Source: a bacterium
GTDB lineage: Bacteria > Acidobacteriota > Thermoanaerobaculia > Thermoanaerobaculales > Sulfomarinibacteraceae
NCBI GenBank assembly: GCA_024229275.1
Contig: JAAESQ010000884.1
Span: 6,120 to 70,119, forward strand
Length of the DNA stretch: 64,000 nucleotides
Direction of reading: 5' to 3'
The position numbers and the translations under genes are program-made. How positions within the stretch are numbered: the stretch's first letter is position 1; the number at the start of each line of letters is the position of its first letter. Below are positions 1 to 64,000 of the stretch, in pieces. Under the pieces are notes generated by a model. The model saw nothing but the letters and a program-made list of their open reading frames with translations, was not told the DNA's origin and did not search any database.

Positions 1-60
1 AACGCAATTTCCAACTACGCCATGGCGGCGACATTGGATGTAGTAGAGTTGTCCGCTCAT
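1..60 (-). CDS. hypothetical protein, first 20 codons only (gene runs off left edge)
   Basis: ATG at 60 overlaps the TGA of ORF 57..251 (ATGA). It reads MSGQLYYIQCRRHGVVGNCV to the window edge. It is the last visible member of a chain of 4-nt-overlapping minus-strand ORFs. Confidence 0.3.
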   Translation of the reverse strand, partial: MSGQLYYIQCRRHGVVGNCV

Positions 61-251
61 ACCCGCGCCTCCCAGGTCGGGCAGTCGCCGTGGGGATATT
101 CACGCAACAATTGTTTGCGATCGATTACTAGACATGAAGGTGTCGCAACTGGGATGGGAATCTCAAATGCGCAACGCCCCCACCACGAGCTAGCATTAGC
201 CCACTCGGCCCAGCGGCAGTTGAGGCAGGTCGGCGGCGCGGGCGAGCTCAT
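57..251 (-). CDS. small Cys-rich hypothetical protein (64 aa)
   Basis: ORF track. The CLNC...GRC cysteine pairs suggest a small zinc-binding protein. ATGA overlaps at both ends. Confidence 0.45.
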   Translation of the reverse strand: MSSPAPPTCLNCRWAEWANASSWWGRCAFEIPIPVATPSCLVIDRKQLLREYPHGDCPTWEARV

Positions 252-523
252 GCGCGTTTCTCCAAACTGAGTTCACCAAGACGATTAGTTACACGATTCA
301 GTCTCCAGCTCAGCGATTCGCGCAGCTTGCGCAACTTGTCAATACCAGCAGAAACAGCTTGGGCTTTCGACTCAAAGCAGTCTGTTCCGAGATTTTCCCG
401 TCGGGCCTTCTTGCCGGCCGCGTTACTGGTTACGAATTTGTACCTGCCGTGGTCTAAGACGGTTCCCTTGAAGCTTTCAAGGCCGCGAGTCTCCACATAC
501 TTGACGCTGTAGAATGTGCTCAC
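248..523 (-). CDS. hypothetical protein (91 aa from GTG)
   Basis: GTG at 523 is preceded by GGAGACGGAGGGA and overlaps the upstream stop (GTGA). The longer 248..589 version in the ORF track would overlap 520..894 by 70 nt. Confidence 0.4.
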   Translation of the reverse strand: MSTFYSVKYVETRGLESFKGTVLDHGRYKFVTSNAAGKKARRENLGTDCFESKAQAVSAGIDKLRKLRESLSWRLNRVTNRLGELSLEKRA

Positions 524-894
524 CGTCCCTCCGTCTCCCCGCCCGCGGGCTCTCCTCTGGCCTTGGCGATCGCGGCCCGCATCTTGCAACGGGCATCGTC
601 GGCGTACGGGAAACAGAACTCACACTTCTCTGGCACGTCTTCCGGATCGTGCTCTTCGCAGTTGGCGACCTTATTGTCCAGCTTCTCGTAAGCCTTCAGA
701 GCCGCGTACATCTCCGGCGCGGCGGCGTACAGTTGAGCAGTCGCTCGGGCTTCCGCAGGACGCAGAACCCGGTAATATCCAGGAGGCTGCGATGGCTCAG
801 CGAAATAGCAGATTGGATCGCCATCGTCAGCGAAAATACCAATCAAATCAGTGTCGCCATCGTCAACGATATGCGGCCCCGGTGTGTGCCTCAT
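520..894 (-). CDS. hypothetical acidic protein (124 aa)
   Basis: ORF track. C-terminal CEEH..CEFC..C cysteines. ATGA overlap with 891..1097. Confidence 0.5.
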   Translation of the reverse strand: MRHTPGPHIVDDGDTDLIGIFADDGDPICYFAEPSQPPGYYRVLRPAEARATAQLYAAAPEMYAALKAYEKLDNKVANCEEHDPEDVPEKCEFCFPYADDARCKMRAAIAKARGEPAGGETEGR

Positions 895-1097
895 CCTCGC
901 GTCTCCTCGGCAGGCGCGGCGTCCAGATCCACCGGCACCAGCTTGAACGGCTCCATGCTGGCGATGTTGCGCTCAGCAACGATGTTGGGTACCTCGGCAC
1001 GGGTAACCCTCAGATCCGCCGCCCCCTGACAGGGGAAGTACATCCGTCCGCCATCGTCCGCGAACGTGACGACGAGCATGTGGGTAGGTCTTGTCAT
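891..1097 (-). CDS. hypothetical protein (68 aa)
   Basis: ORF track. ATGA overlaps on both sides. No domain recognised. Confidence 0.4.
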   Translation of the reverse strand: MTRPTHMLVVTFADDGGRMYFPCQGAADLRVTRAEVPNIVAERNIASMEPFKLVPVDLDAAPAEETRG

Positions 1098-1330
1098 CCG
1101 ATCGTGTCCTCCTCAAGTTCCGCGTTGAACCGCAACAGCCGCGCTATCTCGCGGTCGGGAATCTCTGATACCTTGATGTCCTCCAGGGGCACAGTCAGCG
1201 ACCACTCCCGCACCTTCAAGCATTGCAGGCACTGGTCGCCGTGCTCGGCGATCACCAGTTCCTCATGCAGCTTCGGAACACAGCGCTCCGCGAGCCCAGA
1301 GTCATCCGTGATGGACAGAAAGAGCATCAA
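1094..1330 (-). CDS. hypothetical protein (78 aa)
   Basis: ORF track. It starts 12 nt after the RHH gene. No domain recognised. Confidence 0.4.
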   Translation of the reverse strand: MMLFLSITDDSGLAERCVPKLHEELVIAEHGDQCLQCLKVREWSLTVPLEDIKVSEIPDREIARLLRFNAELEEDTIG

Positions 1331-1342
1331 TGGGCCTCCGAC

Positions 1343-1540
1343 CTATTGTTTCCGGCGACCGTTCGTCCGCTTCGAGTTGCGCCGCAGCCAATCCTCCAGA
1401 GCCTGTTCGACACATTCCCTAAAGGACAGATCTAGATGGAGCGCCTCCATTCGAACACGCTTCTTTAGCTCTCGGTCCATCCGCATCGTGACGGAGGCTC
1501 GGTCCACTGCAGAAATCTCTTGCTTTTGTGGTTTAGTCAT
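1343..1540 (-). CDS. ribbon-helix-helix (CopG/Arc/MetJ-type) DNA-binding protein
   Basis: 65 aa. VTMRMDRELKKRVRMEALHLDLSFRECVEQALEDWL fits the strand plus two helices of an RHH fold. It is the first gene of the leftward operon and is divergent from 1620..2096. Confidence 0.6.
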   Translation of the reverse strand: MTKPQKQEISAVDRASVTMRMDRELKKRVRMEALHLDLSFRECVEQALEDWLRRNSKRTNGRRKQ

Positions 1541-1637
1541 ACTACCGTAGTACTATTGCTGCGTACTGCTTGACAGCTTGCTTGCTTTCTGTCATCATTG
1601 TGGTCTGGCACTGTGAAGATTGTATACAAGCACAATC
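1540..1637. promoter_or_regulatory. divergent control region with palindromic operator-like sites
   Basis: Palindrome TACTAC-c-GTAGTA (1540-1552) lies over the RHH start codon. TTGACA (1570-1575), 17 nt, CATCAT (1593-1598) faces right. AGCTTGCTTGC sits at 1575-1585. The perfect palindrome TTGTATACAA (1620-1629) is nested in GATTGT..ACAATC (1618-1637). Confidence 0.4.
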
Positions 1638-2096
1638 ATGATGTCAAGGGAAACCCTTATGGAAGCATCAGATCTTGTCAGTTTCACCTTCAGGCTCGAA
1701 CGCTCCGACAGAAAGAAGCTGAATCTAGTTGCCACTCAACGAGATACAACGGTTCAGAAGATTCTTCTGGAGTTTGTTGACAGCCTCCTGCGACCGTCTG
1801 TTCCGGATTCCGAACAGAAAGGGTTCAGGTGTGTCAGTCCTGACACGCTCCATCCTATTGATTCGAGTGGGCGTGTTCTGTTTTTGGAAAATATCGACCC
1901 ATCGGGCAAAAAAGTCGTTCTCGCCATACAGTCCTCTCATTTAGAATGGTTGCGCATGCTAGCCGACGTGCTCTCGGATGGCAGCGAAAAGCTGTGTGCG
2001 TCCCTCAAGCAGATCATAGAGGGATGCTCGGAGGCCCTGCGCTTTGAGCGGGAACGAGACAGAATTATCCGAGGAAGAAATGAAGAAGCTTCGTGA
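1620..2096 (+). CDS. putative RHH-type regulator with C-terminal extension (158 aa)
   Basis: VSFTFRLERSDRKKLNLVATQRDTTVQKILLEFVDSLL looks like an RHH fold. The start is uncertain (TTG 1620 or ATG 1638/1641). Confidence 0.5.
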   Translation: MYTSTIMMSRETLMEASDLVSFTFRLERSDRKKLNLVATQRDTTVQKILLEFVDSLLRPSVPDSEQKGFRCVSPDTLHPIDSSGRVLFLENIDPSGKKVVLAIQSSHLEWLRMLADVLSDGSEKLCASLKQIIEGCSEALRFERERDRIIRGRNEEAS

Positions 2097-2280
2097 ACTG
2101 GCGGCACGCGCTGGAGCCAAGATGTCATCTGGGCTCCGCGACCTCACCACGTATGTCGGTGAGGATTTGCTGCAACACGCCCCGGAGGACGAGAACTTGC
2201 GTCGGATCGGTCGAATAGCTGAGTCCCTGAATAACGGCGATGATCGAGACGACGCATTACATACTCCTATGGATTCTTAG
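2044..2280 (+). CDS. possible third RHH/MobC-like small protein (78 aa)
   Basis: TELSEEEMKKLRELAARAGAKMSSGLRDL resembles the strand-helix-helix of RHH proteins. The call is weak because of a TTG start and a 53-nt overlap with the previous ORF. Confidence 0.3.
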   Translation: MSGNETELSEEEMKKLRELAARAGAKMSSGLRDLTTYVGEDLLQHAPEDENLRRIGRIAESLNNGDDRDDALHTPMDS

Positions 2281-2971
2281 GGTTGAGTACCTGGCGGCGG
2301 CGGTCGTCTTCACCCTGGCAGCAGTGCTGCCGGCACCTGCACATTCGCAGGCGCCGGGTCGGCGCTGGTCATGGTGGACATTGTTCCTGTGGGCGGCGTT
2401 CGCCAAGGCAATCGTGTTTGACCTCTGGCAGTGGTATTGGCTGGCGCGGGTTGAGCTGATCGTCATTCCCTTGAAGATTGCAGCAACCTACGAAGTAATC
2501 GGACTGGCCACGGCGGAGATGCGTTCCGACAAGCGGGTCGGTGCCAAGATCTTCCTGACACTCTGTGGATTGGGGGGTTTGGCGATTGGTGCCATGAATC
2601 CTCGATACGGAACGGCTGACTTCGGATGGGTGCGGAATGTCACAGTGGCGGTCGATTCCGGGCTGGGGTTCATGGCTGTGACGGGGCTCTCGGTGCAGTT
2701 CCTGAATCGGTGGGAGATGACCGCGGAGCACCGCTGGCACGCCCTTTGGTGGGCGCTGTACCTGATAGGCTACGGAACCGCAACGGCCATCCCCACCAGA
2801 CTCCGTGGGCCGCTTCTGATTCACAACGGCATCCATCGGGTGTGGAATGTTTGCTGTATTCTGGCTTGGCTGGTGCCCCTCATTAGGGTCCGCTACCGGG
2901 CCACGGATCGTCCCACGGGTCAGAAAAGCTCACTTGATCCGCCTGGCTACCGCTATGCGTGGCGACGGTGA
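2240..2971 (+). CDS. polytopic membrane protein (243 aa)
   Basis: About 6-7 hydrophobic segments, Trp-rich (WSWWTLFLWAAFAKAIVF, WHALWWALYLIGYG). No family recognised. Confidence 0.5.
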   Translation: MIETTHYILLWILRVEYLAAAVVFTLAAVLPAPAHSQAPGRRWSWWTLFLWAAFAKAIVFDLWQWYWLARVELIVIPLKIAATYEVIGLATAEMRSDKRVGAKIFLTLCGLGGLAIGAMNPRYGTADFGWVRNVTVAVDSGLGFMAVTGLSVQFLNRWEMTAEHRWHALWWALYLIGYGTATAIPTRLRGPLLIHNGIHRVWNVCCILAWLVPLIRVRYRATDRPTGQKSSLDPPGYRYAWRR

Positions 2972-3020
2972 GCCCACCGATGGCAAAGACCAGCACGAGC
3001 ACGAAAAGTGCTAATCGCAT
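2883..3020 (-). CDS. possible 45-aa secreted peptide
   Basis: Not in the ORF track (<60 aa). AAAGGAGG lies 6 nt upstream of ATG 3020. MRLALFVLVLVFAIGGLTVATHSGSQ is signal-peptide-like. It overlaps the 3' end of 2240..2971 on the other strand. Confidence 0.3.
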   Translation of the reverse strand: MRLALFVLVLVFAIGGLTVATHSGSQADQVSFSDPWDDPWPGSGP

Positions 3021-3065
3021 GGACTACCTCCTTTCGTTGGGGATGTCCTCCGATGGAGCAATTAT

Positions 3066-3266
3066 ATGACTGCTGAGCAGGATAATGGTGGCGGCGTCGA
3101 CGCCAGAGCCAAAGCTCTCTTTTCCGCCCTAGACGAACTTGTGAACTGGCTTGACAAACATGCTGACCTCATGGAGATCCGGGCGCCAGAAGGGATGATG
3201 GAGAACGCCCGGAAGGCCCTGCGCGGTGGAGTTGATCTGTGGGACACCCAATCTGGTGTATCCTGA
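3066..3266 (+). CDS. hypothetical helical protein (66 aa)
   Basis: ORF track. No domain recognised. Confidence 0.4.
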   Translation: MTAEQDNGGGVDARAKALFSALDELVNWLDKHADLMEIRAPEGMMENARKALRGGVDLWDTQSGVS

Positions 3267-3293
3267 GAGCAATGGGAAAGGAGGCCAGACATT

Positions 3294-3479
3294 GTGGAGA
3301 ACGCCGAACCGCTATTCGTACTGCACGTTGCCCTGCGGCTCCTTGGGGACATCAGGGACGACGCAGCGGTGAAGCCTGAACGGCGGCGGGAGATCGCTGT
3401 CTTTCTGCGCACGCACACAAAGGATCGCTCGCCTCAAACGCTAGAGTTGGCTTTGGAACCGGAGTACAGCTCCAGGTAG
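3294..3479 (+). CDS. hypothetical protein (61 aa)
   Basis: ORF track, GTG start. Weak call. Confidence 0.3.
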   Translation: MENAEPLFVLHVALRLLGDIRDDAAVKPERRREIAVFLRTHTKDRSPQTLELALEPEYSSR

Positions 3480-3531
3480 ACGTCAATCAAATCCGCGAAG
3501 GCGTAGAACCGCCAGAATTCGTATGCCCACT

Positions 3532-3867
3532 CTATTGCTGAGAATCGGGGCTGCGGCGAGCGAGGCACCCGCGGACGATTGTCCTCATGTCCTGCACTTC
3601 CTTGGCGAGCGAGCTCGACTCGGCTTCGGATGTACTCGTATGCTTCAGAAACGCGCGCTCGATACGTCCGAGGATCTCCTGGATCTGCTGTAATCCAGTG
3701 GCGGTGCCTTGGTGCAATCTCACAAGCTCCTGCAGCCGGAAGATATCCTTCAGTGCCCGCCGGATGAAATACCAAACCAACCCTGCAAGGGCCAACGTTG
3801 CTATCGAAAGTACCTTCTCCAGTGCGGTCAACTCGAACTGCAAGATCTTCTCGATCAGGTGCTCCAT
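3532..3867 (-). CDS. single-pass membrane protein (111 aa)
   Basis: One TM (LSIATLALAGLVWYFI) followed by a long charged helix. Confidence 0.5.
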   Translation of the reverse strand: MEHLIEKILQFELTALEKVLSIATLALAGLVWYFIRRALKDIFRLQELVRLHQGTATGLQQIQEILGRIERAFLKHTSTSEAESSSLAKEVQDMRTIVRGCLARRSPDSQQ

Positions 3868-3905
3868 TCATAGGCTCCCCTCGGCCGGCCCCTCTCCGGC
3901 CAGGT

Positions 3906-4103
3906 TCAATGAATCTCTTTCGGTTGATGGTGCACGACGGCACCGATAATGCCTCCAGGTACTTCGAGCCTGAAGGTGGTTTGCTCCCTGATCTCATCCA
4001 TGGTTTTGCGCCCCAGCATGAGCTGCCAAGCGATCAGCCCAAGCATGAAGCACACTGGCACGACGACCATGGCCGCGATGAGAACCAGGTTCGATAGGCT
4101 CAT
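3906..4103 (-). CDS. small single-pass membrane protein (65 aa)
   Basis: N-terminal TM LVLIAAMVVVPVCFMLGLIAW. AAGGAG precedes ATG 4103. Confidence 0.45.
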   Translation of the reverse strand: MSLSNLVLIAAMVVVPVCFMLGLIAWQLMLGRKTMDEIREQTTFRLEVPGGIIGAVVHHQPKEIH

Positions 4104-4266
4104 GCGTCTCCTTGTTGTGAAGGTTCTTCCATCGTTCTTCGAGCTGTTTCAAGCCGGAGTCAATGCTCTCTGTCCGCCGGCAGATGCAGTCGAGCTGACG
4201 CTTCAGCAGCCAGATCAGAATGATGAGCACGGCAAGCAGCACGGCGATCACAAGGTTACCCATCAT
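3994..4266 (-). CDS. small single-pass membrane protein (~90 aa)
   Basis: ATGATG at 4266/4263. TM NLVIAVLLAVLIILIWLL, then a helical tail. It overlaps the neighbouring ORFs at both ends. Confidence 0.4.
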   Translation of the reverse strand: MMGNLVIAVLLAVLIILIWLLKRQLDCICRRTESIDSGLKQLEERWKNLHNKETHEPIEPGSHRGHGRRASVLHAWADRLAAHAGAQNHG

Positions 4267-4510
4267 CGCTATCGCTCCAAGCGTCCCTGCAGATCGGACA
4301 AGTAGCGACAATGACGGCTAGTCGTTTGTCGATCTTGTGAATGTCATCCTTCATCGCACGGGCATCTTCCTTGACTTGGAGTTGGTCCGCCCTCAATGAC
4401 CGAACATCCTTCTTCAGTCCGTTGAGGCCGTACTTCACCGCCAAGCCGCCAGCGATCATCATGACGATGATGCTGCCAATGTGGAAGATGAGATCCAGGG
4501 TTGCCGTCAC
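4256..4510 (-). CDS. small single-pass membrane protein (84 aa)
   Basis: TM IGSIIVMMIAGGLAV, then a charged coiled-coil-like helix and a C-terminal CPIC. Confidence 0.5.
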   Translation of the reverse strand: MTATLDLIFHIGSIIVMMIAGGLAVKYGLNGLKKDVRSLRADQLQVKEDARAMKDDIHKIDKRLAVIVATCPICRDAWSDSDDG

Positions 4511-4512
4511 AA

Positions 4513-4794
4513 TCAGAGCGGGTCCTTCCGGACGACTTTAAGGCTGGAATCGAACTCCACCTGATGATCTCGAAGTACTGCCGTGAAAGCCTCCCCAGCC
4601 CGCGTGCCGAATTCAGTAGCACGGTCTAGTAGTGCCTCCACGGACTTGTCTATTCCGAAGAGCTGAGCTGAGGCAGCGCCGCCATGGCCCTCGACACCAC
4701 CAAGCGCATCAACGATAGCTACCTTGTGTTCGATCGGGAGTTCAGCAACATGCTCCCTGATCCACAGCAACGCTTCTCTGAGATCATCGGTCAT
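4513..4794 (-). CDS. hypothetical helical protein (93 aa)
   Basis: Start taken at ATG 4794 (MTDDLREALLWIREH). The ORF-track version begins at 4845. Confidence 0.45.
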   Translation of the reverse strand: MTDDLREALLWIREHVAELPIEHKVAIVDALGGVEGHGGAASAQLFGIDKSVEALLDRATEFGTRAGEAFTAVLRDHQVEFDSSLKVVRKDPL

Positions 4795-5440
4795 CAGATC
4801 GCATCCTTTCTTCAGGTGATTGGCGAAAGTTGCCCGGCCCTCCAAGAACGGTCAGGCCATACTTGACCTGCATTGGGTCCGCCTCGTATTTGTACTTCTT
4901 GGAGTGGGCTTCGGGTACGACATTGGTGAATGTCAGGCCGGTGACACACTGCTGTGCATCGAGATCCAGCTCTGCTGGCAGCACACGGGTCAAATCGATC
5001 TCCTGTGCTTTGGACTGCTCGTCAGCCCATTCTCCCAACCGCTTCATCAGGGGGGCACCGACAACAAGGGCGGCCCCAACTCCAGCCGAAGCCGAGATGG
5101 TCTCCATTGCGATCAGCCCCACTCCTATCGTGGCGCCAGCGCTGAGCCCTTTGCCGGCCAACGCCAGCGGCTTCCACTTCCGCTTTCCCCGCACCAACAG
5201 TTTGCCCGTCTCGGTGCCGATGAATTCGATTGGAGCGGGGGATGCAATGAAGACCCACTCCATGTCCAAACGTACACGGTGATCGGCCATGCTGCAGACC
5301 CGGACAGTCCAAGTGTCAACCTCGGTTACATCGCTGGCAACCACCCGCTTCGCCTTCATTTTGATCGGGGTGATTTCAACGATCAGCTGTGCCGACAGGT
5401 TGAGTGTCAGCAGGCTTATCAGCAGCATTGAGCGCAGCAA
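4784..5440 (-). CDS. secreted/membrane-associated protein (218 aa)
   Basis: Signal peptide MLRSMLLISLLTLNLSAQ. Central Gly/Ala-rich hydrophobic stretch. Confidence 0.5.
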   Translation of the reverse strand: MLRSMLLISLLTLNLSAQLIVEITPIKMKAKRVVASDVTEVDTWTVRVCSMADHRVRLDMEWVFIASPAPIEFIGTETGKLLVRGKRKWKPLALAGKGLSAGATIGVGLIAMETISASAGVGAALVVGAPLMKRLGEWADEQSKAQEIDLTRVLPAELDLDAQQCVTGLTFTNVVPEAHSKKYKYEADPMQVKYGLTVLGGPGNFRQSPEERMRSDDR

Positions 5441-5774
5441 GGTGTTCCTCCATTCCGGCCATCTTCAGTCGTAATTCCTCATTAGCCGCCATCAGGTGAG
5501 CCATGACCCCCTCGGCGCCAAGCCGCCGCACCTCCGGATAGGGCTTCGGGGGTTTGCGCACGAGGCCGTTGTTGCCCGCAAAACGATGGCACAAACGGAA
5601 GAAAAACAAGTAGGCTCGTGATCCCCCCTCAACAGGGCTCACGAGTGACTGGGTGAAATTACTGAAAACATAAGTCACGAGCCACGTCAGCGCCAACAAC
5701 ACACCGACGGGAACGCCAGGCAGAAGATAGGTGACCACCTGCGTGATCGGGTCCATTGCTTGTGTGGGGTCCAT
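5376..5774 (-). CDS. membrane protein (132 aa)
   Basis: Two hydrophobic segments, then an amphipathic C-terminus. The 3' end overlaps 4784..5440 by 65 nt. Confidence 0.45.
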   Translation of the reverse strand: MDPTQAMDPITQVVTYLLPGVPVGVLLALTWLVTYVFSNFTQSLVSPVEGGSRAYLFFFRLCHRFAGNNGLVRKPPKPYPEVRRLGAEGVMAHLMAANEELRLKMAGMEEHLAALNAADKPADTQPVGTADR

Positions 5775-5775
5775 G

Positions 5776-6267
5776 TCAGCCCTCCTCGACCACGTACCAG
5801 TAGCGCACTACTATCGACACGGGATGAGGGATAACCCGCAGCTCATACGTCTTGCCGTTTTCATGCACCTCCTGGTGCCCGTGAGGGAAGTTCACGTAGT
5901 GCGGCACGTAAAGCGGAGACATTGGGTCTCTGGAATTAACGGGGTTGCCAAACACAGGCCCCGTAGGCGGCGGCTGCTCCCAACTGTGCTTCGGTATGGG
6001 ATCAACCACAAGGTCTGGGCCAAACGTCAGCTGGATCTTGCCCTGGTCAACCGTGGCCCCGTCCTCAACTACCACGCGGATGACCGGATCGGGCGGGGGG
6101 TTCGTGGTGTCTCGGCCTCCGCCCCGGTAATTCTGCTCGGCATTGTCAAACCGATGATGGAAGTCGACTATTGCCGCATCGTTTGCGCGGTCAGCGTCCT
6201 GCTCCATTTTCGCCAGCATAAGCTGAAACACCGCTTCTGGTGAGAACTCATATAATGGTTCGCTCAT
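5776..6267 (-). CDS. hypothetical protein (163 aa)
   Basis: ORF track. Pro-rich centre. It starts 11 nt downstream of the 921-aa gene. Confidence 0.5.
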   Translation of the reverse strand: MSEPLYEFSPEAVFQLMLAKMEQDADRANDAAIVDFHHRFDNAEQNYRGGGRDTTNPPPDPVIRVVVEDGATVDQGKIQLTFGPDLVVDPIPKHSWEQPPPTGPVFGNPVNSRDPMSPLYVPHYVNFPHGHQEVHENGKTYELRVIPHPVSIVVRYWYVVEEG

Positions 6268-6278
6268 TCTTATCCTTT

Positions 6279-9044
6279 CTAATTCGCCCTTCGCTCACGA
6301 GCCCTCGGGGTTATGATGCGGTAGACACGCACATCGAACTCGCCGAAGGTGTCGGAGAACTGGCTGGCTATGAGTGGAAGTTTCGTCCCCGCTGGGTACT
6401 CGGTCACAACGGCGCCGGCCGGCTCGTTGGCCAACGTGAACGTGAGGCTTTGGGGATCCTCGCAGAGGTTCGTAGCAAAGATCCACTGGTCGCCGTTGTC
6501 CATCTGCTTGGTGACGTAGCGGTAGGGCTCGTCATAGCCCTTGCAGGTGGCGGTTGGAAATCCCGAGAGGTCTGTTGCCACTGAGGTAAGCACTACCCCC
6601 GTGCCCAGCTCGTTAGAGTCCTGGGGAGCGGCCAGCAGCACATCCTCAATGTCCATGATCTCGGCAGCAACTCGGAAGTGGTCTAGCAGCGGCTGCCAAT
6701 GCCCCTTCACCTTGATTGCATTCTCCATACCGGCAGATGACACCCAGCCCCAAGTGAGAACGCCGCCAACCGATCCCCAGTTCTGGTGACCGATGATGGC
6801 CTTCCAGGCTTGGGTGCGCAGCTCGTCGTATGGGTAGCCACAGCCATAGGAGCCCGTGCGGTTGTACTGTTGGATGACGTGCCACTGTGGACGGGAGCCG
6901 TGGGTGATCTTGCCGCTGTGATCGGTCCAGAGGTCGACTAGGGACGGGCCATTACCATTGATGTCTGTGTCAGTCGCATCCTGCGCAGCGGGGGTGCAGT
7001 CGTACAGGGTGGCAGAGCGAGCGCTGGTGCCCATCCAGTTCTGGTCTGCACCCTTGGCGAGCTGGTAGCCGTATGGATCATTGGCTGGAATGTCCAGGAT
7101 GTCACGGTAGTAGAGTTGCGCGTAGGGGCGCAGCGACGGCAAGCCATAGACCAGAAGGCCGGGTGCGTAGGTGCTGAGCTTCTCATGGAATTTGTGCGAC
7201 CAGCCCTTCGCCCCGATGGCGCATTCGTCACAGGGATACATGCCAGCCCCGTCGTTGGCCAGCAGAATATCCGCCACGTCCTCCCACAGCGTCTCTTCTG
7301 ATGCGGCATCACCATCCGCCCAACTCACCAGGGCGTCTGTGGCGTCCTCTGTCGGCAGCGCAATCTGGGAGTCGATGACGCTGGTGATCTCAACGTCGGC
7401 GCCGCAGTCCTGGAAGCCGGTAAATTGCCGAGTGAATAGATTGTCGGCAGGTTCACCAGCACCGGCTGACGTAGCAGCATAGATCATCCACCCGACCTGG
7501 GCGTCCGAGGCGCAAGCAGCCAGAGTGACGGTAACCTTGTTGGTGGAGCCGCTCAGCGGACCAACACTATCGCTGGCGCTGTCATTGGTTTCTGTCTGAT
7601 TCCCGTTGAAAATATTGTATCCGACCCCTGCCACCCTTACCCATACATAGTCCTCTGATATGCTCCCTCCGCTGGCGCTATTAGCGATGGACGGAGCCGA
7701 GGGATCTTGGGATGTACAAGTGCCCGATATCAGGTGTCCTTGGTACAGATTCGAGATCTGGAGTTGCCCGATGCCGTAATCTGACCAAGCATCCACGAGT
7801 GGGCCGAGTTGGTCAGGAGTCAGCCACGGAGATCCAATACGCGCCCCACTGGCGGGACTGAAATAGATGGTCGCGTTGTGGCGGGCACGCCGTTCATCAG
7901 AGAGCCAGTTGGCAACCTTACCCAGGACGGTGGCTTGCGGTAGCCCACCCGGTGTGAACCCTTCGATCTGGTTCACATATTCTGCCTTGGTATCCCAGAC
8001 GCAGCCGCCGCAAGAGTTAGAGCTATAGCGATTGAATGTTCCCCAAGCGAATTGGGCCACACCGTTGTGGTACCAGCGGCCGCGGTCGTCGATGTAGTTT
8101 AGGAGGGCGTCGCGGTAGGTGGTGTTCTTCTTGACGATCTTCCAATCAGGGTAGTCGGCGACCAAGCTGGAGTCACTGATGAGCTGGAGTTCGCTGCAGA
8201 CGTAGTGCGTGCTGTCCACCGCCAGGGAGTCCCCATCCAGGCTCCAGAGGGTCTCCGCCGTAGACACCGGGTTGATGGTGGTGCTGTCTATCGGGCTGGC
8301 GCAGTCGGCAGTCGTATCCAAGCTAATGATGAGCTTGTAGTCCCCAAGCACGTCCCCGACCTTGGGGGAAATCTCGGTCACGCCGCAGATTTCCTCGTTG
8401 TCATAGGACGAGCACTGCCACGGGTCCACGGTGTCCCACAGCAGCCCCTTGTAGTTTGGATACTTAAGGAAGGTGCGTTGCGGGTACCACGTCTCTTCAA
8501 TAGTGAAGTCGTCCAGCCAAATGGAACCAGCAGTTTGATCCTGAATGCGGAAGCGGATGGTCCAAGTGTCGCCACCATGTTTGGGTACGTCGAAGATGCG
8601 CTCGTGGTATTGTTCAAGCCAGTCCTGGTCGGCGTTCACACTTTCGTGGTAACGGCCTGAGTAGACGGTAGCAGCCAGCACCGCGCCGTCGAATATGCGA
8701 ATGTCATGGGTGCCGTCAAAGGATGCGTCGGTCTTGACCCACCAGCGAACGCGGAAGTGACCACCCTGGCGAGTACCTACCGTGATAGTGCGGGTGAGGG
8801 CGGTGGCGCTATCGCAGGTTGTTCCCTTGGCACTCCAGCCTCCAGTCCTAGTCTCATCGCTGGCGGCAGCCACACAGCCGCTGGTAGCCCAGTCAGTGAG
8901 GTCACCGTCCTCGAAGCCGAGGTTGGTGCTCGTGAGTGCGGCGGCTTGGTTCGGCCATGGCGGTGGATCTACGACACCCCCTAAGCCCCACAGCAGGGAC
9001 GGCAACAGCAGCAGTAGCAACAATCTCATCAACGTTCCCACCAC
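6279..9044 (-). CDS. large signal-peptide protein with N-terminal carbohydrate-binding-like jelly-roll; possible glycan-degrading receptor-binding protein or exoprotein
   Basis: 921 aa. Signal peptide MRLLLLLLLPSLLWG. The first ~170 aa (GFEDGDLTDW ... IWLDDFTIEE) resemble a CBM4/9- or galactose-binding-type module. The function of the remainder is inferred only. Confidence 0.6.
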   Translation of the reverse strand: MVGTLMRLLLLLLLPSLLWGLGGVVDPPPWPNQAAALTSTNLGFEDGDLTDWATSGCVAAASDETRTGGWSAKGTTCDSATALTRTITVGTRQGGHFRVRWWVKTDASFDGTHDIRIFDGAVLAATVYSGRYHESVNADQDWLEQYHERIFDVPKHGGDTWTIRFRIQDQTAGSIWLDDFTIEETWYPQRTFLKYPNYKGLLWDTVDPWQCSSYDNEEICGVTEISPKVGDVLGDYKLIISLDTTADCASPIDSTTINPVSTAETLWSLDGDSLAVDSTHYVCSELQLISDSSLVADYPDWKIVKKNTTYRDALLNYIDDRGRWYHNGVAQFAWGTFNRYSSNSCGGCVWDTKAEYVNQIEGFTPGGLPQATVLGKVANWLSDERRARHNATIYFSPASGARIGSPWLTPDQLGPLVDAWSDYGIGQLQISNLYQGHLISGTCTSQDPSAPSIANSASGGSISEDYVWVRVAGVGYNIFNGNQTETNDSASDSVGPLSGSTNKVTVTLAACASDAQVGWMIYAATSAGAGEPADNLFTRQFTGFQDCGADVEITSVIDSQIALPTEDATDALVSWADGDAASEETLWEDVADILLANDGAGMYPCDECAIGAKGWSHKFHEKLSTYAPGLLVYGLPSLRPYAQLYYRDILDIPANDPYGYQLAKGADQNWMGTSARSATLYDCTPAAQDATDTDINGNGPSLVDLWTDHSGKITHGSRPQWHVIQQYNRTGSYGCGYPYDELRTQAWKAIIGHQNWGSVGGVLTWGWVSSAGMENAIKVKGHWQPLLDHFRVAAEIMDIEDVLLAAPQDSNELGTGVVLTSVATDLSGFPTATCKGYDEPYRYVTKQMDNGDQWIFATNLCEDPQSLTFTLANEPAGAVVTEYPAGTKLPLIASQFSDTFGEFDVRVYRIITPRARERRAN

Positions 9045-11821
9045 ATCAGCCAGGAGTCCACCATCAGATTGATGTCAGCGGCGGTCAGGTTGTCGATACT
9101 GAGAGTGACGCCAACATCGTTCGGCTCAAGATCAGTGGTTTGGTTGGAGACTACCTCAACACCATCAATAAAGAAGTCACAGCTGCTGCTGGCACATCTG
9201 ATCTCTAGGTCAACCCAGTTGGTTGTTGCGGCGGTACTGGTATCTGTCGAGGTATCCGTGCCGTCGTGGGTGACGGCATACCAGTTAGCGGAGGTGCCGG
9301 TATCAAACTCGAAGTAGAAACCCTGGTTGGCTTCACATCCGTGGTTCTCGCACAGGCCAACATGGACCCGGACGTTGCTGGTAGTACTGACCTTGACGTA
9401 AGCCTGGAATGACCAAGTCTCATCATCCATTCCGAAGAACTGGTCGTTGGCGATGGCGTCACTCAAAAACAGTATGCAGAGACTGCTGTCCGTGCCGCCA
9501 GTGGAGAGGGTCATAGCGCCCGGATGACCCTCAGTTCCCGATACACGGTCTATGCCTGCCGTGCCGGTCAGATCACGTTTCCACCCGAGGTCACCAATGC
9601 TCCCATCAGTGTTGTCATCGCCGCCCACAAAGGTGTCGTGGATAACCTCCATGTCGCGTAGGGAGGGACGGAAGTCCACTCCAGAACCCGTAAGGTCCAG
9701 CCAATCCTCTGCGGTTGTTGTTTCACCGCCGCCAGCGAGCGCGGACTGGCTAGTCATTTGGAAGTTGATACCGTCGTAGACGCCACACACCCACTGATCG
9801 TCCTCAATGGCGTTATTAGCCGGATCTTGGTCCCGTTGGAGCTTGATGGGTAGGGCTCCAATGGCGTTCATATTGATGCTGGCGGCACCGGTGTTTGCAG
9901 CATCGGACTTGAAGCAGTACTCAGGCCCTTCAACGTAGGCGCTGAAGGCTGGCGTTGTAGTGCAAGCGAAAGTGTCAGTACCTCCACTGGGCTGACATGT
10001 GGTGTTCTGGAGAGTGCGGACGAAGTCAGCGCTGTCTGCCGTGGCCTTCGTGCTGCTGATGCACCAGAAGCCGTCTGTGTCACACGGGAAGAAACAACTC
10101 AGGAACGATGGACTGCCGTAGCCACAGTAGTTGAATGGCTCGCTGTTGCTGGCACCATCACCGGCTTCGCCAGTGAAACTGGAAGGGCCGGTGTCGCCGG
10201 CAATGCCGAGTGTCTCGTCTATCCCCGTGGTGACCAGCTTCCCCCAGATGGGCAACCCGGTGGCGAGGTCGATGGTGGCCGTGTTGTTGTTGCTGACATC
10301 GTAATAATCGATCTCTTCGTTGGCGTCGTCGAATCGGATACGGGGCAGCTCTGAGACGGCTGTACCGGTTCCCGCGTAGTAGGTGAGGTAACTCTCCGTC
10401 CCAGAGTTAACCGTGCCGGATCCGCCACCGCCTCCACACACTCCGCCAGAATCCACCAGGTCGCCATCTGCATTCCACTCGGAGCAGTTTCCAGACGCGC
10501 CCGCCGTGCCCGTGATCAGTGTAGTGTCAGCACCGCTCTTCAACGCTGCGGCGAGTTCTGTGATGGCGTCCACGGCATCGGAGGGCAACAAGAAGCTTGA
10601 GGCGCCCGAGAAATCGGTTGTTCCAGTGGTGGCCAAATCAGCGAGAAACGCTTTTCCCCCGACCTCCAGATCATCCTGAACACCGAGATCTGCTCCTGTG
10701 CCGCCTGTGTCGCAGTCAATGTTGGAGAAGTTCGTTGAGCAGAGAATGTTCTCGTCCACGTTGCCGATGGTCGCCGCCGGCCCGATGACCATACTGCGCG
10801 GGTTGTAGGTGGCGAGGTCGGCCCCTTCCGCCGCGAGCACGAATCGCGGTAGGTCGGACGGACCGAAAAAGATGAACGATATGTCCTCGGCAAGGACCGC
10901 TGCGTTGTTATAGAAGATCCCAACATCATCGAGAACCGTGGTGCTGATCGTCTGGTTGGCTTGTCCAACGGTGAGCGTTCCTAGGGATATCTGCCCCTCA
11001 TCGGCATCGCCGAACGCCATATCCTTTGTGAGCGGGCTCCAGGTGTGGCTCCCAACATCGGCGGTGGTCGCCCCAGTGAAGGCCGGGGCAGTTGAAAACA
11101 CAAGCGATCCGGTTCCCGTTTCGTCCGAGATGTTTGCGGCCACGCCAGCCGAATCCGTGATCGACGTGATCACGCCGGTCGTGGTGGCCACACGCATGAA
11201 GCCGCTCGAAAGCGCCGCCAATGCCTGTTCATCGGTCAGCGTGCCGTTGGCGGTTTGGGTGATGTAGGTGGCGTCCGTAGGTGCTCCGCCGCCCACACCA
11301 CAGGCGGCGCTGGCGCTTTCCAGTTTGGAGCCGTCAGAGGCAACTTGCACACAACGAGAGTTCGTCCAAGAACTGTTATTCGTTCCGCCCTTACTGAGAG
11401 GCAGCGTCCCCGTCAATTGGGACATCGGGAATGTCGCCGATGGCCCGCTGGGGTTCGACGTAATAACGTCGCCAAGCGCTGCTGGCGTACTCGTGCCGAC
11501 GACCCACTGCTCAGTATGGCTGTCAGACAACGGCCCCTTCCGCAGCTCATAGCGGACCTCGTAATAGGTGTCGTTGCACGTACTGTTCGCCGGCAGGGTG
11601 ACGGTGAACACTCCCGATGAGACAGCCACCGGGAAGTTGCTCACGGCGATCGGGACATTGGTCGTGTCCTGAATGCAGTGAAACTCGAAATCGACGAGCA
11701 AGCGCCCCTCAGCAAGAGTCCCGTCGGCCATGTAGACGGTGTCGGTGACTGTTGTGAGGGTGGGCTGGGCCCAGAGCGTGCCCACTAGCATCATCGCCAA
11801 AAGAGGCAGCTTCTTCCACAT
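9029..11821 (-). CDS. large signal-peptide beta-rich protein with C-terminal ConA/LamG-like lectin domain
   Basis: 930 aa. N-terminus MWKKLPLLAMMLVGTLWAQP. T/G/S/D-rich. The C-terminal ~190 aa (WSFQAYVKV..GFYFEFD..WVDLEIRC..FFIDG) look like a lectin/glucanase jelly-roll. 16-nt overlap with the next gene. Confidence 0.6.
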   Translation of the reverse strand: MWKKLPLLAMMLVGTLWAQPTLTTVTDTVYMADGTLAEGRLLVDFEFHCIQDTTNVPIAVSNFPVAVSSGVFTVTLPANSTCNDTYYEVRYELRKGPLSDSHTEQWVVGTSTPAALGDVITSNPSGPSATFPMSQLTGTLPLSKGGTNNSSWTNSRCVQVASDGSKLESASAACGVGGGAPTDATYITQTANGTLTDEQALAALSSGFMRVATTTGVITSITDSAGVAANISDETGTGSLVFSTAPAFTGATTADVGSHTWSPLTKDMAFGDADEGQISLGTLTVGQANQTISTTVLDDVGIFYNNAAVLAEDISFIFFGPSDLPRFVLAAEGADLATYNPRSMVIGPAATIGNVDENILCSTNFSNIDCDTGGTGADLGVQDDLEVGGKAFLADLATTGTTDFSGASSFLLPSDAVDAITELAAALKSGADTTLITGTAGASGNCSEWNADGDLVDSGGVCGGGGGSGTVNSGTESYLTYYAGTGTAVSELPRIRFDDANEEIDYYDVSNNNTATIDLATGLPIWGKLVTTGIDETLGIAGDTGPSSFTGEAGDGASNSEPFNYCGYGSPSFLSCFFPCDTDGFWCISSTKATADSADFVRTLQNTTCQPSGGTDTFACTTTPAFSAYVEGPEYCFKSDAANTGAASINMNAIGALPIKLQRDQDPANNAIEDDQWVCGVYDGINFQMTSQSALAGGGETTTAEDWLDLTGSGVDFRPSLRDMEVIHDTFVGGDDNTDGSIGDLGWKRDLTGTAGIDRVSGTEGHPGAMTLSTGGTDSSLCILFLSDAIANDQFFGMDDETWSFQAYVKVSTTSNVRVHVGLCENHGCEANQGFYFEFDTGTSANWYAVTHDGTDTSTDTSTAATTNWVDLEIRCASSSCDFFIDGVEVVSNQTTDLEPNDVGVTLSIDNLTAADINLMVDSWLMWWER

Positions 11822-11831
11822 GGTTGTGTCC

Positions 11832-13406
11832 TTATTGGTTCGCTAACTCCCCGTTTGCCCCGCCGCTGAAGTACCCTACCTGATACCAATAGTCACCCCG
11901 CCAGACTGTGCCGCTCACATAGTCGTCTGCAACGCCGTCGACTCTCCTGGCGTAGAGCTTGTTGAGAGTACCGCCGCTGCGGTCCTCGATTGTCAAGGCC
12001 GAGGTAGTCTTTTGCCAGCTGTAGACGGTCTTTGCTTGGTTGATCCACAGCATTGCGCCCCAGTTGCCGTCAGCGTCCCAGGCATAACCCGTGCTCGACT
12101 CCGCATTTGCCTTGTGGGTGTCGTCATCATCCCCAAGAGTCACATCCGACGCGCCCACCGTCGACCCCTTGTCGAAAATGCCGTCGTTCAGTGGTAGCAT
12201 CGCACCGTAAGCGAAAGTGGTGCCGCCTGGCACGTCGAATGTAAACCGCCACTGCGTATGGAGTCCGTAGGTTGGGTGCAGAGTGTAAGTGGCGACCATC
12301 GTCCCAATGTCTCCTACCTCGGCGTTATCCAGCGTGGACGTGCGGACGGCTCTGACCTTCCGTCCGCCGTAGACGGTCATTACATAGGCATCCTCAGCTG
12401 GCGTGACCGCCGCTCCGTCAACAGTAATTGCCAAGGAGGATTCGGTGTCGTGGTCATGCCCGTTCCCCACCCAATCAGTACAAGAGGTGGTTGCACCAGT
12501 GGGGCAGAACTGGATGGCGTACTCGTAGGTGCTCTGCTCGTCCATGAGGATGGTATGCTGTGCCATTACTAAGTCGGTTGAACCGCTGGTGCCAGCGCTA
12601 TCCATGCGCTGAGTTCCATCCGAGGAGAAAAACCCCGTGATGTAGGCGCGTGTATCGCCGGAAGCAGCCTGCTTTTCTCCAGACACCGTCAGGCGGACAG
12701 TGTGCTGACCAGCCGTCAGGGAGGAGTTGAACAGAGTCGGCACGTCCTTGTCGGCAACCGCTGCATACTGATTCAGAACGCGGTCGGTAGGGTTTAGATT
12801 CCCGCCATTGGCGACCAGTACGTCAGACGACAGCGTGGTCGCGTCCACGAGGTCTTGTGCCGTGGGAAGTAAGTCGGCTGCGGTAGCGTCTCCATCAATC
12901 GAAACCACAGAAACACCCGCGTTACTGATGTCAAGACCCCGAACTCCAACAACCGTCGTGCTTGCCGGGCTTGTCCACTCGGCGTAGTCAGTGGCGGTAT
13001 TACTCCTGCGGTAGTAGTCGAGGTAGACAAGCCCGGCATCGCTAACCTTAGCCCATGTGCCGTTCAGTGTGACCGATGCGTCCTCCTGGTCCACCGACGT
13101 GCCAAGCACCCTGATCTCGGATTGCTGGAGGTGATGATTGTCGCTTGGTACGCCGAGTGGATAGTCATCCAGGGCAACACACCAGTAGTAGGTATCACCA
13201 ATGAACTCACACAGCCAGTAAGTGCTGGACCCAGAGCCTCGGTCCTCACGGAAGATCCCAACATCTCGGCCCGGTGCTCTGAATTTCACCGCAATAGGAC
13301 CGGTTGGGAATGATCTCTTCCTGAAGAATGTGAGTAGGCGGCTCTGCGGAAAGGCACTCAGAGTCAGGACTGCCAGCACCAGTACGAACACGATACCGCG
13401 TGTCAT
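11832..13406 (-). CDS. signal-peptide beta-rich protein (524 aa)
   Basis: MTRGIVFVLVLAVLTLSAFPQS signal peptide. No domain recognised. Confidence 0.55.
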   Translation of the reverse strand: MTRGIVFVLVLAVLTLSAFPQSRLLTFFRKRSFPTGPIAVKFRAPGRDVGIFREDRGSGSSTYWLCEFIGDTYYWCVALDDYPLGVPSDNHHLQQSEIRVLGTSVDQEDASVTLNGTWAKVSDAGLVYLDYYRRSNTATDYAEWTSPASTTVVGVRGLDISNAGVSVVSIDGDATAADLLPTAQDLVDATTLSSDVLVANGGNLNPTDRVLNQYAAVADKDVPTLFNSSLTAGQHTVRLTVSGEKQAASGDTRAYITGFFSSDGTQRMDSAGTSGSTDLVMAQHTILMDEQSTYEYAIQFCPTGATTSCTDWVGNGHDHDTESSLAITVDGAAVTPAEDAYVMTVYGGRKVRAVRTSTLDNAEVGDIGTMVATYTLHPTYGLHTQWRFTFDVPGGTTFAYGAMLPLNDGIFDKGSTVGASDVTLGDDDDTHKANAESSTGYAWDADGNWGAMLWINQAKTVYSWQKTTSALTIEDRSGGTLNKLYARRVDGVADDYVSGTVWRGDYWYQVGYFSGGANGELANQ

Positions 13407-13409
13407 GTG

Positions 13410-13757
13410 TCAGACCTCTGCCATCAGGAACGTCAGCGAGCGTTCCGCGGCTTCCGATGAGCCGCTTACAACCTTGAAGCGAGTCAATGGAGCCATTGTG
13501 GACGGATCCAGGACAATGAAACGGCTAGCTGCCACCGAGATGCTCACCTGGCCCCCGTCGGAATCATAAACCGCTGTCCATGTGGTGCCATCGAATGACT
13601 GAAGCAGCGTCAGGCTCGTGCCGGTAAACGCGCCAGGCATCAGCACACCAAGAGCGGCGTAGCCATTGGTCTGGATTTCTTCAGACGTCGTCTGGCCGTT
13701 CGCGATCGTCGCTGTTACCATGTGGCGGTTCCGGTCGGTCAGTTGAGTGGTTGTCAT
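13410..13757 (-). CDS. small beta-rich structural-module protein (115 aa)
   Basis: ORF track. Its start is immediately adjacent to the stop of the giant gene. Confidence 0.5.
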   Translation of the reverse strand: MTTTQLTDRNRHMVTATIANGQTTSEEIQTNGYAALGVLMPGAFTGTSLTLLQSFDGTTWTAVYDSDGGQVSISVAASRFIVLDPSTMAPLTRFKVVSGSSEAAERSLTFLMAEV

Positions 13758-16700
13758 TTAGTCACCTCCCGCTTTCTCTTTCGCTCGCACTTCGGTGCGC
13801 ACTTGCTTGGCCGCACCCATAATCTCTTTCACCTTGCCCTTGAGGACTTCGTTCCAATACTCTTCGGCCTTGGTGAGCTGCTCCTTTTGCTCTCCGTCCA
13901 GGCTTTCCAGGAACTCCTTGCGGTCCTTCTTGCGAATGTCGTTCAGCGGATCCATGTTCTGAAGCGACGTCTTGATGCCTGTCAGGTTGCCGCCCAGCGC
14001 GAAGTACTCGGCCAGATGCCGTTCTAGGGCTTCGCCGTCCTTGTACCGCCACGCCTGCTTTACGTTGTAGAGCGCTTCACTCTTCCCGCTGGAATCCCCG
14101 CCCCAGCTAACATCTCCATAGCCCTGGTCTTTATTGAATCTCCGGACCTCATCCTTCGCGCCGTAGTAGGCGATCTCGCCCGGATCGTACTCGTACACCA
14201 CGGCCTTCCAGAGCGCTTTCGTTGCCCAGTTCTTGGGTGCTGGCTTGCCTACCAGCTTCCGGTAGGCATCCTTTGGGACTCCGAGCTGTGTAGCCAGGAA
14301 CTCCTGGCGATCATGAATGGTCCGCGGCTTGAAGACGTCGGGGAACGCAGACCGCGAAAAACCAAGCTCACCGATCAACTTGTACTGCGGCATCAACCCA
14401 CTGGCAATCTTGTTCGCGGGGCTCTTGGCCATTTCTACGGCGATCTCTCGCAGCGTTCGCCGGCCGTTCAGGTACTGCCTAGCGTATTCCTGGGTACCGT
14501 CCAGTCCGAACCACTCAAGGAAGTCGTCCGCAATCCCGATGCGGTTGAACGTGACCACTTTCCCGTCTTCCGTGCGGCCCAACACGATGTGCGTTTTCTG
14601 CCGCTCGTTCTCTGGAATGTCTTTCTCTTCCTCAGGGGATCGCCAATCGTTGAGAGCAGCCATTAACGCCTTGAACGCTAGCACCTTCACGGTGAGAGAC
14701 CCGATGCGATAGAGGGTGTATGGACTCGCGGCCTTGCCAAGAACCTTCCGCCCTACAGTAGTCGCTAGCTTGCCGTCGCTAGCTGCATTCCTGTAGAGTC
14801 TGCCGTATCGGCGCGCGTTGATTTCCTGGAAACTCCAGAACGGGTAGAAGTACTTGCGAATCGCTTGGCCGGCGACTGAGATGTCGTCGTAGGCGCCGAT
14901 CATGTCGTTCGACAGTTTGAACGCTTTGTCGTGAATGCTGTCAAGGGCGTCAACTTCCTCACGCAGCGAGGCCCCGTAGTTGGCAGGTTGCCCGTCGGTC
15001 TTCTCTAGTTGGTCCAAGTACTCAAGGTAATTGGCGTACCGCAACACGGATTCGCGGAAGTTGGTAGCCTTCTGGACCGTGCCCCAGTAGTAGCTGTTCC
15101 ATGCGCGCTTGAGTAGATTCGGCTTGCTGTGTCTGCGGTTGACAAGGCTCTCCAGTTGCTCAAGGCGGTTCAAGTCGCCTATCTCCTGAACTTGCAGCAA
15201 ACTGCCGATACCACCACGGTCGAACCATGTGCGAAGTTCGGGTGACATCTCCCCGTCGCCGAAGAACATTTGCTTCAGATCCTTCATCGCACGCCTGAGC
15301 TGGCGGAAGGCTTTCGGGTTGCCGACGAATGTAGCCTCGGCGTCTCCGGAGAGGTTGCGTAGGTTGTACTTGATAGCCCGCGTCGGCATCAGCAGCATCC
15401 ACTGCTTCCACGCTCGCAAGGTCTTGCCAAACGCTACCTTCATCGCACGCTCAACACCCTTGCCACGGTCAGCATCGCCGAAGTCCTTCAGTGTCGCGGC
15501 CACTTCCTTCGTGAGGATGATCTGGCGCCGCTTCCCGCCCACTAGTAGAGCCCGGCGCAGATCATCAGCCGTGATGCCAACCTCTTTCCCTCCGGCTTCC
15601 AGAATTTGCTCTGCCAGCTTTTCTTCCACCGTCTGCCCGGAATAGAAGACATTGCCCTTGTCTGGCTGCCAGACCTCGTGAGTCCGCCGACCAAAGGCTT
15701 TCACCATCCGCTTGGGGTCCGCCGGATTGATCCAGTGCTCACCGGCCAAGTCCTGAATCTCGCGCTGCGTGAGGCCTTTGTAGAGTTTCTCCGGGGTAGT
15801 GTCCTGCTCCTTTGCCGCCGCTTCTAGCTTCGGCAGCACAATGGACTTGTTGTGCTCGTGGGCCTTCTGCTTGAACTCTCCGGTCTCATTGATGCCGTTC
15901 TTTTCGTCCTCAATCCATGCGATAGCCTCGGCCCGCCGGGCATCCCACATCATCTGCTGCAGCACTTCGAATTGCGCCTGTAGATAGTCGGTTGAGAAAT
16001 TCAGCGGGTTCGCCACCCGGCCCCTCATGTAGCTCGAGCGTGGGCTTGAGAGTTCCCTGGCAGCCGAAGCATAATCCTTGTTGCCAGCGGCTACCTGCTC
16101 CTCGATGTACTCAATGACGCGGTGATGGTAATAGTCCTCCCGGTTGAGTTTCTCTGCCACGTCGTTGCGGTCGATGGCCCGCATTGCCTCGATCAGTTCC
16201 GTTTTCGCCTCGTTCAGATAGCGCTTGTGCTCCGAGATCGCTTTCTGGATGGCGGGGTCTGCATCTGCGGCGGCGGTGGCCTTCTTCTGCGATTCCTTCA
16301 GTTGCTCCGGCGTGAGCTTGAACGGAAGATCGTTCCACTCGGTACCATCCTTGGTCATCCGGTCATGAGTCTCGACCATGTCGTCGATGATGACCTTCTC
16401 GATAAACTCTCGATACTGCTTCTGGTCGAGTGATCCAACGGTGTCGATGACTGCTTGGGAGGCATCGTGGATGGCGACGCTTCTCTGCTTCTCAAGCCGC
16501 TGAAGTTCGAAGATCAGGCCACCGTAGAGTTTGCGATCCAGTTCCAGGTAGGAACGCGAGACGGCGTGCCATCCCCTGCTCAACCGGTTCTTCCACTTGG
16601 TGATAGCCGACGGTGCCGGAACTTCTGCCGCAGCCTCGAACTCAGCGGCGGCTTCCGGTGGGAGAGCAGACTCGAAGCCCTCCATCTCGTCTGGAATCGG

Positions 16701-19700
16701 CTTGGGGGAGAGTGAGCCGCGTTGGCCTTCGCGGCGCTGCTCTGCTGGGGTGAGCTCTACTGGCTCGGCTTCTGCTTCTTCTAATAGGCCGGGGGTAGCG
16801 GGGGCCGCTGGACCGCTGAGCTGTCCAGCAGTTTCTTCACCTTCCGTAGAAACTGTCTGAGCTTTTCTTCCGAGAAGCGAGGATACAGCCTCTCGGACTG
16901 CTCCGTAGGCTTCTTCTCTGACGGCATTGGCATTCTTCCCGGACGCCAAGTCCTTAGCGCCCTTGCGGATGGCATCGTCAACTGGGCCACTCCGCAGTGC
17001 CAGTTTATCATAGATTTCCAGACTTTCAGCAACGCCTTTTGCAATGGCGGCGTTCCGTTCTGCTTGAATCACATTCCCCGCTTCGCCGAGTTGCGCTGCG
17101 GCGGCTTCCTTGCCAACCATCTCGAACAGCTTCTTTTCGCGGGAGAGGCGCTTTCTGATGTAGCTGTCAAGCTGTGCTTCCTCAACTGCAAGATTCTGCA
17201 GGACTTCCACATCTCCAAACAGGGTCTGCTCAGTTTCCGAAACTCGCTCAGCCCGTGTAACGCGACGGGCCAGCGTCTCAACCTCGCTGTTCGTCAGGCG
17301 CTTGCCTTTTTGTTGCGCCCTGTTCAGCAGCTCGAGGGCTGCTTTCTGGTCGGCCGGTTCAGCCAGCGTATCTCCGATGATGGCCCCATGCTTGAGGTCG
17401 AGGTCCCCAGAGGTCACCATCTCGAAGATTGGGGCCGTAAGGCGGGACAGTGCGACACCCTCACGGGCAAGTGGCTCGCGCAACGTTATGCTATGTTCCT
17501 GAAGTTTTTCTGGCGTGATCCCCATATCCCGAAAGAGTGTCGCCGCGTCTATAGCGCTACCGCGCCCTTCGGCGATGTTGATCAACGCTCCCTCGGCTCT
17601 GGCTTCTTGTGCGGTGTCGGCGTCCAGATATTGCACGTCGATGTTTTTCTGGCCGGTCCGCTGGGCCAATTCCAGACGATGATGCCCATTTACAACGTAG
17701 GTCTTGCCATCCGCCGGATCTTTCCAAACTGAGATCTCGCCACCAAGCTTTGGGACAAATTTTTCTACATCTTTCAGCGTTTCGCTGACGCCGGCTTTGC
17801 CGCCGGTCTCCCGTTTGAACTGAAACCGGACCGGGTCAACCGCGATGCTGTCTACGGGAAGTTCGAACACCCGAGAGGAGGGAGCGACCGCTCCGGCTAA
17901 CGCTTTCGGCGTCGTCACTCCACCGGAGAGAATCTCGCCCACCTGTATTCTCGCTGGCAATTGCGTGTGACCAGATTTCTCCGATGCCGCAAGCCGAAAA
18001 TTCCCCTCTACCAGCCTGACTAGATTGCGCTTCGGGTCATACCAGAGGATGAGCGGGGTTTCCACCCCGTTCTCGGCCATGTCTGCGGCAAGCTGGTCGA
18101 TGTACTGCTCAGTCGGCAGGCCCTCCCTGGTTTTTGGCCGCTGCTTGGGATCGCGCCGGTCAAATTCCGCGATGGACCGCAGTTCTTCGACCGGAATCAT
18201 GGTCGCCTGTTCCCATTCTGCCGAGGGCTTTTCCTTGATTCGGGCCTCGGTGAGCGCCTGCCCCTTGCCTGCTTTGGCGGGAGGAGGAGCCGGTGCACCA
18301 GCCGCCTCCTCCTCGGGTTTTTCGATAGCAGGGCTAACGTCCAAGGCGGTGGGAGCCCCTTCCGCCCCTCTTGCCGGAGCTTTCACGCTGCCATCTGGCT
18401 GCCGCTCGACCAAGCCTTCGTTGACCATTCGGTCAAGTACTTGGCCAGCCTGATCGAGCGAGATACCGAATTCGCGCCGGAGCTTCGTCTTGCCGAAATA
18501 GGGGCGCTTCTCGTCTTTCGCCCAGTCCGAGATTTGGCCGTACAGTTCGTCCGAGACCTCCTCCGGCACCGCTTCCGGCTTTTTGGGTGGCTTTGCCTTC
18601 TTCTTCCGCAGTAGCTTGTCAGCGGCTTCTCGCGTGCCAGAAAAGATGGTCTCGCCACCTTGCTTCAGGCGAACCCATGGCGTCTCGGTGATACCGGTCT
18701 CCTCGGTAATGGGCGGCTCACCGTCGATGGGAATCTCAGTCGGTGGTTCTGCCTTGGCCTTTGGTTTCGACGCAGCCGATGGGTGAACAATCGCTCCGGC
18801 ACCAACACCACCCAAGAATCCCCCCAACGCCTCAATGCCTGAGCCTTCCCATGGGTAGAACTCCGGCATTCCAGGAAATGCTTCCTGTAAAACCGACCGG
18901 CCAGTGGCTCCCTGTAACACCTCTTGAACAGGCTCAGACACGCCACCAGCCAGAGCCCGAACTCCACGGTTACGAATGAACGGGTTTAGAAGCCCCGCGA
19001 AGTTCAACGCCGCTGTGACTGGAACGTCCTTGGCGAACGACTCCACAAATAGGTCCCCTGCGGCCTTGTCGCTTTTCCCATACTCCTTCGCGGTGTCATA
19101 GGTTTCACCAGCGTTCACAAAGCTCTCGGAGAGAGATAGTGCCCCAGTGGCCTTCGCCGCCCCGCTCACCGTGTTGATGCCCTTGAGCATCCTCGCCATC
19201 GGCATCAGGAATGTCAGCATAGAGCCGCCAGCATTCCCAGCGTGGTGCGCGATGTATTCCGCGTCGAGCAGTAGCCATGGGGCCTCAAGCGGGTCCGTGG
19301 CGAACTTCTCAGCCTTCTCCGCCGTCGCTGGTAGTGAACCTTCGATAGCTTGCTTGCTGAACTTCTGGATCTCTTTCCCCACAGCCTTGAGAAGCGGGGC
19401 CCCTGCCTCATCCAGCAAGGTCTTGCGCATGGCGACATCTGGGGTCTGTTCCAGAATTGTTCCCAATGCTTCGAATCCAGACCCGGCCGTGCTCAAGACT
19501 CCATGCACGCCCATGCTCCCAGCTCGCATGAACGTGTCAAGGAGGCCCGGAACGTCTGCCTCGGTTGTACCAGCCAATGATGGCGGTTCAAGCGCGCGCT
19601 CCGTGGACGCCGCTGCGGCCGTCAGGACAGGGTCCGGCGGGGTTGGAATTCCGGGAAGGCCAGTTTGTTCTGCCCCTGGAGGTATGGGGACAGCCGTCTC

Positions 19701-20033
19701 GGCGGGACCGATTGGCGGGGTGACGCCACTGCTGATGAAGTCCGGCTGTTCCGGCGCATCCACGAACGCGCCCCGCTGGAGCCGGTCCAGTTCCTGCTCG
19801 ATGCCGGGACGGGGATCTGCTGGCGTCGCTGTCAGATTCTCCAGGTCCAGCACCATCTCCGGCTCGGGGCGCAGCCTCGGATCGGCGAGAAACTTGTGCT
19901 GCTCCTCTTTCGAAAGTTCGGTGAACTCCGGATCCGCCCATTGGACCACCTTGACTTGCTCATCAAGTGGGAGTTCGCGGAATTCCGGGTCCAGAAGGAT
20001 CTGCGGAACTGGCGGATAGTTAAACGTGGCCAT
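13758..20033 (-). CDS. giant (2091 aa) multidomain virion-module protein with two ParB/Srx-like domains; putative ejected polyvalent protein
   Basis: Single uninterrupted ORF. ParB-like motifs are LVEGNFRLAASEKSG (~nt 17934-18200) and VVNGHHRLELAQRTG (~nt 17619-17870). There is a winged-helix stretch resembling FtsK-gamma, KTKLRREFGISLDQAGQVLDRMVNEGLV (~nt 18384-18536). The protein also has a Pro-rich N-terminus and a Gly-zipper hydrophobic region. It sits in the slot that T7 gp16 occupies. Confidence 0.7.
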   Translation of the reverse strand: MATFNYPPVPQILLDPEFRELPLDEQVKVVQWADPEFTELSKEEQHKFLADPRLRPEPEMVLDLENLTATPADPRPGIEQELDRLQRGAFVDAPEQPDFISSGVTPPIGPAETAVPIPPGAEQTGLPGIPTPPDPVLTAAAASTERALEPPSLAGTTEADVPGLLDTFMRAGSMGVHGVLSTAGSGFEALGTILEQTPDVAMRKTLLDEAGAPLLKAVGKEIQKFSKQAIEGSLPATAEKAEKFATDPLEAPWLLLDAEYIAHHAGNAGGSMLTFLMPMARMLKGINTVSGAAKATGALSLSESFVNAGETYDTAKEYGKSDKAAGDLFVESFAKDVPVTAALNFAGLLNPFIRNRGVRALAGGVSEPVQEVLQGATGRSVLQEAFPGMPEFYPWEGSGIEALGGFLGGVGAGAIVHPSAASKPKAKAEPPTEIPIDGEPPITEETGITETPWVRLKQGGETIFSGTREAADKLLRKKKAKPPKKPEAVPEEVSDELYGQISDWAKDEKRPYFGKTKLRREFGISLDQAGQVLDRMVNEGLVERQPDGSVKAPARGAEGAPTALDVSPAIEKPEEEAAGAPAPPPAKAGKGQALTEARIKEKPSAEWEQATMIPVEELRSIAEFDRRDPKQRPKTREGLPTEQYIDQLAADMAENGVETPLILWYDPKRNLVRLVEGNFRLAASEKSGHTQLPARIQVGEILSGGVTTPKALAGAVAPSSRVFELPVDSIAVDPVRFQFKRETGGKAGVSETLKDVEKFVPKLGGEISVWKDPADGKTYVVNGHHRLELAQRTGQKNIDVQYLDADTAQEARAEGALINIAEGRGSAIDAATLFRDMGITPEKLQEHSITLREPLAREGVALSRLTAPIFEMVTSGDLDLKHGAIIGDTLAEPADQKAALELLNRAQQKGKRLTNSEVETLARRVTRAERVSETEQTLFGDVEVLQNLAVEEAQLDSYIRKRLSREKKLFEMVGKEAAAAQLGEAGNVIQAERNAAIAKGVAESLEIYDKLALRSGPVDDAIRKGAKDLASGKNANAVREEAYGAVREAVSSLLGRKAQTVSTEGEETAGQLSGPAAPATPGLLEEAEAEPVELTPAEQRREGQRGSLSPKPIPDEMEGFESALPPEAAAEFEAAAEVPAPSAITKWKNRLSRGWHAVSRSYLELDRKLYGGLIFELQRLEKQRSVAIHDASQAVIDTVGSLDQKQYREFIEKVIIDDMVETHDRMTKDGTEWNDLPFKLTPEQLKESQKKATAAADADPAIQKAISEHKRYLNEAKTELIEAMRAIDRNDVAEKLNREDYYHHRVIEYIEEQVAAGNKDYASAARELSSPRSSYMRGRVANPLNFSTDYLQAQFEVLQQMMWDARRAEAIAWIEDEKNGINETGEFKQKAHEHNKSIVLPKLEAAAKEQDTTPEKLYKGLTQREIQDLAGEHWINPADPKRMVKAFGRRTHEVWQPDKGNVFYSGQTVEEKLAEQILEAGGKEVGITADDLRRALLVGGKRRQIILTKEVAATLKDFGDADRGKGVERAMKVAFGKTLRAWKQWMLLMPTRAIKYNLRNLSGDAEATFVGNPKAFRQLRRAMKDLKQMFFGDGEMSPELRTWFDRGGIGSLLQVQEIGDLNRLEQLESLVNRRHSKPNLLKRAWNSYYWGTVQKATNFRESVLRYANYLEYLDQLEKTDGQPANYGASLREEVDALDSIHDKAFKLSNDMIGAYDDISVAGQAIRKYFYPFWSFQEINARRYGRLYRNAASDGKLATTVGRKVLGKAASPYTLYRIGSLTVKVLAFKALMAALNDWRSPEEEKDIPENERQKTHIVLGRTEDGKVVTFNRIGIADDFLEWFGLDGTQEYARQYLNGRRTLREIAVEMAKSPANKIASGLMPQYKLIGELGFSRSAFPDVFKPRTIHDRQEFLATQLGVPKDAYRKLVGKPAPKNWATKALWKAVVYEYDPGEIAYYGAKDEVRRFNKDQGYGDVSWGGDSSGKSEALYNVKQAWRYKDGEALERHLAEYFALGGNLTGIKTSLQNMDPLNDIRKKDRKEFLESLDGEQKEQLTKAEEYWNEVLKGKVKEIMGAAKQVRTEVRAKEKAGGD

Positions 20034-20034
20034 T

Positions 20035-21204
20035 TCAGAATGATGGCGAAATCAGATATTTTTGTCGGAAAGATTCGGCTGTCTTCTCTGGCGGCTTGCC
20101 TTGTGGGTAGTCTTTCTTGTCGTCCTCCTGGAAGATGCCCCATTGCTGGAATTTCGCCTGAAGCCGTGGCACAATCACTTCCCGCATGTTCCGGCTGGCC
20201 TTCAAATCGGCCCCTTTGCCCAAGAGAGTTTGGTAGTCATCTTCAATCTTTTGAGCACGCTTCACGTAGCTATCGACAGCTCTCTTGAATGGCCCAGTGT
20301 CCCCAGCCAGGTACTTGTCGTAGAGTTGTGTCCAGGCGTCTTTCGAGATATCGTCGTCCTCTTCTGTGTCCTGCAGCGCCTCCATCTTGGTCGCCCTGTT
20401 CTCCTCCAACACGGCAAGATGCTGCGGGCTATAAGGGCGTTTCCCTGTTTGCCGTGGCTGTCTCGGCGGGGCATCGGCTGGGCCTAAGTCCCAAGGCGTA
20501 ACTTTCCCGTCCTCATAAACATCGAGCCACTTGTGCCCGCCTTGATAGCGTGTTTCGAAATGTGGTGCTGGGCCTTTCTGCTCATCTGGTGTGGGTTCTA
20601 CCTCCCATTTGCCCTTGGTGACGTTGTACAGGCCCCCGCTGGTTTGCAGGATGCGGTCCTTCGTGGTAGCTTCGACTTCCCATTTGCCTTTCGTGACGTT
20701 GTATAAACCGCCGCCGACGGACCGGATGGTGTCGGCCGGCGGTGCCGGCTTCGCGTTCCGCGCCCGCTGCAGCTGCCCCATGTAGGCCGCCAACCGGGCT
20801 CGGCTTTCGATCCCTCGACTCTGGACATTCTGAATGGCGGAAACGCCTCTGATCTTGGCCAGTGTCCGATCCAACTCCCTGTCTTCCTGGCCCTGGATGT
20901 AGCCTTGCGCGCCCATCAGCCCTCGAAAGACGTCCGTCGGGCCACCGGTCGTCGACGGCGTAGCGGCAGCGGCGATACCTGGTCCCAGCAAGCCCTGCAA
21001 CACTGGAGCTATCCGCCGTCGCTGGCTTTTCTTCTTCGGTTTGCTACGCACAAAGGGAGGGGTACGAGCATCGACAGGGGCTGGGCCGGCATCTCCGTTC
21101 AGGAGGATCTTGAGCAGTTCTTCGGAGATAATCGGCTCATCCTCATAGAACAGCCCGCCGATGCGCCGTGGTATCTGTCTGAGGAAGCCGCCAACGTCTG
21201 GCAT
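20035..21204 (-). CDS. putative internal virion protein (389 aa)
   Basis: Basic N-terminus. Tandem repeat GGLYNVTKGKWEVE x2. Its position matches a T7 gp15-type core protein (inference). Confidence 0.5.
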   Translation of the reverse strand: MPDVGGFLRQIPRRIGGLFYEDEPIISEELLKILLNGDAGPAPVDARTPPFVRSKPKKKSQRRRIAPVLQGLLGPGIAAAATPSTTGGPTDVFRGLMGAQGYIQGQEDRELDRTLAKIRGVSAIQNVQSRGIESRARLAAYMGQLQRARNAKPAPPADTIRSVGGGLYNVTKGKWEVEATTKDRILQTSGGLYNVTKGKWEVEPTPDEQKGPAPHFETRYQGGHKWLDVYEDGKVTPWDLGPADAPPRQPRQTGKRPYSPQHLAVLEENRATKMEALQDTEEDDDISKDAWTQLYDKYLAGDTGPFKRAVDSYVKRAQKIEDDYQTLLGKGADLKASRNMREVIVPRLQAKFQQWGIFQEDDKKDYPQGKPPEKTAESFRQKYLISPSF

Positions 21205-21225
21205 CTGAGCGTGTCCTCCCTTCGT

Positions 21226-22770
21226 TTAGAAATAAGCCGGTATCGTCGGCCACAGTCCTGGGTTTGCTCCAGGGGAGGGACGCGTGGGAAGCGCACCGCC
21301 ACCGCCACCGCCGCCCGGCTTCAGCAGACCAGCTAGCGCCCCGGCTCCACCACCCGTAAACATATTCAGCGCTCCCATGCCGACCCCGCCGAGAGCCTTG
21401 GTCAGCCAGGCAGAGCTTGGCAACTCGTTAGCGTAGGTCTGAGCGTAGTTTCTGGAAGCGTCGTTGCCGAAGCCGCGGGCCGCATTGGCGGAATTGAGCA
21501 TATTTATAATGTCCTGCTGGCCCATTCCCGCGATTTCCTGGAACGGCTGATTCTGTATGTCCCGCATCCACTGCTCGAACTGCTGGCCTTGCCCGAACTG
21601 CTCCTTCCCGAGCTGGACCCCCAGGAGGTCCATCTGGTTCATCTGCTGCTTGATGTTCGAGACAGCTTCCCAGTCCTGCTGCTGCATCGCCCGCTGCAGT
21701 TGGGCATTGAGGGCGCGTTGTTGCAGGAGTTGGTTTGAACGATCCGCTGTGCGCTCGACGTTGCCTTCGGCTCTACCGGAGCGAATGCCTTCAATCCCGA
21801 GTTGCCGCGCGAGATCGGTCTCCTTCAGCCCCTGGACATTGCCAGACAGCGCCTGGCGGAGACCGATATCGGTGCCCATCTGAGCCTGCCCTAGCCCGAG
21901 CTCGCCAGCCAGTTCCTGCCGAGCTGCATCACTGAGAGCGCCACCCTTGGTCAGCGCCAACCGCATCGCGCGATCGGCGAACGCACCGCTCTCGCGGCCG
22001 ATCACGTCGTCTATGGCCCGAGCCCGCTGTCCGCCAACCCGAGACATCGCCGCCTGCCCCTCTGGAGAGTTCGGGTCGATGCCGAACTTCTTCAGGGACC
22101 GCATCGTCCGGGCGACTTCCGGCGCGAACGACCGAGCCACTGTGCCGGCGCGGAATTCGCCAGTCGGACGGGTCTGCTCCAACTCGTCGTAGGCAGTGGT
22201 GAACCCCTCGCCGAGGAGGTCGCGGACATCATCGAATGCCGCCCGATTCCGACCGCGGAGCTCGCCGAAGCCCTGGCCGGCGATGTCGATCAAGTTGCCG
22301 TAGTCGTCCGTCGCCCCCTCCACCAACTCGTTGGTCTTGCGGGAGGAGATGCCCGCCTCCCGGAGAGCGGATTCGGTGATCTCGTCGCGGACCTGATCAC
22401 TGGTACGGCCGATATTGCCGGCCTGTTCATCCATGAAGCGGGAGATCTGGTCAGCGGTCATGTTGGCCGGGGTGACACCTTGCTGGTAGGCCGACAAGAT
22501 GTCTTCCAGGCGACCGCCACCCTTGGCCAACACATCCTTGAACGGCATGATCTGCTCGCCAGTCCCCCGGACGTCGCCCACGTCGGGCGCACCAGCGGCA
22601 GCTTGCTGTTTCCAGTACTGGAGGGCGAGATCTCTCATCGCCTGGCCGCTCTGTCCGAACTTCTCCGACTTGTCGAGCCAGTTCTTGAACTGCTTGAAAG
22701 TCCACGCTCCCATTTCGCGCGGGAAGCCCTTCGCTTCCTTGCCTGCTGTGGAAAGTCCGAAAGCTGGCAT
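21226..22770 (-). CDS. putative internal virion protein (514 aa)
   Basis: Long Q/A/R-rich helical protein ending in a Gly-rich hydrophobic tail (GGVGMGALNMFTGGGAGALAGLLKPGGGGGGG). Its position matches a T7 gp14-type protein (inference). Confidence 0.5.
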   Translation of the reverse strand: MPAFGLSTAGKEAKGFPREMGAWTFKQFKNWLDKSEKFGQSGQAMRDLALQYWKQQAAAGAPDVGDVRGTGEQIMPFKDVLAKGGGRLEDILSAYQQGVTPANMTADQISRFMDEQAGNIGRTSDQVRDEITESALREAGISSRKTNELVEGATDDYGNLIDIAGQGFGELRGRNRAAFDDVRDLLGEGFTTAYDELEQTRPTGEFRAGTVARSFAPEVARTMRSLKKFGIDPNSPEGQAAMSRVGGQRARAIDDVIGRESGAFADRAMRLALTKGGALSDAARQELAGELGLGQAQMGTDIGLRQALSGNVQGLKETDLARQLGIEGIRSGRAEGNVERTADRSNQLLQQRALNAQLQRAMQQQDWEAVSNIKQQMNQMDLLGVQLGKEQFGQGQQFEQWMRDIQNQPFQEIAGMGQQDIINMLNSANAARGFGNDASRNYAQTYANELPSSAWLTKALGGVGMGALNMFTGGGAGALAGLLKPGGGGGGGALPTRPSPGANPGLWPTIPAYF

Positions 22771-22921
22771 TGATCACCTCTCTCCCGTCTGATATAGTCC
22801 ACAAATGCCCAGAAGGCGGTTCCGTAGAATTGCTTGGGAGTTATTCCAAGGCCTCATAATCGGAAGCTTGCTTTTCTTGCTTCTCACTATCGTCTACCTC
22901 GCTGCCAATCGCTGACACCCA

Positions 22922-25900
22922 CTACGGCGTCCCCATGATGTGATTGTGACCACCATCCGCCGCAACGGCACCACCGTGATCGTGGTTCGGAGCGGATACG
23001 TTAGTGTGCGTGTGGAGGTTGTACGTTGTCGTCCCGACCTTATTAGCCAATAGAGCATCTACTTCTGCCTTCGTGTACCTGTCGTTCAATTGCGTTTGGA
23101 GCGCACTTGTTACTCCAGCTAAGTAGGCCAGCTCTACATTAGTCACTGTGCTGCTGATAAGATTCTTGCTGCCGTCCGTGTAGCAAGCCCGTAGCGCCGT
23201 TAATGTTGGCAGTTCCAGAGCACCATTTAGCCTGGACGCGCCGGACACATGGAGTGCTTCGGAGGCGTTCCTTGCGTTCGTACCCACACCTAAGAATGCA
23301 CTGATCGCGGCCCAACCGTCGGTAGCCGGATAGTCGTAGTTCACACCAAGTGCCTTCGCCTTGGCCCTGCCTACGTAGTTGACCAAAAACCCCTCTGCGT
23401 TTATGAGTGCTGTTGACGCTTGATTGGCATGGATGTTAGCCTCAATGCGAAGCTGCATAGGCCTACTGTTGCTAGTGTCCTCCAGTCGGACCTGATACGT
23501 CGTACCTATCTCGTCACTGCTCAGCGCAGCCCATAGTCCGCTAACTTCCTTCCAACCAGTATTCCCGACACCACTCTCCTTAAGCCACAGCACACCTGCA
23601 TCGTCCAATGCCAAAGATCCAGCATTTGCCGTGATCACGCCCTCAGGAGTTCCATTCAGAGACTCAATCTTTTTCACAAAGGTCGGGCTGTCATTAATTC
23701 CAAGCTCAATGTGATCATCTACCTTCAGGATTTCGTACTGGTTCCCGATATGCTGGGCCTGCCATTTGCCAGCGCCATAGCACATGAGCAGAACGACTTG
23801 GTCATCCCGCTCCAGCCGATATGTTGCGGCATTGTTAATGGTATCAGCTCCAGCCGCATCCAGGATCACTGCGTTGCCGCCGGTCAGATTCTGAATGAAA
23901 TACCACATCCCAGAACGTGTCAAATCACTGCCGTCTGGTAACGTCAGCGTGATGTCTCCCGTAGTCGTATCAACCGCGATCATGTGTATGGTGTCGCCAA
24001 GTGAGTCGTTCGCATCGAGAAAGTCATACCCAAGGCCGTTGCCGAAGCGGGCCAGGGGCATCCAGCTTGATGCATTATTGAATACCCATCCATAGGGCTC
24101 TACCTTCTCCGGTAGCGTATTAAAGACTACATCGCCCACATCATGATCCGAATCCGTTGGGATGGCAGAAGCCAGCTCGTAAGCGATCGGTGTCACCTGA
24201 ATTGACTCTAGTTCTGCAACCGTGTTGTCGAAGATCAGAAATAGCTCGCCATCGCCTCGTCTCGATGATGGCAGCCGTCCAGTATGGCGAAAGTACGTCG
24301 CCTTGGTCGTATCACTGTGTCCGTGTGTCTGATTGTACAGTTCGTCTCTGTGGCGTAGGTAATGTGTCCCGACTCCTGTGTCGGTAATATCCACTGCAGC
24401 GCCACCCTGCGATGTAGATACTTGTAACGTATTAGCGGTGGCGTTGATTACCCAATAGCTCGTTCCTTGGACCAATGGATCTGGCAACGTAGCGGTAGTT
24501 CTGAATTGCACGCGATCATCATTGTTCTGGCCGTGGCCCGTACTGCTGATAACGTCCGTTCCCGCATCGACCGTACACGTGCCGACATCCTCCAGATAAA
24601 ACGCGGATTGCCCACCACCCGCTGTGATTTTGCGAGCCCAATACTCAAACAGCAACCGGCGATGAGATGGGCGCTTCAATGACGTGTTCCAAAACAGTGA
24701 CCCGGTTGTCACTTGGAACACCCATCGCCCGGTCACGCCGCTTTGTATGAATGGGTAACTTGACAAGACAGGACCACTCACACCTTGCCAATTCTTGTAG
24801 TCTAGGCGATACTCATCATAAGCACCGTCTTGAAGCGGGGCATCTGGTAACGGTAATTCTGGGTCATTGTCAAGAAATCTAACGTGCTGTTGATAGGTTG
24901 TACTCCAGCTGTTCGTGGTGATTTTTGCCGTCACTTCCGGGACGCCGCCAACTCCAACGTTCCATGTATTATGCGCGAATTCAAGGCCCCATCGCGGATC
25001 AACATCGAAGTACGGCGTTGAAGTACCAGAACCGCTCCCCTTGGTGGTGCTAAATCTGTTCTCCACCACTCTCGTCCAAAGGTCGTTGGTCGTTATCAGG
25101 TAGGTAGTGCTGTCCCGTGCGGTTGCCGGATTCTCAAAAAAGCAATTAAAGATGGTATGGTGGAGGCTGCTGTCCAGGTAGATGCCGCCAACGCGGTAGT
25201 TGACCAACATGTCGCATTGCGACAAGTTATTGGAAGAGCCAATGAAATCAACCCCGGTCACTATCTTGTATCTGCTTTGCCAATGACGGGCATTTTGATG
25301 GAGCCGCGTCGTCGATATTTCATTAATGTCACACCCGCTAAATAGAATCCCGAGTCCGTACTGGCGAAAGTCACACAAGCTGATCTGGCTGTCGAATAGC
25401 TTGTTTGTGTGGAACGCTACTCCGTAGCCACGAAGCTCGCTTAACGTGGGGGCTGTGGCGGTCTCATAGTTTGCATCCAAGGCAGAGTTATACTCACCTC
25501 GGAAATAGACCTGCCTGACAATGACACCCAAAATAAAGCCCTGCTTGTCCCAGTCGGACTCTGGGTTTTCTGGGGTGGTTACATCATCCCACTCTCGGTT
25601 TAGCTTGATACCATTCTTTGCGTAGAGCGTAAAGTTCTCAAAGCGCATTCCGGTGATGAGCGGCACTTTAGTACTTGCCGGGGTGGCCAACTCGGTGAGC
25701 ATCTCAAACGTGAAATCGTCATCACCGTTGAACAAATATACCGTGGAGCGCGAATCACCGATGAGGCGCGTGTGTTCGCCGAGCGTCACTTTACCATTGA
25801 GAATATAGGTGCCGAACGGGATTTCCACGTAGTCTACGTCGGCTAGCGCCGCGTTGAATCCATCTGTGGAATCTGGTCCTATCCCAGCCGTTGCCCCTGA

Positions 25901-26461
25901 CACTGTAGTTCCAGCCGCATCTGTCAATGTGACGGTAGCCGAATCCGTGACTGCGGAAATTGTTGTACCGTGATAGGTTCCGTCGGTACCGGCACCCTCT
26001 ATGACGACCAACCGGCCCACATCTTCAGCCGTGAAGTTGGCGGTTGCCGAAGTGAATGTTTGGGATGCCGCTGTAATCGCAGCATCATCGATCTTGCGCC
26101 CTCGCACCGCACCATACTCTAAGACTGTCCGCCGCGTGACTCCAAGGTTGAGGTCAATGTCTCTCGACACCTTGGCGCTTTCTTGGCCAGTGATAGCATT
26201 GAAACAGGACGCTACTACCGTGGACCCGCGGAACAACTGCAATGATTCCTGGGGTACTGGCAGGACGTAGTCGGGAAAACCAATATCCTTATCGATTCGG
26301 ATCAGAGTATGGGTGATGTTTGTGGTATCCGCCGGAAGACTCCACTTCAAGATGTTGTCTTCCAAGCGAATGTCTCGTGGTGGAGGGACAAACTTCCAGA
26401 GGATTTTGCCTGTGCGGGCGATGAGCTTCTCGGTGGGCGTGGTCAGGGTGGCTCTACTCAT
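22922..26461 (-). CDS. tailspike/tail fibre with probable right-handed beta-helix (pectate-lyase-like) body and HxH-rich C-terminal tip
   Basis: 1179 aa. VLEYGAVRGRKIDDAAI resembles the start of pectate-lyase-3-type depolymerases. The C-terminus is NLHTHT..NHDHGG..GGHNHIMG. ATGA overlap with the nozzle-position gene. Confidence 0.65.
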   Translation of the reverse strand: MSRATLTTPTEKLIARTGKILWKFVPPPRDIRLEDNILKWSLPADTTNITHTLIRIDKDIGFPDYVLPVPQESLQLFRGSTVVASCFNAITGQESAKVSRDIDLNLGVTRRTVLEYGAVRGRKIDDAAITAASQTFTSATANFTAEDVGRLVVIEGAGTDGTYHGTTISAVTDSATVTLTDAAGTTVSGATAGIGPDSTDGFNAALADVDYVEIPFGTYILNGKVTLGEHTRLIGDSRSTVYLFNGDDDFTFEMLTELATPASTKVPLITGMRFENFTLYAKNGIKLNREWDDVTTPENPESDWDKQGFILGVIVRQVYFRGEYNSALDANYETATAPTLSELRGYGVAFHTNKLFDSQISLCDFRQYGLGILFSGCDINEISTTRLHQNARHWQSRYKIVTGVDFIGSSNNLSQCDMLVNYRVGGIYLDSSLHHTIFNCFFENPATARDSTTYLITTNDLWTRVVENRFSTTKGSGSGTSTPYFDVDPRWGLEFAHNTWNVGVGGVPEVTAKITTNSWSTTYQQHVRFLDNDPELPLPDAPLQDGAYDEYRLDYKNWQGVSGPVLSSYPFIQSGVTGRWVFQVTTGSLFWNTSLKRPSHRRLLFEYWARKITAGGGQSAFYLEDVGTCTVDAGTDVISSTGHGQNNDDRVQFRTTATLPDPLVQGTSYWVINATANTLQVSTSQGGAAVDITDTGVGTHYLRHRDELYNQTHGHSDTTKATYFRHTGRLPSSRRGDGELFLIFDNTVAELESIQVTPIAYELASAIPTDSDHDVGDVVFNTLPEKVEPYGWVFNNASSWMPLARFGNGLGYDFLDANDSLGDTIHMIAVDTTTGDITLTLPDGSDLTRSGMWYFIQNLTGGNAVILDAAGADTINNAATYRLERDDQVVLLMCYGAGKWQAQHIGNQYEILKVDDHIELGINDSPTFVKKIESLNGTPEGVITANAGSLALDDAGVLWLKESGVGNTGWKEVSGLWAALSSDEIGTTYQVRLEDTSNSRPMQLRIEANIHANQASTALINAEGFLVNYVGRAKAKALGVNYDYPATDGWAAISAFLGVGTNARNASEALHVSGASRLNGALELPTLTALRACYTDGSKNLISSTVTNVELAYLAGVTSALQTQLNDRYTKAEVDALLANKVGTTTYNLHTHTNVSAPNHDHGGAVAADGGHNHIMGTP

Positions 26462-28605
26462 GGCCGGTTGCGCCCTCCCCCGACGTGGTAGAGGAGCCTG
26501 GCGATCGACGCGAACAGGTTATTCGTTCCTGTCAGTTCGTCCGCTGGCCGGTTGTAGGTGTCCCCGCTGCCTGAGTAATCACCCGTCAGCCGGGCCGCGA
26601 TCTTGAACAGCGTTTTGTTGTGGGATGCGAGTTTATGGCGCCAGATCCTGGCATCTCCAGCCTGTGGCCGCTGTGCTTTCTGTTGCCCGCGCTTCAGCTT
26701 GTCCGCAGTCACTGGCTCGTGGTCGGCGTACCATTCGATGGCAGTCTGCTCGTCGCCGAACACATCGACCTCACTCAGTTGCTTCACCAGGGAACCGTCG
26801 CCGAGGTCGTCCCACTGCCCTTCCCAGTAGCCGGTGATGTCCGCTTGCGTCTTGTTGTCCACGTCCACATACGACTCGTCGTAGGTGACGACATCCCCGC
26901 TCTCGTCGGCTTGGCCTTCGATGGTGTAGATGTGCTGCTTGGCGATGATGTGCTGCTGCTGGCCGGCCGTGTTCATGACCGTCGATGCGGCCGTGTAGTC
27001 CTGGCTGGTGTAGAGGTAGCCCATGCCGTCGGGCTGCTGCGGCGTCCGCAGCTTGAAATCGTGGATGAGGAGTGTCCCATCGGTGAAGTAGACACGGGCC
27101 TGATCGATCTCGTTCAGCGGGTCAACCAGGTAGGACATGAACCTGGGTGTGAGGCCATAGAGGGCGGCTTCGTAGTCGTCGGAGATGACTGAGACGTGCT
27201 CCCAGCCCTTCTGGTGCCGGACCACCTGATTACGCTGAGTCAGCCAGATAGCCCCATGATCGGTCTGGATGTAGCAGTCCTTGTTGGCGATGCCGTGTAT
27301 CGCCGAAATCTCCGTCCACTGATGATATCCGTCAGCCGCTTCAGTGACCAGGAATGACCGGGTGGCGGTGTTCACGACCAACTGCACACCGTCAGGCGCC
27401 GGGGAGACCCGGAGCGGCTCCTCGGCGCTGGGGCAGGCGGTGAAGTTTGTCAGCGGCCAGGACTCCTCCGGGTTGCCGATGAGGGTAGCGTTGGTGGTGA
27501 GGTCGCTTGCCGACTTCGAGTAGACAAGCCCCTGTCTGTAACGTTTGGCGGCGATATAGGTGAAGTCCAGCCCCTGTGTTCCGCCCGGCCGCTCCTGAAC
27601 CACCCCCGAACCGGAGCCTCCGCCGGCAAGGACTCCATAGACCCGCTGGTTGATGTAGGCCATGGAGCGCATCGGCCGAGGCGGGTGGTTGTCGATCTGC
27701 ATCTCGGAGGTGAAATCTTTCACCCAGCCGTTGCCGCCGTTGTAGATCGAGAGACTGGCCGTCGTCTCAGTGACGGCCACCTGGTGAGCATCATTCAGTG
27801 CTGCATTGAGTAGCAGATACGGCGTCTCGCCGCCCTGAATGGTGGCGTAAAAGACGAACTTCAGTTCATTGCGCTCGTCGGTGTCGATGTAGGTTGTTTT
27901 CAGCCGATCGAGATTCGAGACGGTGATCGTGCCGGTGGTGCCGCCCGTCGAGGAAATCGACCCGCAAAGGATGCCGTTTGAGAAATGACCCGTGTCGGTG
28001 TTGTAGAGCCCGACGTAGATCTTGAGCGTGCCGGTGGACTGGTTGAATCCGGCGCCAGCGGCGAAGGCCACCGACGGATTCGATGACGGAGCGTAACAGT
28101 CCAGCCCGAAGTTGCGCATGTCCGTGCCGTCCCAGCTCCAGAATGGTGGCTTGGAAAACGTACTGCCGTTGCGCACCCCGAGGCCGTTGTAGAGAATCGA
28201 CCGGTCGTTGATGTTGAGGATCGGCGCCGTCTCGGTGGTGGTCCAGTCGCCGCCGTAGTTCTGGTCGATCTCGATATCCGCTGCGTCGATCTGGAAGAAC
28301 GGGTCGAAGGTCCATACCGTGACTGCCAGCCAGCGCCAGTAGACAGTCGAGCCGTCCACTTCTTGAACGAGATGCTGATCGTAGCCCCAGGAGCGTGAGG
28401 AGCGGAAGTTGTGAAACTGATAGAAGTTGCCGGCGGCGTTGTACAGGCGTGCTTTTCGCCCACTGCGCAGCCGCAGCCAGAAGTCCGGCATGATCCGGAA
28501 ATCGTTACCAGCGGCGGCGGTGCCGATCAGGCGTTCGATGGGATTGCCACGCAGGTAGAGCCCCATGAAGTTACGTCTTTGTTGGGGCTCAATGCGATCG
28601 GCCAT
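26458..28605 (-). CDS. putative tail nozzle / tail tubular protein B-position protein (715 aa)
   Basis: Its size and its position after the adaptor-position gene match T7 gp12. There is no motif-level proof. Confidence 0.5.
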   Translation of the reverse strand: MADRIEPQQRRNFMGLYLRGNPIERLIGTAAAGNDFRIMPDFWLRLRSGRKARLYNAAGNFYQFHNFRSSRSWGYDQHLVQEVDGSTVYWRWLAVTVWTFDPFFQIDAADIEIDQNYGGDWTTTETAPILNINDRSILYNGLGVRNGSTFSKPPFWSWDGTDMRNFGLDCYAPSSNPSVAFAAGAGFNQSTGTLKIYVGLYNTDTGHFSNGILCGSISSTGGTTGTITVSNLDRLKTTYIDTDERNELKFVFYATIQGGETPYLLLNAALNDAHQVAVTETTASLSIYNGGNGWVKDFTSEMQIDNHPPRPMRSMAYINQRVYGVLAGGGSGSGVVQERPGGTQGLDFTYIAAKRYRQGLVYSKSASDLTTNATLIGNPEESWPLTNFTACPSAEEPLRVSPAPDGVQLVVNTATRSFLVTEAADGYHQWTEISAIHGIANKDCYIQTDHGAIWLTQRNQVVRHQKGWEHVSVISDDYEAALYGLTPRFMSYLVDPLNEIDQARVYFTDGTLLIHDFKLRTPQQPDGMGYLYTSQDYTAASTVMNTAGQQQHIIAKQHIYTIEGQADESGDVVTYDESYVDVDNKTQADITGYWEGQWDDLGDGSLVKQLSEVDVFGDEQTAIEWYADHEPVTADKLKRGQQKAQRPQAGDARIWRHKLASHNKTLFKIAARLTGDYSGSGDTYNRPADELTGTNNLFASIARLLYHVGGGRNRP

Positions 28606-29261
28606 CAGTTCATCGAGATAACGCGCCTTCTGGGCGCCGGTTCGGCCTCCGGCGACAGCGACACGATGCCAGCTTGGTATTCCTTCAGTTCGTTGGAATA
28701 CCGCGGGTCGCCCTCGCCCAGACGATCCGCAAGGATCAACATCCTGGTTCTGGTGACGAGCAGCCCCTGGATGTCGTTCGGCATGTACTCATCGAGGTCG
28801 GGATCCGAGACGCCCGTGAAGGGAATCAGCCATTCGTAGACGGCCCGGATGGTGGTGCTGAAATTCGACAACGCGGCCAGCTTGAACTCCCATCCGCCGG
28901 AGCCGTCGTGGACGATGTAGTACTCGGCAGGCACAACAGCCTCGGTCGAGTTCTCGGCTTCGATGATTCGTTCCGGCCGGTCTCCGATGTAGCTCATCTC
29001 GGTGTCAGAGAGGGTGCCGTCGGCGAGCGCCAGCTTGATCATGCGGAAGCGCTTCCAGTCGCTCGGGAGAGAATACGTCTTGTTAGTGGTGTCGATCGAT
29101 GTCGACCATGGCTTCACTTGCCAGAATGTCTCGCCGATCTGCTCCTTGATATCGCGGAGGAATTGGGGAACGACAACGTACCGCAGCTCGCCCGAGAGGT
29201 CGAAATTAGCGTCGGCCATCCCCTCGCGGTTGGCTATCCCGATCACGTCCTGGATTGTCAT
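28605..29261 (-). CDS. putative head-tail adaptor / tail tubular protein A-position protein (218 aa)
   Basis: Position as for T7 gp11. 1-nt stop/start overlap downstream and ATGA overlap upstream. Confidence 0.45.
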   Translation of the reverse strand: MTIQDVIGIANREGMADANFDLSGELRYVVVPQFLRDIKEQIGETFWQVKPWSTSIDTTNKTYSLPSDWKRFRMIKLALADGTLSDTEMSYIGDRPERIIEAENSTEAVVPAEYYIVHDGSGGWEFKLAALSNFSTTIRAVYEWLIPFTGVSDPDLDEYMPNDIQGLLVTRTRMLILADRLGEGDPRYSNELKEYQAGIVSLSPEAEPAPRRRVISMN

Positions 29262-30178
29262 GCGACCGCCATGTACTTCTCGAACTGCGCCCGAACCTGG
29301 GGCGGCATATAGAGCATCGGATCAAGACCACCGCCCTCGGGTGTCGCCGCCTTCTGCAGATCCTCGCGCAGGAACAGGTCCCATATCCCGTATGGGTAAT
29401 CGCCCAGGTGCCCGATGGTGGTGCTGCCATCGATGGTCGTCTGAATCCCGAGTTCCCGGAGCTTGTTCGAGAACGACCAGTCTTCAGACATCTGCCGCTG
29501 GTTGTCGGGAACGACGAAATCGAACACGCGGAGGTAGGGGTCCTTTTCGTCGGTGAATAGCCGCTTCCGTTCGTCGGCGATCCGCGCTCTCTCCCTCTCG
29601 CGGGCCTGTTTGCGAACGAGCATCCGATTGAATGTCGCGTCGTTCTGGCGCATCCAGTCATCAGCGGCGAGGTAATCGGTGATGAGATGATCAATTACGT
29701 CGCGCCTAATCATGAGAAACGCCGCGCCGAGGGCGAAGTTTCCGGTCACCGGGCCGGCTGGGATGCGGTCCATCTTCAAGTACGCCTGCGCTTGTAGGTT
29801 CCACTCCTGGACCGCCATCCGTAGCGGGGGTTCCCGATTGGTGGCCAAGGCGCTGACGACTGGCTTGTCAAGAGCCAGCAGGCGAAGCGCCGCATCTTCC
29901 TCGCAGAGCATGTCGTCATCGACGAACAGCACGTGCGTTGCTTGCTCGCGCAGGCGGATGAGAGCTTTGTTTCGCCCTTCGTGGACCAGCGAACTGCCGT
30001 AGAGCCGGAAGCCGACATCAACCCCTTCGCGAGAGGTGCGATTCATCATGCCCATGAGCGACAACAATGGCGTGGTTTTGTTGGTCCGGTAGGTGAACCA
30101 GCAGACGTCCAGCACCGGCCGGCCGGCAGTGGGCGTTCCGCCGTAGTGCCCGCTCGACAACTCTTCAACGGAATTCAT
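29258..30178 (-). CDS. GT-A fold (family-2-like) glycosyltransferase inside the structural operon
   Basis: 306 aa. The DxD region HVLFVDDDMLCEED follows a Rossmann-like N-terminus (VCWFTYRTNK.. GSSLVHEGRNKAL). It is translationally coupled (ATGA) to both structural neighbours. Confidence 0.65.
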   Translation of the reverse strand: MNSVEELSSGHYGGTPTAGRPVLDVCWFTYRTNKTTPLLSLMGMMNRTSREGVDVGFRLYGSSLVHEGRNKALIRLREQATHVLFVDDDMLCEEDAALRLLALDKPVVSALATNREPPLRMAVQEWNLQAQAYLKMDRIPAGPVTGNFALGAAFLMIRRDVIDHLITDYLAADDWMRQNDATFNRMLVRKQARERERARIADERKRLFTDEKDPYLRVFDFVVPDNQRQMSEDWSFSNKLRELGIQTTIDGSTTIGHLGDYPYGIWDLFLREDLQKAATPEGGGLDPMLYMPPQVRAQFEKYMAVA

Positions 30179-30534
30179 CTTTGCTGTTTCGCCGCAAGGT
30201 CTTTCTGGAGCTTCGCGATCAACTGGTTCTGCTCCGTGATAGTGCGACTGGCCGTTTGGAGCTTCCTGTCCACAGGCGTAGTCGCATCCAGGTACTGCGC
30301 TTCATTGAGCACATCCTTGCGCTCTTCGAGGATCTCGATGAGGGTGGGATCGTCCGTCATGAACGCCCCATAGTCGCCAACCGTTCCGGAGAACTGGACT
30401 GAGCGACCGTCCACCACCGTGGAGACGCCGTCCTGGACCACCCGTCTCGAGGGCTCGACGTAGAATCTGAAATTCGAAGACTTGTGATAGTAGCGTTTCG
30501 CTACCTTCTGCTCTGAGGTCAGTACTGTAGACAT
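30175..30534 (-). CDS. hypothetical protein with C-terminal coiled coil (119 aa)
   Basis: ORF track. It is the first gene after the capsid terminator. Confidence 0.5.
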   Translation of the reverse strand: MSTVLTSEQKVAKRYYHKSSNFRFYVEPSRRVVQDGVSTVVDGRSVQFSGTVGDYGAFMTDDPTLIEILEERKDVLNEAQYLDATTPVDRKLQTASRTITEQNQLIAKLQKDLAAKQQR

Positions 30535-30552
30535 ACGGTTCCTTCTTCTGAT

Positions 30553-30590
30553 GAAAGAAAAGCCCGGGATGGCGGCTGCCGCCCCGGGCC
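30553..30590 (-). terminator. rho-independent terminator after the capsid gene
   Basis: The minus-sense sequence GCCCGGGGCGGCAGCCGCCATCCCGGGC forms a GC-rich hairpin (7-bp outer stem plus a GCGGC/GCCGC inner stem). It is followed by TTTTCTTTC. Confidence 0.6.
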
Positions 30591-30620
30591 TCTATCAATG
30601 TTGCCGCTGAACGACGCCAG

Positions 30621-31838
30621 CTACGCCATGTAGTCGGTGACGTTGGCGAGAATCCCGTGATGCTTCTCACGTTGGACCTTGTATCCAAACTCGGTCAGGA
30701 TCTCGTCCGACTTTCCGTCAGCGCCGTTCTGGATCACGTCCCGGTACACCTTGGTGTCCCGGTTGATCCCGTTGTTGTTGAGATACAGGAAGGTCAGCTC
30801 AGCCATGTCGAGACCGATGCCGATGTTGCCCCACCCGTAGGCATCGTTCGGGTCGTTCTCAAGCATCCAGTCGCGCACGACGTCGATTGTGCCGTGAGGC
30901 GTCTGGACTTCCAGAATTTGCATGCCGAACTTGGTCTCGCGCGGCGTCACCATCAGGTGGCTGACGCCCCAGGCCTGAATTGCTTCGACGATGATCGGGG
31001 CGAACACCCCGAGCTTCCGCTTCTTGTTGCCATAGCGGAACAGGGTGCGCGACCACGCGACGAACTTTTTGTAGGTCAAGGTGCCGCTGACGTCGGTCAC
31101 GTTGGTGGTGATGGTCTCGATCAGCCCCATGGTGCTGCGGATCGGGTAACTGGTCGGCCCGCCCTGAAGCGACTGGGAAGCCTGTCCCCAGATCAGGACG
31201 GAGTTCATCTTCTGCTTGTGCTCGACCATATCCTCGATATGGGCCAGGTCGCGGTCGCTCCTGCCGGCGGTGCCGTAGGTGTTGGTGGCGATGGCGGTGT
31301 TCGAGAACTGGGTCGGAGTCCGGACGATCTGGAGATAGGTCTCCTTGCGGGTGGGGATTGCGCGCTTCTGGGACGGGAAGCTCGAATACTCTTCGAACAT
31401 CGGCCCGATGATGCGAAGCGGCTGGCTGGCGACGATCACCTGCAGGCCGCTGCCGCCCACATTGCGCGAAACTGTCAAAGCGTTGGTGGACACACTCACG
31501 ACCCGGATCATTTCTCCGATGGCGTAGGTGCCCTTGATCGGCGGAACGATGAAGCAGTCACCGGCCACGAACTTCGTGCCGTCAGCCACGTTCACCGTGA
31601 CGGAGCCGGCATTGGCGGCCGTGTAGTCCTGGTTGACTGCCCACCGTGCGAGCCGGTCCTTCTCGTACCACTCGCAGTGGGTGGATTTGACGGCCCGGCG
31701 ACGTTTCAGCGCGTTCATCATGGTGATGAGCGGTGCCGCATCGGGGTCGTAATACAGAATTTTGGGACCAACGTCGCGAACATTGCGCGTCTCGTTGATC
31801 TCCTGGTAGGTCGTAAGTGGAGTGATGTACTGTGCCAT
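30621..31838 (-). CDS. major capsid protein (HK97 fold, N4/SU10-like type)
   Basis: 405 aa, directly after the scaffold gene and before a terminator. The N-arm motif is PLITMMNALKRRRAV..EWYEKD. A small beta-barrel insertion (VADGTKFVAGDCFIV..VVSVSTNALTVSR) is typical of this capsid class, as recalled from memory. Confidence 0.8.
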   Translation of the reverse strand: MAQYITPLTTYQEINETRNVRDVGPKILYYDPDAAPLITMMNALKRRRAVKSTHCEWYEKDRLARWAVNQDYTAANAGSVTVNVADGTKFVAGDCFIVPPIKGTYAIGEMIRVVSVSTNALTVSRNVGGSGLQVIVASQPLRIIGPMFEEYSSFPSQKRAIPTRKETYLQIVRTPTQFSNTAIATNTYGTAGRSDRDLAHIEDMVEHKQKMNSVLIWGQASQSLQGGPTSYPIRSTMGLIETITTNVTDVSGTLTYKKFVAWSRTLFRYGNKKRKLGVFAPIIVEAIQAWGVSHLMVTPRETKFGMQILEVQTPHGTIDVVRDWMLENDPNDAYGWGNIGIGLDMAELTFLYLNNNGINRDTKVYRDVIQNGADGKSDEILTEFGYKVQREKHHGILANVTDYMA

Positions 31839-31846
31839 GAATTACC

Positions 31847-33061
31847 TCAGTTGTTTTTGAAGAGCTTTGTGATTCCGTCACCCTGAGAAGCTTCCCGGAT
31901 AGCGTCCCAATGCTCTTCGGTCTCCTCGCCCGGTTTGGGAGCGAGCTGGCCCGAGGTTTTGCCGCCGGCATTCAGCGCTTGCCTGGTCGTGTCCTTCGGG
32001 GTCCGCGTTACGGACTTCGCTCCGGCTTTGACGAGGTCGCTGGTGGCCTTCGCAGTGGTCGTGCGCTGACGTTTTTCGCGTTTGAAGATGCGGAACGCTT
32101 CGTGGTAGCGGGCAAGGAAGGTCTTGAGCTGGGCCTTGTGCGGATCCGGATCTTCCTTCTTGATGTCACCGATGTGACGATACTCCGCAAGTATGCGGTT
32201 GAAGGGGATCGGATCGAACCGCTTGCCGTTGATCTCAACCGGCTTGCCTTCGTCCCCACTGAGCATCTCCATGAACTCATCGCCGAACTTACCCCGGAGG
32301 ATCTGTTCGGCTTCGGCGTCGGCCCGTTCATGAATCTGTTGATTGCGCAGATTGTCAATGATCGGGGCAATGCCTTCGAGTCGTTCGGTCATCTGCTGTT
32401 CTGCAATCGCCGTGGCAACCTTAACGACAACCGGCAGGGCGGTTCCCATGAAGTTGCGGGCGAACAGCGCCTTGTGAACATCCCGGACAGCGTGGACCGC
32501 GGTTGGGCGATCCACTTCGTCGGCTTCGGCGTGTCTGTTCATTGCAGTCGTCAGCGCGTTATAGCCATCCTCTTCGGTCTTCCAGGAATCGCCGATGTCG
32601 CCAAACCTCAGCGGCTCGTCGCTGGCCGGCGGTGGAGGGGCTGCCTCCGTGGCCGGTTTTGCTTCGGTCGCTGTGGCTGGGGTGTCACCGTCGACTTCCT
32701 TGAAGAGGTCATCGAGAATGTCGAGTTCTGTGTCATCTGCTTGCTGGAATGACTCGCGAGCAGCAATCTTTTCGAGAATGCCGCGCTCTTTCTCGTCGTT
32801 GAGGTCGAGCGCGTAATCGGTGGCGAGCTTCTGAAGCGTGGCGTCATCGACAGCGGGCGCCGCGGTCTCGCCTGTTGCTTCCGTTGCGGCGGTCTCCTCG
32901 CCTGCGGCGGCGTCCGTCGATTCCCCTGTGTCGAGGTTGTCGACTTCATCCGTATCGGTGCCGCTGGCATCATCCAGCTCAATGAGGTCTGCTCCGACCC
33001 CGTCTTCCATGTCGACAGACGCTGCAGCGTCTGTTTCCGCTGTGTCTGTTTCTTGTGCCAT
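31847..33061 (-). CDS. scaffolding protein
   Basis: 404 aa. Very acidic D/E/T/A-rich N-terminus and a helical remainder. It lies between the portal and the capsid genes. Confidence 0.6.
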   Translation of the reverse strand: MAQETDTAETDAAASVDMEDGVGADLIELDDASGTDTDEVDNLDTGESTDAAAGEETAATEATGETAAPAVDDATLQKLATDYALDLNDEKERGILEKIAARESFQQADDTELDILDDLFKEVDGDTPATATEAKPATEAAPPPPASDEPLRFGDIGDSWKTEEDGYNALTTAMNRHAEADEVDRPTAVHAVRDVHKALFARNFMGTALPVVVKVATAIAEQQMTERLEGIAPIIDNLRNQQIHERADAEAEQILRGKFGDEFMEMLSGDEGKPVEINGKRFDPIPFNRILAEYRHIGDIKKEDPDPHKAQLKTFLARYHEAFRIFKREKRQRTTTAKATSDLVKAGAKSVTRTPKDTTRQALNAGGKTSGQLAPKPGEETEEHWDAIREASQGDGITKLFKNN

Positions 33062-33072
33062 AGTTTCCTTGT

Positions 33073-33447
33073 CTAAGAGGCTTGCCTAAACTTATTCTTC
33101 GCCATGTTTTCCTCGTACTTCACGGCGTAGGTGATGAAGATCCCCCAGAGGTCATCGAAGAGGGTGACTGCGGCTGCGGTGGCGCGCGCCTCTTCAAAAT
33201 CACGTGTCGCCACCTGATGGTGCATCAGCCCCAGTTGCAGCCTCTTTTGCTCGGCCACGAGCGCGTCGATGACATTGCGGAAGCGGTCCTGGTGGACCAG
33301 ATCCCACAAATAGGAATCATTGTCGAAATCGAATGGTTCGGCCGGCAGGGGGAAGGCGACCGGGCCACCCAGACGAATCGCCATACGGGCAACCCACACA
33401 GAGAGCCGCTCACGTAACGAGCGTTTGTCAAACTGGGAGTTGCTCAC
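33073..33447 (-). CDS. hypothetical protein (start ambiguous: GTG 33447 or ATG 33384)
   Basis: The ORF track gives 33073..33573, but its first ~40 codons overlap the portal 3' end and look like out-of-frame sequence. Confidence 0.4.
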   Translation of the reverse strand: MSNSQFDKRSLRERLSVWVARMAIRLGGPVAFPLPAEPFDFDNDSYLWDLVHQDRFRNVIDALVAEQKRLQLGLMHHQVATRDFEEARATAAAVTLFDDLWGIFITYAVKYEENMAKNKFRQAS

Positions 33448-35557
33448 CACTAATACCTTCCTGCCCGTTCGTGGGTGCTCCCTGCTGTTGTTGCTGTTCG
33501 GCTGCTTCGGCGGCTTCCTCCTCGTCCGTCTGGAGGTCGAGGTGTTCGCGGAGCCTGATTCGATCAGCTTCATCGACCTTGTCCCACTGGAAGCTGACCG
33601 ACATCGACCGCTTGATTTCCGGCTCGGGCGGCGGAGGCGGTTGCGGCACCCATTCCGGAATCTGATGGCGTCGTCCCATCGCGATCAGCATTTCGTCCCT
33701 AGCGCGCTCAATCCTCAGCACGTCTGGCCGGTTCATGGCTATGTCCATGAGCACCTGCGCTTGCTGTTGGCGATCCTGTGAGTCGTCAGCCAGGGTGGAG
33801 CCGGCTTCGACATTGATCTCGCCCTCTACCTGAAAGTGGATGGGCTCAACCTGCGCCCAGATCTCCTTCCACCTCTCCTCCTCGTAGGCGTAGGTGCGGT
33901 TGTACTGGTTCATCTCGAATGAGAATCCATCCGCGAGCTCGGAGCGGTTCAGCAGCCACATGATCTCGGCGTCCTCAATGACGGCACTTTGCACGAACAT
34001 GTCCTGGAGGTCTTTGGTGAGGACGTCGAGCTGCTGGGCGGTATAGCGCACGCCAGCGGCTGTACGGGTTTGCGATGGGTCCACTCCAGCGGTGGCGCTC
34101 ATCGAATTCTCACCAGTGAACATGAAGTACTGGTGCAGCATCGACTGATCCTCGGCAAGCCCGGCTTGGGCGGCGGCCAGCGCTGACATCTCCCCCTGCT
34201 GCCAGACCTGACTCGGATCACGGAGATACATCATCCGGAACCCGTGCTTCCGCTTGATGGCATCCGGGTTCGCGAGCAGTTCCCTGCTGGAAGTGGCCAC
34301 CAAGGGCCGAAGCAGATTCTTGATTAGGTCTGTCCGGTAGCCGAGCTGGTCTTGATGGACCTTGTGCAGCCCGCGCATAATGCGCGGGATAGAGTCCCCG
34401 ATGCCGGATACGATGTCATCGATGAGGACGCAATCGGTGATGGCCATGCGCCCGTTGAGGTCGTAAGGGTAGGGGATCTTTCCGATGTAGACGTTGTCGA
34501 CGGCGTACTCGATGAAAGCCTCGCGGCCGGGGACGTGGCGCGCGGTGACGAGCCACTGCCCATGCGCCGCCTGCTTCGGCTGGACTTCGCTCGCATCGAA
34601 GTTGGTTGAGCGATCGATGGTCCCGAGCATGTTCTTGAACAGCTCCTGATCATCCTCGTCGCTGTTCTGGTCCCACCGCCGACCCATACCCTTGGGATGG
34701 GCTTCCATCACATCTTCGACGCCAGACTTGGTTTGCGGGTAGTCCCGCGCCAGGCGCCGGAGCCATTCGAACCCGCGGAATTTGTTGGTGATGAACCAGT
34801 CGCTTTCCTTGATGCTCTGGAAGTGCGGCTCGGGATAGCAGTCGCCGATGAAGCAGAAGTCGGCCTTCGGCCCTTCATAGGAGCGGTAGTCGTAGCGGAT
34901 CGGCAGCAGCCCACCCCGGCCGTTCTTGTCCAGCAGATTGGTGAGGAGCATCTGGAGCGTCTCGATGTCGCCCTGCTGCAGGAAATTGCCAAGAGTCCCC
35001 GGCTCCATTTCGTAGGTCGTCTCAATCTGCCGCAATGTATCGGGGCTCTGAATGGCTTGGCCGATATCGACGCGCTTCGAGCGGGGCCACACTTCTACCG
35101 CCCAATGCCACAGCCGCGGAGACCAACCGAACAGCACGGCCTGAAGCGCGTGCTTCTTCTGTATCCGCTGCATTCGGGAACGATCCCACTGGAACATCTG
35201 GGTCCGGCCGATCAGCTCGCCAACCGAGACTTGCTGTCCGTCCGGCTTCGTCTGAATCTCGATTGACTCAGAGGACCGGAAACGGAAATTCGGGATCTGC
35301 GCGGTGACCCGGGCGACTGTCCGGCGTGCGGACGAGAAAGTCATCGGGCTGCCGAGGGAGGTCAGGTCCTCGTCCACCTTGCCGTCCTGGTCCAGTTTGA
35401 GTTCCGGCTCGGCTTTGTAGTTTTTGTACGCCTGCTCCCACTGGGGATAGAGGCCGTCGCGGAGCCAGTCGCGCGAGAGCCGCTTCAGCGCCTGCATGTG
35501 GGCGGCGGCTTCGGAGCGCTGCCCTTCGGTGAGATCGCCGCTGATGTCCTCAGCCAT
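33428..35557 (-). CDS. portal protein (putative)
   Basis: 709 aa between the terminase and the scaffold. Its size and synteny fit a portal. Acidic/Q-rich C-terminus. Confidence 0.65.
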   Translation of the reverse strand: MAEDISGDLTEGQRSEAAAHMQALKRLSRDWLRDGLYPQWEQAYKNYKAEPELKLDQDGKVDEDLTSLGSPMTFSSARRTVARVTAQIPNFRFRSSESIEIQTKPDGQQVSVGELIGRTQMFQWDRSRMQRIQKKHALQAVLFGWSPRLWHWAVEVWPRSKRVDIGQAIQSPDTLRQIETTYEMEPGTLGNFLQQGDIETLQMLLTNLLDKNGRGGLLPIRYDYRSYEGPKADFCFIGDCYPEPHFQSIKESDWFITNKFRGFEWLRRLARDYPQTKSGVEDVMEAHPKGMGRRWDQNSDEDDQELFKNMLGTIDRSTNFDASEVQPKQAAHGQWLVTARHVPGREAFIEYAVDNVYIGKIPYPYDLNGRMAITDCVLIDDIVSGIGDSIPRIMRGLHKVHQDQLGYRTDLIKNLLRPLVATSSRELLANPDAIKRKHGFRMMYLRDPSQVWQQGEMSALAAAQAGLAEDQSMLHQYFMFTGENSMSATAGVDPSQTRTAAGVRYTAQQLDVLTKDLQDMFVQSAVIEDAEIMWLLNRSELADGFSFEMNQYNRTYAYEEERWKEIWAQVEPIHFQVEGEINVEAGSTLADDSQDRQQQAQVLMDIAMNRPDVLRIERARDEMLIAMGRRHQIPEWVPQPPPPPEPEIKRSMSVSFQWDKVDEADRIRLREHLDLQTDEEEAAEAAEQQQQQGAPTNGQEGISGEQLPV

Positions 35558-35685
35558 ATGTCATCGCCAAGTTCTCGCGAAGACGTAGAAATGCAGCAGC
35601 CGCTGTCGCCACTGACGTCCTCGCGTAAGCTGCCAGAGCTTCTTGGCCGCAGGGAACAATGACCGCCGCCTGAGCGGAACGATCA

Positions 35686-36096
35686 TCAGACTGCAGCCCA
35701 GGTGCCTTTCTCTGAAAAGACGGCCCATGCGGTAGCCGAACGTCCAACGAGCACCAAACTGGCTTCTCCGTTGGATGTCTCGTCGGTAGCATTCTGATAC
35801 GCTCCGGCCGCGGACCCTCCTGCGATGGAAACGCCAGCTGGCGCCTGCAGCACGAGGTCGTTATTCGGCTCAATCTTGAAGAACGTGAAATACGCCCCCG
35901 CCTTGGGCGCTGGCAGCGTGAACGTAACCGAGCCGCTGGAGCCTTCGTTAGAAAACGCCTTGGCCGTGTCCAGAATGTCTGGGATGGTATAGGCGGCGGT
36001 TTTGGCGGCGACGCCATCCGCGCCATTGATCAAAGAACCGAAATCGGCGCGTTCGTAACCGTCGGCGCATTGCATATCACGAACATACGTTGCCAT
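35686..36096 (-). CDS. hypothetical beta-rich protein (136 aa)
   Basis: ORF track. It lies between the terminase and the portal. Its start abuts the terminase stop. Confidence 0.5.
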   Translation of the reverse strand: MATYVRDMQCADGYERADFGSLINGADGVAAKTAAYTIPDILDTAKAFSNEGSSGSVTFTLPAPKAGAYFTFFKIEPNNDLVLQAPAGVSIAGGSAAGAYQNATDETSNGEASLVLVGRSATAWAVFSEKGTWAAV

Positions 36097-37068
36097 TTAA
36101 TTGGCCCTCCTTGAAGTCATCGAACTGATGTAGCGCGGCTCCGCAGTGAGCAGATACCGCAAGTTGTCGATCATGTGGCGGCGAGCTTTGACGCCGCGCT
36201 GCCAGAGTTCCTCGTCCTGGAGTGAACCGGCCTTGCGCCCCTTGTAGCGATGCCGGCGCATCTCAAGCCGCAGTTCGTGGACGTTACTGGAAAAGTGAAG
36301 CCGCGGCCATTGCCCGAACTGGTTGTGGTGGCGGGGCTCAAGCGCTTCGTGGACAGCATCGTAGCCGGCGCGGTGCCGCTTCACCGGGTCCGCGCACTCG
36401 ATACCGAACTGCGCGAACGTATCGGCGATCGACTGCTGAGAGTCCTCATCCTTGGTGGCGATGAACCCCTTGCCGGCTTGATCCATATACCGCTCGACGA
36501 TCTTCTCTCCGCCGTTCATGGCGTAGAGGCCGTAGCAGTCCGGCGTATTCGGGTTCTGCCAGTCGATTCGGTTGCCTTCGTACCAGGCGATCGCCCCGCA
36601 GTAATCCTTGTAGTTGAACTTGGTTTCGTCGTCGCCGTCACGCGGGGTCTTGGTCTGAGCGTAGAAGTTCGACGGCCACATCTCGCGGTAGACGTACATG
36701 TCTTCCCACTGATCGACGCCGAGCCAGAGCACTGCGGTCGGTGTCCGCGGGTGCGGATCGATCGAGCAGTACATGGTCATCTCGCGTGGGATGGCCTCAT
36801 GGGGAATGACGTGGATCGACTCGTCGTACTCAGGAAAGACCAGCGAGCCGGTCAGCGCGTAGTGATCAAGGTCGATTTCCTGGCGAAAGAAAGCGTCCGA
36901 GAGGAATTGTTTTCGCTTCTCTGTGCGCCACTCCTCGGATCGCTTGTCGGGATCGGCGGTAGCGTGGACACGGAGAACGGCGTGGCCCTCGGGAGTGACG
37001 CAGAACAGCATTCCGGTGCCTGGGCGGCGGATACTGGGATCGGCGTTGAGCGCCGCTATATTAGGCAT
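36097..37068 (-). CDS. terL: large terminase, C-terminal part (ATPase lid plus RNase-H-like nuclease)
   Basis: 323 aa. Nuclease Asp motifs are MYCSIDPHP, YMDQAGKG and MIDNLRYLL. It starts 13 nt before the stop of the ATPase ORF, in another frame. Confidence 0.75.
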   Translation of the reverse strand: MPNIAALNADPSIRRPGTGMLFCVTPEGHAVLRVHATADPDKRSEEWRTEKRKQFLSDAFFRQEIDLDHYALTGSLVFPEYDESIHVIPHEAIPREMTMYCSIDPHPRTPTAVLWLGVDQWEDMYVYREMWPSNFYAQTKTPRDGDDETKFNYKDYCGAIAWYEGNRIDWQNPNTPDCYGLYAMNGGEKIVERYMDQAGKGFIATKDEDSQQSIADTFAQFGIECADPVKRHRAGYDAVHEALEPRHHNQFGQWPRLHFSSNVHELRLEMRRHRYKGRKAGSLQDEELWQRGVKARRHMIDNLRYLLTAEPRYISSMTSRRAN

Positions 37069-37844
37069 TCCACCTCATCCAGTCCCATGAGCTGTCGCAA
37101 TTCCTCGTCTTGCTCATCCTCGGCGTCATACTCTTCCGGCCAGCTCGTCGGCACTGCGGACATATCCATATCCGCGAACGGGCCGGGGTTCGGGCTCGAT
37201 AGCGCAATGATGTGCAGGCAATCGCAGCCGACCGCCGTGTTGTACGCCTGGTCGAATTCGTCGTAGTGCGCCGCCTCGTCGCAGACATAGATGGTCGGGT
37301 GCTCGGATCGGATCTTGGCGGGGTTGCCGGTCAGCGCCAGCCAGCGGGCCCGGTTGCGGAGGGTGAATTCGTGTTCCGGCTGCCTGTCCGGATCCTTGTC
37401 GACCGGCCAGCGCGCCTTCAGTTCCGGAAGCGAATTCTTCCACATCTCCTTCACGTAGCGCACGTCGTGAATCGCCCTCTCCTCGTCGGCAGACTGGAAG
37501 ATGGTGGACGTGCCGGCGTGATTGAAACCGAAGTGGGCCGTCCAGGCGGAGACGCTCCAGGAGCACATCATCGTGCGCGACTTCGGGATAAGCTTGACTT
37601 TTAGAGGGCATCGGTCAAGATAGTTCAGAATCGTCCGCAGGTATGTCTTCGCTGGGAACGGCTTGTACGGGTTCATTGGATCCTGCTCGTCCAGCGTCTT
37701 GGTCCCCCGCACCATCCAGTAGAACTTGTCCCTCAAGCAGCGCCGGACTACCAACTCCCGCTCGATCCGCTCCATTTCCTGGACGGCTTGATTGAGCGCG
37801 AATGTATTTACCCGCGGTGCGCTGGAGCTTGGTGTAGCGCTCAA
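37056..37844 (-). CDS. terL: large terminase, N-terminal ATPase part
   Basis: 262 aa. Deviant Walker A LIPKSRTMMCSWS, Walker B IYVCDEAAHY, coupling motif IIALSSPNPG, and an acidic tail. TTG start at 37844 is preceded by GGAGGAG. Confidence 0.75.
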   Translation of the reverse strand: MSATPSSSAPRVNTFALNQAVQEMERIERELVVRRCLRDKFYWMVRGTKTLDEQDPMNPYKPFPAKTYLRTILNYLDRCPLKVKLIPKSRTMMCSWSVSAWTAHFGFNHAGTSTIFQSADEERAIHDVRYVKEMWKNSLPELKARWPVDKDPDRQPEHEFTLRNRARWLALTGNPAKIRSEHPTIYVCDEAAHYDEFDQAYNTAVGCDCLHIIALSSPNPGPFADMDMSAVPTSWPEEYDAEDEQDEELRQLMGLDEVECLI

Positions 37845-38424
37845 ATAACTCCTCCACTGGAGCCTGGGTGATCAGCAACTGCCCGTCGATTTCCAATTTG
37901 TCCGGCTTGGTGGCGCCCCAGACTTTGAGGAACATTGCCACCGCCGCGTTGATGGCGGCGTTGTCTGGGGTTTCGAGCCAGATGATGTCGCCGCCGGTCC
38001 CTTTGCAGGCGGCGCACGGCCGCGTTTTGCGGTCTTCCTTCCCTGTTTTCTGAAGTTTGCGCCGTCCGGTCCCATTGCACTTGTCGCAGTCGCGTCTGAT
38101 CCGGCCCTGATGGTCGGTAAGGGGCCGCTTCTTCGTCGCTTCGAGTTGCTTGCCCAGCACTGTCAGTACGTGCTGCAGGCTGAGCCCCAGCGCGGTAGCG
38201 ACAGCTTCCGCCTCGGTGGCGACGGTATTCTGGATCTGGCGAACCTGCTCGAACTCGTGGTCGGCGACGATGACCTCGATCTCGGTGACTTTCCGCTTCC
38301 ATTTCTTTGAGGCTTTGTGGAGCCATGACCGATACTGCGTCTGATTGGTTGGCAGAGCTTCGCGGAAGTCCTGGTAGATCTCCCAACCAATATTGGCGTC
38401 CGAGAGTTCGTGGCCGAATTTCAC
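37615..38424 (-). CDS. small-terminase-position protein with DnaJ-type CxxCxGxG zinc finger
   Basis: 269 aa immediately upstream of terL. Motifs CDKCNGTG and CAACKGTG. The last ~75 codons overlap terL and look low-complexity. The function is inferred from position only. Confidence 0.4.
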   Translation of the reverse strand: MKFGHELSDANIGWEIYQDFREALPTNQTQYRSWLHKASKKWKRKVTEIEVIVADHEFEQVRQIQNTVATEAEAVATALGLSLQHVLTVLGKQLEATKKRPLTDHQGRIRRDCDKCNGTGRRKLQKTGKEDRKTRPCAACKGTGGDIIWLETPDNAAINAAVAMFLKVWGATKPDKLEIDGQLLITQAPVEELFERYTKLQRTAGKYIRAQSSRPGNGADRAGVGSPALLEGQVLLDGAGDQDAGRAGSNEPVQAVPSEDIPADDSELS

Positions 38425-38816
38425 AATGCAACGTACTGTTGTCCGACGGGGAAGTGATCGCCGACGGTGGCCTCGCCTTTGTCGTCAAGGGAATAGGGGG
38501 CGGCGTAGGTGACGCCGTCCTTGGAGAAGATGACCGTGTCGTCATCGATCTCGCGGGGCCAGGGCGATGACGCAGGCTCCTTGCCGTCCTTGCTCTCCTT
38601 TTGGAATCTGCCCCTCAGCACTTTCGAAATGGCCTCTTCCTTGTTGTGCTCGCTCTGCTTCGTCTTCATGACGACGCTGCCCGACTTCGGTTTGCGTGCC
38701 GGCCTGTGCTCCCGCTGGAACTGTTGCGAGACGCTTTCGCGGGCGAGCGGGTGATTCGGTCCGGTGACGTAACCGGTGCGCTTGAAGCGCTCACGGACGG
38801 TTTCGCGTCTGGTCAC
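38421..38816 (-). CDS. hypothetical basic protein (131 aa)
   Basis: ORF track. ATGA-type overlap with both neighbours. Confidence 0.5.
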   Translation of the reverse strand: MTRRETVRERFKRTGYVTGPNHPLARESVSQQFQREHRPARKPKSGSVVMKTKQSEHNKEEAISKVLRGRFQKESKDGKEPASSPWPREIDDDTVIFSKDGVTYAAPYSLDDKGEATVGDHFPVGQQYVAL

Positions 38817-39097
38817 GAGGTTGTCCTCCGTCTCTGGCGCGGTGGCGGCTTCGGAGCAGCCGGTTTCGGGGCGGGCGCCGGCGGTGGCGGAGGCGCCGGG
38901 GTCGGCTCAAACGGCCCGGTCTCTTCCTCCTGGAGCACGAGACGGTACTCGCCATTCGAGTGCGGGCACTGGGAATTGGTACAGCGAAGCAGCTCTGGCT
39001 GCCCGACCACGGCATCCATGATGAAGCCGCATTCACACGTTACCTTAGATTCTTTGAGGTTTGGGGTGAAGCTTGTCATAGTAAACTCCTCATTCAA
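38813..39097 (-). CDS. zinc-ribbon protein with poly-Pro/basic tail (94 aa)
   Basis: CECG..(15)..CTNSQCPH cysteines, then PPPPPAPAPKPAAPKPPPRQRRR. Confidence 0.5.
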   Translation of the reverse strand: MNEEFTMTSFTPNLKESKVTCECGFIMDAVVGQPELLRCTNSQCPHSNGEYRLVLQEEETGPFEPTPAPPPPPAPAPKPAAPKPPPRQRRRTTS

Positions 39098-39843
39098 ACC
39101 GTGAAGTTGTTGACCGGAACTGGGGCCGGCTGGGGTCTGTAGGGCTGGATTTGCTGCTGCCCGCCGGCGAAGCCGCCGCCCATGCGCTGTCGGAGCATCT
39201 GCATCATCCGCTGGATCATCTGGGGATTGGCCGCAAAAGGATTGCCCTGCCCGCCGCCGAATCCACCACTCGCGAACGGCGGGGACTGGCCCGGGAACGG
39301 CTGACCCGTCGCCGGATTGATGGTGTTCTGGGTCGGCTGTATTGGTGTTGGCAATTGCGCCTGCCCTTCTGTGCCCGCCGGTACCGGAGGCGGTGCTGCT
39401 GGCGTTCTAGCCATCAACCGAGGCTGGTTGACGCTCCGGAAGCCTCCCGGCGGTGGCCGGAACATGCCAGATCTCATGCGTTGCTCTCGTAGACTTCTTG
39501 CTTCCGCCATGGCGGCATCGCGCTTCTCCGGGGTGTCTATGACTCCTGGAGCGCCGCCAGGCCCATATTGGCCCTTCAATCCCTCCATCAGCGTCGGGCT
39601 TCGGCCCATCACTGGAGCCGGTGCGCCGCCCATGCCTTGGAGCGCCTGCATGATGTCGCCAAAGCGACCTCTCTGGCCAAGTCCGAAGAAGCCGCCTCTG
39701 CCACCTCCGCGCCCGATGCGCCGTGGTGCTGGTCGGCGTGCCATGGCTTGGGTGCCTTGTGGGGCTGGCGTCCGGCCCATGAGCCGATCCATGGTCGCTG
39801 ACCCAGGTGTCTGTCTGCGGGGAACTGCTGCAAATCCTGCCAT
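39094..39843 (-). CDS. intrinsically disordered G/P/Q/R/M-rich protein (249 aa)
   Basis: RGG-like IGRGGGRGGFFGLGQRGRFG. The remainder is P/Q/G/M-rich (GGFGGGQGNPFAANPQMIQRMMQMLRQRMGGGFAGGQQQ). No globular region is evident. Confidence 0.5.
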   Translation of the reverse strand: MAGFAAVPRRQTPGSATMDRLMGRTPAPQGTQAMARRPAPRRIGRGGGRGGFFGLGQRGRFGDIMQALQGMGGAPAPVMGRSPTLMEGLKGQYGPGGAPGVIDTPEKRDAAMAEARSLREQRMRSGMFRPPPGGFRSVNQPRLMARTPAAPPPVPAGTEGQAQLPTPIQPTQNTINPATGQPFPGQSPPFASGGFGGGQGNPFAANPQMIQRMMQMLRQRMGGGFAGGQQQIQPYRPQPAPVPVNNFTV

Positions 39844-39844
39844 G

Positions 39845-40018
39845 TCAGTGTCTCCTCAGCGAGCCGACACGGGGGTGGTGCCGGCCTTTTTTCTTGTTGA
39901 TGGTGCGGTAGAAGACTTCCTCGCCCCGTTCACCGTAGGTATTGGCCATGCCCCGTTTGGCTTTGGCCGCGGAGCCTTTCTCGCCGCCGAAGTAGCGGTT
40001 GTACTTGGAGATAGGCAT
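39845..40018 (-). CDS. small basic protein (57 aa)
   Basis: Not listed as such in the ORF track. ATG 40018 overlaps the TGA of the upstream ORF (TGATG). The protein begins MPISKYNRYFGGEKGSAAKAKRGMANTYGERGEEVFY. Confidence 0.4.
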   Translation of the reverse strand: MPISKYNRYFGGEKGSAAKAKRGMANTYGERGEEVFYRTINKKKGRHHPRVGSLRRH

Positions 40019-40503
40019 CAGCTTATTGGGTAGATACCAGCATCCTTTGGCCGAAAGACCTTCAGCGACATAGAAGTTGCTGCAGCCCGAGACAATACGA
40101 AGCCCCTGCCTGTGTGTGTCGAATTCTCGATGATCTTGTGGCTGCGGCTCGCCTCTTGTAGTTGCTTCTTGCTGAAGACAAAGACGATGTCGTGGTTCCC
40201 GATGATGTAAAGCCAGCCATTGTCGTTTCTGAATATTCCGGAGTCGATCCAATGCTCATTCTCTGGATGAGACTTCTCTTGGACTTCGATGAATACATTG
40301 CGCGTCTCGGCTAGTAGGCGATCGAACTTGATTTCAAAACCGGCACGGTTCTCTCCCTTGTCGTCCTGGTAGAGTTTGCTCTTATACGGGACGATGGCAA
40401 TGCCATGAGCACAGAGAAGTTCGGTAACAAAATCCTCATATTCCGCGCCCTGTTCTAGTTTGCGTGCGTAGTACTCGTCGTAGTCGGAGCTTGGTTGCCC
40501 CAT
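40018..40503 (-). CDS. possible PD-(D/E)xK-type nuclease-like protein (161 aa)
   Basis: DDKGENRAGFEIKFD ... VFIEVQEK resembles D..ExK nuclease motifs. It is directly downstream of, and overlaps, the methyltransferase gene. The assignment is tentative. Confidence 0.35.
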   Translation of the reverse strand: MGQPSSDYDEYYARKLEQGAEYEDFVTELLCAHGIAIVPYKSKLYQDDKGENRAGFEIKFDRLLAETRNVFIEVQEKSHPENEHWIDSGIFRNDNGWLYIIGNHDIVFVFSKKQLQEASRSHKIIENSTHTGRGFVLSRAAATSMSLKVFRPKDAGIYPIS

Positions 40504-41531
40504 GTATCCCAGCCCTCGGGTGCTTCTCTGGCAAACACTTCGATCCGGTTGCCATTCGGATACAGCTTGTCTATCAACTCTCGGAAGTAAGCCGGTTTCT
40601 CGGAATGCTTGTGGGTACGCTGAATAGAGACAACGCTGTCGTGGAGTTCCTTCACGTCAGGCAGGCAGCTTCCCTTGGTGGCGATGAGCAGGTACTCGTG
40701 GCGCACTGAGACGTAGTTGCCATAATTGTGACGAACCTTGTCCCACACCATCGACGCCTTATACTCGAAGCCCCAAGCTTCGATGACTTGGATGGCGTCT
40801 GGTAGCATTGGCGATGTCGTCCAGAGGAACAGGACGGAATCCTCGGCTGACGCTTCGATGATCTGCTGCGCAAGCGGTGGTTTCGTCTCATCGCCGCCTT
40901 GCCCAACACGGCACAGTTCTGAGGTGCTCATCGTGCCATAGTGCCGCTCAGCGTGTCCGTAGTCATCAAGCCCTTTACTGCCGTACTCCCAAGGCGGATC
41001 GGCGTAGAGGACTCGATAAATGCCGTCAATGGGCTCCGGCGTCTCTACGTTGGCGTGCGCCAGCATTCGGTGGACCTCACTGATGGTTTTGCGGTTCTCG
41101 CGGATCTCTTCATGAAGCGGCGGGTGGTCATTTAGGAGATCGCAAAGCCAGACACACTCCACTGCTTCGTTCTTCGTCAACCCCAGCTCGGCCAGCGTGG
41201 GCGCGGTCTGTTCTAGCGGTTCCTGTCGGGTACCACCAGAAGCGTCCCGCCCCTTGAGTTGCCCTCTGGTGCCCTCGTTCTTGTCTGCGTCCTTCCAGAA
41301 GGCTCCGAGCGTCGTCCGGCCGTCGATCTTGACTGCGTGGGCGAAGTTGATGGCCTCTATCCCCATCCGCTGTCTTTTGGCATACTCCTCAGCAGCGTAG
41401 GCCATATCTGCCACTTTCTTGGCGTCGCCGATCGTCTTGACTTCGGAAAGAAGCTGCAGGGCCTTCTCTAACTTCTGCTGAAGTTCGTTGCTCTGCGGCT
41501 TGAACTCAATCACCGACTGTGCTGCTGGCAC
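40455..41531 (-). CDS. MT-A70 family N6-adenine DNA methyltransferase with N-terminal helical domain
   Basis: Catalytic motif YADPPWEY and downstream VLFLWTT, EAWGF, HSEKP. Start taken at GTG 41531, after AAAGGAA. The ORF-track version (to 41732) adds a junk-like Arg/Ser-rich 67 aa. Confidence 0.8.
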   Translation of the reverse strand: MPAAQSVIEFKPQSNELQQKLEKALQLLSEVKTIGDAKKVADMAYAAEEYAKRQRMGIEAINFAHAVKIDGRTTLGAFWKDADKNEGTRGQLKGRDASGGTRQEPLEQTAPTLAELGLTKNEAVECVWLCDLLNDHPPLHEEIRENRKTISEVHRMLAHANVETPEPIDGIYRVLYADPPWEYGSKGLDDYGHAERHYGTMSTSELCRVGQGGDETKPPLAQQIIEASAEDSVLFLWTTSPMLPDAIQVIEAWGFEYKASMVWDKVRHNYGNYVSVRHEYLLIATKGSCLPDVKELHDSVVSIQRTHKHSEKPAYFRELIDKLYPNGNRIEVFAREAPEGWDTWGNQAPTTTSTTHAN

Positions 41532-41565
41532 GTCAATATTCCTTTTGGTTGTTGACAATAGGCAT

Positions 41566-42036
41566 CTATACCTCCAGCGGAGCCTTATGATTGGCCCCAA
41601 TCTCCGAGATGACCGGTCTGTCGGTCGTCGTCGTTGGCCCCGCCGGAGGCAACCTGGGCCCATTGACATGGGCGTTGACCTGGAACTGTGTAAGGGAGCC
41701 ATGCTGGGCGGCGCAGACGGCCTGATCCGCACGCTGGAGCCAGCGCAGGCCTTTGGCGCGTCTGCGGGAGATGTAGTTTTTGCTCAATGGGACAGAGAGC
41801 CCGGCGCGGATCGCCCGTTGCGCAACCATGATGGGGACGAGCAGCAACAGGGAACGAAGCTTGGTGTGATGCCGATTGAAGTCGGCATCGACCATGCTCT
41901 GCTCGACCAATGGGCGCACTTCTTTCGCCGGGGCCGTAAAGAGGAGCAATCTAGAATCCCTGCAACGAACAGGGATTTTGACCGCTGGATTCTCGAAAAG
42001 GTAATTCAGGATGGCCGTGCGTAGGATTGCCTGCAT
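41566..42036 (-). CDS. hypothetical protein (156 aa)
   Basis: ORF track. It may be the first gene of the long minus-strand transcription unit. No family recognised. Confidence 0.4.
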   Translation of the reverse strand: MQAILRTAILNYLFENPAVKIPVRCRDSRLLLFTAPAKEVRPLVEQSMVDADFNRHHTKLRSLLLLVPIMVAQRAIRAGLSVPLSKNYISRRRAKGLRWLQRADQAVCAAQHGSLTQFQVNAHVNGPRLPPAGPTTTTDRPVISEIGANHKAPLEV

Positions 42037-42280
42037 CGACGCCGGGTTGGGAATGGCGCTTTACTGGACCAGAAGCCCTCTGGCGGAGGCGAAGCGGCCG
42101 GGGCCGCTGTGTCAGTACGCACACACAGTTTGGCACAGCCCGAACAGCAATTGCAAGTGCTTGTTTCCGATAGGCTTACCGACGATACCGTGCAATCGCC
42201 GTGAGATTCGTAGCACGATCAGCATACGTTCCACGTGAAACTTGCTACGGAAGTCGGTGAAATCTGGTAGGATACGGGGC

Positions 42281-42688
42281 ATGAGGACCATTCTGCTACT
42301 GCTCTCTCTTTCGTTTTTGCTGCTCGCTCAAGATCCGCTGCCGATGCGTTCCTGGGCGTTCTTGTTCAGTCCAGCGCACTCTGTGCATGACGCGGACGAA
42401 CCGAAGCCTGTTTACAGCGCCAGCGTTCACATCGTCTTTGAGGTGACGAACTCGGGTCCTTTCCGAATCGATCTGACATTGGTCACCAAAGAGACCGCAG
42501 ACTTGCCGGAGGCAGATCAAGACATTTACCAGATGCAGACAGCGAATATCGTTGCCAGCAGTGCTGAGGTGGCGCGGGGCGCGGCGACCACCATGATGGC
42601 CATCACGAGGCCCGATCTCATCATCAAGGCGGCGAATGTGTTCAGGATGGTGGAAGAGCACCACAGTCAGGTAACGCCAGTGCAGTAG
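42281..42688 (+). CDS. secreted protein (135 aa), isolated plus-strand gene
   Basis: MRTILLLLSLSFLLLAQDP signal peptide. TAGGAT lies 7 nt before the ATG, so the mRNA may be leaderless or short-leader. It is flanked by minus-strand genes. Confidence 0.5.
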   Translation: MRTILLLLSLSFLLLAQDPLPMRSWAFLFSPAHSVHDADEPKPVYSASVHIVFEVTNSGPFRIDLTLVTKETADLPEADQDIYQMQTANIVASSAEVARGAATTMMAITRPDLIIKAANVFRMVEEHHSQVTPVQ

Positions 42689-42710
42689 GGCGCTTCTCCA
42701 GGGCGGCCAC

Positions 42711-43622
42711 TCACCATAGCCGCAGTTGAGCGTGCTGGCCGGCTATGTTGTAGCCTAGGCCGTACTCGGCGATGATCTGTTTCCCGTCACATACCACATT
42801 CATCGGGAAGATCTTCAGCCGCCTGGATACGCCATTCCCTTCGAGAACGAGCATGTCGAGGTCGTCGAGATTCACTGAGAAGGCGAGGACGTCGCTGTCG
42901 TCGAGCATGGGTTCGTGGCAGATGGTCCAGATCTCGCTCGAAATATCCAATTTTGAGCCGCACCAACGCTCGAATTCTTGCAGCAACATGGTGGAGGTGA
43001 TCAAAAGCCTGCGCCGTTTGTTTGGGGGACGGTGATCGGGGCAGGTGATGGCATATTCGGCAAACTCTATGAAGTTGTTTCGATTCAACTGGCCGTTGCA
43101 ACTCCAGACTCGATCTTCGGTGAGTTGGGCGAGCCCCATGGTTGTCCTGAGTGGCGCGACGAATGACGGTTGGGGATAAGGCCTTGACACTGTGGTCGAT
43201 TTTCGCGCTGCGGTGCCAAACAGAAACGCCAAGTTCATACTTTGCTTCGTTTTGCGGATCATGTCGGCGATGCTATCGTCATGCGCCACCGGGTGGCTGA
43301 ATTCCGGCACTACAGCCAAAGTCGGCCCGAGATTCCGGAATATCTGGGTGTAGGTGGTTCGACCGTCAGGCAGCGAAATCTCGACATCCTTGACGCTGCG
43401 GGTGCGATCACGCGCCAGGGCGGTGATGAGCGGCTGTTCGTCGGGATGGAGGCCATAAAGCTCGTCGTGAACATCGAATTCGTTACCGGTCGGCTGCCAG
43501 CGTGGGCGATAACTCTGTTCGTACCAAGGTGTTGGGTCTGATTCCTGCTCCACCACTTTGGCAGCTGTGGCCGCCGCGACCGGGGCTCCGAGCAACGTAG
43601 CAACAAACTCTTTGCGTGTCAT
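42711..43622 (-). CDS. truncated HK97-type capsid-like paralog with signal-like N-terminus (303 aa)
   Basis: It shares collinear motifs with the capsid gene 30621..31838. The pairs are PLITALARDRTRSV/PLITMMNALKRRRAV, TTYTQIFRN/ETYLQIVRT, IADMIRKTKQSMNLAFLFG/IEDMVEHKQKMNSVLIWG and RTTMGLAQL/RSTMGLIET. Further pairs are KRRRLLITSTMLLQEFERW/KKRKLGVFAPIIVEAIQAW and IIAEYGLGY/ILTEFGYKV. It lacks the beta-barrel insertion. Its N-terminus is MTRKEFVATLLGAPVAAATAAKV. Confidence 0.6.
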   Translation of the reverse strand: MTRKEFVATLLGAPVAAATAAKVVEQESDPTPWYEQSYRPRWQPTGNEFDVHDELYGLHPDEQPLITALARDRTRSVKDVEISLPDGRTTYTQIFRNLGPTLAVVPEFSHPVAHDDSIADMIRKTKQSMNLAFLFGTAARKSTTVSRPYPQPSFVAPLRTTMGLAQLTEDRVWSCNGQLNRNNFIEFAEYAITCPDHRPPNKRRRLLITSTMLLQEFERWCGSKLDISSEIWTICHEPMLDDSDVLAFSVNLDDLDMLVLEGNGVSRRLKIFPMNVVCDGKQIIAEYGLGYNIAGQHAQLRLW

Positions 43623-43747
43623 CGAGATCTATTCTACACTGGAAGGCAACGAGAGAGAACAACCTCGAAGTTCATCCGACGCAGGTCCGGGGCCGGTCAT
43701 TTCATCGTGGCCGGCCCTTTCCGTTGCGGGTGTATACTGGGAGCGGA

Positions 43748-44089
43748 ATGAGCAAGCGTAAAGCCTTCATGGACAAGCTGAAGACGATTTTCTGCGCCGT
43801 GTTCCGGCACAGCAACATCGAGGAGCAGTTCTGGGGCGAGCACTATTGCGGCCGTTGCCGCGCCAAGCTCGGAGACAGTCTGGCCGGGGTGTACAGGAAC
43901 AGCCAAGTGGTCGGCATCCACTGCGACTGCGAGGGCTGCCGGGAGCGGTACGCCAAGATGGGCTGGATGGACAAGTTTCTGGCTGCCAAGCCGGAATGGC
44001 TCGGCGAGCCGCCCGGCTATGCGGAGCGTAAGCGCAAAGAGATTGATCTGGATCTGGAGAGGTTGCCACCCGGAGTCGAGCAGTTATGA
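43748..44089 (+). CDS. Cys-rich small protein (113 aa)
   Basis: Start at ATG 43748 after GGGAGCGGA. CGRC ... CDCEGC cysteine clusters. Confidence 0.5.
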   Translation: MSKRKAFMDKLKTIFCAVFRHSNIEEQFWGEHYCGRCRAKLGDSLAGVYRNSQVVGIHCDCEGCRERYAKMGWMDKFLAAKPEWLGEPPGYAERKRKEIDLDLERLPPGVEQL

Positions 44090-44319
44090 CCCGCCGAACA
44101 CTACTCTCGCTGATCGGCGCCTTGGCTGGCGCAAAGGCGTGGGCGCGGGAGCGCATCGTGGTGCGGCTCCGACAACGGCAGCCGTTCTACCCTGATGCGC
44201 GCATCATCGTCGTCTCACCCGACAAGCAATCCGGAAGCAGGTTCTTGAAGGATGAGATTATGAGGATCACGCACGCCTCCGGTGGCCGGATCACAGTGCA
44301 GCGGGGGCGCAAAGCCTGA
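44086..44319 (+). CDS. small protein with twin-arginine-like signal (77 aa)
   Basis: MTRRTLLSLIGALAGAKAWA. ATGA overlap with the upstream ORF. Confidence 0.45.
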   Translation: MTRRTLLSLIGALAGAKAWARERIVVRLRQRQPFYPDARIIVVSPDKQSGSRFLKDEIMRITHASGGRITVQRGRKA

Positions 44320-44347
44320 TCTTCCCCCTCTGTTCCCCAGAAAAGAC

Positions 44348-44376
44348 TTGACACGGTAGCACGAATCGGCGAGAAT
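44348..44376 (+). promoter_or_regulatory. sigma70-type promoter for the rightward G-poor operon
   Basis: TTGACA (44348-44353), a 17-nt spacer, then GAGAAT (44371-44376). Confidence 0.5.
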
Positions 44377-44461
44377 GTGTGCGTCGTCCTCACGCGGCAC
44401 GACTGGCATGTTCGGCTTACAGTTGAATATCGCCGTCAAAGCTCAGGGGCGGGCTGAGGTT

Positions 44462-44496
44462 ACCAGACCAGTCAGCCTGCCCCGGTCTGGTCTGGT
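44462..44496 (+). promoter_or_regulatory. 5'-UTR hairpin immediately before the first island ORF
   Basis: ACCAGACCAG (44462-44471) pairs with CTGGTCTGGT (44487-44496). A second register is possible because of the GGTCT tandem. The hairpin ends 3 nt before GTG 44500 and is followed by only TTT. Confidence 0.4.
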
Positions 44497-44499
44497 TTC

Positions 44500-44805
44500 G
44501 TGGGTAAGAAAAAGCCCAAACGTCCGACATCCAAACCCCGCCGCACAAATTACCGCCTGAATCCCCGTCAAGATCCACCACCGCCCGGCCCCGTAACCCA
44601 ACACGTCCGGGACGGTGAGCCGCTCACCGAAACCGGCGCCAAGCTCCTACGCCCCGTCCCCAGACCACCCTTCGTCCGTACCCCACCCCCACCCGGCACC
44701 TGCATGGCCTGCCACGGTCATTTCCGCATGACCGACTACCTCGTCTGCGACACCTGCTTCCTCAAAGCCCGAAAAGTCCTTGAAGACTGGAGAGCCAGGC
44801 AATGA
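44500..44805 (+). CDS. basic/Pro-rich zinc-ribbon protein (101 aa)
   Basis: GTG start. CMAC..(12)..CDTC. G-poor coding strand. Confidence 0.5.
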   Translation: MGKKKPKRPTSKPRRTNYRLNPRQDPPPPGPVTQHVRDGEPLTETGAKLLRPVPRPPFVRTPPPPGTCMACHGHFRMTDYLVCDTCFLKARKVLEDWRARQ

Positions 44806-45140
44806 GCGAATCCCCCCGTTTCTCCCGCGTCCCCATCGAAATCCTCGAAGATCGCACCCTCAACCATTCTGACCTCCGCGTCTACGCCATTCTCAGCCTC
44901 CACGCCATCAGAACCAACCTCGTCTGGGTCGGCCAGCGCAGAATCGCCGAACTCGCCAGCATGAACCGCCGCCATGTCCGCCGTTCCCTCGAAAAACTCG
45001 CCCGCGCCGGCCATATCTCCGTCTCTATCCACAGAATCACCCGACGCCATGTGTTCCAGCTCAATAGCCCCGTCTTCCTCGAAGAACGCGCCAATCGCGA
45101 AATCCCCAGGTATCCAAAACCATCCCCAACCCTCCAATAG
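44802..45140 (+). CDS. winged-helix DNA-binding protein (lambda O N-terminal-like / replication-regulator-like), 112 aa
   Basis: VPIEILEDRTLNHSDLRVYAILSLHA...GQRRIAELASMNRRHVRRSLEKLARAGHI. ATGA overlap. Codons are almost all C- or A-ending. Confidence 0.55.
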   Translation: MSESPRFSRVPIEILEDRTLNHSDLRVYAILSLHAIRTNLVWVGQRRIAELASMNRRHVRRSLEKLARAGHISVSIHRITRRHVFQLNSPVFLEERANREIPRYPKPSPTLQ

Positions 45141-45295
45141 ACCCTGTGGAAAACTCCAGGTGCGCAAATTTTGCCGGGTACCAGGATGCGCCCATGAAAG
45201 GGCCCCTACAGGTACCCACGTATATACTCTATAGAAGGGGGCTCCCCTCCGAAAAGGTGCGGTCCAATCCCCCACCCCCGTGATACACTAACCCC

Positions 45296-45496
45296 ATGAG
45301 CCGTACCGTTTATCTCAAACTCGGAGAGTCGGTCTCTACCATCCACAACCCCGTCATCGCAGACTTGATCCGCGGTCCCCTTGGAACCCAGATCCGGATC
45401 ACACACGCCGGCGGCGAAATACTCACCGGCCCAATGCCACCCACCGAAGCTGAAACATTGGCCAACCGCCTTAATGAACCCCGACTAACCCCATGA
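45296..45496 (+). CDS. hypothetical small protein (66 aa)
   Basis: ORF track. Start context CTAACCCCATGA with no Shine-Dalgarno. Confidence 0.45.
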   Translation: MSRTVYLKLGESVSTIHNPVIADLIRGPLGTQIRITHAGGEILTGPMPPTEAETLANRLNEPRLTP

Positions 45497-45756
45497 CTTC
45501 CACCTTTACCGTCCAAGATGCCACCCTCCACCGCCCCGGCGACGCCATCTCCATCAACGGCCACACCTTCATCATCCGCTCCACCACCCCAACCACTATC
45601 CGCCTCTTTGCCCCCACCTTCTTCGGTCGCCTCGCCGGCCGTATCTTCCACTTCTTCATCAAGTTACGAGCTAAACTCTGGCTCTGGACCCGAATCGTCG
45701 AGTCCTACGACTCCACCGACCCCGAAGATTCCGCGTACCTGAGGAAACTGCTGTGA
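45493..45756 (+). CDS. hypothetical small protein (87 aa)
   Basis: ORF track. ATGA overlap within CTAACCCCATGA. Confidence 0.45.
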   Translation: MTSTFTVQDATLHRPGDAISINGHTFIIRSTTPTTIRLFAPTFFGRLAGRIFHFFIKLRAKLWLWTRIVESYDSTDPEDSAYLRKLL

Positions 45757-46172
45757 GCCCCACCTCCGAACTCCTCCTCCTCAAAGTCGCCCGCGTCCTC
45801 CTTGAGGAAACCTGTCGCCAACACACCCTCCTCACCGAACTCGATACCCAAATCTCCCACATCGAGAATGACCCTAACCCCATGACCCAGCAACTCCGTG
45901 CCCAACGCGCCCCTGACAACAACGCCTCCTTCAACTCCACCAATGAACTCCCCAAAACAGGCGCCTGCCGCCTCTGCGGCCGCCCAGATGTCGAACTCAC
46001 CCCTGTCGTCACACCCTACGTCAACATCGCCGTCTGTGAAACCTGCTGCTTGCTCGTCGCTTCCCACAGGCGCTTCTTCCTCGAAAACCAACCCCCAGCC
46101 CAACACCAAACTGAATCCAAGCCAGCCGAAACCAAGGCCAACTTGCCCGAATCGCAACGCCCTCAACCATGA
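45753..46172 (+). CDS. hypothetical protein with CxxC..CxxCC zinc-ribbon-like motif (139 aa)
   Basis: GTGA overlap. CRLCG ... CETCC. There is an internal in-frame Met at 45882 in the same CTAACCCCATGA context. Confidence 0.45.
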   Translation: MSPTSELLLLKVARVLLEETCRQHTLLTELDTQISHIENDPNPMTQQLRAQRAPDNNASFNSTNELPKTGACRLCGRPDVELTPVVTPYVNIAVCETCCLLVASHRRFFLENQPPAQHQTESKPAETKANLPESQRPQP

Positions 46173-46549
46173 AACTCTCCACCCGCTCCTCCAACTATCG
46201 CTCCGATAACGCCAGATTGTCCTACTGCCCCCCACTCCCCACTCTCCCGCCTCCTCACCTCCTTCCCTCTAACCCCTCCCGTATCACCTCCCCAGCCGAG
46301 GCTTACTCCATCCCTTACAACACCGCCCTCCAATTCGACTCCCTCGCCCGCGCCCGCTCCATCATCACCACAATTATCGACAACGAAAAAGGTGACCTCT
46401 GGTACCTTACTCCAGGCCCCGGCAGAACTCCACCAAGAGACCGCTCCGGCCGCTTTATCAGGGTCTACGTCTTCCTCTACAACATCCTCAACCACCTCGA
46501 TGACCAGCTACAAACTTGCCTCCAACCACCCCCTGAACCGAGACCGTAA
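46169..46549 (+). CDS. hypothetical Pro/Ser-rich protein (126 aa)
   Basis: ORF track. ATGA overlap. Confidence 0.4.
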   Translation: MKLSTRSSNYRSDNARLSYCPPLPTLPPPHLLPSNPSRITSPAEAYSIPYNTALQFDSLARARSIITTIIDNEKGDLWYLTPGPGRTPPRDRSGRFIRVYVFLYNILNHLDDQLQTCLQPPPEPRP

Positions 46550-46553
46550 CCCC

Positions 46554-46625
46554 ATGACCAGACGTCACTTATTCGCCACCTTCGTTGCCGCCATAACCGG
46601 TGCCAATCTTCCCCAATCTCAATAG
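46554..46625 (+). CDS. possible 23-aa micro-ORF with twin-arginine-like sequence
   Basis: MTRRHLFATFVAAITGANLPQSQ. The ATG sits in TAACCCCATGA directly after the previous stop. Confidence 0.25.
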   Translation: MTRRHLFATFVAAITGANLPQSQ

Positions 46626-46647
46626 GTTACCCCATGAAACTCCCACC

Positions 46648-46833
46648 ATGACCCCAACCCAACTCCGCATTCTCCATATCTCTTCCATCGACGCCTCCCT
46701 TATCGTCAAACGCTTGCTCCAACCCCCCATCTCCGACGACGGTGCCGCCATCCTCCGCCGTGTCTACCAATCCCTTCAAATTCAACAACTCGCCACCCTC
46801 GCCGCCCTTCGTTGCGTTGCCGATTCTCAATGA
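46648..46833 (+). CDS. hypothetical small protein (61 aa)
   Basis: Start taken at ATG 46648 (MTPTQLRILHISS). It is the last gene of the rightward G-poor operon. Confidence 0.4.
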   Translation: MTPTQLRILHISSIDASLIVKRLLQPPISDDGAAILRRVYQSLQIQQLATLAALRCVADSQ

Positions 46834-46943
46834 CCCCTACCTCCTCCCACAACCCCTGAAACCCTAGAAAATACTCCACTTCCTACCCCTCTACTTTTTC
46901 CCGAATCACAACCCCCAAACCTTAAACGTCGAGAACGGCGGAA

Positions 46944-46996
46944 GGGTTTTTAGGGGGGGGGCGCCCCTTGGGGGGGGCGACATCGCACGCAGGGGG
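46944..46996 (+). repeat. G-tract cluster (GGG, G9, G8, G5) with embedded palindrome GGGGCGCCCC at the convergence point
   Basis: Sequence GGGTTTTTAGGGGGGGGGCGCCCCTTGGGGGGGGCGACATCGCACGCAGGGGG. It lies where the plus strand switches from C-rich to G-rich. It may form a G-quadruplex or hairpin, or act as a bidirectional terminator. Confidence 0.5.
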
Positions 46997-47174
46997 CCGC
47001 CGAACCACCTACCAGGGCAGCAGCAGCACGTTGACCGGCCGACGACTCACCGACAGCAGTGCTTCGAGGTGCTCTCAGCCATGGCTCTACCGATAATCAC
47101 CATTATCGTGAGTGCTCCATAGCGCACCACTGGCCACCACAGGGCATGCCTCTAAGTGCTACAGTGCGCTGAGC

Positions 47175-47498
47175 TTACGAGCGTCCGGGGGGAAGCGGGG
47201 GATATGCTGGTGTGGGGCGTTCTGGGCCTGTTGAGCTAGGTGCGGTTCTCTCGGGCAATGGTGCAACGAGCACGGGGTGTAAGAGGTGCTCAACCCACCA
47301 ACGAGGGATCCGGAGGCGTGCGCTCCGTTCAGTCCCAGCCTTACAGACTGGAACTTGTCCCCTGTAGCACTTGATGCGAAGGGACCTCGGGGTGATACGG
47401 AGGATGTTCGCAACCTCTTCAATAGTAAGGAGTTGGATGTCTTCGAGTCTCCGCTGGGGTTGGTTGGTGTGCTGGTCCAGGAGCGGGTTAGCGCTCAT
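47175..47498 (-). CDS. excisionase/AlpA-type helix-turn-helix protein (107 aa)
   Basis: LLTIEEVANILRITPRSLRIKCYRGQVP..RIPRWWVEHLL. Start at ATG 47498 in the context CTAACCATGAG. Confidence 0.55.
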   Translation of the reverse strand: MSANPLLDQHTNQPQRRLEDIQLLTIEEVANILRITPRSLRIKCYRGQVPVCKAGTERSARLRIPRWWVEHLLHPVLVAPLPERTAPSSTGPERPTPAYPPLPPGRS

Positions 47499-47568
47499 GG
47501 TTAGAGTGTAGCACAGTGTTGAGGCCTTCGTTACCAACGACGACAGCCGCGATGGCGGCGGGTTGTGG

Positions 47569-48027
47569 TCATAGGAATAAGGCGGTGGCGAGTGTAGCGC
47601 CGACGATGGAACCACAAACGAAGGCAAGCCAGGGTTTTATGGGCTGGGGATCGGGTGGTGGTGTGGAGTCGTGGAATGGCTGATCTTTGACGGGCCCGAA
47701 CTGGTGGCTACCTTCGTGGTCTTGGTCGAGGATGCAACGTTGGGTGGCTAGGGTGGCACAGCCTTGACCGGCGGAGCATTGCTGGGGTGAGTTCTGCGGC
47801 GGTTCCCATTGTTCGAATAGCTTGCAGTGGCCCTTGTTGATGGTGGAACAGGGAGCGTAATCGGGTCGGCCGGAGACGGGGTTAAGTTCTATTGGGGATG
47901 CGAGGCAGTGAGTAGGAGAGGTGGAACCGCGCCAAGCTTCTGAGAGGGAAGGGCGAGAGTCTTTGGTGATGTGGCCGTAGGTGGGGTCGAAATAGCTGGC
48001 GTGCTTGCAGTTGGCGCAGATGGTCAT
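47569..48027 (-). CDS. Cys-rich protein with C-terminal membrane anchor (152 aa)
   Basis: Start at ATG 48027 (MTICANCKHASYF). Multiple Cys. The C-terminus WLAFVCGSIVGATLATALFL is hydrophobic. Confidence 0.45.
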   Translation of the reverse strand: MTICANCKHASYFDPTYGHITKDSRPSLSEAWRGSTSPTHCLASPIELNPVSGRPDYAPCSTINKGHCKLFEQWEPPQNSPQQCSAGQGCATLATQRCILDQDHEGSHQFGPVKDQPFHDSTPPPDPQPIKPWLAFVCGSIVGATLATALFL

Positions 48028-48046
48028 GGCTGTCCGTTTGGGTGGT

Positions 48047-48421
48047 TCATGGTTGCAGCGGCCTCCGGCAATTGGGGCAGGTTGTACCTGGGATGCCCGT
48101 GACAAATATTACGTAGCAATGTGGACAGGCAAACGGGCCGTGAGGTGGTGATTCCTGGGTGCTGGGGCTCGCTGGTGGGGTTTGTGGGGGTTCTGGCGAT
48201 GTCTCGGGCGTTTGAGGGGGATCGGTGGGCTGAGGGGGTTGTTCGGGGGTTTTACGGGGTTTGCGGTTGCGGCGTTTGCCAGCTGTGGCACGTCCACCGG
48301 CTGCGGCTATCTCGGAGCGGCGTTTGGGGGAAAGCTTGGCGGCGCGGCGCCTGGCCAGTAGGGACATAGCGTACGAGATCGTCTGTTGATCGTCGCACTC
48401 GTCCTGTGGTTCGTCGGGCAT
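48047..48421 (-). CDS. small basic protein with Pro/Thr linker and zinc ribbon (124 aa)
   Basis: RRAAKLSPKRRSEIAAAGGRA is followed by a PQPTDPPQTPETSPEPPQTPP linker, then CPHC..(14)..CPNC. It is the first gene of the leftward G-poor operon. Confidence 0.5.
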   Translation of the reverse strand: MPDEPQDECDDQQTISYAMSLLARRRAAKLSPKRRSEIAAAGGRATAGKRRNRKPRKTPEQPPQPTDPPQTPETSPEPPQTPPASPSTQESPPHGPFACPHCYVIFVTGIPGTTCPNCRRPLQP

Positions 48422-48484
48422 CGTTTCGTGGCCGGCGACGGCTCAGGGAAGCCGCATACCTCGTCAGGTTGCCGGCCGAGTTCC

Positions 48485-48513
48485 ATGATATCATTATGGT
48501 TAGCTTGCTGCAA
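48485..48513 (-). promoter_or_regulatory. sigma70-type promoter for the leftward G-poor operon
   Basis: On the minus sense: TTGCAG (48513-48508), 17 nt, TATCAT (48490-48485). It overlaps the palindrome CTTGCTGCAAG (48504-48514). Confidence 0.45.
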
Positions 48514-48544
48514 GTGGTAATGTGAAAATAGTTGAAAAAAAAGC

Positions 48545-48573
48545 TTGACACGTGGTTTAGCTTGCGGTAAGCT
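48545..48573 (+). promoter_or_regulatory. sigma70-type promoter, probably giving a leaderless mRNA for 48580..48828
   Basis: TTGACA (48545-48550), 17 nt, TAAGCT (48568-48573). ATG 48580 lies 7 nt after the -10 hexamer. AGCTTG copies sit at 48502, 48542, 48559 and 48570. Confidence 0.45.
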
Positions 48574-48579
48574 TGATGC

Positions 48580-48828
48580 ATGATGGCGAACACGAAACAG
48601 GAAACAGACAAGGCAGTTTGGCTACTCGAACAAAGGTGCTATCGGCGGGCAGACTACTCGGAAGCGAGCGTTGCTTTCTATCTGGCAAACGACAGCATAA
48701 TGGCGGTTCTCAGGTTGCCCGCGGGCGAGGATATCGCCCCGTCAGTGGTTCGCGGTAACGGAGCCGTGGCTGCCTACAAGAACTGGTGTTCCGACCAAGA
48801 GCGTATCGGTCGCCGGATCAATGCCTAA
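48580..48828 (+). CDS. hypothetical small protein (82 aa), first gene of rightward operon
   Basis: ORF track. Normal (balanced G/C) composition resumes here. Confidence 0.45.
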   Translation: MMANTKQETDKAVWLLEQRCYRRADYSEASVAFYLANDSIMAVLRLPAGEDIAPSVVRGNGAVAAYKNWCSDQERIGRRINA

Positions 48829-48894
48829 CCGGACCATGGCGCACAGTACGCTGTGTTCCATGGCCTGCTGAGGCAGGGAAAGGACTTGCTGACG

Positions 48895-49353
48895 ATGAGC
48901 ACACGCTGTACGACTCACTTCAAGCACGGCAAAACACTTGCCGCTATTATCTACCGCCACACGGACGGCTACCCAAATGGGGCAGGTGCTGACCTATTAG
49001 GGTTTTTCGACGAGTGCGCAAAGCTGAAAGACAGTCGGCTGGGCGACCCGACCTACTTGGCTGCGAAGTACGTTGTCTTTCTCGCGGATCAATTCAACTG
49101 GGACTGGCAATACGAAGGCGACAAGGCAAAGAAGGTCCGGCCCGAATCCCGGCTGGACTTCCTCTCTGTCGGTGTGATGATGGCAGATCCCGGCGACGAA
49201 GAGTATCGCTATGAGGTTGACTGCGACAACTTGGTGGACGGCAAGCCAGTGACTACTTGCTTCCGGCGCGAGGGAACCTGGGATGCCCCCGAGTGGAAGA
49301 ACCTCGGGCCGCTGCCTGTCACCGAAGACGACGAAGACGATGAAGACCTCTGA
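48895..49353 (+). CDS. hypothetical protein with acidic tail (152 aa)
   Basis: Start at ATG 48895 (MSTRCTTHF). IYRHTDGYPNGAGADLL motif. C-terminus EDDEDDEDL. Confidence 0.5.
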   Translation: MSTRCTTHFKHGKTLAAIIYRHTDGYPNGAGADLLGFFDECAKLKDSRLGDPTYLAAKYVVFLADQFNWDWQYEGDKAKKVRPESRLDFLSVGVMMADPGDEEYRYEVDCDNLVDGKPVTTCFRREGTWDAPEWKNLGPLPVTEDDEDDEDL

Positions 49354-49586
49354 GCCATCACCGAGGCGTCATTCGATGAGTGGCGCCGCATGGAGGTTCA
49401 GGTCTGGTGACACAATGGCCACGGCTAACAAGCGGCGAAAACAACACTACGGTGCCGATGCAAAAAGCGGGAGTAGTTGCGCGTTAGTTCAAAACGGGGC
49501 TGCAGACCCGGCTCTGACCATGAAACTACATGGGCAAGGGTGCAACACCAAGCGGGCCTAAACTTCCTTGAATGGAGGCTTGGACG

Positions 49587-49850
49587 ATGAAAGCTACGTA
49601 CAGAATTGACTATGACCCGCCCGAGGGCGGAATGGCCGCAGATGATCCACTGAACGGCACCACGTATGACTCGCTGGAAGCGGCCAGAGCCGCCATACAG
49701 GGTCTGCTCGGCGCTGATATCGCACCGTGGAGTGGACCAGACCCAAGTGAGCCCGGATGGCGCACACTGGAGGCGTACTGCGAGGACCAAGCATCCAGGG
49801 ATGACGGTGGCACACCGGGAGATTACTACATCTGGGAGAGCCTGACCTAG
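49587..49850 (+). CDS. hypothetical acidic protein (87 aa)
   Basis: GGAGG lies 8 nt before ATG 49587. Confidence 0.5.
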   Translation: MKATYRIDYDPPEGGMAADDPLNGTTYDSLEAARAAIQGLLGADIAPWSGPDPSEPGWRTLEAYCEDQASRDDGGTPGDYYIWESLT

Positions 49851-49932
49851 ACCGCGGACCCCGGCGGCATTCTGCGGAGTGTCGCCCGGCCTGCGGTTTG
49901 GCAGGAACTTGAAAAATGAAAGGACGTCTAGC

Positions 49933-50184
49933 ATGACTAAGAAGCACTTCATAGCGCTGGCGGATGCACTCAAGGTAGTCCGCCCTGAAATGGATGAGGA
50001 AAAAGCGATAGCCGAAGGGTCAACCGAATTGTTTCGGCCGTTCCGCGAGGGACGACGCGATCAGTGGAGGCTGACGCTTCACGAACTTGCCGATTTCTGC
50101 GCATCACAAAACAGCCGTTTCGACCGGGAAAGGTGGCTTGCCTACATCAACGGCGAGTGTGGGCCGAATGGGGGGAAGGTCTGA
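49933..50184 (+). CDS. hypothetical protein (83 aa)
   Basis: AAAGGA lies 9 nt before ATG 49933. Confidence 0.5.
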   Translation: MTKKHFIALADALKVVRPEMDEEKAIAEGSTELFRPFREGRRDQWRLTLHELADFCASQNSRFDRERWLAYINGECGPNGGKV

Positions 50185-50879
50185 TGAGAGATCCAGTGTT
50201 GGCGGCGAAAACCATCAAGCCCGCATGGTCGAAAGTGTCACTGACAATCAAGGCTTGCGGCGGGCTGCACTATCTGAGGGGCAACTCTGCGCCGTATTTC
50301 ACCCTGACTGCAGACCAGCACCGCAAAGGGTTTCCGCACCAGTGCCAAAGTGGTGGAGCGGATCACGAGGCGATTCTCAAGCATTGGCCACAGTTTGCCG
50401 ACCTTGCCGCACTCCATCTGAGCGACATCAACGGCACGCCGATGCACGCCGAGGCAAACGGCTGGTACGCACTAGCAGGGGCGTTGCCAGATAACGCAGG
50501 TGAGAAGTTCCACTGCGGTAACTCCGAGCAACACATGCCGAAGCCGCCGGAGAAACGGCAGCACGAATGGGATGCGACCGAGTACCGCAAGCCAACGCCT
50601 GATGAGTGTCTCGCACAGTTCGCCCGACACGCGCGGATAAGCGTTGAGACAGCACAGACTGTCTGTGAGGAAGTCGTCTGCGTGTTCAACGAGTGGTGGA
50701 CACACGAGCTAAGTCGTCCTGAAACCGAACGACGAACACAACAGGCGTGTTGGCAGCGTGCTCGACAACGCTTTGGCGAATGGATTGCCGATCAGCAACC
50801 ACGCTGGAAACGCGAGGCAGATGAGTGCATCCAAAAGTACGCGCTGAAGGTCTACGGCGACAAGTGGAAAGCCGTCTGA
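50184..50879 (+). CDS. hypothetical protein (231 aa)
   Basis: ATG 50184 overlaps the upstream TGA (TGATG). No family recognised. Confidence 0.5.
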   Translation: MRDPVLAAKTIKPAWSKVSLTIKACGGLHYLRGNSAPYFTLTADQHRKGFPHQCQSGGADHEAILKHWPQFADLAALHLSDINGTPMHAEANGWYALAGALPDNAGEKFHCGNSEQHMPKPPEKRQHEWDATEYRKPTPDECLAQFARHARISVETAQTVCEEVVCVFNEWWTHELSRPETERRTQQACWQRARQRFGEWIADQQPRWKREADECIQKYALKVYGDKWKAV

Positions 50880-50937
50880 GCGATCTCCCCGTCTCGCGCG
50901 GCGGGCCGGGGTGGAGGTTCAGTACAAAGGAGACTTT

Positions 50938-51285
50938 ATGACATTTACGGACTTGCTGAAGGAACTGAAGAACCAACGTCAGCGGCTGGATGATGATATC
51001 CGCACAATAGGGGACATCATCAGACGCTACGAAACCAAACCGACGAATCCGAAGGAAGTGAACCCGCCGACCAAACAGAAAAGCGCAGCGCAAAACAGCC
51101 GGCTGCACAGCTTAGTTCAAAAGCATACGAAAGTCGGGAAACCTTTTCGGTTGATGAGCTTGCCGACGCCAAGAGGAGCAGGGAAACACTACCGGAAAAC
51201 CACTATCTTCACCGAGGCTACCGTCTTGGTGAATCAAGGCATTCTGGATCGCTTGGGAGGTGGCGAGTACAAACGGCTGAAGTGA
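50938..51285 (+). CDS. hypothetical protein (115 aa)
   Basis: AAGGAGA lies 4-5 nt before ATG 50938. N-terminal coiled coil. The C-terminal basic region may bind DNA. Confidence 0.5.
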   Translation: MTFTDLLKELKNQRQRLDDDIRTIGDIIRRYETKPTNPKEVNPPTKQKSAAQNSRLHSLVQKHTKVGKPFRLMSLPTPRGAGKHYRKTTIFTEATVLVNQGILDRLGGGEYKRLK

Positions 51286-51353
51286 CGCCTGAAGCCGGAC
51301 CCGCCCGCTCTGTTGAGTTGGCGGGCCTGCCGTCAGGCGGGAGAAAGGAAAGT

Positions 51354-51617
51354 ATGTCACTTAGTACAGAAGAACTGATCGCGAAGGGCGAGCAAATCGA
51401 AGACCTCAGATACCCGCTGGGCCGTGCTGTCCGTCGCCTGCGGAGCGCCGTCGAACATGCTACGGCCGCGCTGGAGTCTCTCCCGGATAAGCACCTGCCG
51501 GATCTCGCCATGGCGCTGAGCGATGCCCAGCAGGCTATCACCCACATCAAGCAGGTGATACCCGCTGAAATGCTGGCGGAGTTCCACGAGGCAGAGAAAG
51601 CGGTGAAGAAGTCCTGA
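51354..51617 (+). CDS. hypothetical helical protein (87 aa)
   Basis: AAGGAA precedes ATG 51354. Confidence 0.5.
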   Translation: MSLSTEELIAKGEQIEDLRYPLGRAVRRLRSAVEHATAALESLPDKHLPDLAMALSDAQQAITHIKQVIPAEMLAEFHEAEKAVKKS

Positions 51618-51662
51618 TCCCTGCGGAGCGCGCATTGCCGCAGTGTGCGCTCTGGAGAGATT

Positions 51663-51902
51663 ATGACAGCATTGAACAACGGACGAACCATCACCCGCGA
51701 GACCGGCGTCAAGGTCCGAGGGCGGACGCTGGTGGTGGAGGCCGGCGAGAGAACGGTCAGCCTCCGCCGGAAAGGGACACGTGCCGAGGTTGCCACCGTC
51801 CCGTGGGACGTGATCTACGACCTCGGGCTCAAGCGCCAAGCTGCAGCCCACGGGATTAGCGTGCCGGCGCGTGCTGGCGGAAGGAAGAAGTACCGGGTAT
51901 GA
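51663..51902 (+). CDS. hypothetical basic protein (79 aa)
   Basis: GGAGAG precedes ATG 51663. Confidence 0.45.
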   Translation: MTALNNGRTITRETGVKVRGRTLVVEAGERTVSLRRKGTRAEVATVPWDVIYDLGLKRQAAAHGISVPARAGGRKKYRV

Positions 51903-52120
51903 CGAAACAGCGTTTAGGCTTTGCGTCATCCCTGCTGTTTTGCATAGGCGCGGCGTTGCTGATGGCTCTTTTCCTGATGGCTGGCAAACCAACCTGGAAG
52001 GAGATATACCAACAGAACGAAATCCACTCCCTCAAGACCCAGCGCGAGCAGTGCCGAAGAGATCATCTGAGGAAACTGCGGGAATGTAATCAGGAACTCC
52101 GAGATCTGAGGAGAAAATGA
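51899..52120 (+). CDS. single-pass membrane protein with coiled coil (73 aa)
   Basis: TM LGFASSLLFCIGAALLMALFLMA. ATGA overlaps on both sides. Confidence 0.5.
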   Translation: MTKQRLGFASSLLFCIGAALLMALFLMAGKPTWKEIYQQNEIHSLKTQREQCRRDHLRKLRECNQELRDLRRK

Positions 52121-53034
52121 CCGCCCTAACCCCAGTACGCCCGAACCTCGAAGAACTGGTGGCTGTGGCTACTGCGGCGGTGGACTCGGAGCATAGCCGG
52201 CGCGCGTACTCCCGAGCGCTCCGGGACTTCCTGTCGTGGTGCCAAGCGCGAGAACTGCCGTTTGAGCGGGCGACGGTGCAGCGGTACCGCATGGAGCTCG
52301 CCCAGCAGAAGGCCCCGGCGAGCGTGAATCAGGCGCTCAGCGCAATCAAGTCCCTTGCCCGTGAAGCGATGGACCGTTTTGTGCTACCAGACGCCACAGG
52401 TGCCGCTATCGTCCAGGTACGGAGCGTTCCTCAGCGCGGCCGACGCGCGGGTAACTGGCTCACCTTGGACCAAGCCAAGCGGCTGATTGACGCGCCGCCG
52501 GCCAACAGTTTGTCAGGACTCCGGGACCGGGCACTGCTCGGGGTGTTGCTCGGATCCGGAGTCCGCCGGCAGGAGTGCGCCAGCATCCAGGTGGAGCAGG
52601 TAGTCCGGCGCTCCGGCCGGTGGGTGGTGCTCGACCTCGCGCGGAAGCGCGATCGGGTGGCCACCGTGCCGCTGCCTGCCTGGGTGCGGCCCCGGCTCAA
52701 AGCATGGTGGGCGGCTGCCGACATCACCGCCGGGCCGGCGTTCCGCGCGGTCGGGCAAGGTGACCGGCTGCTGGGGCCGCTCAGCGATTCCGGGGTCTGG
52801 TGGGTGGTCCAGGCGTGGGGCCAGCGGCTGGGGTTGGAGGTCAGACCTCACGACCTCCGCAGAACTGGCGCCGCCCTGGCGCTCGATGGCGGGGCGAGTC
52901 TCCGCCAGATTCAGGTGATGCTCGGCCATGCCTCCATCCAGACCACCGAGCGGTACCTCCGGACCATCACAGAACTGCACGATCCGGCGTGCGATAAGAT
53001 CGAGCTAGGGGGAAAGGAGAAAGAGGGAGAATGA
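52117..53034 (+). CDS. int: tyrosine recombinase / phage integrase (XerC/D-like, 305 aa)
   Basis: N-terminal SAM-like core-binding region (RAYSRALRDFLSWC). Catalytic-domain motifs are RDRALLGVLLGSGVRRQE, HDLRRTGA and LGHASIQTTERYL. Confidence 0.85.
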   Translation: MTALTPVRPNLEELVAVATAAVDSEHSRRAYSRALRDFLSWCQARELPFERATVQRYRMELAQQKAPASVNQALSAIKSLAREAMDRFVLPDATGAAIVQVRSVPQRGRRAGNWLTLDQAKRLIDAPPANSLSGLRDRALLGVLLGSGVRRQECASIQVEQVVRRSGRWVVLDLARKRDRVATVPLPAWVRPRLKAWWAAADITAGPAFRAVGQGDRLLGPLSDSGVWWVVQAWGQRLGLEVRPHDLRRTGAALALDGGASLRQIQVMLGHASIQTTERYLRTITELHDPACDKIELGGKEKEGE

Positions 53035-53252
53035 CCCTGCGGATCGAATACCATTGTGCTCAGTGCGAGAAGGTAGTCGTGGCCGATATTGCGAGTATTG
53101 ACTATGGGCAGTACGACGAGCACGACGACTGGACCGAATTGCAGTTGTGGTGCAAGGGCCGGCACCGCACAGTGATGAGCATTCTGCAGTGTGTCAAGCG
53201 CCCGGAAGATCTACGCGATGATCCTTGGGCGGACTCAGTCATGAGGGGCTAG
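53031..53252 (+). CDS. small Cys-containing protein (73 aa)
   Basis: ATGA overlap with int. CAQC ... C..(9)..C. Confidence 0.45.
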   Translation: MTLRIEYHCAQCEKVVVADIASIDYGQYDEHDDWTELQLWCKGRHRTVMSILQCVKRPEDLRDDPWADSVMRG

Positions 53253-53261
53253 AAGGAGGAC

Positions 53262-53291
53262 ACTACCCCGAAAAAAGAGGGTAGTTTTTTC
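53262..53291 (+). terminator. rho-independent terminator of the integrase operon
   Basis: ACTACCC (53262-53268), loop cgaaaaaaga, GGGTAGT (53279-53285), then TTTTT(T). Confidence 0.7.
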
Positions 53292-53406
53292 GGACAACCA
53301 ACACAGAAAGGGGGTGATGCCTTCTGACTACATTATTGAGCCGCTGGTCCCGGGCGATGTGCTGCGCGAGCTTAATCGCGAGCTGCGCATCAGCCCAGGC
53401 GGCGGC

Positions 53407-54330
53407 TCATAGCGCGCGGGCTGAGGGCGGGGTAGGCCCTGCGCGAGTTAGTAACCCGCACCTTTCTCCAATCCCAAACAGGTCCAACCCTTGGAACTTT
53501 TCTCTGCCGTGCTGCTCCAGGAGCCGCTTCACGTCCTGCTCGTACCACGATCCCCCGTTGTCGCTGAAGTCCAGGTGGTGCATTAGCTCCTGGTCCCACC
53601 AGGAGGGCTCGACGTTGCGGAAGAGCTGGGGCTGCGCACGTGTGCCCGGTTGCCGCCACCAGGAGTACATGCGCCTGATTCGCGCTGCACCGAGGTGCGG
53701 CCAGCGAAGCAGCTCAATCATCTGGTTGCGTGCATGCTTGGCGCGAGACGCGCGATCACGGGCGAACTGGAGGTGAAGCACCCCGCCGCTGGGCACGCTA
53801 GGCGACCATCCACACTGATCGAGCGCGTGCGGTAGCCGGCGATGGTGCTGATAGCCGTCCGCCCGGGGCTCCCAGCAGTAATGCGGCCGGTCCTCGAACA
53901 CAATGGAGAACGCACAGCCCAGCGGGCCGTCGTAGCGATACTGCTCAAGCCCGCACCAGGGATGAATGCCTGGGAGTGCCAGACAATGGCCGGCCGGCGT
54001 CTGCTCCACCAGCCCGCGGACCTCCGGGACCAGGTTAGCGGTCAGCGCTTCATCCGAGTCGACCACGGCGATGTGGGTGGCGCCGCCCCGCCGGGCCGCC
54101 TCAAGCAGCCCTTGCCGGTGCTCCATCTCGTTCCAGGTCGGTTCCGGATCGACAAACGTGTTGACCCTGTCGGGGTGTTCCTTCGCTACCGTGTTGGCTA
54201 TCTCCTGCGTGCTGGGGCCCGAAGCGTGGACGAGAATGTACAGCTTGTCCACCCAGCGGAGTGCCATCCGGGCGGTATAGCCGAAACACCAGTCCTCGTT
54301 GCGGACGGGCATCAGGCCAGCGATTGTCAC
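53407..54330 (-). CDS. family-2-like glycosyltransferase (307 aa)
   Basis: The N-terminus GLMPVRNEDW.. is typical of GT2. DxD region HIAVVDSDEAL. GTGA overlap with the upstream ORF. Confidence 0.65.
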   Translation of the reverse strand: MTIAGLMPVRNEDWCFGYTARMALRWVDKLYILVHASGPSTQEIANTVAKEHPDRVNTFVDPEPTWNEMEHRQGLLEAARRGGATHIAVVDSDEALTANLVPEVRGLVEQTPAGHCLALPGIHPWCGLEQYRYDGPLGCAFSIVFEDRPHYCWEPRADGYQHHRRLPHALDQCGWSPSVPSGGVLHLQFARDRASRAKHARNQMIELLRWPHLGAARIRRMYSWWRQPGTRAQPQLFRNVEPSWWDQELMHHLDFSDNGGSWYEQDVKRLLEQHGREKFQGLDLFGIGERCGLLTRAGPTPPSARAL

Positions 54331-54665
54331 GGGGTCGTCCCTCCATCATCGACCGCCTCGTAGAATCGGCACTCGCCTATTCTGTTAACTTTCAGGCAAT
54401 GCTCATAACGGTTTTTAGTTATGAAGCCGGCTTTCGTGACGAATGCTTGCTTTCCTGTCACAAAGTCATCTATGCGTTCGTGCTCAACAGCTTTACACCG
54501 ATGCTCAACCCAGGGATGCTCAGCATCAGGCGTTGGATGATGGGTTCCCAAGAGGACTAGCCGAAACCCCGGCGGATCTGGCTTCACCGTGGCCGCGAAG
54601 ACTGGATCGCGTTTCATCAGGTGGTGCTTACAGTGAATACAGATAGTCTTTCCGGTCTCAGACAT
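54327..54665 (-). CDS. Cys/His-rich small protein (112 aa)
   Basis: MSETGKTICIHCKHH.. plus further Cys/His residues. ATG 54665 overlaps the end of the upstream GT by 8 nt. The ORF-track version extends to 54854 over the GT gene. Confidence 0.45.
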   Translation of the reverse strand: MSETGKTICIHCKHHLMKRDPVFAATVKPDPPGFRLVLLGTHHPTPDAEHPWVEHRCKAVEHERIDDFVTGKQAFVTKAGFITKNRYEHCLKVNRIGECRFYEAVDDGGTTP

Positions 54666-55449
54666 TCCGCCACTTACTCCCGTCAAGGCTCTGCGCCACC
54701 CGTGTCGACTTCTGGCTGAATAGCTGCGGGTATAGATCCCAGTCCTGCGGACAGTCCGCGCCGAACTCGCACGCCTCCCGGTGCAGACGCCAGCCGTTCT
54801 TGTGGACCAGGTTCGTGAAGATAGCCTGCTCTGTGCGGTGCTCGCGGAAGCCACGGTGCTCCGGCGCCAGCACGCTCGGGTCGAAGGTCTGGCAGTGCCG
54901 GTTCACACAGTAGGCCAGCCATTCCTGCAGGAACTGGTTGATGCGCCATCTCCCTTTCTCTAAGAGTATGAACCGCGCGACTGCGCAGCCGGCATCTCGG
55001 TAACGCTTGGTGTCTTGCCCCATAGCGATCAGGCAGTCGCGTTTGTTCCAGTCGCCGTTGCGGAGCGCCCGGTCCTTCCCGGTCGCCATGAATACCATGG
55101 AGCCGAGATGGTCCTCGCAGATGTCGTACAGCACCCCGAGGTCGGCAATCGGGTAGGTGTCGGCATCTACGTAGAGCACAATGTCACCGTCGCTCATGTA
55201 GTCCCGCATGGCGCACTGGATGAGGAAAGGTTTCCAACTGAACCATCCAAAGCCCCGGCCGCGGCCTTCGTTGCCCGGCCCACGGTGCAACCAGAGCCAC
55301 TGATTCTGATGATAGAAATCCGTCCGCTTCAGCCAAACATCATCGTAGACCCGTACCTCGTCCACGCCGAAGTCAGGGGCACGCTTGATGATCTTCTCAG
55401 TCGTCTTGTCGTAGGCCGCGCCGCTGAACGTGATGAGGAGCCGCTTCAC
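54658..55449 (-). CDS. putative nucleotide-diphospho-sugar glycosyltransferase (263 aa)
   Basis: FSWKPFLI..GDIVLYVDADT (DxD) after a Rossmann-like N-terminus. ATGA overlap with the transaldolase gene. Confidence 0.5.
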   Translation of the reverse strand: MKRLLITFSGAAYDKTTEKIIKRAPDFGVDEVRVYDDVWLKRTDFYHQNQWLWLHRGPGNEGRGRGFGWFSWKPFLIQCAMRDYMSDGDIVLYVDADTYPIADLGVLYDICEDHLGSMVFMATGKDRALRNGDWNKRDCLIAMGQDTKRYRDAGCAVARFILLEKGRWRINQFLQEWLAYCVNRHCQTFDPSVLAPEHRGFREHRTEQAIFTNLVHKNGWRLHREACEFGADCPQDWDLYPQLFSQKSTRVAQSLDGSKWRNV

Positions 55450-56165
55450 AGCGTGTACCCCGCCTTCTGCGCGTCGTCGTGGAACTGGCGCACGGTTTCC
55501 AGTGAACGCTGTTCCAAGGATGCCCCGATACTGTCCAACTTGGCCAGTATCTCCGGGGAGACGGTGATGATGTCGCAGCCCGCCCGATCAGCATGGATTA
55601 TGTCGTAGACCTGCCGCGTGCTCGCCCAAAGCAACTGGGCTTCACCCCAGCCAGAATACAAGGTCACTGTCCAGTCCGCCCGCTTCATGTGTTCTACGGG
55701 ATCGCCCCCGAGGTCAGCAATTCTCCCTGCGAAGACCGAAAGAATCATCGATGTCTTGTCGCTGTAGGCACCGAGCGCAAGCTGCAACTGATAGGCCGTG
55801 AAAATACTGGTGATGTTAAGCTTAATGCCGTCGGCGGCAAGCTCGGCGATAATACTCTCTGTCGTCGCCCCCTGTGTGTTGACGATCGGGATCTTGACGT
55901 AGACGTTGTCATCCCACGCAGAAATCACTCGGGCCTGCTTCGCCATCTCATCCACATCATCGGTGACAACCGGGAACGAGATCGGCTTACCACCAGCCGC
56001 TGGCAACGCCTGCTCAACGAACTCCTGGTAGTTTGTCCAGCCAGCCTTGGCCATCAGTGTAGCATTGGTCGTGTAGCCATTCACCAGCGGATGATCGTAG
56101 TACTTCAGCTCCGCGCTATCGAGATATATCTCGATATTCGTTTCCTCGATCTGTAGGGGATTCAT
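55446..56165 (-). CDS. tal: transaldolase / fructose-6-phosphate aldolase family protein (TalC/FSA-like, 239 aa)
   Basis: It is collinear with E. coli FSA from memory. Shared motifs are IYLDSA, NGYTTNATL (GVTTNPS), the YVKIP catalytic-Lys motif, NITSIF, SVFAGRI and AGCDIITVSPE. Confidence 0.75.
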   Translation of the reverse strand: MNPLQIEETNIEIYLDSAELKYYDHPLVNGYTTNATLMAKAGWTNYQEFVEQALPAAGGKPISFPVVTDDVDEMAKQARVISAWDDNVYVKIPIVNTQGATTESIIAELAADGIKLNITSIFTAYQLQLALGAYSDKTSMILSVFAGRIADLGGDPVEHMKRADWTVTLYSGWGEAQLLWASTRQVYDIIHADRAGCDIITVSPEILAKLDSIGASLEQRSLETVRQFHDDAQKAGYTL

Positions 56166-56797
56166 TTCTTCACCAGCACTACGTTCTCCGGGCTGAGGTA
56201 GACTTCCCGGTAGCCCGCCAGTGTAGCTGCCTTTCTTATGGCGTCCAATTCCTGGTCGTACTCAACACAGATCACCTCCGGAAGAGTCAGTGTCGCACTC
56301 ATACTGAGGGTGTAAATAGCGAGGAGATCCAGCAGCAACGCCCCCGAGGTCCCCTCAGTGTCAATGCTGACGAAACTGAAAGGGCCATAGCGGGCGTAAA
56401 TTTCCTCCCAAGTGACAACGCCAACATCAAACTTGCCGCGAAATTCAACCGTTCGCTTCCACTTCTCGTAGTTGAGTAAAGTTGATGTGGTGTAGGCGTC
56501 ATCGTTGGCGAACATCTCAAGAAGGCGACTTTTCCTTTGCTCGGTCTCGGGCCAGGTAACGAGAGCCGCAAGCACGAGATTGATCTTCTCGTGTCTCCCG
56601 TACTCCTCCAGCAATGCGGCGAACGGGACCGGCGCCGGCTCAATCATCACACCGCCCCAGCCGTATTCTACCAGCGCCCTCGTGTTGGAATACTTGAACG
56701 GGTCGAACGCGCCCACGTCGAGAAAACGGCGCCGTGTGCTCGGGTCATTGAGTGCCTGCAGGATCGCAGCCTCTTCGTCGTTCTGTGAATATCTCAT
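56162..56797 (-). CDS. FkbM-family SAM-dependent methyltransferase (211 aa)
   Basis: MRYSQNDEEAAIL..RRFLDVGAFDP..SNT..GWGGVMIEPAP pattern. ATG 56797 overlaps the upstream stop (ATGA). The ORF-track version starts at 57013. Confidence 0.6.
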   Translation of the reverse strand: MRYSQNDEEAAILQALNDPSTRRRFLDVGAFDPFKYSNTRALVEYGWGGVMIEPAPVPFAALLEEYGRHEKINLVLAALVTWPETEQRKSRLLEMFANDDAYTTSTLLNYEKWKRTVEFRGKFDVGVVTWEEIYARYGPFSFVSIDTEGTSGALLLDLLAIYTLSMSATLTLPEVICVEYDQELDAIRKAATLAGYREVYLSPENVVLVKK

Positions 56798-57483
56798 AGC
56801 GGTATCCGCAAGCGTCGGCAATCCAAAAAGCCTTCGGCGCGATGTTTCTCGAAGAGCGCTTTTCCTTCCTCCCAGCGGGCCGGAGTGTTTTTCTCTACCA
56901 AGTGATCCGGTAGCGGGGAGCCATCTCCCTTGCGGAGCCAGTGATCGTGATACTGGTTCAGATCCGGCCTTTGCCAGAACACTCCCTGCTGGATAGCTGC
57001 GCATTGGAGGCATTCATCCACGAAGTTGTGGTAGTAGTCTGGATGCAGCGGCCCTCTTCCCTGGTGAGCTTCTAGACACCATGCCCGCCCCATCCAGGGG
57101 CTGTAAGCTACACGCTCACTGCACGACTTTCCTTCTGCGTCTAACATCCACTTATCGCCTATCGGCTGCATCACGCCGTAAAGGTCAGGAAAGTGCTCGG
57201 AACACTCAGCCGCGATGCTTTCTGGCGACTGACTCGGATCCGGGCTGATATCGTCTCCGCCAGTGACTATCCACTCGGTGTCTGGGTAGGTAGCCAGAAT
57301 TCCATCCACCAATATATTCACCGCTTTCGCGTAGCCGGGGTACGGCTGGCAGACCAGAAAGTCGCAATGGATGGCTTCGAATACATCACGCAGAACGGCC
57401 GTTCGATACCCGGCCTTCTGCCATTCACGCACAGTGCCACCGAAGGCGCGCGCCGAGGGGATAGCGTACCAGACGTCGCTCAC
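56794..57483 (-). CDS. hypothetical protein, possibly glycosyltransferase-like (229 aa from GTG)
   Basis: GTG 57483 follows GAGAGG. The sequence WYAIPSAR..GYAKAVN..VTGGDDISPDP..HNFVDECL suggests a Rossmann-type enzyme. It is the first gene of the coupled glycan cassette. The functional call is speculative. Confidence 0.4.
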   Translation of the reverse strand: MSDVWYAIPSARAFGGTVREWQKAGYRTAVLRDVFEAIHCDFLVCQPYPGYAKAVNILVDGILATYPDTEWIVTGGDDISPDPSQSPESIAAECSEHFPDLYGVMQPIGDKWMLDAEGKSCSERVAYSPWMGRAWCLEAHQGRGPLHPDYYHNFVDECLQCAAIQQGVFWQRPDLNQYHDHWLRKGDGSPLPDHLVEKNTPARWEEGKALFEKHRAEGFLDCRRLRIPL

Positions 57484-57493
57484 CGCGCACCTC

Positions 57494-57724
57494 TCAACAC
57501 CCAGTCCACCGCCCGTGCCAACCAACTCGCCCGGCACGGTACGTCCCACGTATTGGAGCACTCGTCGGATACCACCTGGCCGATCCATTCGGGCGCCCGT
57601 GTGTCGGCTGCACAATCGGTCGGCCCTTGCTGTCGATCGCTGTCACCTTGCCCCGGTAGACGCCCGGCAAGCCCTTCAGCGTGAAGTGGAGCTCGTCGCC
57701 GATAGTGAAGCCGTTAGCGGTCAT
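57494..57724 (-). CDS. small beta-rich (SH3/KOW-like) protein (76 aa)
   Basis: MTANGFTIGDELHFTLKGLPGVYRGKVTAIDSKGRPIV. ATGA overlap with the upstream ORF. Confidence 0.4.
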   Translation of the reverse strand: MTANGFTIGDELHFTLKGLPGVYRGKVTAIDSKGRPIVQPTHGRPNGSARWYPTSAPIRGTYRAGRVGWHGRWTGC

Positions 57725-58152
57725 TTTGTTCCGGCCGACAGATTGCCTGTGTTGAAGTTGGTGGCTGTGCTGTTGATGATCTCCTCGCTGCTGACTGTGT
57801 CGCGCCACATGCCATCATTGGCATGCGTCCAGATCAAGCTTGAATCGGTAATATTGCCAGTAGCCGTTTCCCGCGCGGCAATCGTCACGACGACCTTCTC
57901 ACCGATGATTTGGACGCTGCGGCGCCCTCCGTGGCCATACCGCTCCTTGATTTCGAGCATTGTTTCGTCGGTGGCTTTGACAGCCGCTTCCAGCTTTTCG
58001 CGGGCCGCGTCATACTCCCGTTTCGCTTCGATTACACCTTGGTAAGCGGCTTGGATCTCACGGTGTTCCGAGTCCTTGAGATCGTAGTGGATCGCGTCTC
58101 CAGCGCTCAGCGAGAGCACCAAGACGATCATGATTGTGAATAGTGTTTTCAT
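57721..58152 (-). CDS. secreted protein (143 aa)
   Basis: AAGGAG precedes ATG 58152. Signal peptide MKTLFTIMIVLVLSLSAGDA. Confidence 0.55.
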   Translation of the reverse strand: MKTLFTIMIVLVLSLSAGDAIHYDLKDSEHREIQAAYQGVIEAKREYDAAREKLEAAVKATDETMLEIKERYGHGGRRSVQIIGEKVVVTIAARETATGNITDSSLIWTHANDGMWRDTVSSEEIINSTATNFNTGNLSAGTK

Positions 58153-58156
58153 GGGT

Positions 58157-58537
58157 TTACTCCTTTGTTTGTTTCTCCCGCACGGTGCGTTCCCAGAGCG
58201 GCTCATATAGCATCGGCCAGCCAGTCGCCCGGCGATCGCGCTGCCCTGCCAGCCAGGCGCGCCACCAGTCGCTATAACCCCGCGCTTCTCGGTCACAGAT
58301 GCGCGCTTCGCTGAGCGACATCCTGTGGCGGTCACGGTACCCGGTCTGATACCCGCACTCGAGGGCCGTCCGCGCAACTGGCGTCGGGTGTCGCAGCTCG
58401 AGGCAGCGTACCGGCGGCGGCGAGAGAATCAGCGGCTTCGGCTTCGCTGCTTGGCGGTTGCGCCGCTCGACAGCCCGCGGAGCAACAACCCGGGCCGCTC
58501 GCCGTGTCTGGCTGATCTCGTGCAACACCGACGCCAT
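58157..58537 (-). CDS. hypothetical basic protein (126 aa)
   Basis: Start at ATG 58537 overlaps the upstream TGA. Confidence 0.4.
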   Translation of the reverse strand: MASVLHEISQTRRAARVVAPRAVERRNRQAAKPKPLILSPPPVRCLELRHPTPVARTALECGYQTGYRDRHRMSLSEARICDREARGYSDWWRAWLAGQRDRRATGWPMLYEPLWERTVREKQTKE

Positions 58538-58878
58538 CAGGCGACCTCCTGCGGGGCTGTGCGACAGGAGCAAGGCGCCATCGTGCCTTGGCCTGCGAGA
58601 GAGACACGCACCAGTCCCTTGCCGTGGCACTGCGGACAAGCTCCCCGCGGCCGATTCGGTGCCAGGTCATGAGCCACACGCCGAATCTCCATCGGGACTG
58701 GACAGTTGGGAACGGATTCGATGATCTGCCTGAGAACAGCATCCCCATGTTCCTTGCTGTGAATGCAATCTCCCACGGTGTCAACGAGTTGCTTAAGTGC
58801 TGAACGTTCGCTCGGGAAGTAATTCAGACAGGCGAGTTTGCCCACGAGAGACTTCGCCTGTGATCTTGGAATCGGCAT
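58537..58878 (-). CDS. Cys-rich protein with CxxCxGxG motif (113 aa)
   Basis: Start at ATG 58878 overlaps the rep stop. CPQCHGKG is present. Its position immediately after the initiator suggests a replication accessory role (inference). Confidence 0.45.
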   Translation of the reverse strand: MPIPRSQAKSLVGKLACLNYFPSERSALKQLVDTVGDCIHSKEHGDAVLRQIIESVPNCPVPMEIRRVAHDLAPNRPRGACPQCHGKGLVRVSLAGQGTMAPCSCRTAPQEVA

Positions 58879-59642
58879 CAGATTCCCTCCATGGCTTGGT
58901 CGAGTTTGCTCTTTGACTGCATGATGGCTGGTGGTTTGCGAATCCAGGCGCGATCGGAGAGGAACTTCCGCCCGTTCGGCGCAAACCGCCCGCTGTGCTT
59001 GTAGTACGCCACCCAAGCCGAGAGATTCTCGGAGAGCTTGTCGGCTTGGCCAATCAGATACGAATCGAACTTGAGCCAAATATCCTCAGGGACATCAGCC
59101 ACTTCGGAATATTCAGCGACGAATCGCGAGCACAGATCGTGCGGCGGGGCAGTTCTACGTTGTTCCCGTTCTTCCCCTTCTTTACGTTCTTCTTTAGTGT
59201 GCCCCTCATTTGCCCCTCGTTTGCCCTCCATTTGCCCTCCATTTGCCCCTCGTTTGCCCGAGTGTGTGCCCTCCGGCTTGTCCGCGATTTGGTAACTACT
59301 GTAGTTTGTAACGGTTATCAACGTTTTACTCTGTGCCCTAGTGTGTGCCGCAAACTCCAGATTCGCCAGATGCTGCATGGCAACGCGGACCTGTTTCACC
59401 GTGAGACCTGTGTCTTCCGCAAGTTTGCGAACACTCGAAACAAAGGAGCCGGCCGGCACAGGAATCTGTCGGCTCCCATCGTAAAACTTACTCGGCTGCC
59501 ATCGTGCTTCCATGATGTAGTGCAGCGCGAGCTTGAGAACTCCAGGCTTGAGCTGAGTCCACAGCGGTGACTCCCGGATCTTTCTGTGAATCCGGATATA
59601 GCCTGTATTCCTCGGGTCATCCAAATCAGGCAATCCTCCCAA
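58878..59642 (-). CDS. replication initiator, lambda O-like winged-helix protein (254 aa)
   Basis: N-terminal YIRIHRKIRESPLW..SVRKLAEDTGLTVKQVRVAMQHLANLEF. Iteron array inside the gene. TTG start (59642 or 59624). Confidence 0.6.
   Translation of the reverse strand: MGGLPDLDDPRNTGYIRIHRKIRESPLWTQLKPGVLKLALHYIMEARWQPSKFYDGSRQIPVPAGSFVSSVRKLAEDTGLTVKQVRVAMQHLANLEFAAHTRAQSKTLITVTNYSSYQIADKPEGTHSGKRGANGGQMEGKRGANEGHTKEERKEGEEREQRRTAPPHDLCSRFVAEYSEVADVPEDIWLKFDSYLIGQADKLSENLSAWVAYYKHSGRFAPNGRKFLSDRAWIRKPPAIMQSKSKLDQAMEGI
59199..59275. repeat. iteron array (about 6-7 tandem 11-bp repeats), probable origin of replication
   Basis: Plus-strand repeats are GTGCCCCTCA, TTTGCCCCTCG, TTTGCCCTCCA, TTTGCCCTCCA, TTTGCCCCTCG, TTTGCCCGAGT and GTGTGCCCTCC. 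An AT-richer stretch follows at 59281-59335. The array encodes GKRGANGGQMEGKRGANEG in the initiator. Confidence 0.55.
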
Positions 59643-59721
59643 AGCGTTTTCTCGGCCAGGCCCACAGCACGCGCAGCGGCAGCAGTGGGACGAAGGCCAG
59701 GGGCAGGGCGGCCGGCTTCAT
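59626..59721 (-). CDS. possible 31-aa hydrophobic micro-ORF
   Basis: MKPAALPLAFVPLLPLRVLWAWPRKRFGRIA. ATGA overlap with the preceding micro-ORF. Not in the ORF track. Confidence 0.3.
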   Translation of the reverse strand: MKPAALPLAFVPLLPLRVLWAWPRKRFGRIA

Positions 59722-59795
59722 CGGCCGCACATCTCCAGCGCCAACATGATCAGGCCTGCCGGCACGGCGATAATCAACGCAAAGAGCTTCTTCAC
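59718..59795 (-). CDS. possible 25-aa hydrophobic micro-ORF
   Basis: VKKLFALIIAVPAGLIMLALEMCGR. GTG is preceded by AAGGAGG and overlaps the previous stop (GTGA). Confidence 0.35.
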   Translation of the reverse strand: MKKLFALIIAVPAGLIMLALEMCGR

Positions 59796-59860
59796 GGGGC
59801 CTCCTTTCTCCAGCGTATCCAGTTGTAGAACCAGAACCACAGTCTAACGAGTAGCTTCAT
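59792..59860 (-). CDS. possible 22-aa Trp-rich micro-ORF
   Basis: MKLLVRLWFWFYNWIRWRKEAP. AAAGGAGAG lies 6 nt before ATG 59860. Confidence 0.3.
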   Translation of the reverse strand: MKLLVRLWFWFYNWIRWRKEAP

Positions 59861-59873
59861 GGTGTCTCTCCTT

Positions 59874-60242
59874 TCATCCGATCCCCTTCCCGAGCGCCGC
59901 AAGGTCGATCACGGTGAACTGTTCCGCGGAGCCCGCCATCATGCTTAGCAGGTGATCCCCGTCGAGGGCTTGGACCGTGCTCCCGTGGCTGCCGACAGCA
60001 AGGTAACCTCCCATGATGAGCCGCTTGAGCCGACAGCGGCGGATCCGCTGGAGCGATAGCCCAGAACTCAACAGAGCCTCGATGAGCGTCAGCAGAAGCA
60101 CCTGGCGGCGGTTGTAGTAGCGATCAGCGCCCGGGCGTGACCGTAGCGCTGTCACGAAGCCGGATTCGTCCCAGGCCTGCAGCTGGCGGATAGAGAGGCC
60201 GGTCAGCTCGGCTACCTCGGCGGTGGTGTAGGTCTCAGGCAT
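59874..60242 (-). CDS. MerR-family helix-turn-helix protein (122 aa)
   Basis: YTTAEVAELTGLSIRQLQAWDESGF..RYYNRRQVLLLTLI. Confidence 0.65.
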   Translation of the reverse strand: MPETYTTAEVAELTGLSIRQLQAWDESGFVTALRSRPGADRYYNRRQVLLLTLIEALLSSGLSLQRIRRCRLKRLIMGGYLAVGSHGSTVQALDGDHLLSMMAGSAEQFTVIDLAALGKGIG

Positions 60243-60408
60243 GGGAATCAGTCCTATTTGCGAGCATCTCCTTTACTGCCGCCTCAATGGCTTGGATGAT
60301 CGTGGCCGGGGGTGTCAATTTCAATAGACGCCCAAGAAAAGCAGCGCAGTCGCATCCGCTACGGTTCCCGCAGACAACGCAAGTCTTACTGATTGTCACA
60401 TCAGGCAC
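60235..60408 (-). CDS. small Cys-containing protein (57 aa)
   Basis: GTG 60408 follows GGAGG. CVVCGNRSGCDC. It overlaps both neighbours by 8 nt. Confidence 0.35.
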   Translation of the reverse strand: MPDVTISKTCVVCGNRSGCDCAAFLGRLLKLTPPATIIQAIEAAVKEMLANRTDSHA

Positions 60409-61336
60409 GCTGCACCTCCGGCATCTGGCGCACGTGCAAGTCCTTGGGCCATTCGGACATGTCGGAGCCTTTACTGGAGAGGATGGGCTCTGTAGCGTTT
60501 TTCCATTCAACCTCATCAGGCCATCGCGAGGTCTGGCGATAGCGTGGCACATCAAATGGCTTCGCCCCCAACTGCTTCACAAACACTGGCAGCCCAGTCT
60601 CTTTGCACTGCCGCACCACCTGCCGAATCCACGACACGTTGCACGGCCGCGCTCCCGGGCCGCTCTCTCCGCCGACGATCACCCAGTCGATGCCCTCAAA
60701 GTTGAGCGTGCCGAGGTCTTCCAGCAACGGCTCCAAACTGAGGAACCGGATAGCGGCTGGCGTCTTGCGCAGCCAGTCGATGCGGTCAAGCGTGGCGCGG
60801 TTCTCAACGGAGACGCCGAGGTGGATGTTAGAAAACGGCAGTGACGGGAGCGAGTGCTTCCCTCCGAATGAAGGATGACCTTGACCTGGGCGAAGGCGAT
60901 CAGCGGCTAGCTCGATTTGATTGTGTGTGTCCCTCGTCCAATGCCGTTTGTACATCTGCTCCGCCCGCTTCGTGAGCACCTGAAACGTGTGCTGTGGGCA
61001 CAGCGCCATCACCGCGAAGACTTCGTCTATCACCTTGTCCGGTAGCGACTCGTGGAACAGGTCCGACATCGAGTTGACGAACACCGTGCGCGGCTTGCGC
61101 CAGTGCAGCGGAGCCTGCAATCGCTCAGGAGCGAGCGTTATCTTGCCGGTCCATTTCAGCGGCTGCCCCTTCGGTGTAACAACATCCCGGTATAAGTCGC
61201 TGATGACAGGATCTGGATTGTAGGCCAACCGACGTGCCTCTCGAATCGCATAGCAATTCTTGCAGCCAGGACTGCATTTCTCGCATCCAACGGTCGGATT
61301 CCAGGCTTCCTCGGTCCACTCAATCTTAGTCGGCAT
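60401..61336 (-). CDS. phage Gp37/Gp68 (DUF5131)-like protein
   Basis: Start at ATG 61336. TKIEWTEEAWNPTVGCEKCSPGCKNCYA is the signature N-terminus of this family, as recalled from memory. Confidence 0.65.
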   Translation of the reverse strand: MPTKIEWTEEAWNPTVGCEKCSPGCKNCYAIREARRLAYNPDPVISDLYRDVVTPKGQPLKWTGKITLAPERLQAPLHWRKPRTVFVNSMSDLFHESLPDKVIDEVFAVMALCPQHTFQVLTKRAEQMYKRHWTRDTHNQIELAADRLRPGQGHPSFGGKHSLPSLPFSNIHLGVSVENRATLDRIDWLRKTPAAIRFLSLEPLLEDLGTLNFEGIDWVIVGGESGPGARPCNVSWIRQVVRQCKETGLPVFVKQLGAKPFDVPRYRQTSRWPDEVEWKNATEPILSSKGSDMSEWPKDLHVRQMPEVQRA

Positions 61337-61508
61337 CCTGACCTCGCTTCCGCACGCACTCGGGATGCGGGCAGTGCTGATCGCACCAGAATCCCGTAGT
61401 GACAACGTGGATCGGGTCTGCAGCTTCGAGGAAGTCACAATCCGGATGTTGGCAACAGGCCCCGATGATGCTACCGCTCATGACGTGGTCCGGGCGCTTG
61501 TCAGGCAT
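61326..61508 (-). CDS. small Cys/His-rich protein (60 aa)
   Basis: CCQHPDC ... CDQHCPHPEC. It overlaps both neighbours by 8-11 nt. Confidence 0.4.
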   Translation of the reverse strand: MPDKRPDHVMSGSIIGACCQHPDCDFLEAADPIHVVTTGFWCDQHCPHPECVRKRGQDAD

Positions 61509-61728
61509 CGCTGGCCTCCGGTGGTCCTGGTAGTGGCATCCAGTGTGTCGGGCGAAGGTGCCAGCCGCTGCCGTTGCCGGTCACCCATCTCTCAACCTGG
61601 AAATTGTCCCGATTCTCAGGATGTTCACAGAAGGCAATCACGCAGCCACGGCTTTTCGGCCCTTCGTGCCAGATCATAACGATGGTTTGGTCCTTTGGCG
61701 CGGTGGCGATTGGTTGCCAGTCAGCCAC
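61501..61728 (-). CDS. small phage protein with WxPIxTAPKD motif (75 aa)
   Basis: ADWQPIATAPKDQTIVMIW ... THWMPLP. This motif is common in small phage proteins of unknown function (from memory). GTG start. Confidence 0.5.
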   Translation of the reverse strand: MADWQPIATAPKDQTIVMIWHEGPKSRGCVIAFCEHPENRDNFQVERWVTGNGSGWHLRPTHWMPLPGPPEASDA

Positions 61729-61784
61729 GCCAGCCCTCCAACCGCTCCCACGCGAATATCGCCGCGAAGACGGCCACGATGGTG

Positions 61785-61988
61785 CTATCCAGAATCGCCA
61801 GTAGAGTCATCGATCACAGTTACCTCAACTCGTCTCAGATCCTCGTAGCATTTCCGGCCGGCCTTCCTTGAGCGGAACAGATCGGCCTTCAGGACGCCAT
61901 CATAGTAGTCCGGATCGGTGTAGAAGGACGGCTTTCCTTCGCTAAATCCAAGCCACAGTTTCACTACAAACCTCTCTCCTTCATCCAC
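61785..61988 (-). CDS. hypothetical small protein (start uncertain)
   Basis: GTG 61988 or 61964 (after GAAGGAGAGAGG). The ORF-track version extends to 62105 over the nuclease gene. Confidence 0.35.
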   Translation of the reverse strand: MDEGERFVVKLWLGFSEGKPSFYTDPDYYDGVLKADLFRSRKAGRKCYEDLRRVEVTVIDDSTGDSG

Positions 61989-61998
61989 GCCTGCAGGT

Positions 61999-62310
61999 TC
62001 ACGATGCCCGCTCCAATCTCTTCGCCAGATGCACAATCCGGTTGATAGCATCCTCGGCCGAAATTGCCACGATGACCTGGCCAGCCCATTTCGCGTGCCA
62101 ATCATTCTCGGCTACCGTCAGGCGCCGATGCGCCGGAAACTTGTCGCCGTCTTTGATTTCCACGAGGAAATTGTACCCGCGCCAGCCCACGAGGATGTCA
62201 GGACATCCTTGGCCAATCGATGATAGGTCCTGTACGCTGGCCGCAAGCTGCTTCCTGATTGCGGCCACTATTTTCTTGTGATTGCTGTCCACTCGGGCTG
62301 CGCGTCGCAT
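61999..62310 (-). CDS. PD-(D/E)xK nuclease (VRR-NUC / resolvase-like, 103 aa)
   Basis: GCPDILVGWRGYNFLVEIKDG is a PD..ExK motif. AGGTGA precedes ATG 62310. Confidence 0.55.
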   Translation of the reverse strand: MRRAARVDSNHKKIVAAIRKQLAASVQDLSSIGQGCPDILVGWRGYNFLVEIKDGDKFPAHRRLTVAENDWHAKWAGQVIVAISAEDAINRIVHLAKRLERAS

Positions 62311-62437
62311 ATCACCTCAACTGGCGGCTCCGAAAGGGTGCCCGGTGTTCCTGCCAGGAATCGTCCGGGGAATATGCAAATATGTTCGAAGCCGCCGGTT
62401 CAGGGGAGCGACCTACCCGATGTGACCGCTCCCAAAC

Positions 62438-63067
62438 TCATGCGTTCGGTTTGTTGTCTTCGGTCAGGGATTCATCGGCACCTCCTTCCGTTCGGTCGTC
62501 GATGAACTTGCGGCGGATGGTTGCCTGCGTGCTATCTTCACCGATGTGTCCATCTGTCTCATTGGCAATCTTCGCGCATCTCTCCGCCGTCTCCCGCGTG
62601 ATGCGCTCGGTGTGGGCGGTGGCGGCTGGCTGGGGAGAGTTAAGGAAAGCAATGGCCTTCGGGCTTCCGCTGATCTTCTGTCCTTCACATTGAGCGCATT
62701 CGTACTCGGGATACTGGCACTTGTGTCCGGGGATTTCTGCCATACACCCGTCGCAGTCGAGCACCATGATTCCGGTCCCTTCACAGGTATCGCAGTAGGT
62801 CGTTTCCTTCAGCGCGTCCACCGCCGCCGCGAGCTGGGCCTGGAGGTCCTGAATTTCCCTAGAACTTGCCTCATGTAAGCCTCTTCCTGCTTGGACTAGT
62901 TTCTTCTCACGCTTCTGCAGCCGCTCCACCTCGTCCAGCAGCTCGCGGACAAGATCGCGTACAGGTGCCGTGGTGATGAACGCCCCAAAGTCCTCATCCG
63001 GAACATGCCACCGCTCCCGTATCTCCGCCAGCCGCTCGGCAGCCATCCCACCCGTTGTCTCGCTCAT
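62438..63067 (-). CDS. coiled-coil protein with CxxCxGxG zinc finger (209 aa)
   Basis: CDTCEGTG ... CDGC ... CAQCEGQK. Its N-terminus is paralogous to the next gene (MSETT..AERL). Confidence 0.5.
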   Translation of the reverse strand: MSETTGGMAAERLAEIRERWHVPDEDFGAFITTAPVRDLVRELLDEVERLQKREKKLVQAGRGLHEASSREIQDLQAQLAAAVDALKETTYCDTCEGTGIMVLDCDGCMAEIPGHKCQYPEYECAQCEGQKISGSPKAIAFLNSPQPAATAHTERITRETAERCAKIANETDGHIGEDSTQATIRRKFIDDRTEGGADESLTEDNKPNA

Positions 63068-63552
63068 GCTGTCGCCTTCCGTTTGTCCCGTCGTTCATCG
63101 ACGGCGATACACAGGTTAGTAAACTTCACAGGGATGTCCAGCGAGATGGTTCGCGTGTACCACGGATTCGGGCTTCTGATGTCGTACTCGGGATCTTCCA
63201 TGACGCTCTCGTCCCTTGCTTCCTCGGCAAGCTTCCACGCTTCGTCCCGTTCAGCCGCCAGATCCTGGATTCGTTCATAGTGCGCGTGAACTTGGCCTTC
63301 GAGGATGTCGTTCTCCGTCCGCAGCCGACGCACCTCGCGCAGCAGCTCTCCCACGCAGCCCCAATCTGCCAGCGTGTGCGAAGTGTCGAGCCATAAGTTC
63401 CATATCCATTTCAGCCGCTCCGCGCTCATCGCCGTTGTCTCGCTCATGGGTTTGCCTTCCATTGAATGCTGATTCGGAACCGCCAGTGCTGCCAGGCTTT
63501 CGCGCAGGTGCCGGCCCATGAGCAGTACAGCGGCCGTGGCTAGCTCGGTCAT
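63064..63552 (-). CDS. coiled-coil protein, N-terminal paralog of 62438..63067
   Basis: ATG 63552 overlaps the upstream stop (ATGA). An alternative internal start at ATG 63447 (MSETTAMSAERL, after GGAAGG) matches the paralog's N-terminus. Confidence 0.45.
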   Translation of the reverse strand: MTELATAAVLLMGRHLRESLAALAVPNQHSMEGKPMSETTAMSAERLKWIWNLWLDTSHTLADWGCVGELLREVRRLRTENDILEGQVHAHYERIQDLAAERDEAWKLAEEARDESVMEDPEYDIRSPNPWYTRTISLDIPVKFTNLCIAVDERRDKRKATA

Positions 63553-63755
63553 GCTGCCGGCGTCGCCTCCTGCGTCTCGGGCGCCTTCTGGGCGTTCTTG
63601 CTGCCAGGTGGCCGGCCCCGCCTGCTTTTCGGCCTCGCTGCCTCCATCCTCTGGAATCGCCTCAGCGTCTTCTGGAACTCGTTGGCCTCCTCGGTTGTCA
63701 GCGCCGCAAAGGCTTCGAGGGCTCGCTCTACTGGATCAATTGGCTGTCTCGCCAT
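63549..63755 (-). CDS. small AT-hook-like DNA-binding protein (68 aa)
   Basis: The SRRGRPPGSKN motif follows a helical N-terminus. Confidence 0.4.
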   Translation of the reverse strand: MARQPIDPVERALEAFAALTTEEANEFQKTLRRFQRMEAARPKSRRGRPPGSKNAQKAPETQEATPAA

Positions 63756-63765
63756 GGTTCTCCTT

Positions 63766-64000
63766 TCAGTCCACTACTAACTTGTTCGCCCCGAAATGCT
63801 TATCTGCGCCGGGTACTGTCTCGCCTGAGTCGAGCGCAAATTTGATAGCGCGTTTGTTCGGTGCTGGTGGTGGTTGCTCCGCTTGCGGTGGCTGTCGCCA
63901 GAACTTCTCAGGAAGTGTGCTCTCATCGTGGACGATCACGAAGTCAGGATTCTTGCGGAGCTTGAATGTTGCCGTATGACCTTCAAGAGACTTCACCTCT
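63766..64000 (-). CDS. Gp157-like phage protein, C-terminal part (open to window edge)
   Basis: ATFKLRKNPDFVIVHDESTLPEKFW..PAPNKRAIKFALDSGETVPGA resembles the C-terminus of the siphovirus Gp157 family (from memory). The frame stays open beyond 63996. Confidence 0.4.
   Translation of the reverse strand, partial: EVKSLEGHTATFKLRKNPDFVIVHDESTLPEKFWRQPPQAEQPPPAPNKRAIKFALDSGETVPGADKHFGANKLVVD

Follow-up and report, generated by a model that had tools for sequence, protein, structure and literature searches.

A probable polyvalent ejection protein of 2091 residues with a winged helix and two distinct ParB-type domains in a phage virion gene block

A 64 000-nucleotide stretch of DNA (the window) encodes a 2091-residue protein, hereafter the giant, which is probably a packaged polyvalent ejection protein delivering nucleotide-dependent DNA-binding cargo at the onset of infection; its packaging, ejection, nucleotide binding and DNA target are what we infer. 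The analysis itself establishes the integrity of the ORF, its domains as judged by fold and profile, the modular build of carrier and cargo and the place within the virion module, which relatives share. As a carrier, an N-terminal header (a double-DPEF signature, a Gly-rich region and one hydrophobic segment) together with an all-alpha C-terminal module of ~890 residues (module B) would ensure that, in a short-tailed phage, the giant is loaded into the capsid core and leaves via the tail when infection occurs. An exchangeable middle cassette would be DNA-directed, with a winged helix, a minimal ParB_N/Srx-type domain (ParB domain 1) and a module (module A) of a ParB N-terminal domain (NTD), a helix-turn-helix (HTH) domain and further helices, sharing its domain grammar with the CTP-switch clamps ParB, Noc and KorB. 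This cargo would bind DNA in a nucleotide-dependent manner at the very start of infection, its most likely target being the entering phage genome, the leading end of which would be held, protected or organized, with host DNA a less likely target. The giant is a new example of the polyvalent proteins already described and not a new kind of system. The features discussed here are collected in Table 1.

Table 1. Features of the giant and of the surrounding virion genes, in positions of the window.
Feature	Residues	Position	Strand	Basis
Whole ORF, polyvalent-type virion giant	2091 aa, ATG start	13758..20033	-	ORF listing
N-terminal ~45-aa signature, 2x DPEFxxL(P/S)xxEQxK, then DPxxxP	12-52	19878..20000	-	Motif positions
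Conserved Gly/Ala-rich header	~114-440	18714..19694	-	phmmer and composition
Gly-zipper-like hydrophobic segment SGIEALGGFLGGVGAGAIVH	398-417	18783..18842	-	Kyte-Doolittle 19-residue window maximum 1.37
Winged helix-turn-helix	~495-552	18378..18551	-	AF2, Foldseek
ParB domain 1, minimal ParB_N/Srx-type, motif EGNFR (G677, R680)	607-700	17934..18215	-	Family profile
Module A: ParB N-terminal domain (NGHHR, G783-R786), HTH domain, beta-hairpin, long helices	711-1063	16845..17903	-	PHROG, AF2, Foldseek
Module B, conserved all-alpha C-terminal module	1177-2065	13839..16505	-	BLASTP, AF2
Most conserved motif of module B, YFYPFWSFQEINARRYG	1728-1744	14802..14852	-	23-sequence comparison
Second hydrophobic helix RIGSLTVKVLAFKALMAALN, within module B	1776-1795	14649..14708	-	Kyte-Doolittle maximum 1.41
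Two upstream ORFs, presumed co-packaged internal proteins	389 + 514 aa	20035..22770	-	Position only
Nozzle-size ORF		26458-28605	-	Size and position only
Adaptor candidate		28605-29261	-	Pfam SU10_adaptor E 2.3e-5, 25.4 bits vs 27 cutoff
Major head protein		30621..31838	-	phrog_1328, E 7e-19

Translation gave a frame free of internal stops, in which all of the motifs listed earlier were present, including DPEF at residues 15 and 34, KTKLRREFGISLDQAGQVLDRMVNEGLV at residues 515-542, LVEGNFRLAASEKSG at 674-688 and VVNGHHRLELAQRTG at 780-794. The gene belongs to a compact operon, with the stop of the upstream ORF 1 nt before its ATG, its own stop directly abutting the ATG of the downstream ORF, and a Shine-Dalgarno-like (ribosome-binding) GGAGGTG within its final codons. 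The single uninterrupted ORF is no product of a frameshift, as other single polypeptides unite the same modules, with P0141 (3968 aa) having header, module A and module B in one chain, and with header and module B joined in P0137, P0139 and P0142.

Using phmmer against 1.8 billion representatives, the header, which as a whole and with the signature included spans residues ~12-440, matched the N-termini of proteins of 2000-5000 residues (P0135-P0147, E 4e-43 to 1e-12). Matches to the N-terminus of the giant begin at residues 2-13, and the signature is also found at the N-termini of the giants P0143, P0165 and P0186 and of P0149. Judging from its sequence, the segment SGIEALGGFLGGVGAGAIVH may insert into a membrane. 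At the other end of the protein, BLASTP linked module B to P0002 and P0004. Its family comprises P0114-P0134, with E down to 3e-268, and its AF2 model had a pTM of 0.75. In place of the helical C-terminal region of ~1200 residues that had been proposed, the conserved module is about 890 residues long and is preceded by a Pro/Ala/Glu-rich linker; a comparison of 23 module-B sequences showed no variation at P1731, F1732, W1733, S1734, E1737 or N1739. Neither Pfam nor NCBIfam has a model covering the header or either of modules A and B. We found module B in 126 ORFs from metagenome-assembled genomes (MAGs) and IMG/VR viral contigs, where the N-terminal extension ahead of it ranges from <200 to >3300 residues and module A is present in four.

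Header and C-terminal module B are found again in numerous phage proteins of 2000-5000 residues with differing middle cargo (DdrB-ParB, 2H phosphoesterase or ART), the part between them being a 2H phosphoesterase in P0137 and DdrB-ParB in P0142, and other giants with module A bear 2H, ART-PolyVal, InPase or LPD1 domains. This keeping of header and C-terminal module with swapping of cargo fits the polyvalent-protein concept as originally invoked. Like the phage-type polyvalent proteins, such as DdrB/DarB of phage P1 (Iyer, Burroughs, Anand, de Souza and Aravind, 2017, J Bacteriol, PMC5512222), the giant is a large single polypeptide in the late/virion block of a portal-terminase phage and combines unrelated domains, with DdrB-ParB, 2H, ART-PolyVal, InPase and LPD1 exchanged among its relatives. 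Unlike them, it lacks the zincin metallopeptidase motif that would serve cargo release, and unlike in DdrB its ParB domains fall outside the DdrB-ParB Pfam family. The published inventory includes both ParB and FtsK-wHTH domains, and packaging and injection were predicted for such proteins (PMC5512222).

The giant lies inside a virion module, as had been proposed, with a major capsid protein, an SU10-type adaptor candidate and a pectin-lyase-like fibre gene nearby, and its relative P0117, a module-B protein in locus L003, is placed between an SU10_adaptor gene and downstream tail-like genes. Among other relatives, P0004 comes after a 1004-residue soluble lytic transglycosylase (SLT) protein, and P0142, with header, DdrB-ParB and module B, has a similar upstream pair of 475 and 447 residues. 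The T7-like gene order described earlier holds loosely, since a pectin-lyase-like fibre/spike gene of 1179 residues interrupts the step from the nozzle candidate to the presumed internal proteins. For the latter, the 389- and 514-residue ORFs, neither a PHROG or Pfam match nor similarity to related loci was found, and their description as core-type proteins is thus a label by position. The adaptor candidate and the nozzle-size ORF (26458..29261) are candidate markers of a short-tailed virion module; as homologue searches found nothing for the upstream ORFs or the nozzle or portal candidates, the podovirus assignment builds on the sub-threshold adaptor match and on analogy.

An integrase at 52117-53034 makes a temperate phage probable, and partition of plasmid-prophages is a task of ParB proteins, so that the giant could be thought of as a non-virion cytoplasmic early or late effector, for instance of partition or anti-defence type, merely located among structural genes. 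We regard this as highly improbable, as the gene is within a tightly packed structural block, header and module B occur only in giants within virion modules, module A had no homologues in 72,556 plasmids, and a 2091-residue fusion with an all-alpha module of 890 residues is unlike the architecture of partition ParBs.

With regard to the cassette, the winged helix is real at the level of the predicted fold, having three helices and a wing with AF2 pLDDT of 85-93, and Foldseek matched it to FtsK gamma 2j5p with a TMt (target-normalised TM-score) of 0.71 and an rmsd of 2.0, with IclR, MarR and DasR also among the matches. Its former label as FtsK-gamma-like is thereby upheld for the winged helix but not established for FtsK-gamma kinship, because Pfam FtsK_gamma stayed below cutoff (E 0.025, 14.7 bits vs 30.6) and MarR_2 (3.8e-4) and GntR (0.011), also sub-threshold, scored equally well or better.

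Profile and fold searches upheld a ParB-superfamily identity at both of the sites where tandem ParB/Srx-like domains had been proposed, although neither domain passed a Pfam threshold directly. For ParB domain 1, the direct ParB_N match had an E of 0.02 (15.3 bits, cutoff 26.3), Pfam ParB_N was matched by 14 of the 18 homologues found by phmmer, and the profile of the aligned family (A3) reached Noc 7nfu in the PDB at 8e-7, as well as ParB, Spo0J, SbnI and KorB. Module A, with 104 homologues and an AF2 pLDDT >90, matched among PHROGs the C-terminal part of phrog_21 ('portal', E 4e-75) and phrog_1033 ('ParB-like', 1e-7), and hhalign aligned it to the ParB_N-type family with 95% probability (E 3.7e-8). 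Its likeness to ParB/Noc/KorB was below HMM detection in a sequence search of the PDB; in Foldseek, the model of ~350 residues superposed on the nucleotide-binding NTD and HTH of ParB/Spo0J, Noc and KorB at E 1e-6 to 1e-4 over ~210 columns, with TMt up to 0.62. The two sites are not a tandem duplication but distinct families, one a minimal ParB_N-type domain and the other a ParB-NTD, HTH and helical module. Like the CTP-switch clamps, module A shows a GxxR motif, with boxes I and III also having counterparts; across 44 module-A sequences the box I-III counterparts (DPxRFQxK 733-740, NGHHR 782-786 and R812/N819/E822) vary little or not at all. It differs from the clamps in reading DPxRFQxK / NGHHR / NIAEG instead of NPxQPR / GERR / ENxQR, in the different helical domain of its C-terminal part and in being embedded in a 2091-residue virion protein, and CTP binding is not assured, because its box residues differ from GERR/ENxQR.

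The ParB domains of polyvalent proteins were predicted to be nucleases by Iyer et al. (PMC5512222), with Osa, GmrS, ParB-methylase and sulfiredoxin argued as precedents, and the cargo could accordingly be an NTP-regulated, sequence-nonspecific nickase or DNase damaging host DNA or processing the incoming genome. This would agree with the ParB domain 1 family lacking an HTH and resembling Srx/SerK/SbnI-type enzymes (the SerK match being weak), and with a weak match of the A3 profile to 5k5d, a 'ParB domain protein nuclease' (E 0.25). We nevertheless consider it unlikely, as module A is structurally closest to CTP-switch DNA clamps, over NTD and HTH alike, and not to nuclease-type ParBs, no acidic metal-binding motif specific to nucleases was noticed in an unsystematic look, and storage against the packaged genome would demand tight inhibition. 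A delivered DNA-binding clamp, as we favour, has a functional analogue in HerB (YfjB), a ParB-like leading-region protein of conjugative plasmids with a CTP-binding domain, an HTH and a novel dimerisation module, at work during the first minutes that follow entry of the DNA (bioRxiv 2026, PMC13370423). HerB is likewise a ParB-like protein of a mobile element; the analogy is functional only, and the recipient itself expresses HerB, which is not brought in as protein.

Like T7 gp16 and gp26-gp29 of Anabaena phage A4, the giant is mostly alpha-helical and has the largest ORF to follow the adaptor/nozzle genes, and unlike these podovirus ejection proteins it has no lytic transglycosylase domain. 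Experiments have mapped A4 gp26 to the pre-ejectosome, where it contacts DNA, and a circle of dsDNA is bound via gp26/gp27 (PMC12002296). A PDB fold search using module B gave no match, including to T7 gp15/gp16 and the A4 pre-ejectosome entry, and sequence similarity between A4 gp26-gp29 and module B or the giant was absent. Its BFVD fold matches were C-terminal pieces of phage polyvalent giants (named 'large polyvalent protein associated domain', RelA/SpoT, Zeta toxin and ART-PolyVal) and the predicted model of a 1114-residue A-4L protein of gp26 size, with a Foldseek E of 3.5e-7 and a TM-score of only 0.33-0.38. Since gp26/gp27 hold the first DNA turn, module B is similar in fold to the gp26 model, and module A is repeatedly fused to portals, which remain in the virion, the winged helix and ParB modules might solely anchor or organize the packaged genome at core or portal, having no function after ejection. 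Such a purely in-capsid role appears doubtful, in that the strict polar conservation of the box I-III-like residues in 44 members points to ligand binding or catalysis and not to simple electrostatic DNA contact, and the same position in the relatives holds enzymatic host-directed cargo (2H phosphoesterase, ART or InPase).

A double ParB module in a podovirus core-protein slot had been called unusual. A ParB cargo at that place is not, because module A is present in giants of other phages, in portal fusions elsewhere and in four of the 126 module-B ORFs, and the PMC5512222 inventory lists ParB domains too. The giant of Prochlorococcus podophage P-SCSP1 (2563 aa, e.g. ULF49719.1), the largest ORF of its virion block and exactly in the T7 gp16 slot, has module A at 32% identity (HMM E 2e-99), and that of Ruegeria phage 45A6 (3912 aa, also the largest virion-block ORF) at 31% identity (HMM E 3e-56). 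Unlike the giant studied here, both are without a sequence-detectable header, ParB domain 1 or module B, and the published descriptions of these phages left the module-A giant genes without annotation (PMC9860041). The portals fused to module A in other proteins are of Mu-gp29 type and lambda type, and these fusions, together with the P-SCSP1 giant, speak for an association of module A with virions; short of cleavage, a portal-fused module A would not leave the particle, which suits an in-capsid role as well as delivery.

These analyses showed the giant (2091 aa, 13758..20033, minus strand) to be a modular protein in which a winged helix and two genuine members of the ParB superfamily are joined on a chassis recurring in virion gene blocks. 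It is a single unbroken ORF with an ATG start, packed head-to-tail with its neighbors, with the stop codon of the upstream ORF lying 1 nt before this ATG and a Shine–Dalgarno-like GGAGGTG for the next gene situated within its last codons. Every motif quoted in the original prediction was found in the translation; DPEF occurs at aa 15 and aa 34, a putative recognition helix at aa 515–542, LVEGNFRL at aa 674, VVNGHHRL at aa 780 and YFYPFWSFQEINARRYG at aa 1728. Two segments are hydrophobic, one Gly-rich (aa 398–417) and the other a helix (aa 1776–1795). We counted five conserved pieces (six when itemized), with linkers between them that are by composition rich in Pro, Ala and Glu. A split gene, frameshift or assembly error had been considered at the outset, but since the modules are joined in one polypeptide in relatives too, the ORF is not such an artefact. 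As a whole the observation was confirmed, and its interpretation largely holds, with the function inferred only.

The two domains had been predicted as ParB-like, and both assignments to the superfamily hold, for the first (ParB1, aa 607–700) through profile matches to known structures and for the second (module A, aa 711–1063) through Foldseek and hhalign. An exhaustive phmmer search gave about 50 relatives that match the ParB1 stretch only, many of them stand-alone proteins of 130–200 aa, with the family consensus VPV..L...EFDR...L..DI..NGI..PLIL.Y...A.L.EGNHRLAAA..LG....PVRV, in which the giant reads EGNFR in place of EGNHR. The profile search suggested earlier did find a ParB fold: the profile of this family (A3) matched structures of Noc, ParB, Spo0J, SbnI and KorB (E 8e-7 to 1e-3), G677 and R680 fall in invariant columns of A3, and 14 of 18 relatives matched Pfam ParB_N (best 1.1e-6). 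Directly, the ParB_N (PF02195) threshold was not reached by aa 600–705 (E 0.02, 15.3 bits versus a cutoff of 26.3), and the whole giant gave no Pfam match to ParB_N at E ≤ 1. The AF2 model of ParB1 was moderately confident (pLDDT 63–82, below 50 at the GxxR helix). Judged from its sequence family, ParB1 lacks an HTH and amounts to a minimal domain of the ParB_N/Srx type. It is not a tandem duplicate of module A, as the module A HMM misses aa 607–700 and ParB1 forms a separate family with kinship at the superfamily level. Two copies of a ParB1-family minimal domain were seen in the giants P0151, P0152 and P0166, so that doubling of ParB-type domains recurs in this protein class.

Module A was modeled with pLDDT >90 throughout and showed the ParB/Srx fold (beta-alpha-beta-beta-helix with GxxR-beta) with its conserved GxxR arginine in the predicted structure. 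Foldseek placed it on Noc (7nfu/7ol9), ParB (6t1f/7bnr/6sdk) and KorB (8qa9) with E 1e-6 to 1e-4 over about 210 columns, and also on Srx; in 7nfu, 6t1f and 8qa9 the matched span comprises the nucleotide-binding N-domain together with the HTH domain. In the model the HTH follows the N-terminal ParB-type domain directly, as in the CTP-switch clamps, and the chain goes on with more helices, a beta-hairpin and finally long helices that reach aa ~1053. When the families of ParB1 and module A were compared using hhalign, with the giant left out of both, they aligned at 95% probability (E 3.7e-8) over the strand-strand-GxxR-helix core, and module A aligned to a Spo0J sequence with GHHR on GERR, together with the HTH region (P 0.0097). 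Invariant or nearly so in 44 module A sequences were D733/P734/R736/F737/Q738/K740, N782/G783/H784/R786 (with G783 and R786 invariant) and R812/N819/E822. These are candidate counterparts of ParB boxes I–III, with differing residues: DPxRFQxK versus NPxQPR, NGHHR versus GERR, and R812/N819/E822 versus ENxQR.

More than 100 relatives of module A were found at E<1e-30, many being stand-alone proteins of 340–470 aa and several being fusions to portals of Mu-gp29 type (PF06074) or lambda type (PF05136). Module A also matched the C-terminal 350 positions of phrog_21, named ‘portal protein’ (4e-75), as well as ParB-like PHROGs (1e-7). Pfam does not recognize it (no ParB_N match at aa 715–900, and no match to DdrB-like ParB, PF18763, in the giant), and searching its profile against PDB sequences gave nothing real. 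We regard module A as a candidate for a distinct ParB-NTD+HTH lineage, new to curated libraries and tied to portals and ejection giants.

The winged helix (aa 495–552) gave a confident AF2 model even without homologues (pLDDT 85–93). It had been described as FtsK-gamma-like, of which the fold stood and the family membership did not. Using Foldseek a three-helix winged-helix fold was found, with FtsK gamma (2j5p) as the best target-normalized match (TMt 0.71, rmsd 2.0, 61 columns) and with IclR, MarR and DasR winged helices at comparable E (0.2–0.4, rmsd 2.4–5.6). FtsK_gamma (PF09397) scored 14.7 bits (E 0.025) versus a cutoff of 30.6, MarR_2 (21 bits) and GntR scored at least as high, and all of these Pfam matches were below threshold. 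For the whole giant, Pfam yielded only the weak MarR_2, NCBIfam nothing useful and a PDB sequence search nothing real.

On either side of this middle part, here called cargo, lie the two parts of the chassis. The N-terminal header (aa ~114–440), rich in Gly and Ala, has homologues at the N-termini of proteins of 2000–5000 aa (phmmer, E 4e-43 to 1e-12). Before it lies a double-repeat signature (see the table), and the same ~45 aa open the otherwise different giants P0143, P0165 and P0186 and the 177-aa P0149. A PGTExTGLP-like motif at aa ~120–128 was also seen in P0137, P0139, P0141, P0142 and P0149. Such shared N-terminal elements may serve as a signal for packaging or targeting.

The C-terminal carrier, module B (aa 1177–2065), is 27–54% identical to a family of 1100–1500-aa proteins and to the C-termini of the giants P0002 and P0004, with PFWSxxExN and KYNxRNxxGD among its invariant motifs. 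Its model is all-alpha (pTM 0.75). No PDB structure was matched with Foldseek at E<0.3, its profile gave only coiled-coil noise against PDB, and no Pfam model, LPD38 included, matched the family. In BFVD its fold matched C-terminal parts of dozens of phage giants, bearing UniProt names such as ‘large polyvalent protein associated domain’, LPD38, RelA/SpoT, Zeta toxin, ART-PolyVal and helicase, and also a 1114-aa protein of Anabaena phage A-4L (E 3.5e-7), a length that is the same as that of A-4L ORF26. By cryo-EM, A4 gp26 sits in the outer layer of the pre-ejectosome and contacts DNA (PMC12002296). The predicted link between module B and gp26 is at the level of fold only (TM 0.33–0.38); there was no sequence similarity to A4 gp26–gp29, and the PDB fold search with module B did not return the solved structure of the A4 pre-ejectosome.

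Mapping domains in all retrieved proteins, we found header and module B together in P0137, P0139, P0141 and P0142, with differing middles: module A in P0141, a 2H phosphoesterase in P0137, and in P0142 a DdrB-ParB domain at the equivalent position (aa 663–797). DdrB-like ParB (PF18763) is also carried by P0004, and other giants with module A have 2H, ART-PolyVal, InPase or LPD1 domains. Across 126 module-B ORFs (MAGs and IMG/VR contigs) the part before module B ranged from <200 to >3300 aa; four of these ORFs had module A and two a ParB_N-type domain. The series of winged helix, ParB_N and ParB-HTH was found in the giant alone among the retrieved proteins. This series, as well as module B with the header as a recurrent carrier, is not in curated libraries.

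The gene neighborhoods of the relatives are virion-like too. P0117 is encoded downstream of SU10_MCP and SU10_adaptor genes, P0004 after a gene for a 1004-aa SLT protein, and P0142 after ORFs of 475 and 447 aa. Fibre-sized ORFs come after P0142, and one of them has an N-terminal segment in common with the 930-aa ORF of the window. Among cultured phages, module A lies inside a 3912-aa ORF of Ruegeria phage 45A6 and inside a 2563-aa ORF of the Prochlorococcus podophage P-SCSP1 (ULF49719.1, P-SCSP1g 10699–18390; aa 366–792, HMM E 2e-99). The latter ORF follows gp11 and gp12 homologues plus three ORFs and precedes a fibre-sized ORF, which is the slot of T7 gp16. For these genes the P-SCSP1 authors only guess at internal virion proteins, annotation not being possible (PMC9860041), and a ParB-like domain is unmentioned in the published genome and cryo-EM papers. 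Considering P-SCSP1, 45A6 and the four module-B ORFs, to have called a ParB cargo unusual in this slot was an overstatement.

In the window, all large genes at ~6.3–38.5 kb are on the minus strand, and the features assigned are listed in the table. The 1179-aa ORF is followed by ORFs of 514 and 389 aa, the giant and four more ORFs (115, 524, 930 and 921 aa), among which one has a weak lectin-like match. The 514- and 389-aa ORFs have no detectable relatives, so that their earlier label as core-type proteins rests on position as a guess. PDB sequence searches with the nozzle and portal candidates gave no match; close relatives of this phage were found neither in INPHARED, IMG/VR nor GTDB representatives, nor close relatives of the whole giant in IMG/VR. 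The T7-like gene order is a looser label than originally stated.

Features of the window and the basis of their assignment
Feature	Position	Strand	Basis
Terminase large subunit, weak signals	36.1–37.8 kb	-	PHROG match
Major head protein	30621–31838	-	phrog_1328, 7e-19
218-aa ORF, adaptor candidate	28605–29261	-	SU10_adaptor match just below threshold
715-aa ORF, nozzle-sized	after adaptor candidate	-	size
1179-aa ORF	after nozzle-sized ORF	-	N-terminal part pectin-lyase-like
N-terminal signature of the giant, aa ~12–52	19878–20000	-	two DPEFxxLPxxEQxK(xL) repeats, then DPxxxP
Tyrosine integrase	52117–53034	+	phrog_1, 4e-36

Homology-based synteny of neighboring genes with the related loci was essentially none. 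The sole match was between the N-terminal ~115 aa of the 930-aa ORF (9029–11821, minus strand) and the N-terminus of a 654-aa ORF (18092–20056 of its locus) downstream of P0142 (32% identity, E 1.5e-7), possibly a shared fibre-anchoring domain.

Iyer et al. 2017 defined polyvalent proteins as giants of many domains, encoded by phages and conjugative elements, for which packaging and injection are predicted; the components that they list include ParB domains, both DdrB-like and other, and the FtsK winged helix (PMC5512222). The concept is published, and the giant fits that class: header, winged helix, ParB_N, ParB-HTH module and module B are disparate domains in one ORF, in a virion-gene context, with cargo swapped on a shared chassis. 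It differs in having no zincin-like metallopeptidase, a frequent but not universal domain of that class (no HExxH/HxxEH); by eye, HExxH stretches are present in P0002 and P0004. A homologue of T7 gp16 or of an N4-like virion RNA polymerase was rejected, as the giant has no PDB sequence match, no SLT domain, no fold match for module B in PDB and no polymerase in PHROGs or Pfam. Apart from the general polyvalent-protein paper, we found no literature linking ParB-like domains with podovirus ejection proteins.

We infer that the chassis mediates packing into the capsid core and ejection, that membrane contact may be made by the two hydrophobic segments, and that the cargo would act on DNA at the onset of infection, probably in a nucleotide-dependent way. 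Iyer et al. read the ParB domains of polyvalent proteins as nucleases (PMC5512222). For the cargo studied here we favor predicted DNA binding or clamping over DNase activity, because in the Foldseek comparisons module A is similar to the entire NTD+HTH unit of the CTP-switch clamps and not to nuclease-type ParB proteins; its helical tail could supply dimerization. HerB (YfjB) of conjugative plasmids shows this domain grammar too and works right after DNA entry (PMC13370423), but a search of plasmids for homologues of module A, made to test kinship with HerB, found none. A DNA-anchoring role inside the capsid is suggested by the fusion of module A to portals in relatives and, by analogy, by the precedent of A4 gp26/gp27.

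Going beyond clamping as such, it might be, though we think it unlikely, that module A forms a phage-specific clade of virion-traveling ParB-type nucleotide-switch clamps, which would load on the leading genome end as it leaves the capsid and protect or pull it. Module A would then occur on its own beside portals, as a portal fusion or inside ejection giants, the leading end would be shielded from exonucleases or defence systems or helped in, and the winged helix and Srx-like ParB_N of the giant would add sequence recognition or regulation. If true, such a clade would parallel plasmid HerB, with delivery as protein, and would give the ParB CTPase fold a new job, one found even among abundant marine cyanopodoviruses. 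Should module A indeed be a nucleotide-gated DNA clamp delivered with the genome, it would join the ParB CTPase field to the delivery of phage genomes and to anti-defence; P-SCSP1, being in culture, is suited to testing the clamp idea. The locus is also a clean example of how effectors predicted to be injected are built in short-tailed phages, with swappable cargo between a conserved header and a ~890-aa C-terminal carrier. Two widespread modules lacking Pfam and NCBIfam models emerge from it: the ParB-HTH module A, reaching from portal fusions to the unannotated internal-protein giant of an abundant ocean cyanophage, and module B, with >120 viral and MAG loci.

The integrase suggests a temperate phage; probably we see a temperate element, or a prophage whose edge is near 52–53 kb. 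Beyond the integrase, a transaldolase-like gene (55446–56165, minus strand; phrog_440, 2e-24) may belong to the host or else be an auxiliary metabolic gene. The terminase signal is found in two overlapping minus-strand ORFs, 37056–37844 (phrog_2 positions 282–412) and 36097–37068 (positions 385–594). Either TerL is split or frameshifted here, or the domains may simply have diverged very far. Upstream of the packaging genes, the C-terminal half of a 425-aa ORF (40455–41732, minus strand) strongly matches a DNA methyltransferase (phrog_359, 5e-52). Finally, Bryobacterales MAGs have several module-B gene copies per genome (loci L037–L051 and L055), with at least seven loci on three contigs in one MAG, as would be expected of several related prophages or of some other element present in many copies.

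Follow-up and report, generated by a model that had tools for sequence, protein, structure and literature searches.

We have analyzed a second, truncated homolog of the major capsid protein (MCP) that is encoded by a phage genome of ~72 kb carrying an integrase gene. This paralog derives from an HK97-fold capsid protein of the SU10/DUF5309 type; it is intact, ancient in origin and highly diverged, and comparison of the sequences predicts that it has gained a Tat/Sec-type signal at its N-terminus. Among ~15 billion proteins, a single further phage lineage showed the same combination. We give roughly an even chance to the reading that the paralog is a putative exapted accessory protein with a capsid fold, exported or membrane-targeted, which forms no shell and is perhaps used in phage competition. 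The features on which this analysis is based are listed in Table 1.

Table 1. Features of the paralog locus and of the resident MCP gene. Positions are those of the window, the whole stretch of 64,000 nucleotides that was analyzed.
Feature	Position	Strand	Description and basis
Resident MCP	30621..31838	-	405 aa, SU10_MCP family; Pfam PF17236, E 3.2e-33
135-aa ORF with Sec-type signal MRTILLLLSLSFLLLAQD	42281..42688	+	Convergent with the paralog; ORF list
MCP paralog CDS	42711..43622	-	303 aa; stop codon 42711-42713; ORF list, codon-position GC, MCP-family homology
HK97-fold core, codons 88-303 (predicted)	42714..43361	-	Confident core of the AlphaFold2 model, Foldseek, alignments
Retained N-arm motif DVHDELYGLHPDEQPLITALA, codons 50-70	43413..43475	-	BLASTP to MCP residues 17-51
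Export-signal-like N-terminus MTRKEFVATLLGAPVAAATAAKV, codons 1-23	43554..43622	-	Aligns with the P0047 signal; pattern rare in the window
Divergent intergenic region	43623..43747	.	Sequence, motif search, Shine-Dalgarno survey
77-aa ORF with canonical twin-arginine signal MTRRTLLSLIGALAGAKAWA	44086..44319	+	ORF list, signal pattern, codon-position GC

The 303-aa minus-strand ORF is present as it was given in the preliminary description, and its frame is intact. The ATG is the first start codon past the upstream stop, and the GC content at codon positions 1, 2 and 3 (0.58, 0.43 and 0.68) resembles that of this phage's other genes. Both flanking ORFs on the plus strand (42281..42688 and 43748..44089) also look coding by codon-position GC, which is 0.56/0.42/0.69 for the longer ORF 42242..42688 that contains the first of them. 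The paralog had been called a lone minus-strand gene; this is true with respect to its two neighbours, but the minus strand also carries the MCP gene and the entire structural module. The gene lies outside that module, as had been claimed, beyond the head module and upstream of the terminase genes, and its start is 10.9 kb from the MCP gene, close to the distance of about 11 kb first estimated.

Judged from the sequences, the similarity between the paralog and the resident MCP is far above chance level. The main BLASTP alignment (E 6e-11) extends over 253 columns with 23% identity, and an N-arm motif (PLITAL/PLITMM) is found in a separate second alignment with E 0.011. Six collinear motif pairs had been proposed to link the two proteins, and all six lie inside these alignments with the 405-aa MCP. 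The MCP-family profile, which matches the solved homolog 9in6 with E 3.3e-59, aligned to the paralog in hhalign with a probability of 99.2% and E 3e-19, and a profile made from the paralog and its only close homolog, P0047, matched the MCP profile with E 1.5e-40. The pairwise and profile comparisons that had been suggested as a check thus identify a true HK97-type paralog of the resident MCP. Against PF17236 the paralog scores 17.2 bits (E 0.0038), below the Pfam gathering cut-off of 24.1 bits; P0047 passes this cut-off at 53.2 bits. The paralog is homologous to members of the PF17236 family along both the P- and the A-domain. A recent duplication of the resident MCP was considered and is ruled out by the identities and the tree, because the paralog is ~20-23% identical to the resident MCP, no closer to it than to the MCPs of other phages, and shares a long branch with P0047.

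P0047, a protein of 309 aa that is 26-29% identical to the paralog and has the same ~100-residue deletion, was the only other match when 1.84 billion cluster representatives were searched exhaustively. The match spans the full length of the proteins, N-terminus included (pairwise E 7e-19). The two are sisters in 163 of 200 bootstraps (82%), and they sit on a long branch beside a clade of ~400-aa MCPs, all members of which carry the insertion. Since P0047 groups with the paralog beside these MCPs, the truncated, signal-bearing architecture is derived and persistent. The converse, that the short form is ancestral for the MCP, was rejected because all 43 of the 43 aligned MCP homologs, distant ones too, carry the missing region. 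In a word-indexed search of 5.8 billion clusters the query matched nothing but itself, and the same kind of search with the two-member profile added only distant MCPs of ~480 aa. Pattern scans with the family profile of IMG/VR, GTDB genomes and JGI metagenomes returned a true MCP or nothing, and tblastn against 50,697 phage genomes gave no match. The P0047 contigs, which come from four samples, are identical or one non-synonymous nucleotide apart, and a selection test therefore has no power.

The core of the paralog consists of the P-domain strand TYTQIFRN, a spine helix (residues 111-135), the A-domain and the C-terminal strands. The ~100-aa beta insertion that had been reported missing is indeed absent: MCP residues ~52-157 have no counterpart, and these comprise the first strand of the E-loop and the beta-domain inserted in that region. 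The paralog also lacks a 16-residue hairpin matching MCP residues 297-313, a loss not seen in P0047. Such an extra deletion, like the long branch, would also be expected of a decaying copy. The deletions were mapped on the predicted MCP model, in which the inserted beta-domain is visible and the spine helix occupies residues 195-217; the secondary structure of this model suggests that residues ~52-157 and 297-313 belong to the E-loop and its insertion. The N-arm was thought to have been replaced by the signal. A signal-like N-terminus has been added, but the conserved N-arm motif DVHDELYGLHPDEQPLITAL is kept downstream of it, and P0047 carries the same motif, collinear with the N-arm of the MCP. 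The set of lattice-forming domains (N-arm, E-loop, P-domain and A-domain) is nevertheless incomplete in the paralog.

The structure prediction that had been called for also gave an HK97 fold matching phage capsids. The AlphaFold2 model has a pTM of 0.71, with a confident core and low confidence for residues 1-87, and it leans toward the MCP fold since its input alignment consists mostly of MCP homologs. The best Foldseek matches to the model are all HK97 capsids or encapsulins, beginning with 9in6 (E 3.7e-12) and followed by SU10, T5 and encapsulins. With the MCPs of the SU10/DUF5309 group (PF17236; SU10 7z45 and Vibrio phage VP1 9in6) the paralog thus has in common a homologous sequence, the same predicted core fold, the N-arm motif, the TYTQIFR strand, the spine helix, the RTTMGL motif and the C-terminal E-YG motif. 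It differs from them in the loss of ~100 residues and a hairpin, in its export-type signal and in a score below the Pfam gathering threshold; moreover, its gene is not in the head module beside the scaffold and portal genes, is very rare and is not conserved among relatives.

The loss of the E-loop region argues against self-assembly of the paralog into closed icosahedral shells. The encapsulin-like shell proposed in the preliminary description is therefore unlikely, since the E-loop region and a further hairpin are absent and there is no cargo gene. No encapsulin family in Pfam matches the paralog, the neighbouring ORFs have no enzyme domains, and the structural similarity to encapsulins is that of the generic HK97 fold only, weaker than the similarity to phage MCPs. 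For the N-terminus there is a precedent in a cellular encapsulin fused to a cytochrome c domain, an HK97-fold protein with an N-terminal signal peptide that is proposed to take it across a membrane. That protein, however, is cellular, has a complete shell-forming fold and is proposed to use the Sec route into the anammoxosome, whereas the paralog is phage-encoded, derived from a phage MCP and without E-loop or cargo, and its signal is Tat-like. The Family 4 'A-domain' encapsulins (PMC8346489) are likewise truncated HK97 folds re-used outside the virion, but they are A-domains alone of ~100 aa, encoded in archaeal or Bacteroidetes enzyme operons and without a signal peptide; in the paralog both the P- and the A-domain remain, together with part of the N-arm.

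The N-terminus of the paralog has a positive n-region, a 16-residue uncharged h-region rich in Ala and Gly, and A-x-A-type sites. Within the h-region (FVATLLGAPVAAATAA) the best 12-residue mean Kyte-Doolittle value is 1.94, and ATA and TAA sites follow, as assigned by inspection. This n-h-c pattern occurs at 5 of the 2021 ORF starts in the window, two of which are the paralog and one neighbour. The N-terminus of P0047 is a canonical twin-arginine signal, MKLNRRTLLSALLGTPAVAMAG, at the position aligned to the paralog signal, and its putative cleavage region, judged by inspection, reads ...PAVAMA|G. The two signals are identical at 7 of 20 residues, LLGxP included. The Tat reference motif, of the type S/T-R-R-x-F-L-K, closes the n-region; at this place the paralog has T-R-K-E-F-V, in which RK stands instead of RR and an acidic residue comes next, and P0047 has N-R-R-T-L-L. 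The Pfam TAT_signal model (PF10518) had no match to the N-terminus of the paralog; P0047 scored 14.3 bits (E 0.041) with all 21 positions covered, under the cut-off of 22.7, and the NCBIfam Tat-signal models gave no matches. The Tat/Sec-like signal claimed earlier is supported in so far as the N-terminus of the paralog looks like an export signal and, in the sole other family member, a canonical twin-arginine motif aligns with it. A literature search turned up no HK97 protein that carries a Tat signal.

The paralog sits between the early and packaging modules of the phage genome. It lies 4.9 kb upstream of the TerL ATPase gene and P0047 lies 3.8 kb upstream of the homologous gene, so that both are outside the head module, in a variable accessory region between early and packaging genes. 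The region around the paralog has no detectable similarity to the six related loci compared, and this accessory region is hypervariable. Whether related phages keep the paralog was checked in 43 loci fetched through the TerL ATPase gene and in the flanks of four related MCP genes, and only true MCPs were present in the searchable flanks. The paralog is absent from the eight TerL-anchored loci that have at least 4 kb upstream of the ATPase gene. For the four related MCP genes (L001 and L052-L054) the 10 kb on either side contains only the true MCP, in flanks that end ~1 kb short of the position that a paralog would occupy at the spacing seen in the window. No near DNA match was found among isolate phages, whose closest MCPs are ~25% identical (Pseudomonas PaMx-type phages). 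The suggestion that the paralog is a satellite remnant is without support, since no hallmark genes of satellites lie close to it and, apart from the paralog, the resident MCP is the one sequence in the window that resembles an MCP.

MCP paralogs with a role in the virion do exist. The vertex protein gp24 of T4 is a paralog of gp23 with the whole set of domains, including the insertion domain; its gene adjoins that of gp23 and is conserved in T4-like phages. By analogy, the protein studied here could be a specialised vertex or accessory capsid subunit, whose N-terminus would be a propeptide or assembly tag instead of an export signal. It too is an MCP paralog inside one phage genome, with a recognisable HK97 core, and it is encoded on the strand of the structural module. 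Unlike gp24, however, it is truncated, without the E-loop needed for lattice contacts, its gene is 10.9 kb from that of the MCP with an opposite-strand ORF in between, and the relatives checked, which have similar MCPs, lack it. In addition, the P0047 gene shares an operon with small early-type genes and the gene for a repressor-like protein, and the related phage SU10 makes both pentamers and hexamers from one MCP (PMC9509320). We consider a minor virion protein very improbable.

A capsid mimic confined to the cytoplasm, or active there before being exported, is a distinctly unlikely alternative. Such a protein would be a decoy or inhibitor of capsid-sensing defences, or would co-assemble with or poison the MCP assembly of its own or competing phages. 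The paralog keeps the surfaces that the A- and P-domains have in the MCP family, and this region carries counter-defence genes in the phage group: an MT-A70 methyltransferase in the window, an Acb2/Tad1-hairpin protein in L052, and a pentapeptide-repeat protein next to P0047. MCP homologs that redirect assembly are also known. Ccm of SaPIbov5 is a satellite-encoded MCP homolog that redirects the assembly of prolate capsids (Hawkins et al. 2021, PMC8569155), and phages of the SU10 family make prolate heads (PMC9509320). Like the paralog, Ccm is a diverged additional homolog of an MCP and does not serve as the phage's main shell protein, but its gene belongs to a satellite, its HK97 fold is complete and in the cytoplasm it co-assembles into capsids (PMC8569155). 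The paralog is phage-encoded, with no satellite gene set nearby, and the missing E-loop, together with the missing hairpin, removes contacts for co-assembly. The decoy and assembly-modulator readings of the preliminary description are thus possible but fit poorly with the export-type signal, whose conservation across 26-29% identity is hard to square with a cytoplasmic protein. Moreover, a protein binding capsid sensors would risk triggering them, and neither PADLOC nor any other family search gave a match for the paralog.

Candidate expression signals were sought in the divergent intergenic region. The sequence GTGTAGAAT (43631-43639, minus strand) is 8 nt before the ATG of the paralog and GTGTATACT (43730-43738, plus strand) is 9 nt before the ATG at 43748; both resemble extended -10 elements, a pattern that was picked post hoc and for which the motif search was not significant, and we infer from this resemblance a putative promoter role. 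In a survey of the phage's genes, most have a Shine-Dalgarno sequence and the paralog has none. A search 3' of the paralog found no terminator.

The missing Shine-Dalgarno sequence would fit a gene that is non-functional, a drifting relic of an old MCP duplication or of a horizontal acquisition, with a signal-like N-terminus of no present role. So would the long branch of the paralog, the 16-residue deletion that P0047 does not share, the degenerate RK-E motif, the absence from all relatives checked and the occurrence in only two lineages among ~15 billion proteins. This explanation is unlikely, if worth weighing, because the frame of 303 codons is open despite ~75-80% amino acid divergence from every MCP; at an estimated ~0.035 stops per random codon at this GC the chance of such an open frame is ~2e-5. 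Furthermore, the family motifs are kept over the whole length of the paralog, the codon-position GC is typical for genes of this phage, and a second lineage keeps the same derived architecture, signal included.

If the paralog is instead an exapted accessory protein, it would be produced early or during lysogeny rather than alongside the late structural genes, from a promoter of its own within the divergent early control region, and its mRNA may be leaderless; expression in lysogeny is conceivable because the phage has an integrase. The protein would fold in the cytoplasm and then be exported by Tat (or Sec), or the signal would act as a membrane anchor. Lacking an E-loop, it could not make the inter-capsomer contacts of a closed shell, and it would therefore act in the cell envelope singly or as a small, capsomer-like oligomer. 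The most speculative step is a role in phage competition or envelope modification, for example the exclusion of superinfecting phages. We know of no exclusion proteins with a capsid fold, and the paralog has no sequence similarity to any superinfection-exclusion protein. The locus does, however, resemble the genes for moron and superinfection-exclusion proteins of temperate phages (PMC3594210, PMC11436027) in that a single gene, oriented against the genes on either side, lies in a variable region of a phage with an integrase and has a putative promoter of its own and a putative envelope-targeting signal.

A more far-reaching proposal, which we hold only tentatively and with less than even confidence, is that phages have redirected the HK97 fold of their own capsid proteins to the bacterial envelope, giving a putative Tat-exported family without E-loop. 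Its members would act beyond the cytoplasm, as a capsomer-like ring in the periplasm, for example, or a binder that excludes competitors. Known re-uses of the HK97 fold are encapsulins, truncated A-domain proteins, satellite Ccm proteins and vertex paralogs, and to our knowledge every re-use on the phage side acts in cytoplasmic capsid assembly. Envelope re-targeting, if true, would be the first case in which a phage exapts a phage capsid protein for use outside the cytoplasm. A capsid derivative that is encoded by a phage, carries a conserved export signal and lacks an E-loop would demonstrate that the HK97 fold is open to recruitment for work in the envelope, and the two genes would be a small, tractable test case for the conversion of a shell protein into something else, with a significance tempered by their rarity, only two lineages being known. 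Should the paralog prove to be an exclusion factor or a capsid mimic, it would bring a new type of protein to the region of accessory and counter-defence genes in these uncultured temperate podophage-like viruses.

There are no meaningful direct or inverted repeats flanking the paralog, and a mobile cassette or invertible segment was dropped for this reason. No RNA element of Rfam was found at the locus, and PHROG assigned no function to the paralog or its neighbours. Neither of the two signal-bearing plus-strand ORFs of Table 1 has a family match. Judging from its adjacency, the 135-aa ORF may share with the paralog an accessory cluster of exported proteins.

The minus-strand ORF at 42711..43622 encodes an intact, very divergent derivative of a major capsid protein (MCP) of the SU10/DUF5309 type, the family to which the phage's own 405-aa MCP belongs. 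The frame is 303 codons long, as a preliminary description had stated, and opens with the first start codon past the upstream stop, an ATG. Five of the six shared motifs reported there lie within the main BLASTP alignment to the MCP (E 6e-11, 23% identity, 253 columns), and the sixth, in the N-arm, falls in a second alignment (E 0.011). Against a profile of 39 MCP homologs the ORF matches with 99.2% probability and E 3e-19 (hhalign). The similarity is genuine, and the frame has the look of a coding sequence; GC at codon positions 1, 2 and 3 is 0.58, 0.43 and 0.68, like that of the phage's other genes. Identity is about 20-23% to the resident MCP and up to 27% to MCPs of other phages. Since the resident MCP is no more similar than the foreign ones, a recent local duplication is ruled out. 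The paralog is homologous to SU10/DUF5309 MCPs but departs from a working MCP in scoring below the gathering threshold, in its incomplete domain set and in its location away from the head genes. It has 5 cysteines, compared with a mean of 1.8 among 43 MCP homologs.

Domains were mapped by alignment with the MCP family and on an AlphaFold2 model of the MCP. The paralog keeps the N-arm motif (DVHDELYGLHPDEQPLITAL, matching RDV...L.P..APL.T.L), the strand TYTQIFRN, the spine helix (residues 111-135), the RTTMGL motif, the helices and strands of the A-domain and the C-terminal E-YG...H motif. It lacks MCP residues about 52-157, which in the MCP model contain a small beta-domain (strands between residues 47 and 124) and a strand at 140-146, and which by the usual HK97 topology would be the E-loop region with an insertion. 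The hairpin of MCP residues 297-313 is also missing. The AlphaFold2 model of the paralog itself (pLDDT 72, pTM 0.71) is confident for residues 88-303 and poor for 1-87. Its best Foldseek matches are HK97 capsids or encapsulins throughout, headed by VP1 (9in6, E 3.7e-12) and followed by Pa223, R4C, DT57C, SU10 and encapsulins; the viral library returned capsid-type proteins only, always major capsid proteins where named. This model supports the sequence homology but depends on it, because the alignment behind it consists mostly of MCPs.

A word-indexed search with the paralog returned the query alone. When 1.84 billion cluster representatives were searched exhaustively with phmmer, a single further protein emerged: P0047 (309 aa), which is encoded on near-identical contigs from four JGI samples. 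It covers query residues 3-294 (E 1.9e-5 over the whole library, pairwise E 7e-19). P0047 carries the whole MCP N-arm after its signal. The sequence then skips to THTYTQVFRE where the window ORF makes its own jump, and P0047 therefore has the same ~100-residue deletion. It retains the hairpin missing from the window copy and is nearer to the MCPs (hhalign E 2e-34, Pfam SU10_MCP 53 bits). In a neighbour-joining tree (228 shared columns, 200 bootstraps) the two group as sisters in 163 replicates, joined beside the clade of ~400-aa MCPs, although long-branch attraction could inflate this support. Every one of the 43 aligned MCP homologs carries the region that both lack, which makes the short form derived and rules it out as the ancestral state. 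Two lineages at 26-29% identity share this architecture, in which the lattice-contact region has been lost and a signal-type N-terminus has been added.

The N-terminus of the window copy, MTRKEFVATLLGAPVAAATAAKV, combines a charged n-region with an uncharged, Ala/Gly-rich h-region of 16 residues and with sites of the A-x-A type. Of 2021 ORF starts scanned in the window, five match R[RK]-x-hydrophobic with a hydrophobic stretch behind it, and two of the five are the paralog and the 77-aa ORF close by. The motif of the window copy reads RK, then Glu, in place of RR, the Tat-signal models of Pfam and NCBIfam do not match it, and on its own evidence this N-terminus is only suggestive of an export signal. 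P0047 starts with a canonical twin-arginine signal, MKLNRRTLLSALLGTPAVAMAG, which is identical to the window N-terminus at 7 of 20 positions, LLGxP among them, and aligns to all 21 positions of Pfam TAT_signal (E 0.041, short of the gathering score). The truncated MCP paralog of the preliminary description, with its signal-like N-terminus, is confirmed.

Both genes lie outside the head module, the window paralog 4.9 kb upstream of its terminase large subunit (TerL) gene and P0047 3.8 kb upstream of a TerL ATPase gene, whose product is 41% identical to the window's over its full length (44-51% in the best tblastx segments). The P0047 operon, divergently transcribed, also encodes a ribbon-helix-helix repressor-like protein and a pentapeptide-repeat protein; the pentapeptide-repeat gene beside P0047 (8945-9586, + strand of its contig, L004) contains about 20 near-perfect 15-nt repeats. 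L004 also has sugar-modification genes downstream of its TerL ATPase homolog (1-5467, -: GT2 glycosyltransferases, an epimerase/methyltransferase fusion and an FdtA-like gene), where the window has nuclease and portal genes. The window paralog is a lone leftward gene between the rightward 135-aa ORF and a rightward run comprising a Cys-rich 113-aa ORF, the 77-aa twin-arginine ORF and an HTH/replication-O-like gene. Three putative exported proteins, the paralog and the 77-aa and 135-aa ORFs, are therefore encoded within about 2 kb; no family matches were found for the latter two.

The 125-bp divergent intergenic region before the paralog (43623-43747) contains two extended -10-like motifs. The minus-strand motif, GTGTAGAAT, precedes the paralog ATG by 8 nt, and the plus-strand motif, GTGTATACT, precedes the ATG at 43748 by 9 nt. 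The pattern GTGTAKAMT matches these two sites and nowhere else in the window, but it was picked post hoc, and two matches were reached in 18 of 100 shuffles, which is not significant. No Shine-Dalgarno sequence precedes the paralog, whereas most of the phage's genes have one, so a leaderless transcript is possible; the two motifs may serve as extended -10 promoters from which leaderless or near-leaderless mRNAs start. A decaying remnant would account for this lack, and for the long branch, the extra deletion and the rarity of the paralog, but fits poorly with an intact frame and with a deletion-plus-signal architecture common to two lineages. That an open frame of 303-309 codons, full-length family motifs and a signal persist across 26-29% identity argues, in qualitative terms, for selection on a protein product.

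Among relatives, the flanks of four MCP genes (L001 and L052-L054, 10 kb each side) and 43 TerL-ATPase loci, eight of them reaching at least 4 kb upstream of the ATPase gene, contained no second MCP-like sequence, an absence that is not strict for the four flanks, which stop about 1 kb before reaching the equivalent position. The paralog site is a fast-turnover accessory region, because tblastx of window 38.4-52 kb found no similarity in six related loci (L001, L004, L008-L011) and one relative, L052, has in the corresponding region an Acb2/Tad1-hairpin anti-defence gene (4505-4729, +), an anti-CBASS/Thoeris sponge. This gene lies in the stretch upstream of a portal-sized gene; the L052 MCP is 47% identical to the window's, and its tail genes include a patatin-like gene. 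Location and sporadic distribution, together with the missing E-loop, fit poorly with a minor virion protein. Second MCP homologs have a precedent in T4 gp24, which acts in cytoplasmic capsid assembly. Ccm is another, but it too works in cytoplasmic capsid assembly; this precedent (PMC8569155) and the accessory, anti-defence location would suit a cytoplasmic capsid mimic or assembly modulator, a role that the N-terminal signal fits poorly.

We classify the paralog as a predicted exapted HK97-fold paralog. The Tat pathway would export the protein; since the h-regions are Gly/Ala/Thr-rich, it might instead use Sec or stay in the membrane through an uncleaved anchor of the signal-arrest-release type. 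The protein would be expressed together with early or lysogenic genes and act as a monomer or capsomer-like oligomer, speculatively in excluding other phages or modifying the envelope. It would form no shell. The earlier interpretation is supported in part. Among HK97-fold proteins with a signal peptide, the closest precedent is an anammox encapsulin with a Sec-like signal (PMC8346489), which differs in being cellular, shell-forming and cargo-carrying; re-use of truncated HK97 folds in other settings has a precedent in the Family 4 A-domain encapsulins. Literature on HK97 with twin-arginine and on DUF5309 yielded no report of a capsid fold with a Tat signal. A conserved export signal on a capsid-fold protein would be unusual, but the family has two members.

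Most of the ~72-kb phage genome (71,839-bp contig in the protein record) is covered by the window, its structural and packaging module being a long minus-strand stretch from about 6.3 kb to 41.7 kb. The tyrosine integrase suggests a temperate lifestyle.

Features of the phage genome in the window
Feature	Position	Strand	Remark
SU10_MCP-family capsid gene	30621..31838	-	Pfam E 3.2e-33; inside structural module
Scaffold-like gene and portal-sized gene		-	inside structural module
Terminase large subunit, two ORFs (ATPase, nuclease)	36097-37068 and 37056-37844	-	PHROG matches
MT-A70 DNA methyltransferase	40455-41732	-	
135-aa ORF	42281-42688	+	Sec-type signal MRTILLLLSLSFLLLAQD
77-aa ORF	44086-44319	+	canonical twin-arginine signal MTRRTLLSLIGALAGAKAWA
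Tyrosine integrase	52117-53034	+	
Transaldolase-family auxiliary metabolic gene	55446-56165	-	
DUF5131 protein	60401-61438	-	

Gene starts around the terminase are uncertain, because upstream of it the frame conserved with L001 (37615..38424) overlaps the ATPase ORF. The ATPase/nuclease split also occurs in L001 (3108-3857 and 3857-4855), whose MCP is 61% identical to the window's. Within the paralog, WYEQSYRPRW (residues 33-42, 43497-43526) resembles EW.E.DY.ARW of the MCP family (MCP residues 57-66) and is absent from P0047; it is N-terminal to the N-arm motif, its MCP counterpart C-terminal to it. Two mutually exclusive alignments exist here, chosen by hhalign and BLASTP respectively, and the motif may record a local rearrangement or a partial duplication. 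The paralog gene also contains a tandem direct repeat of 36 nt (72% identity; 42834-42905, residues 240-263), which codes for DDSDVLAFSVNL followed by DDLDMLVLEGNG and may have arisen by a small internal duplication or by chance.
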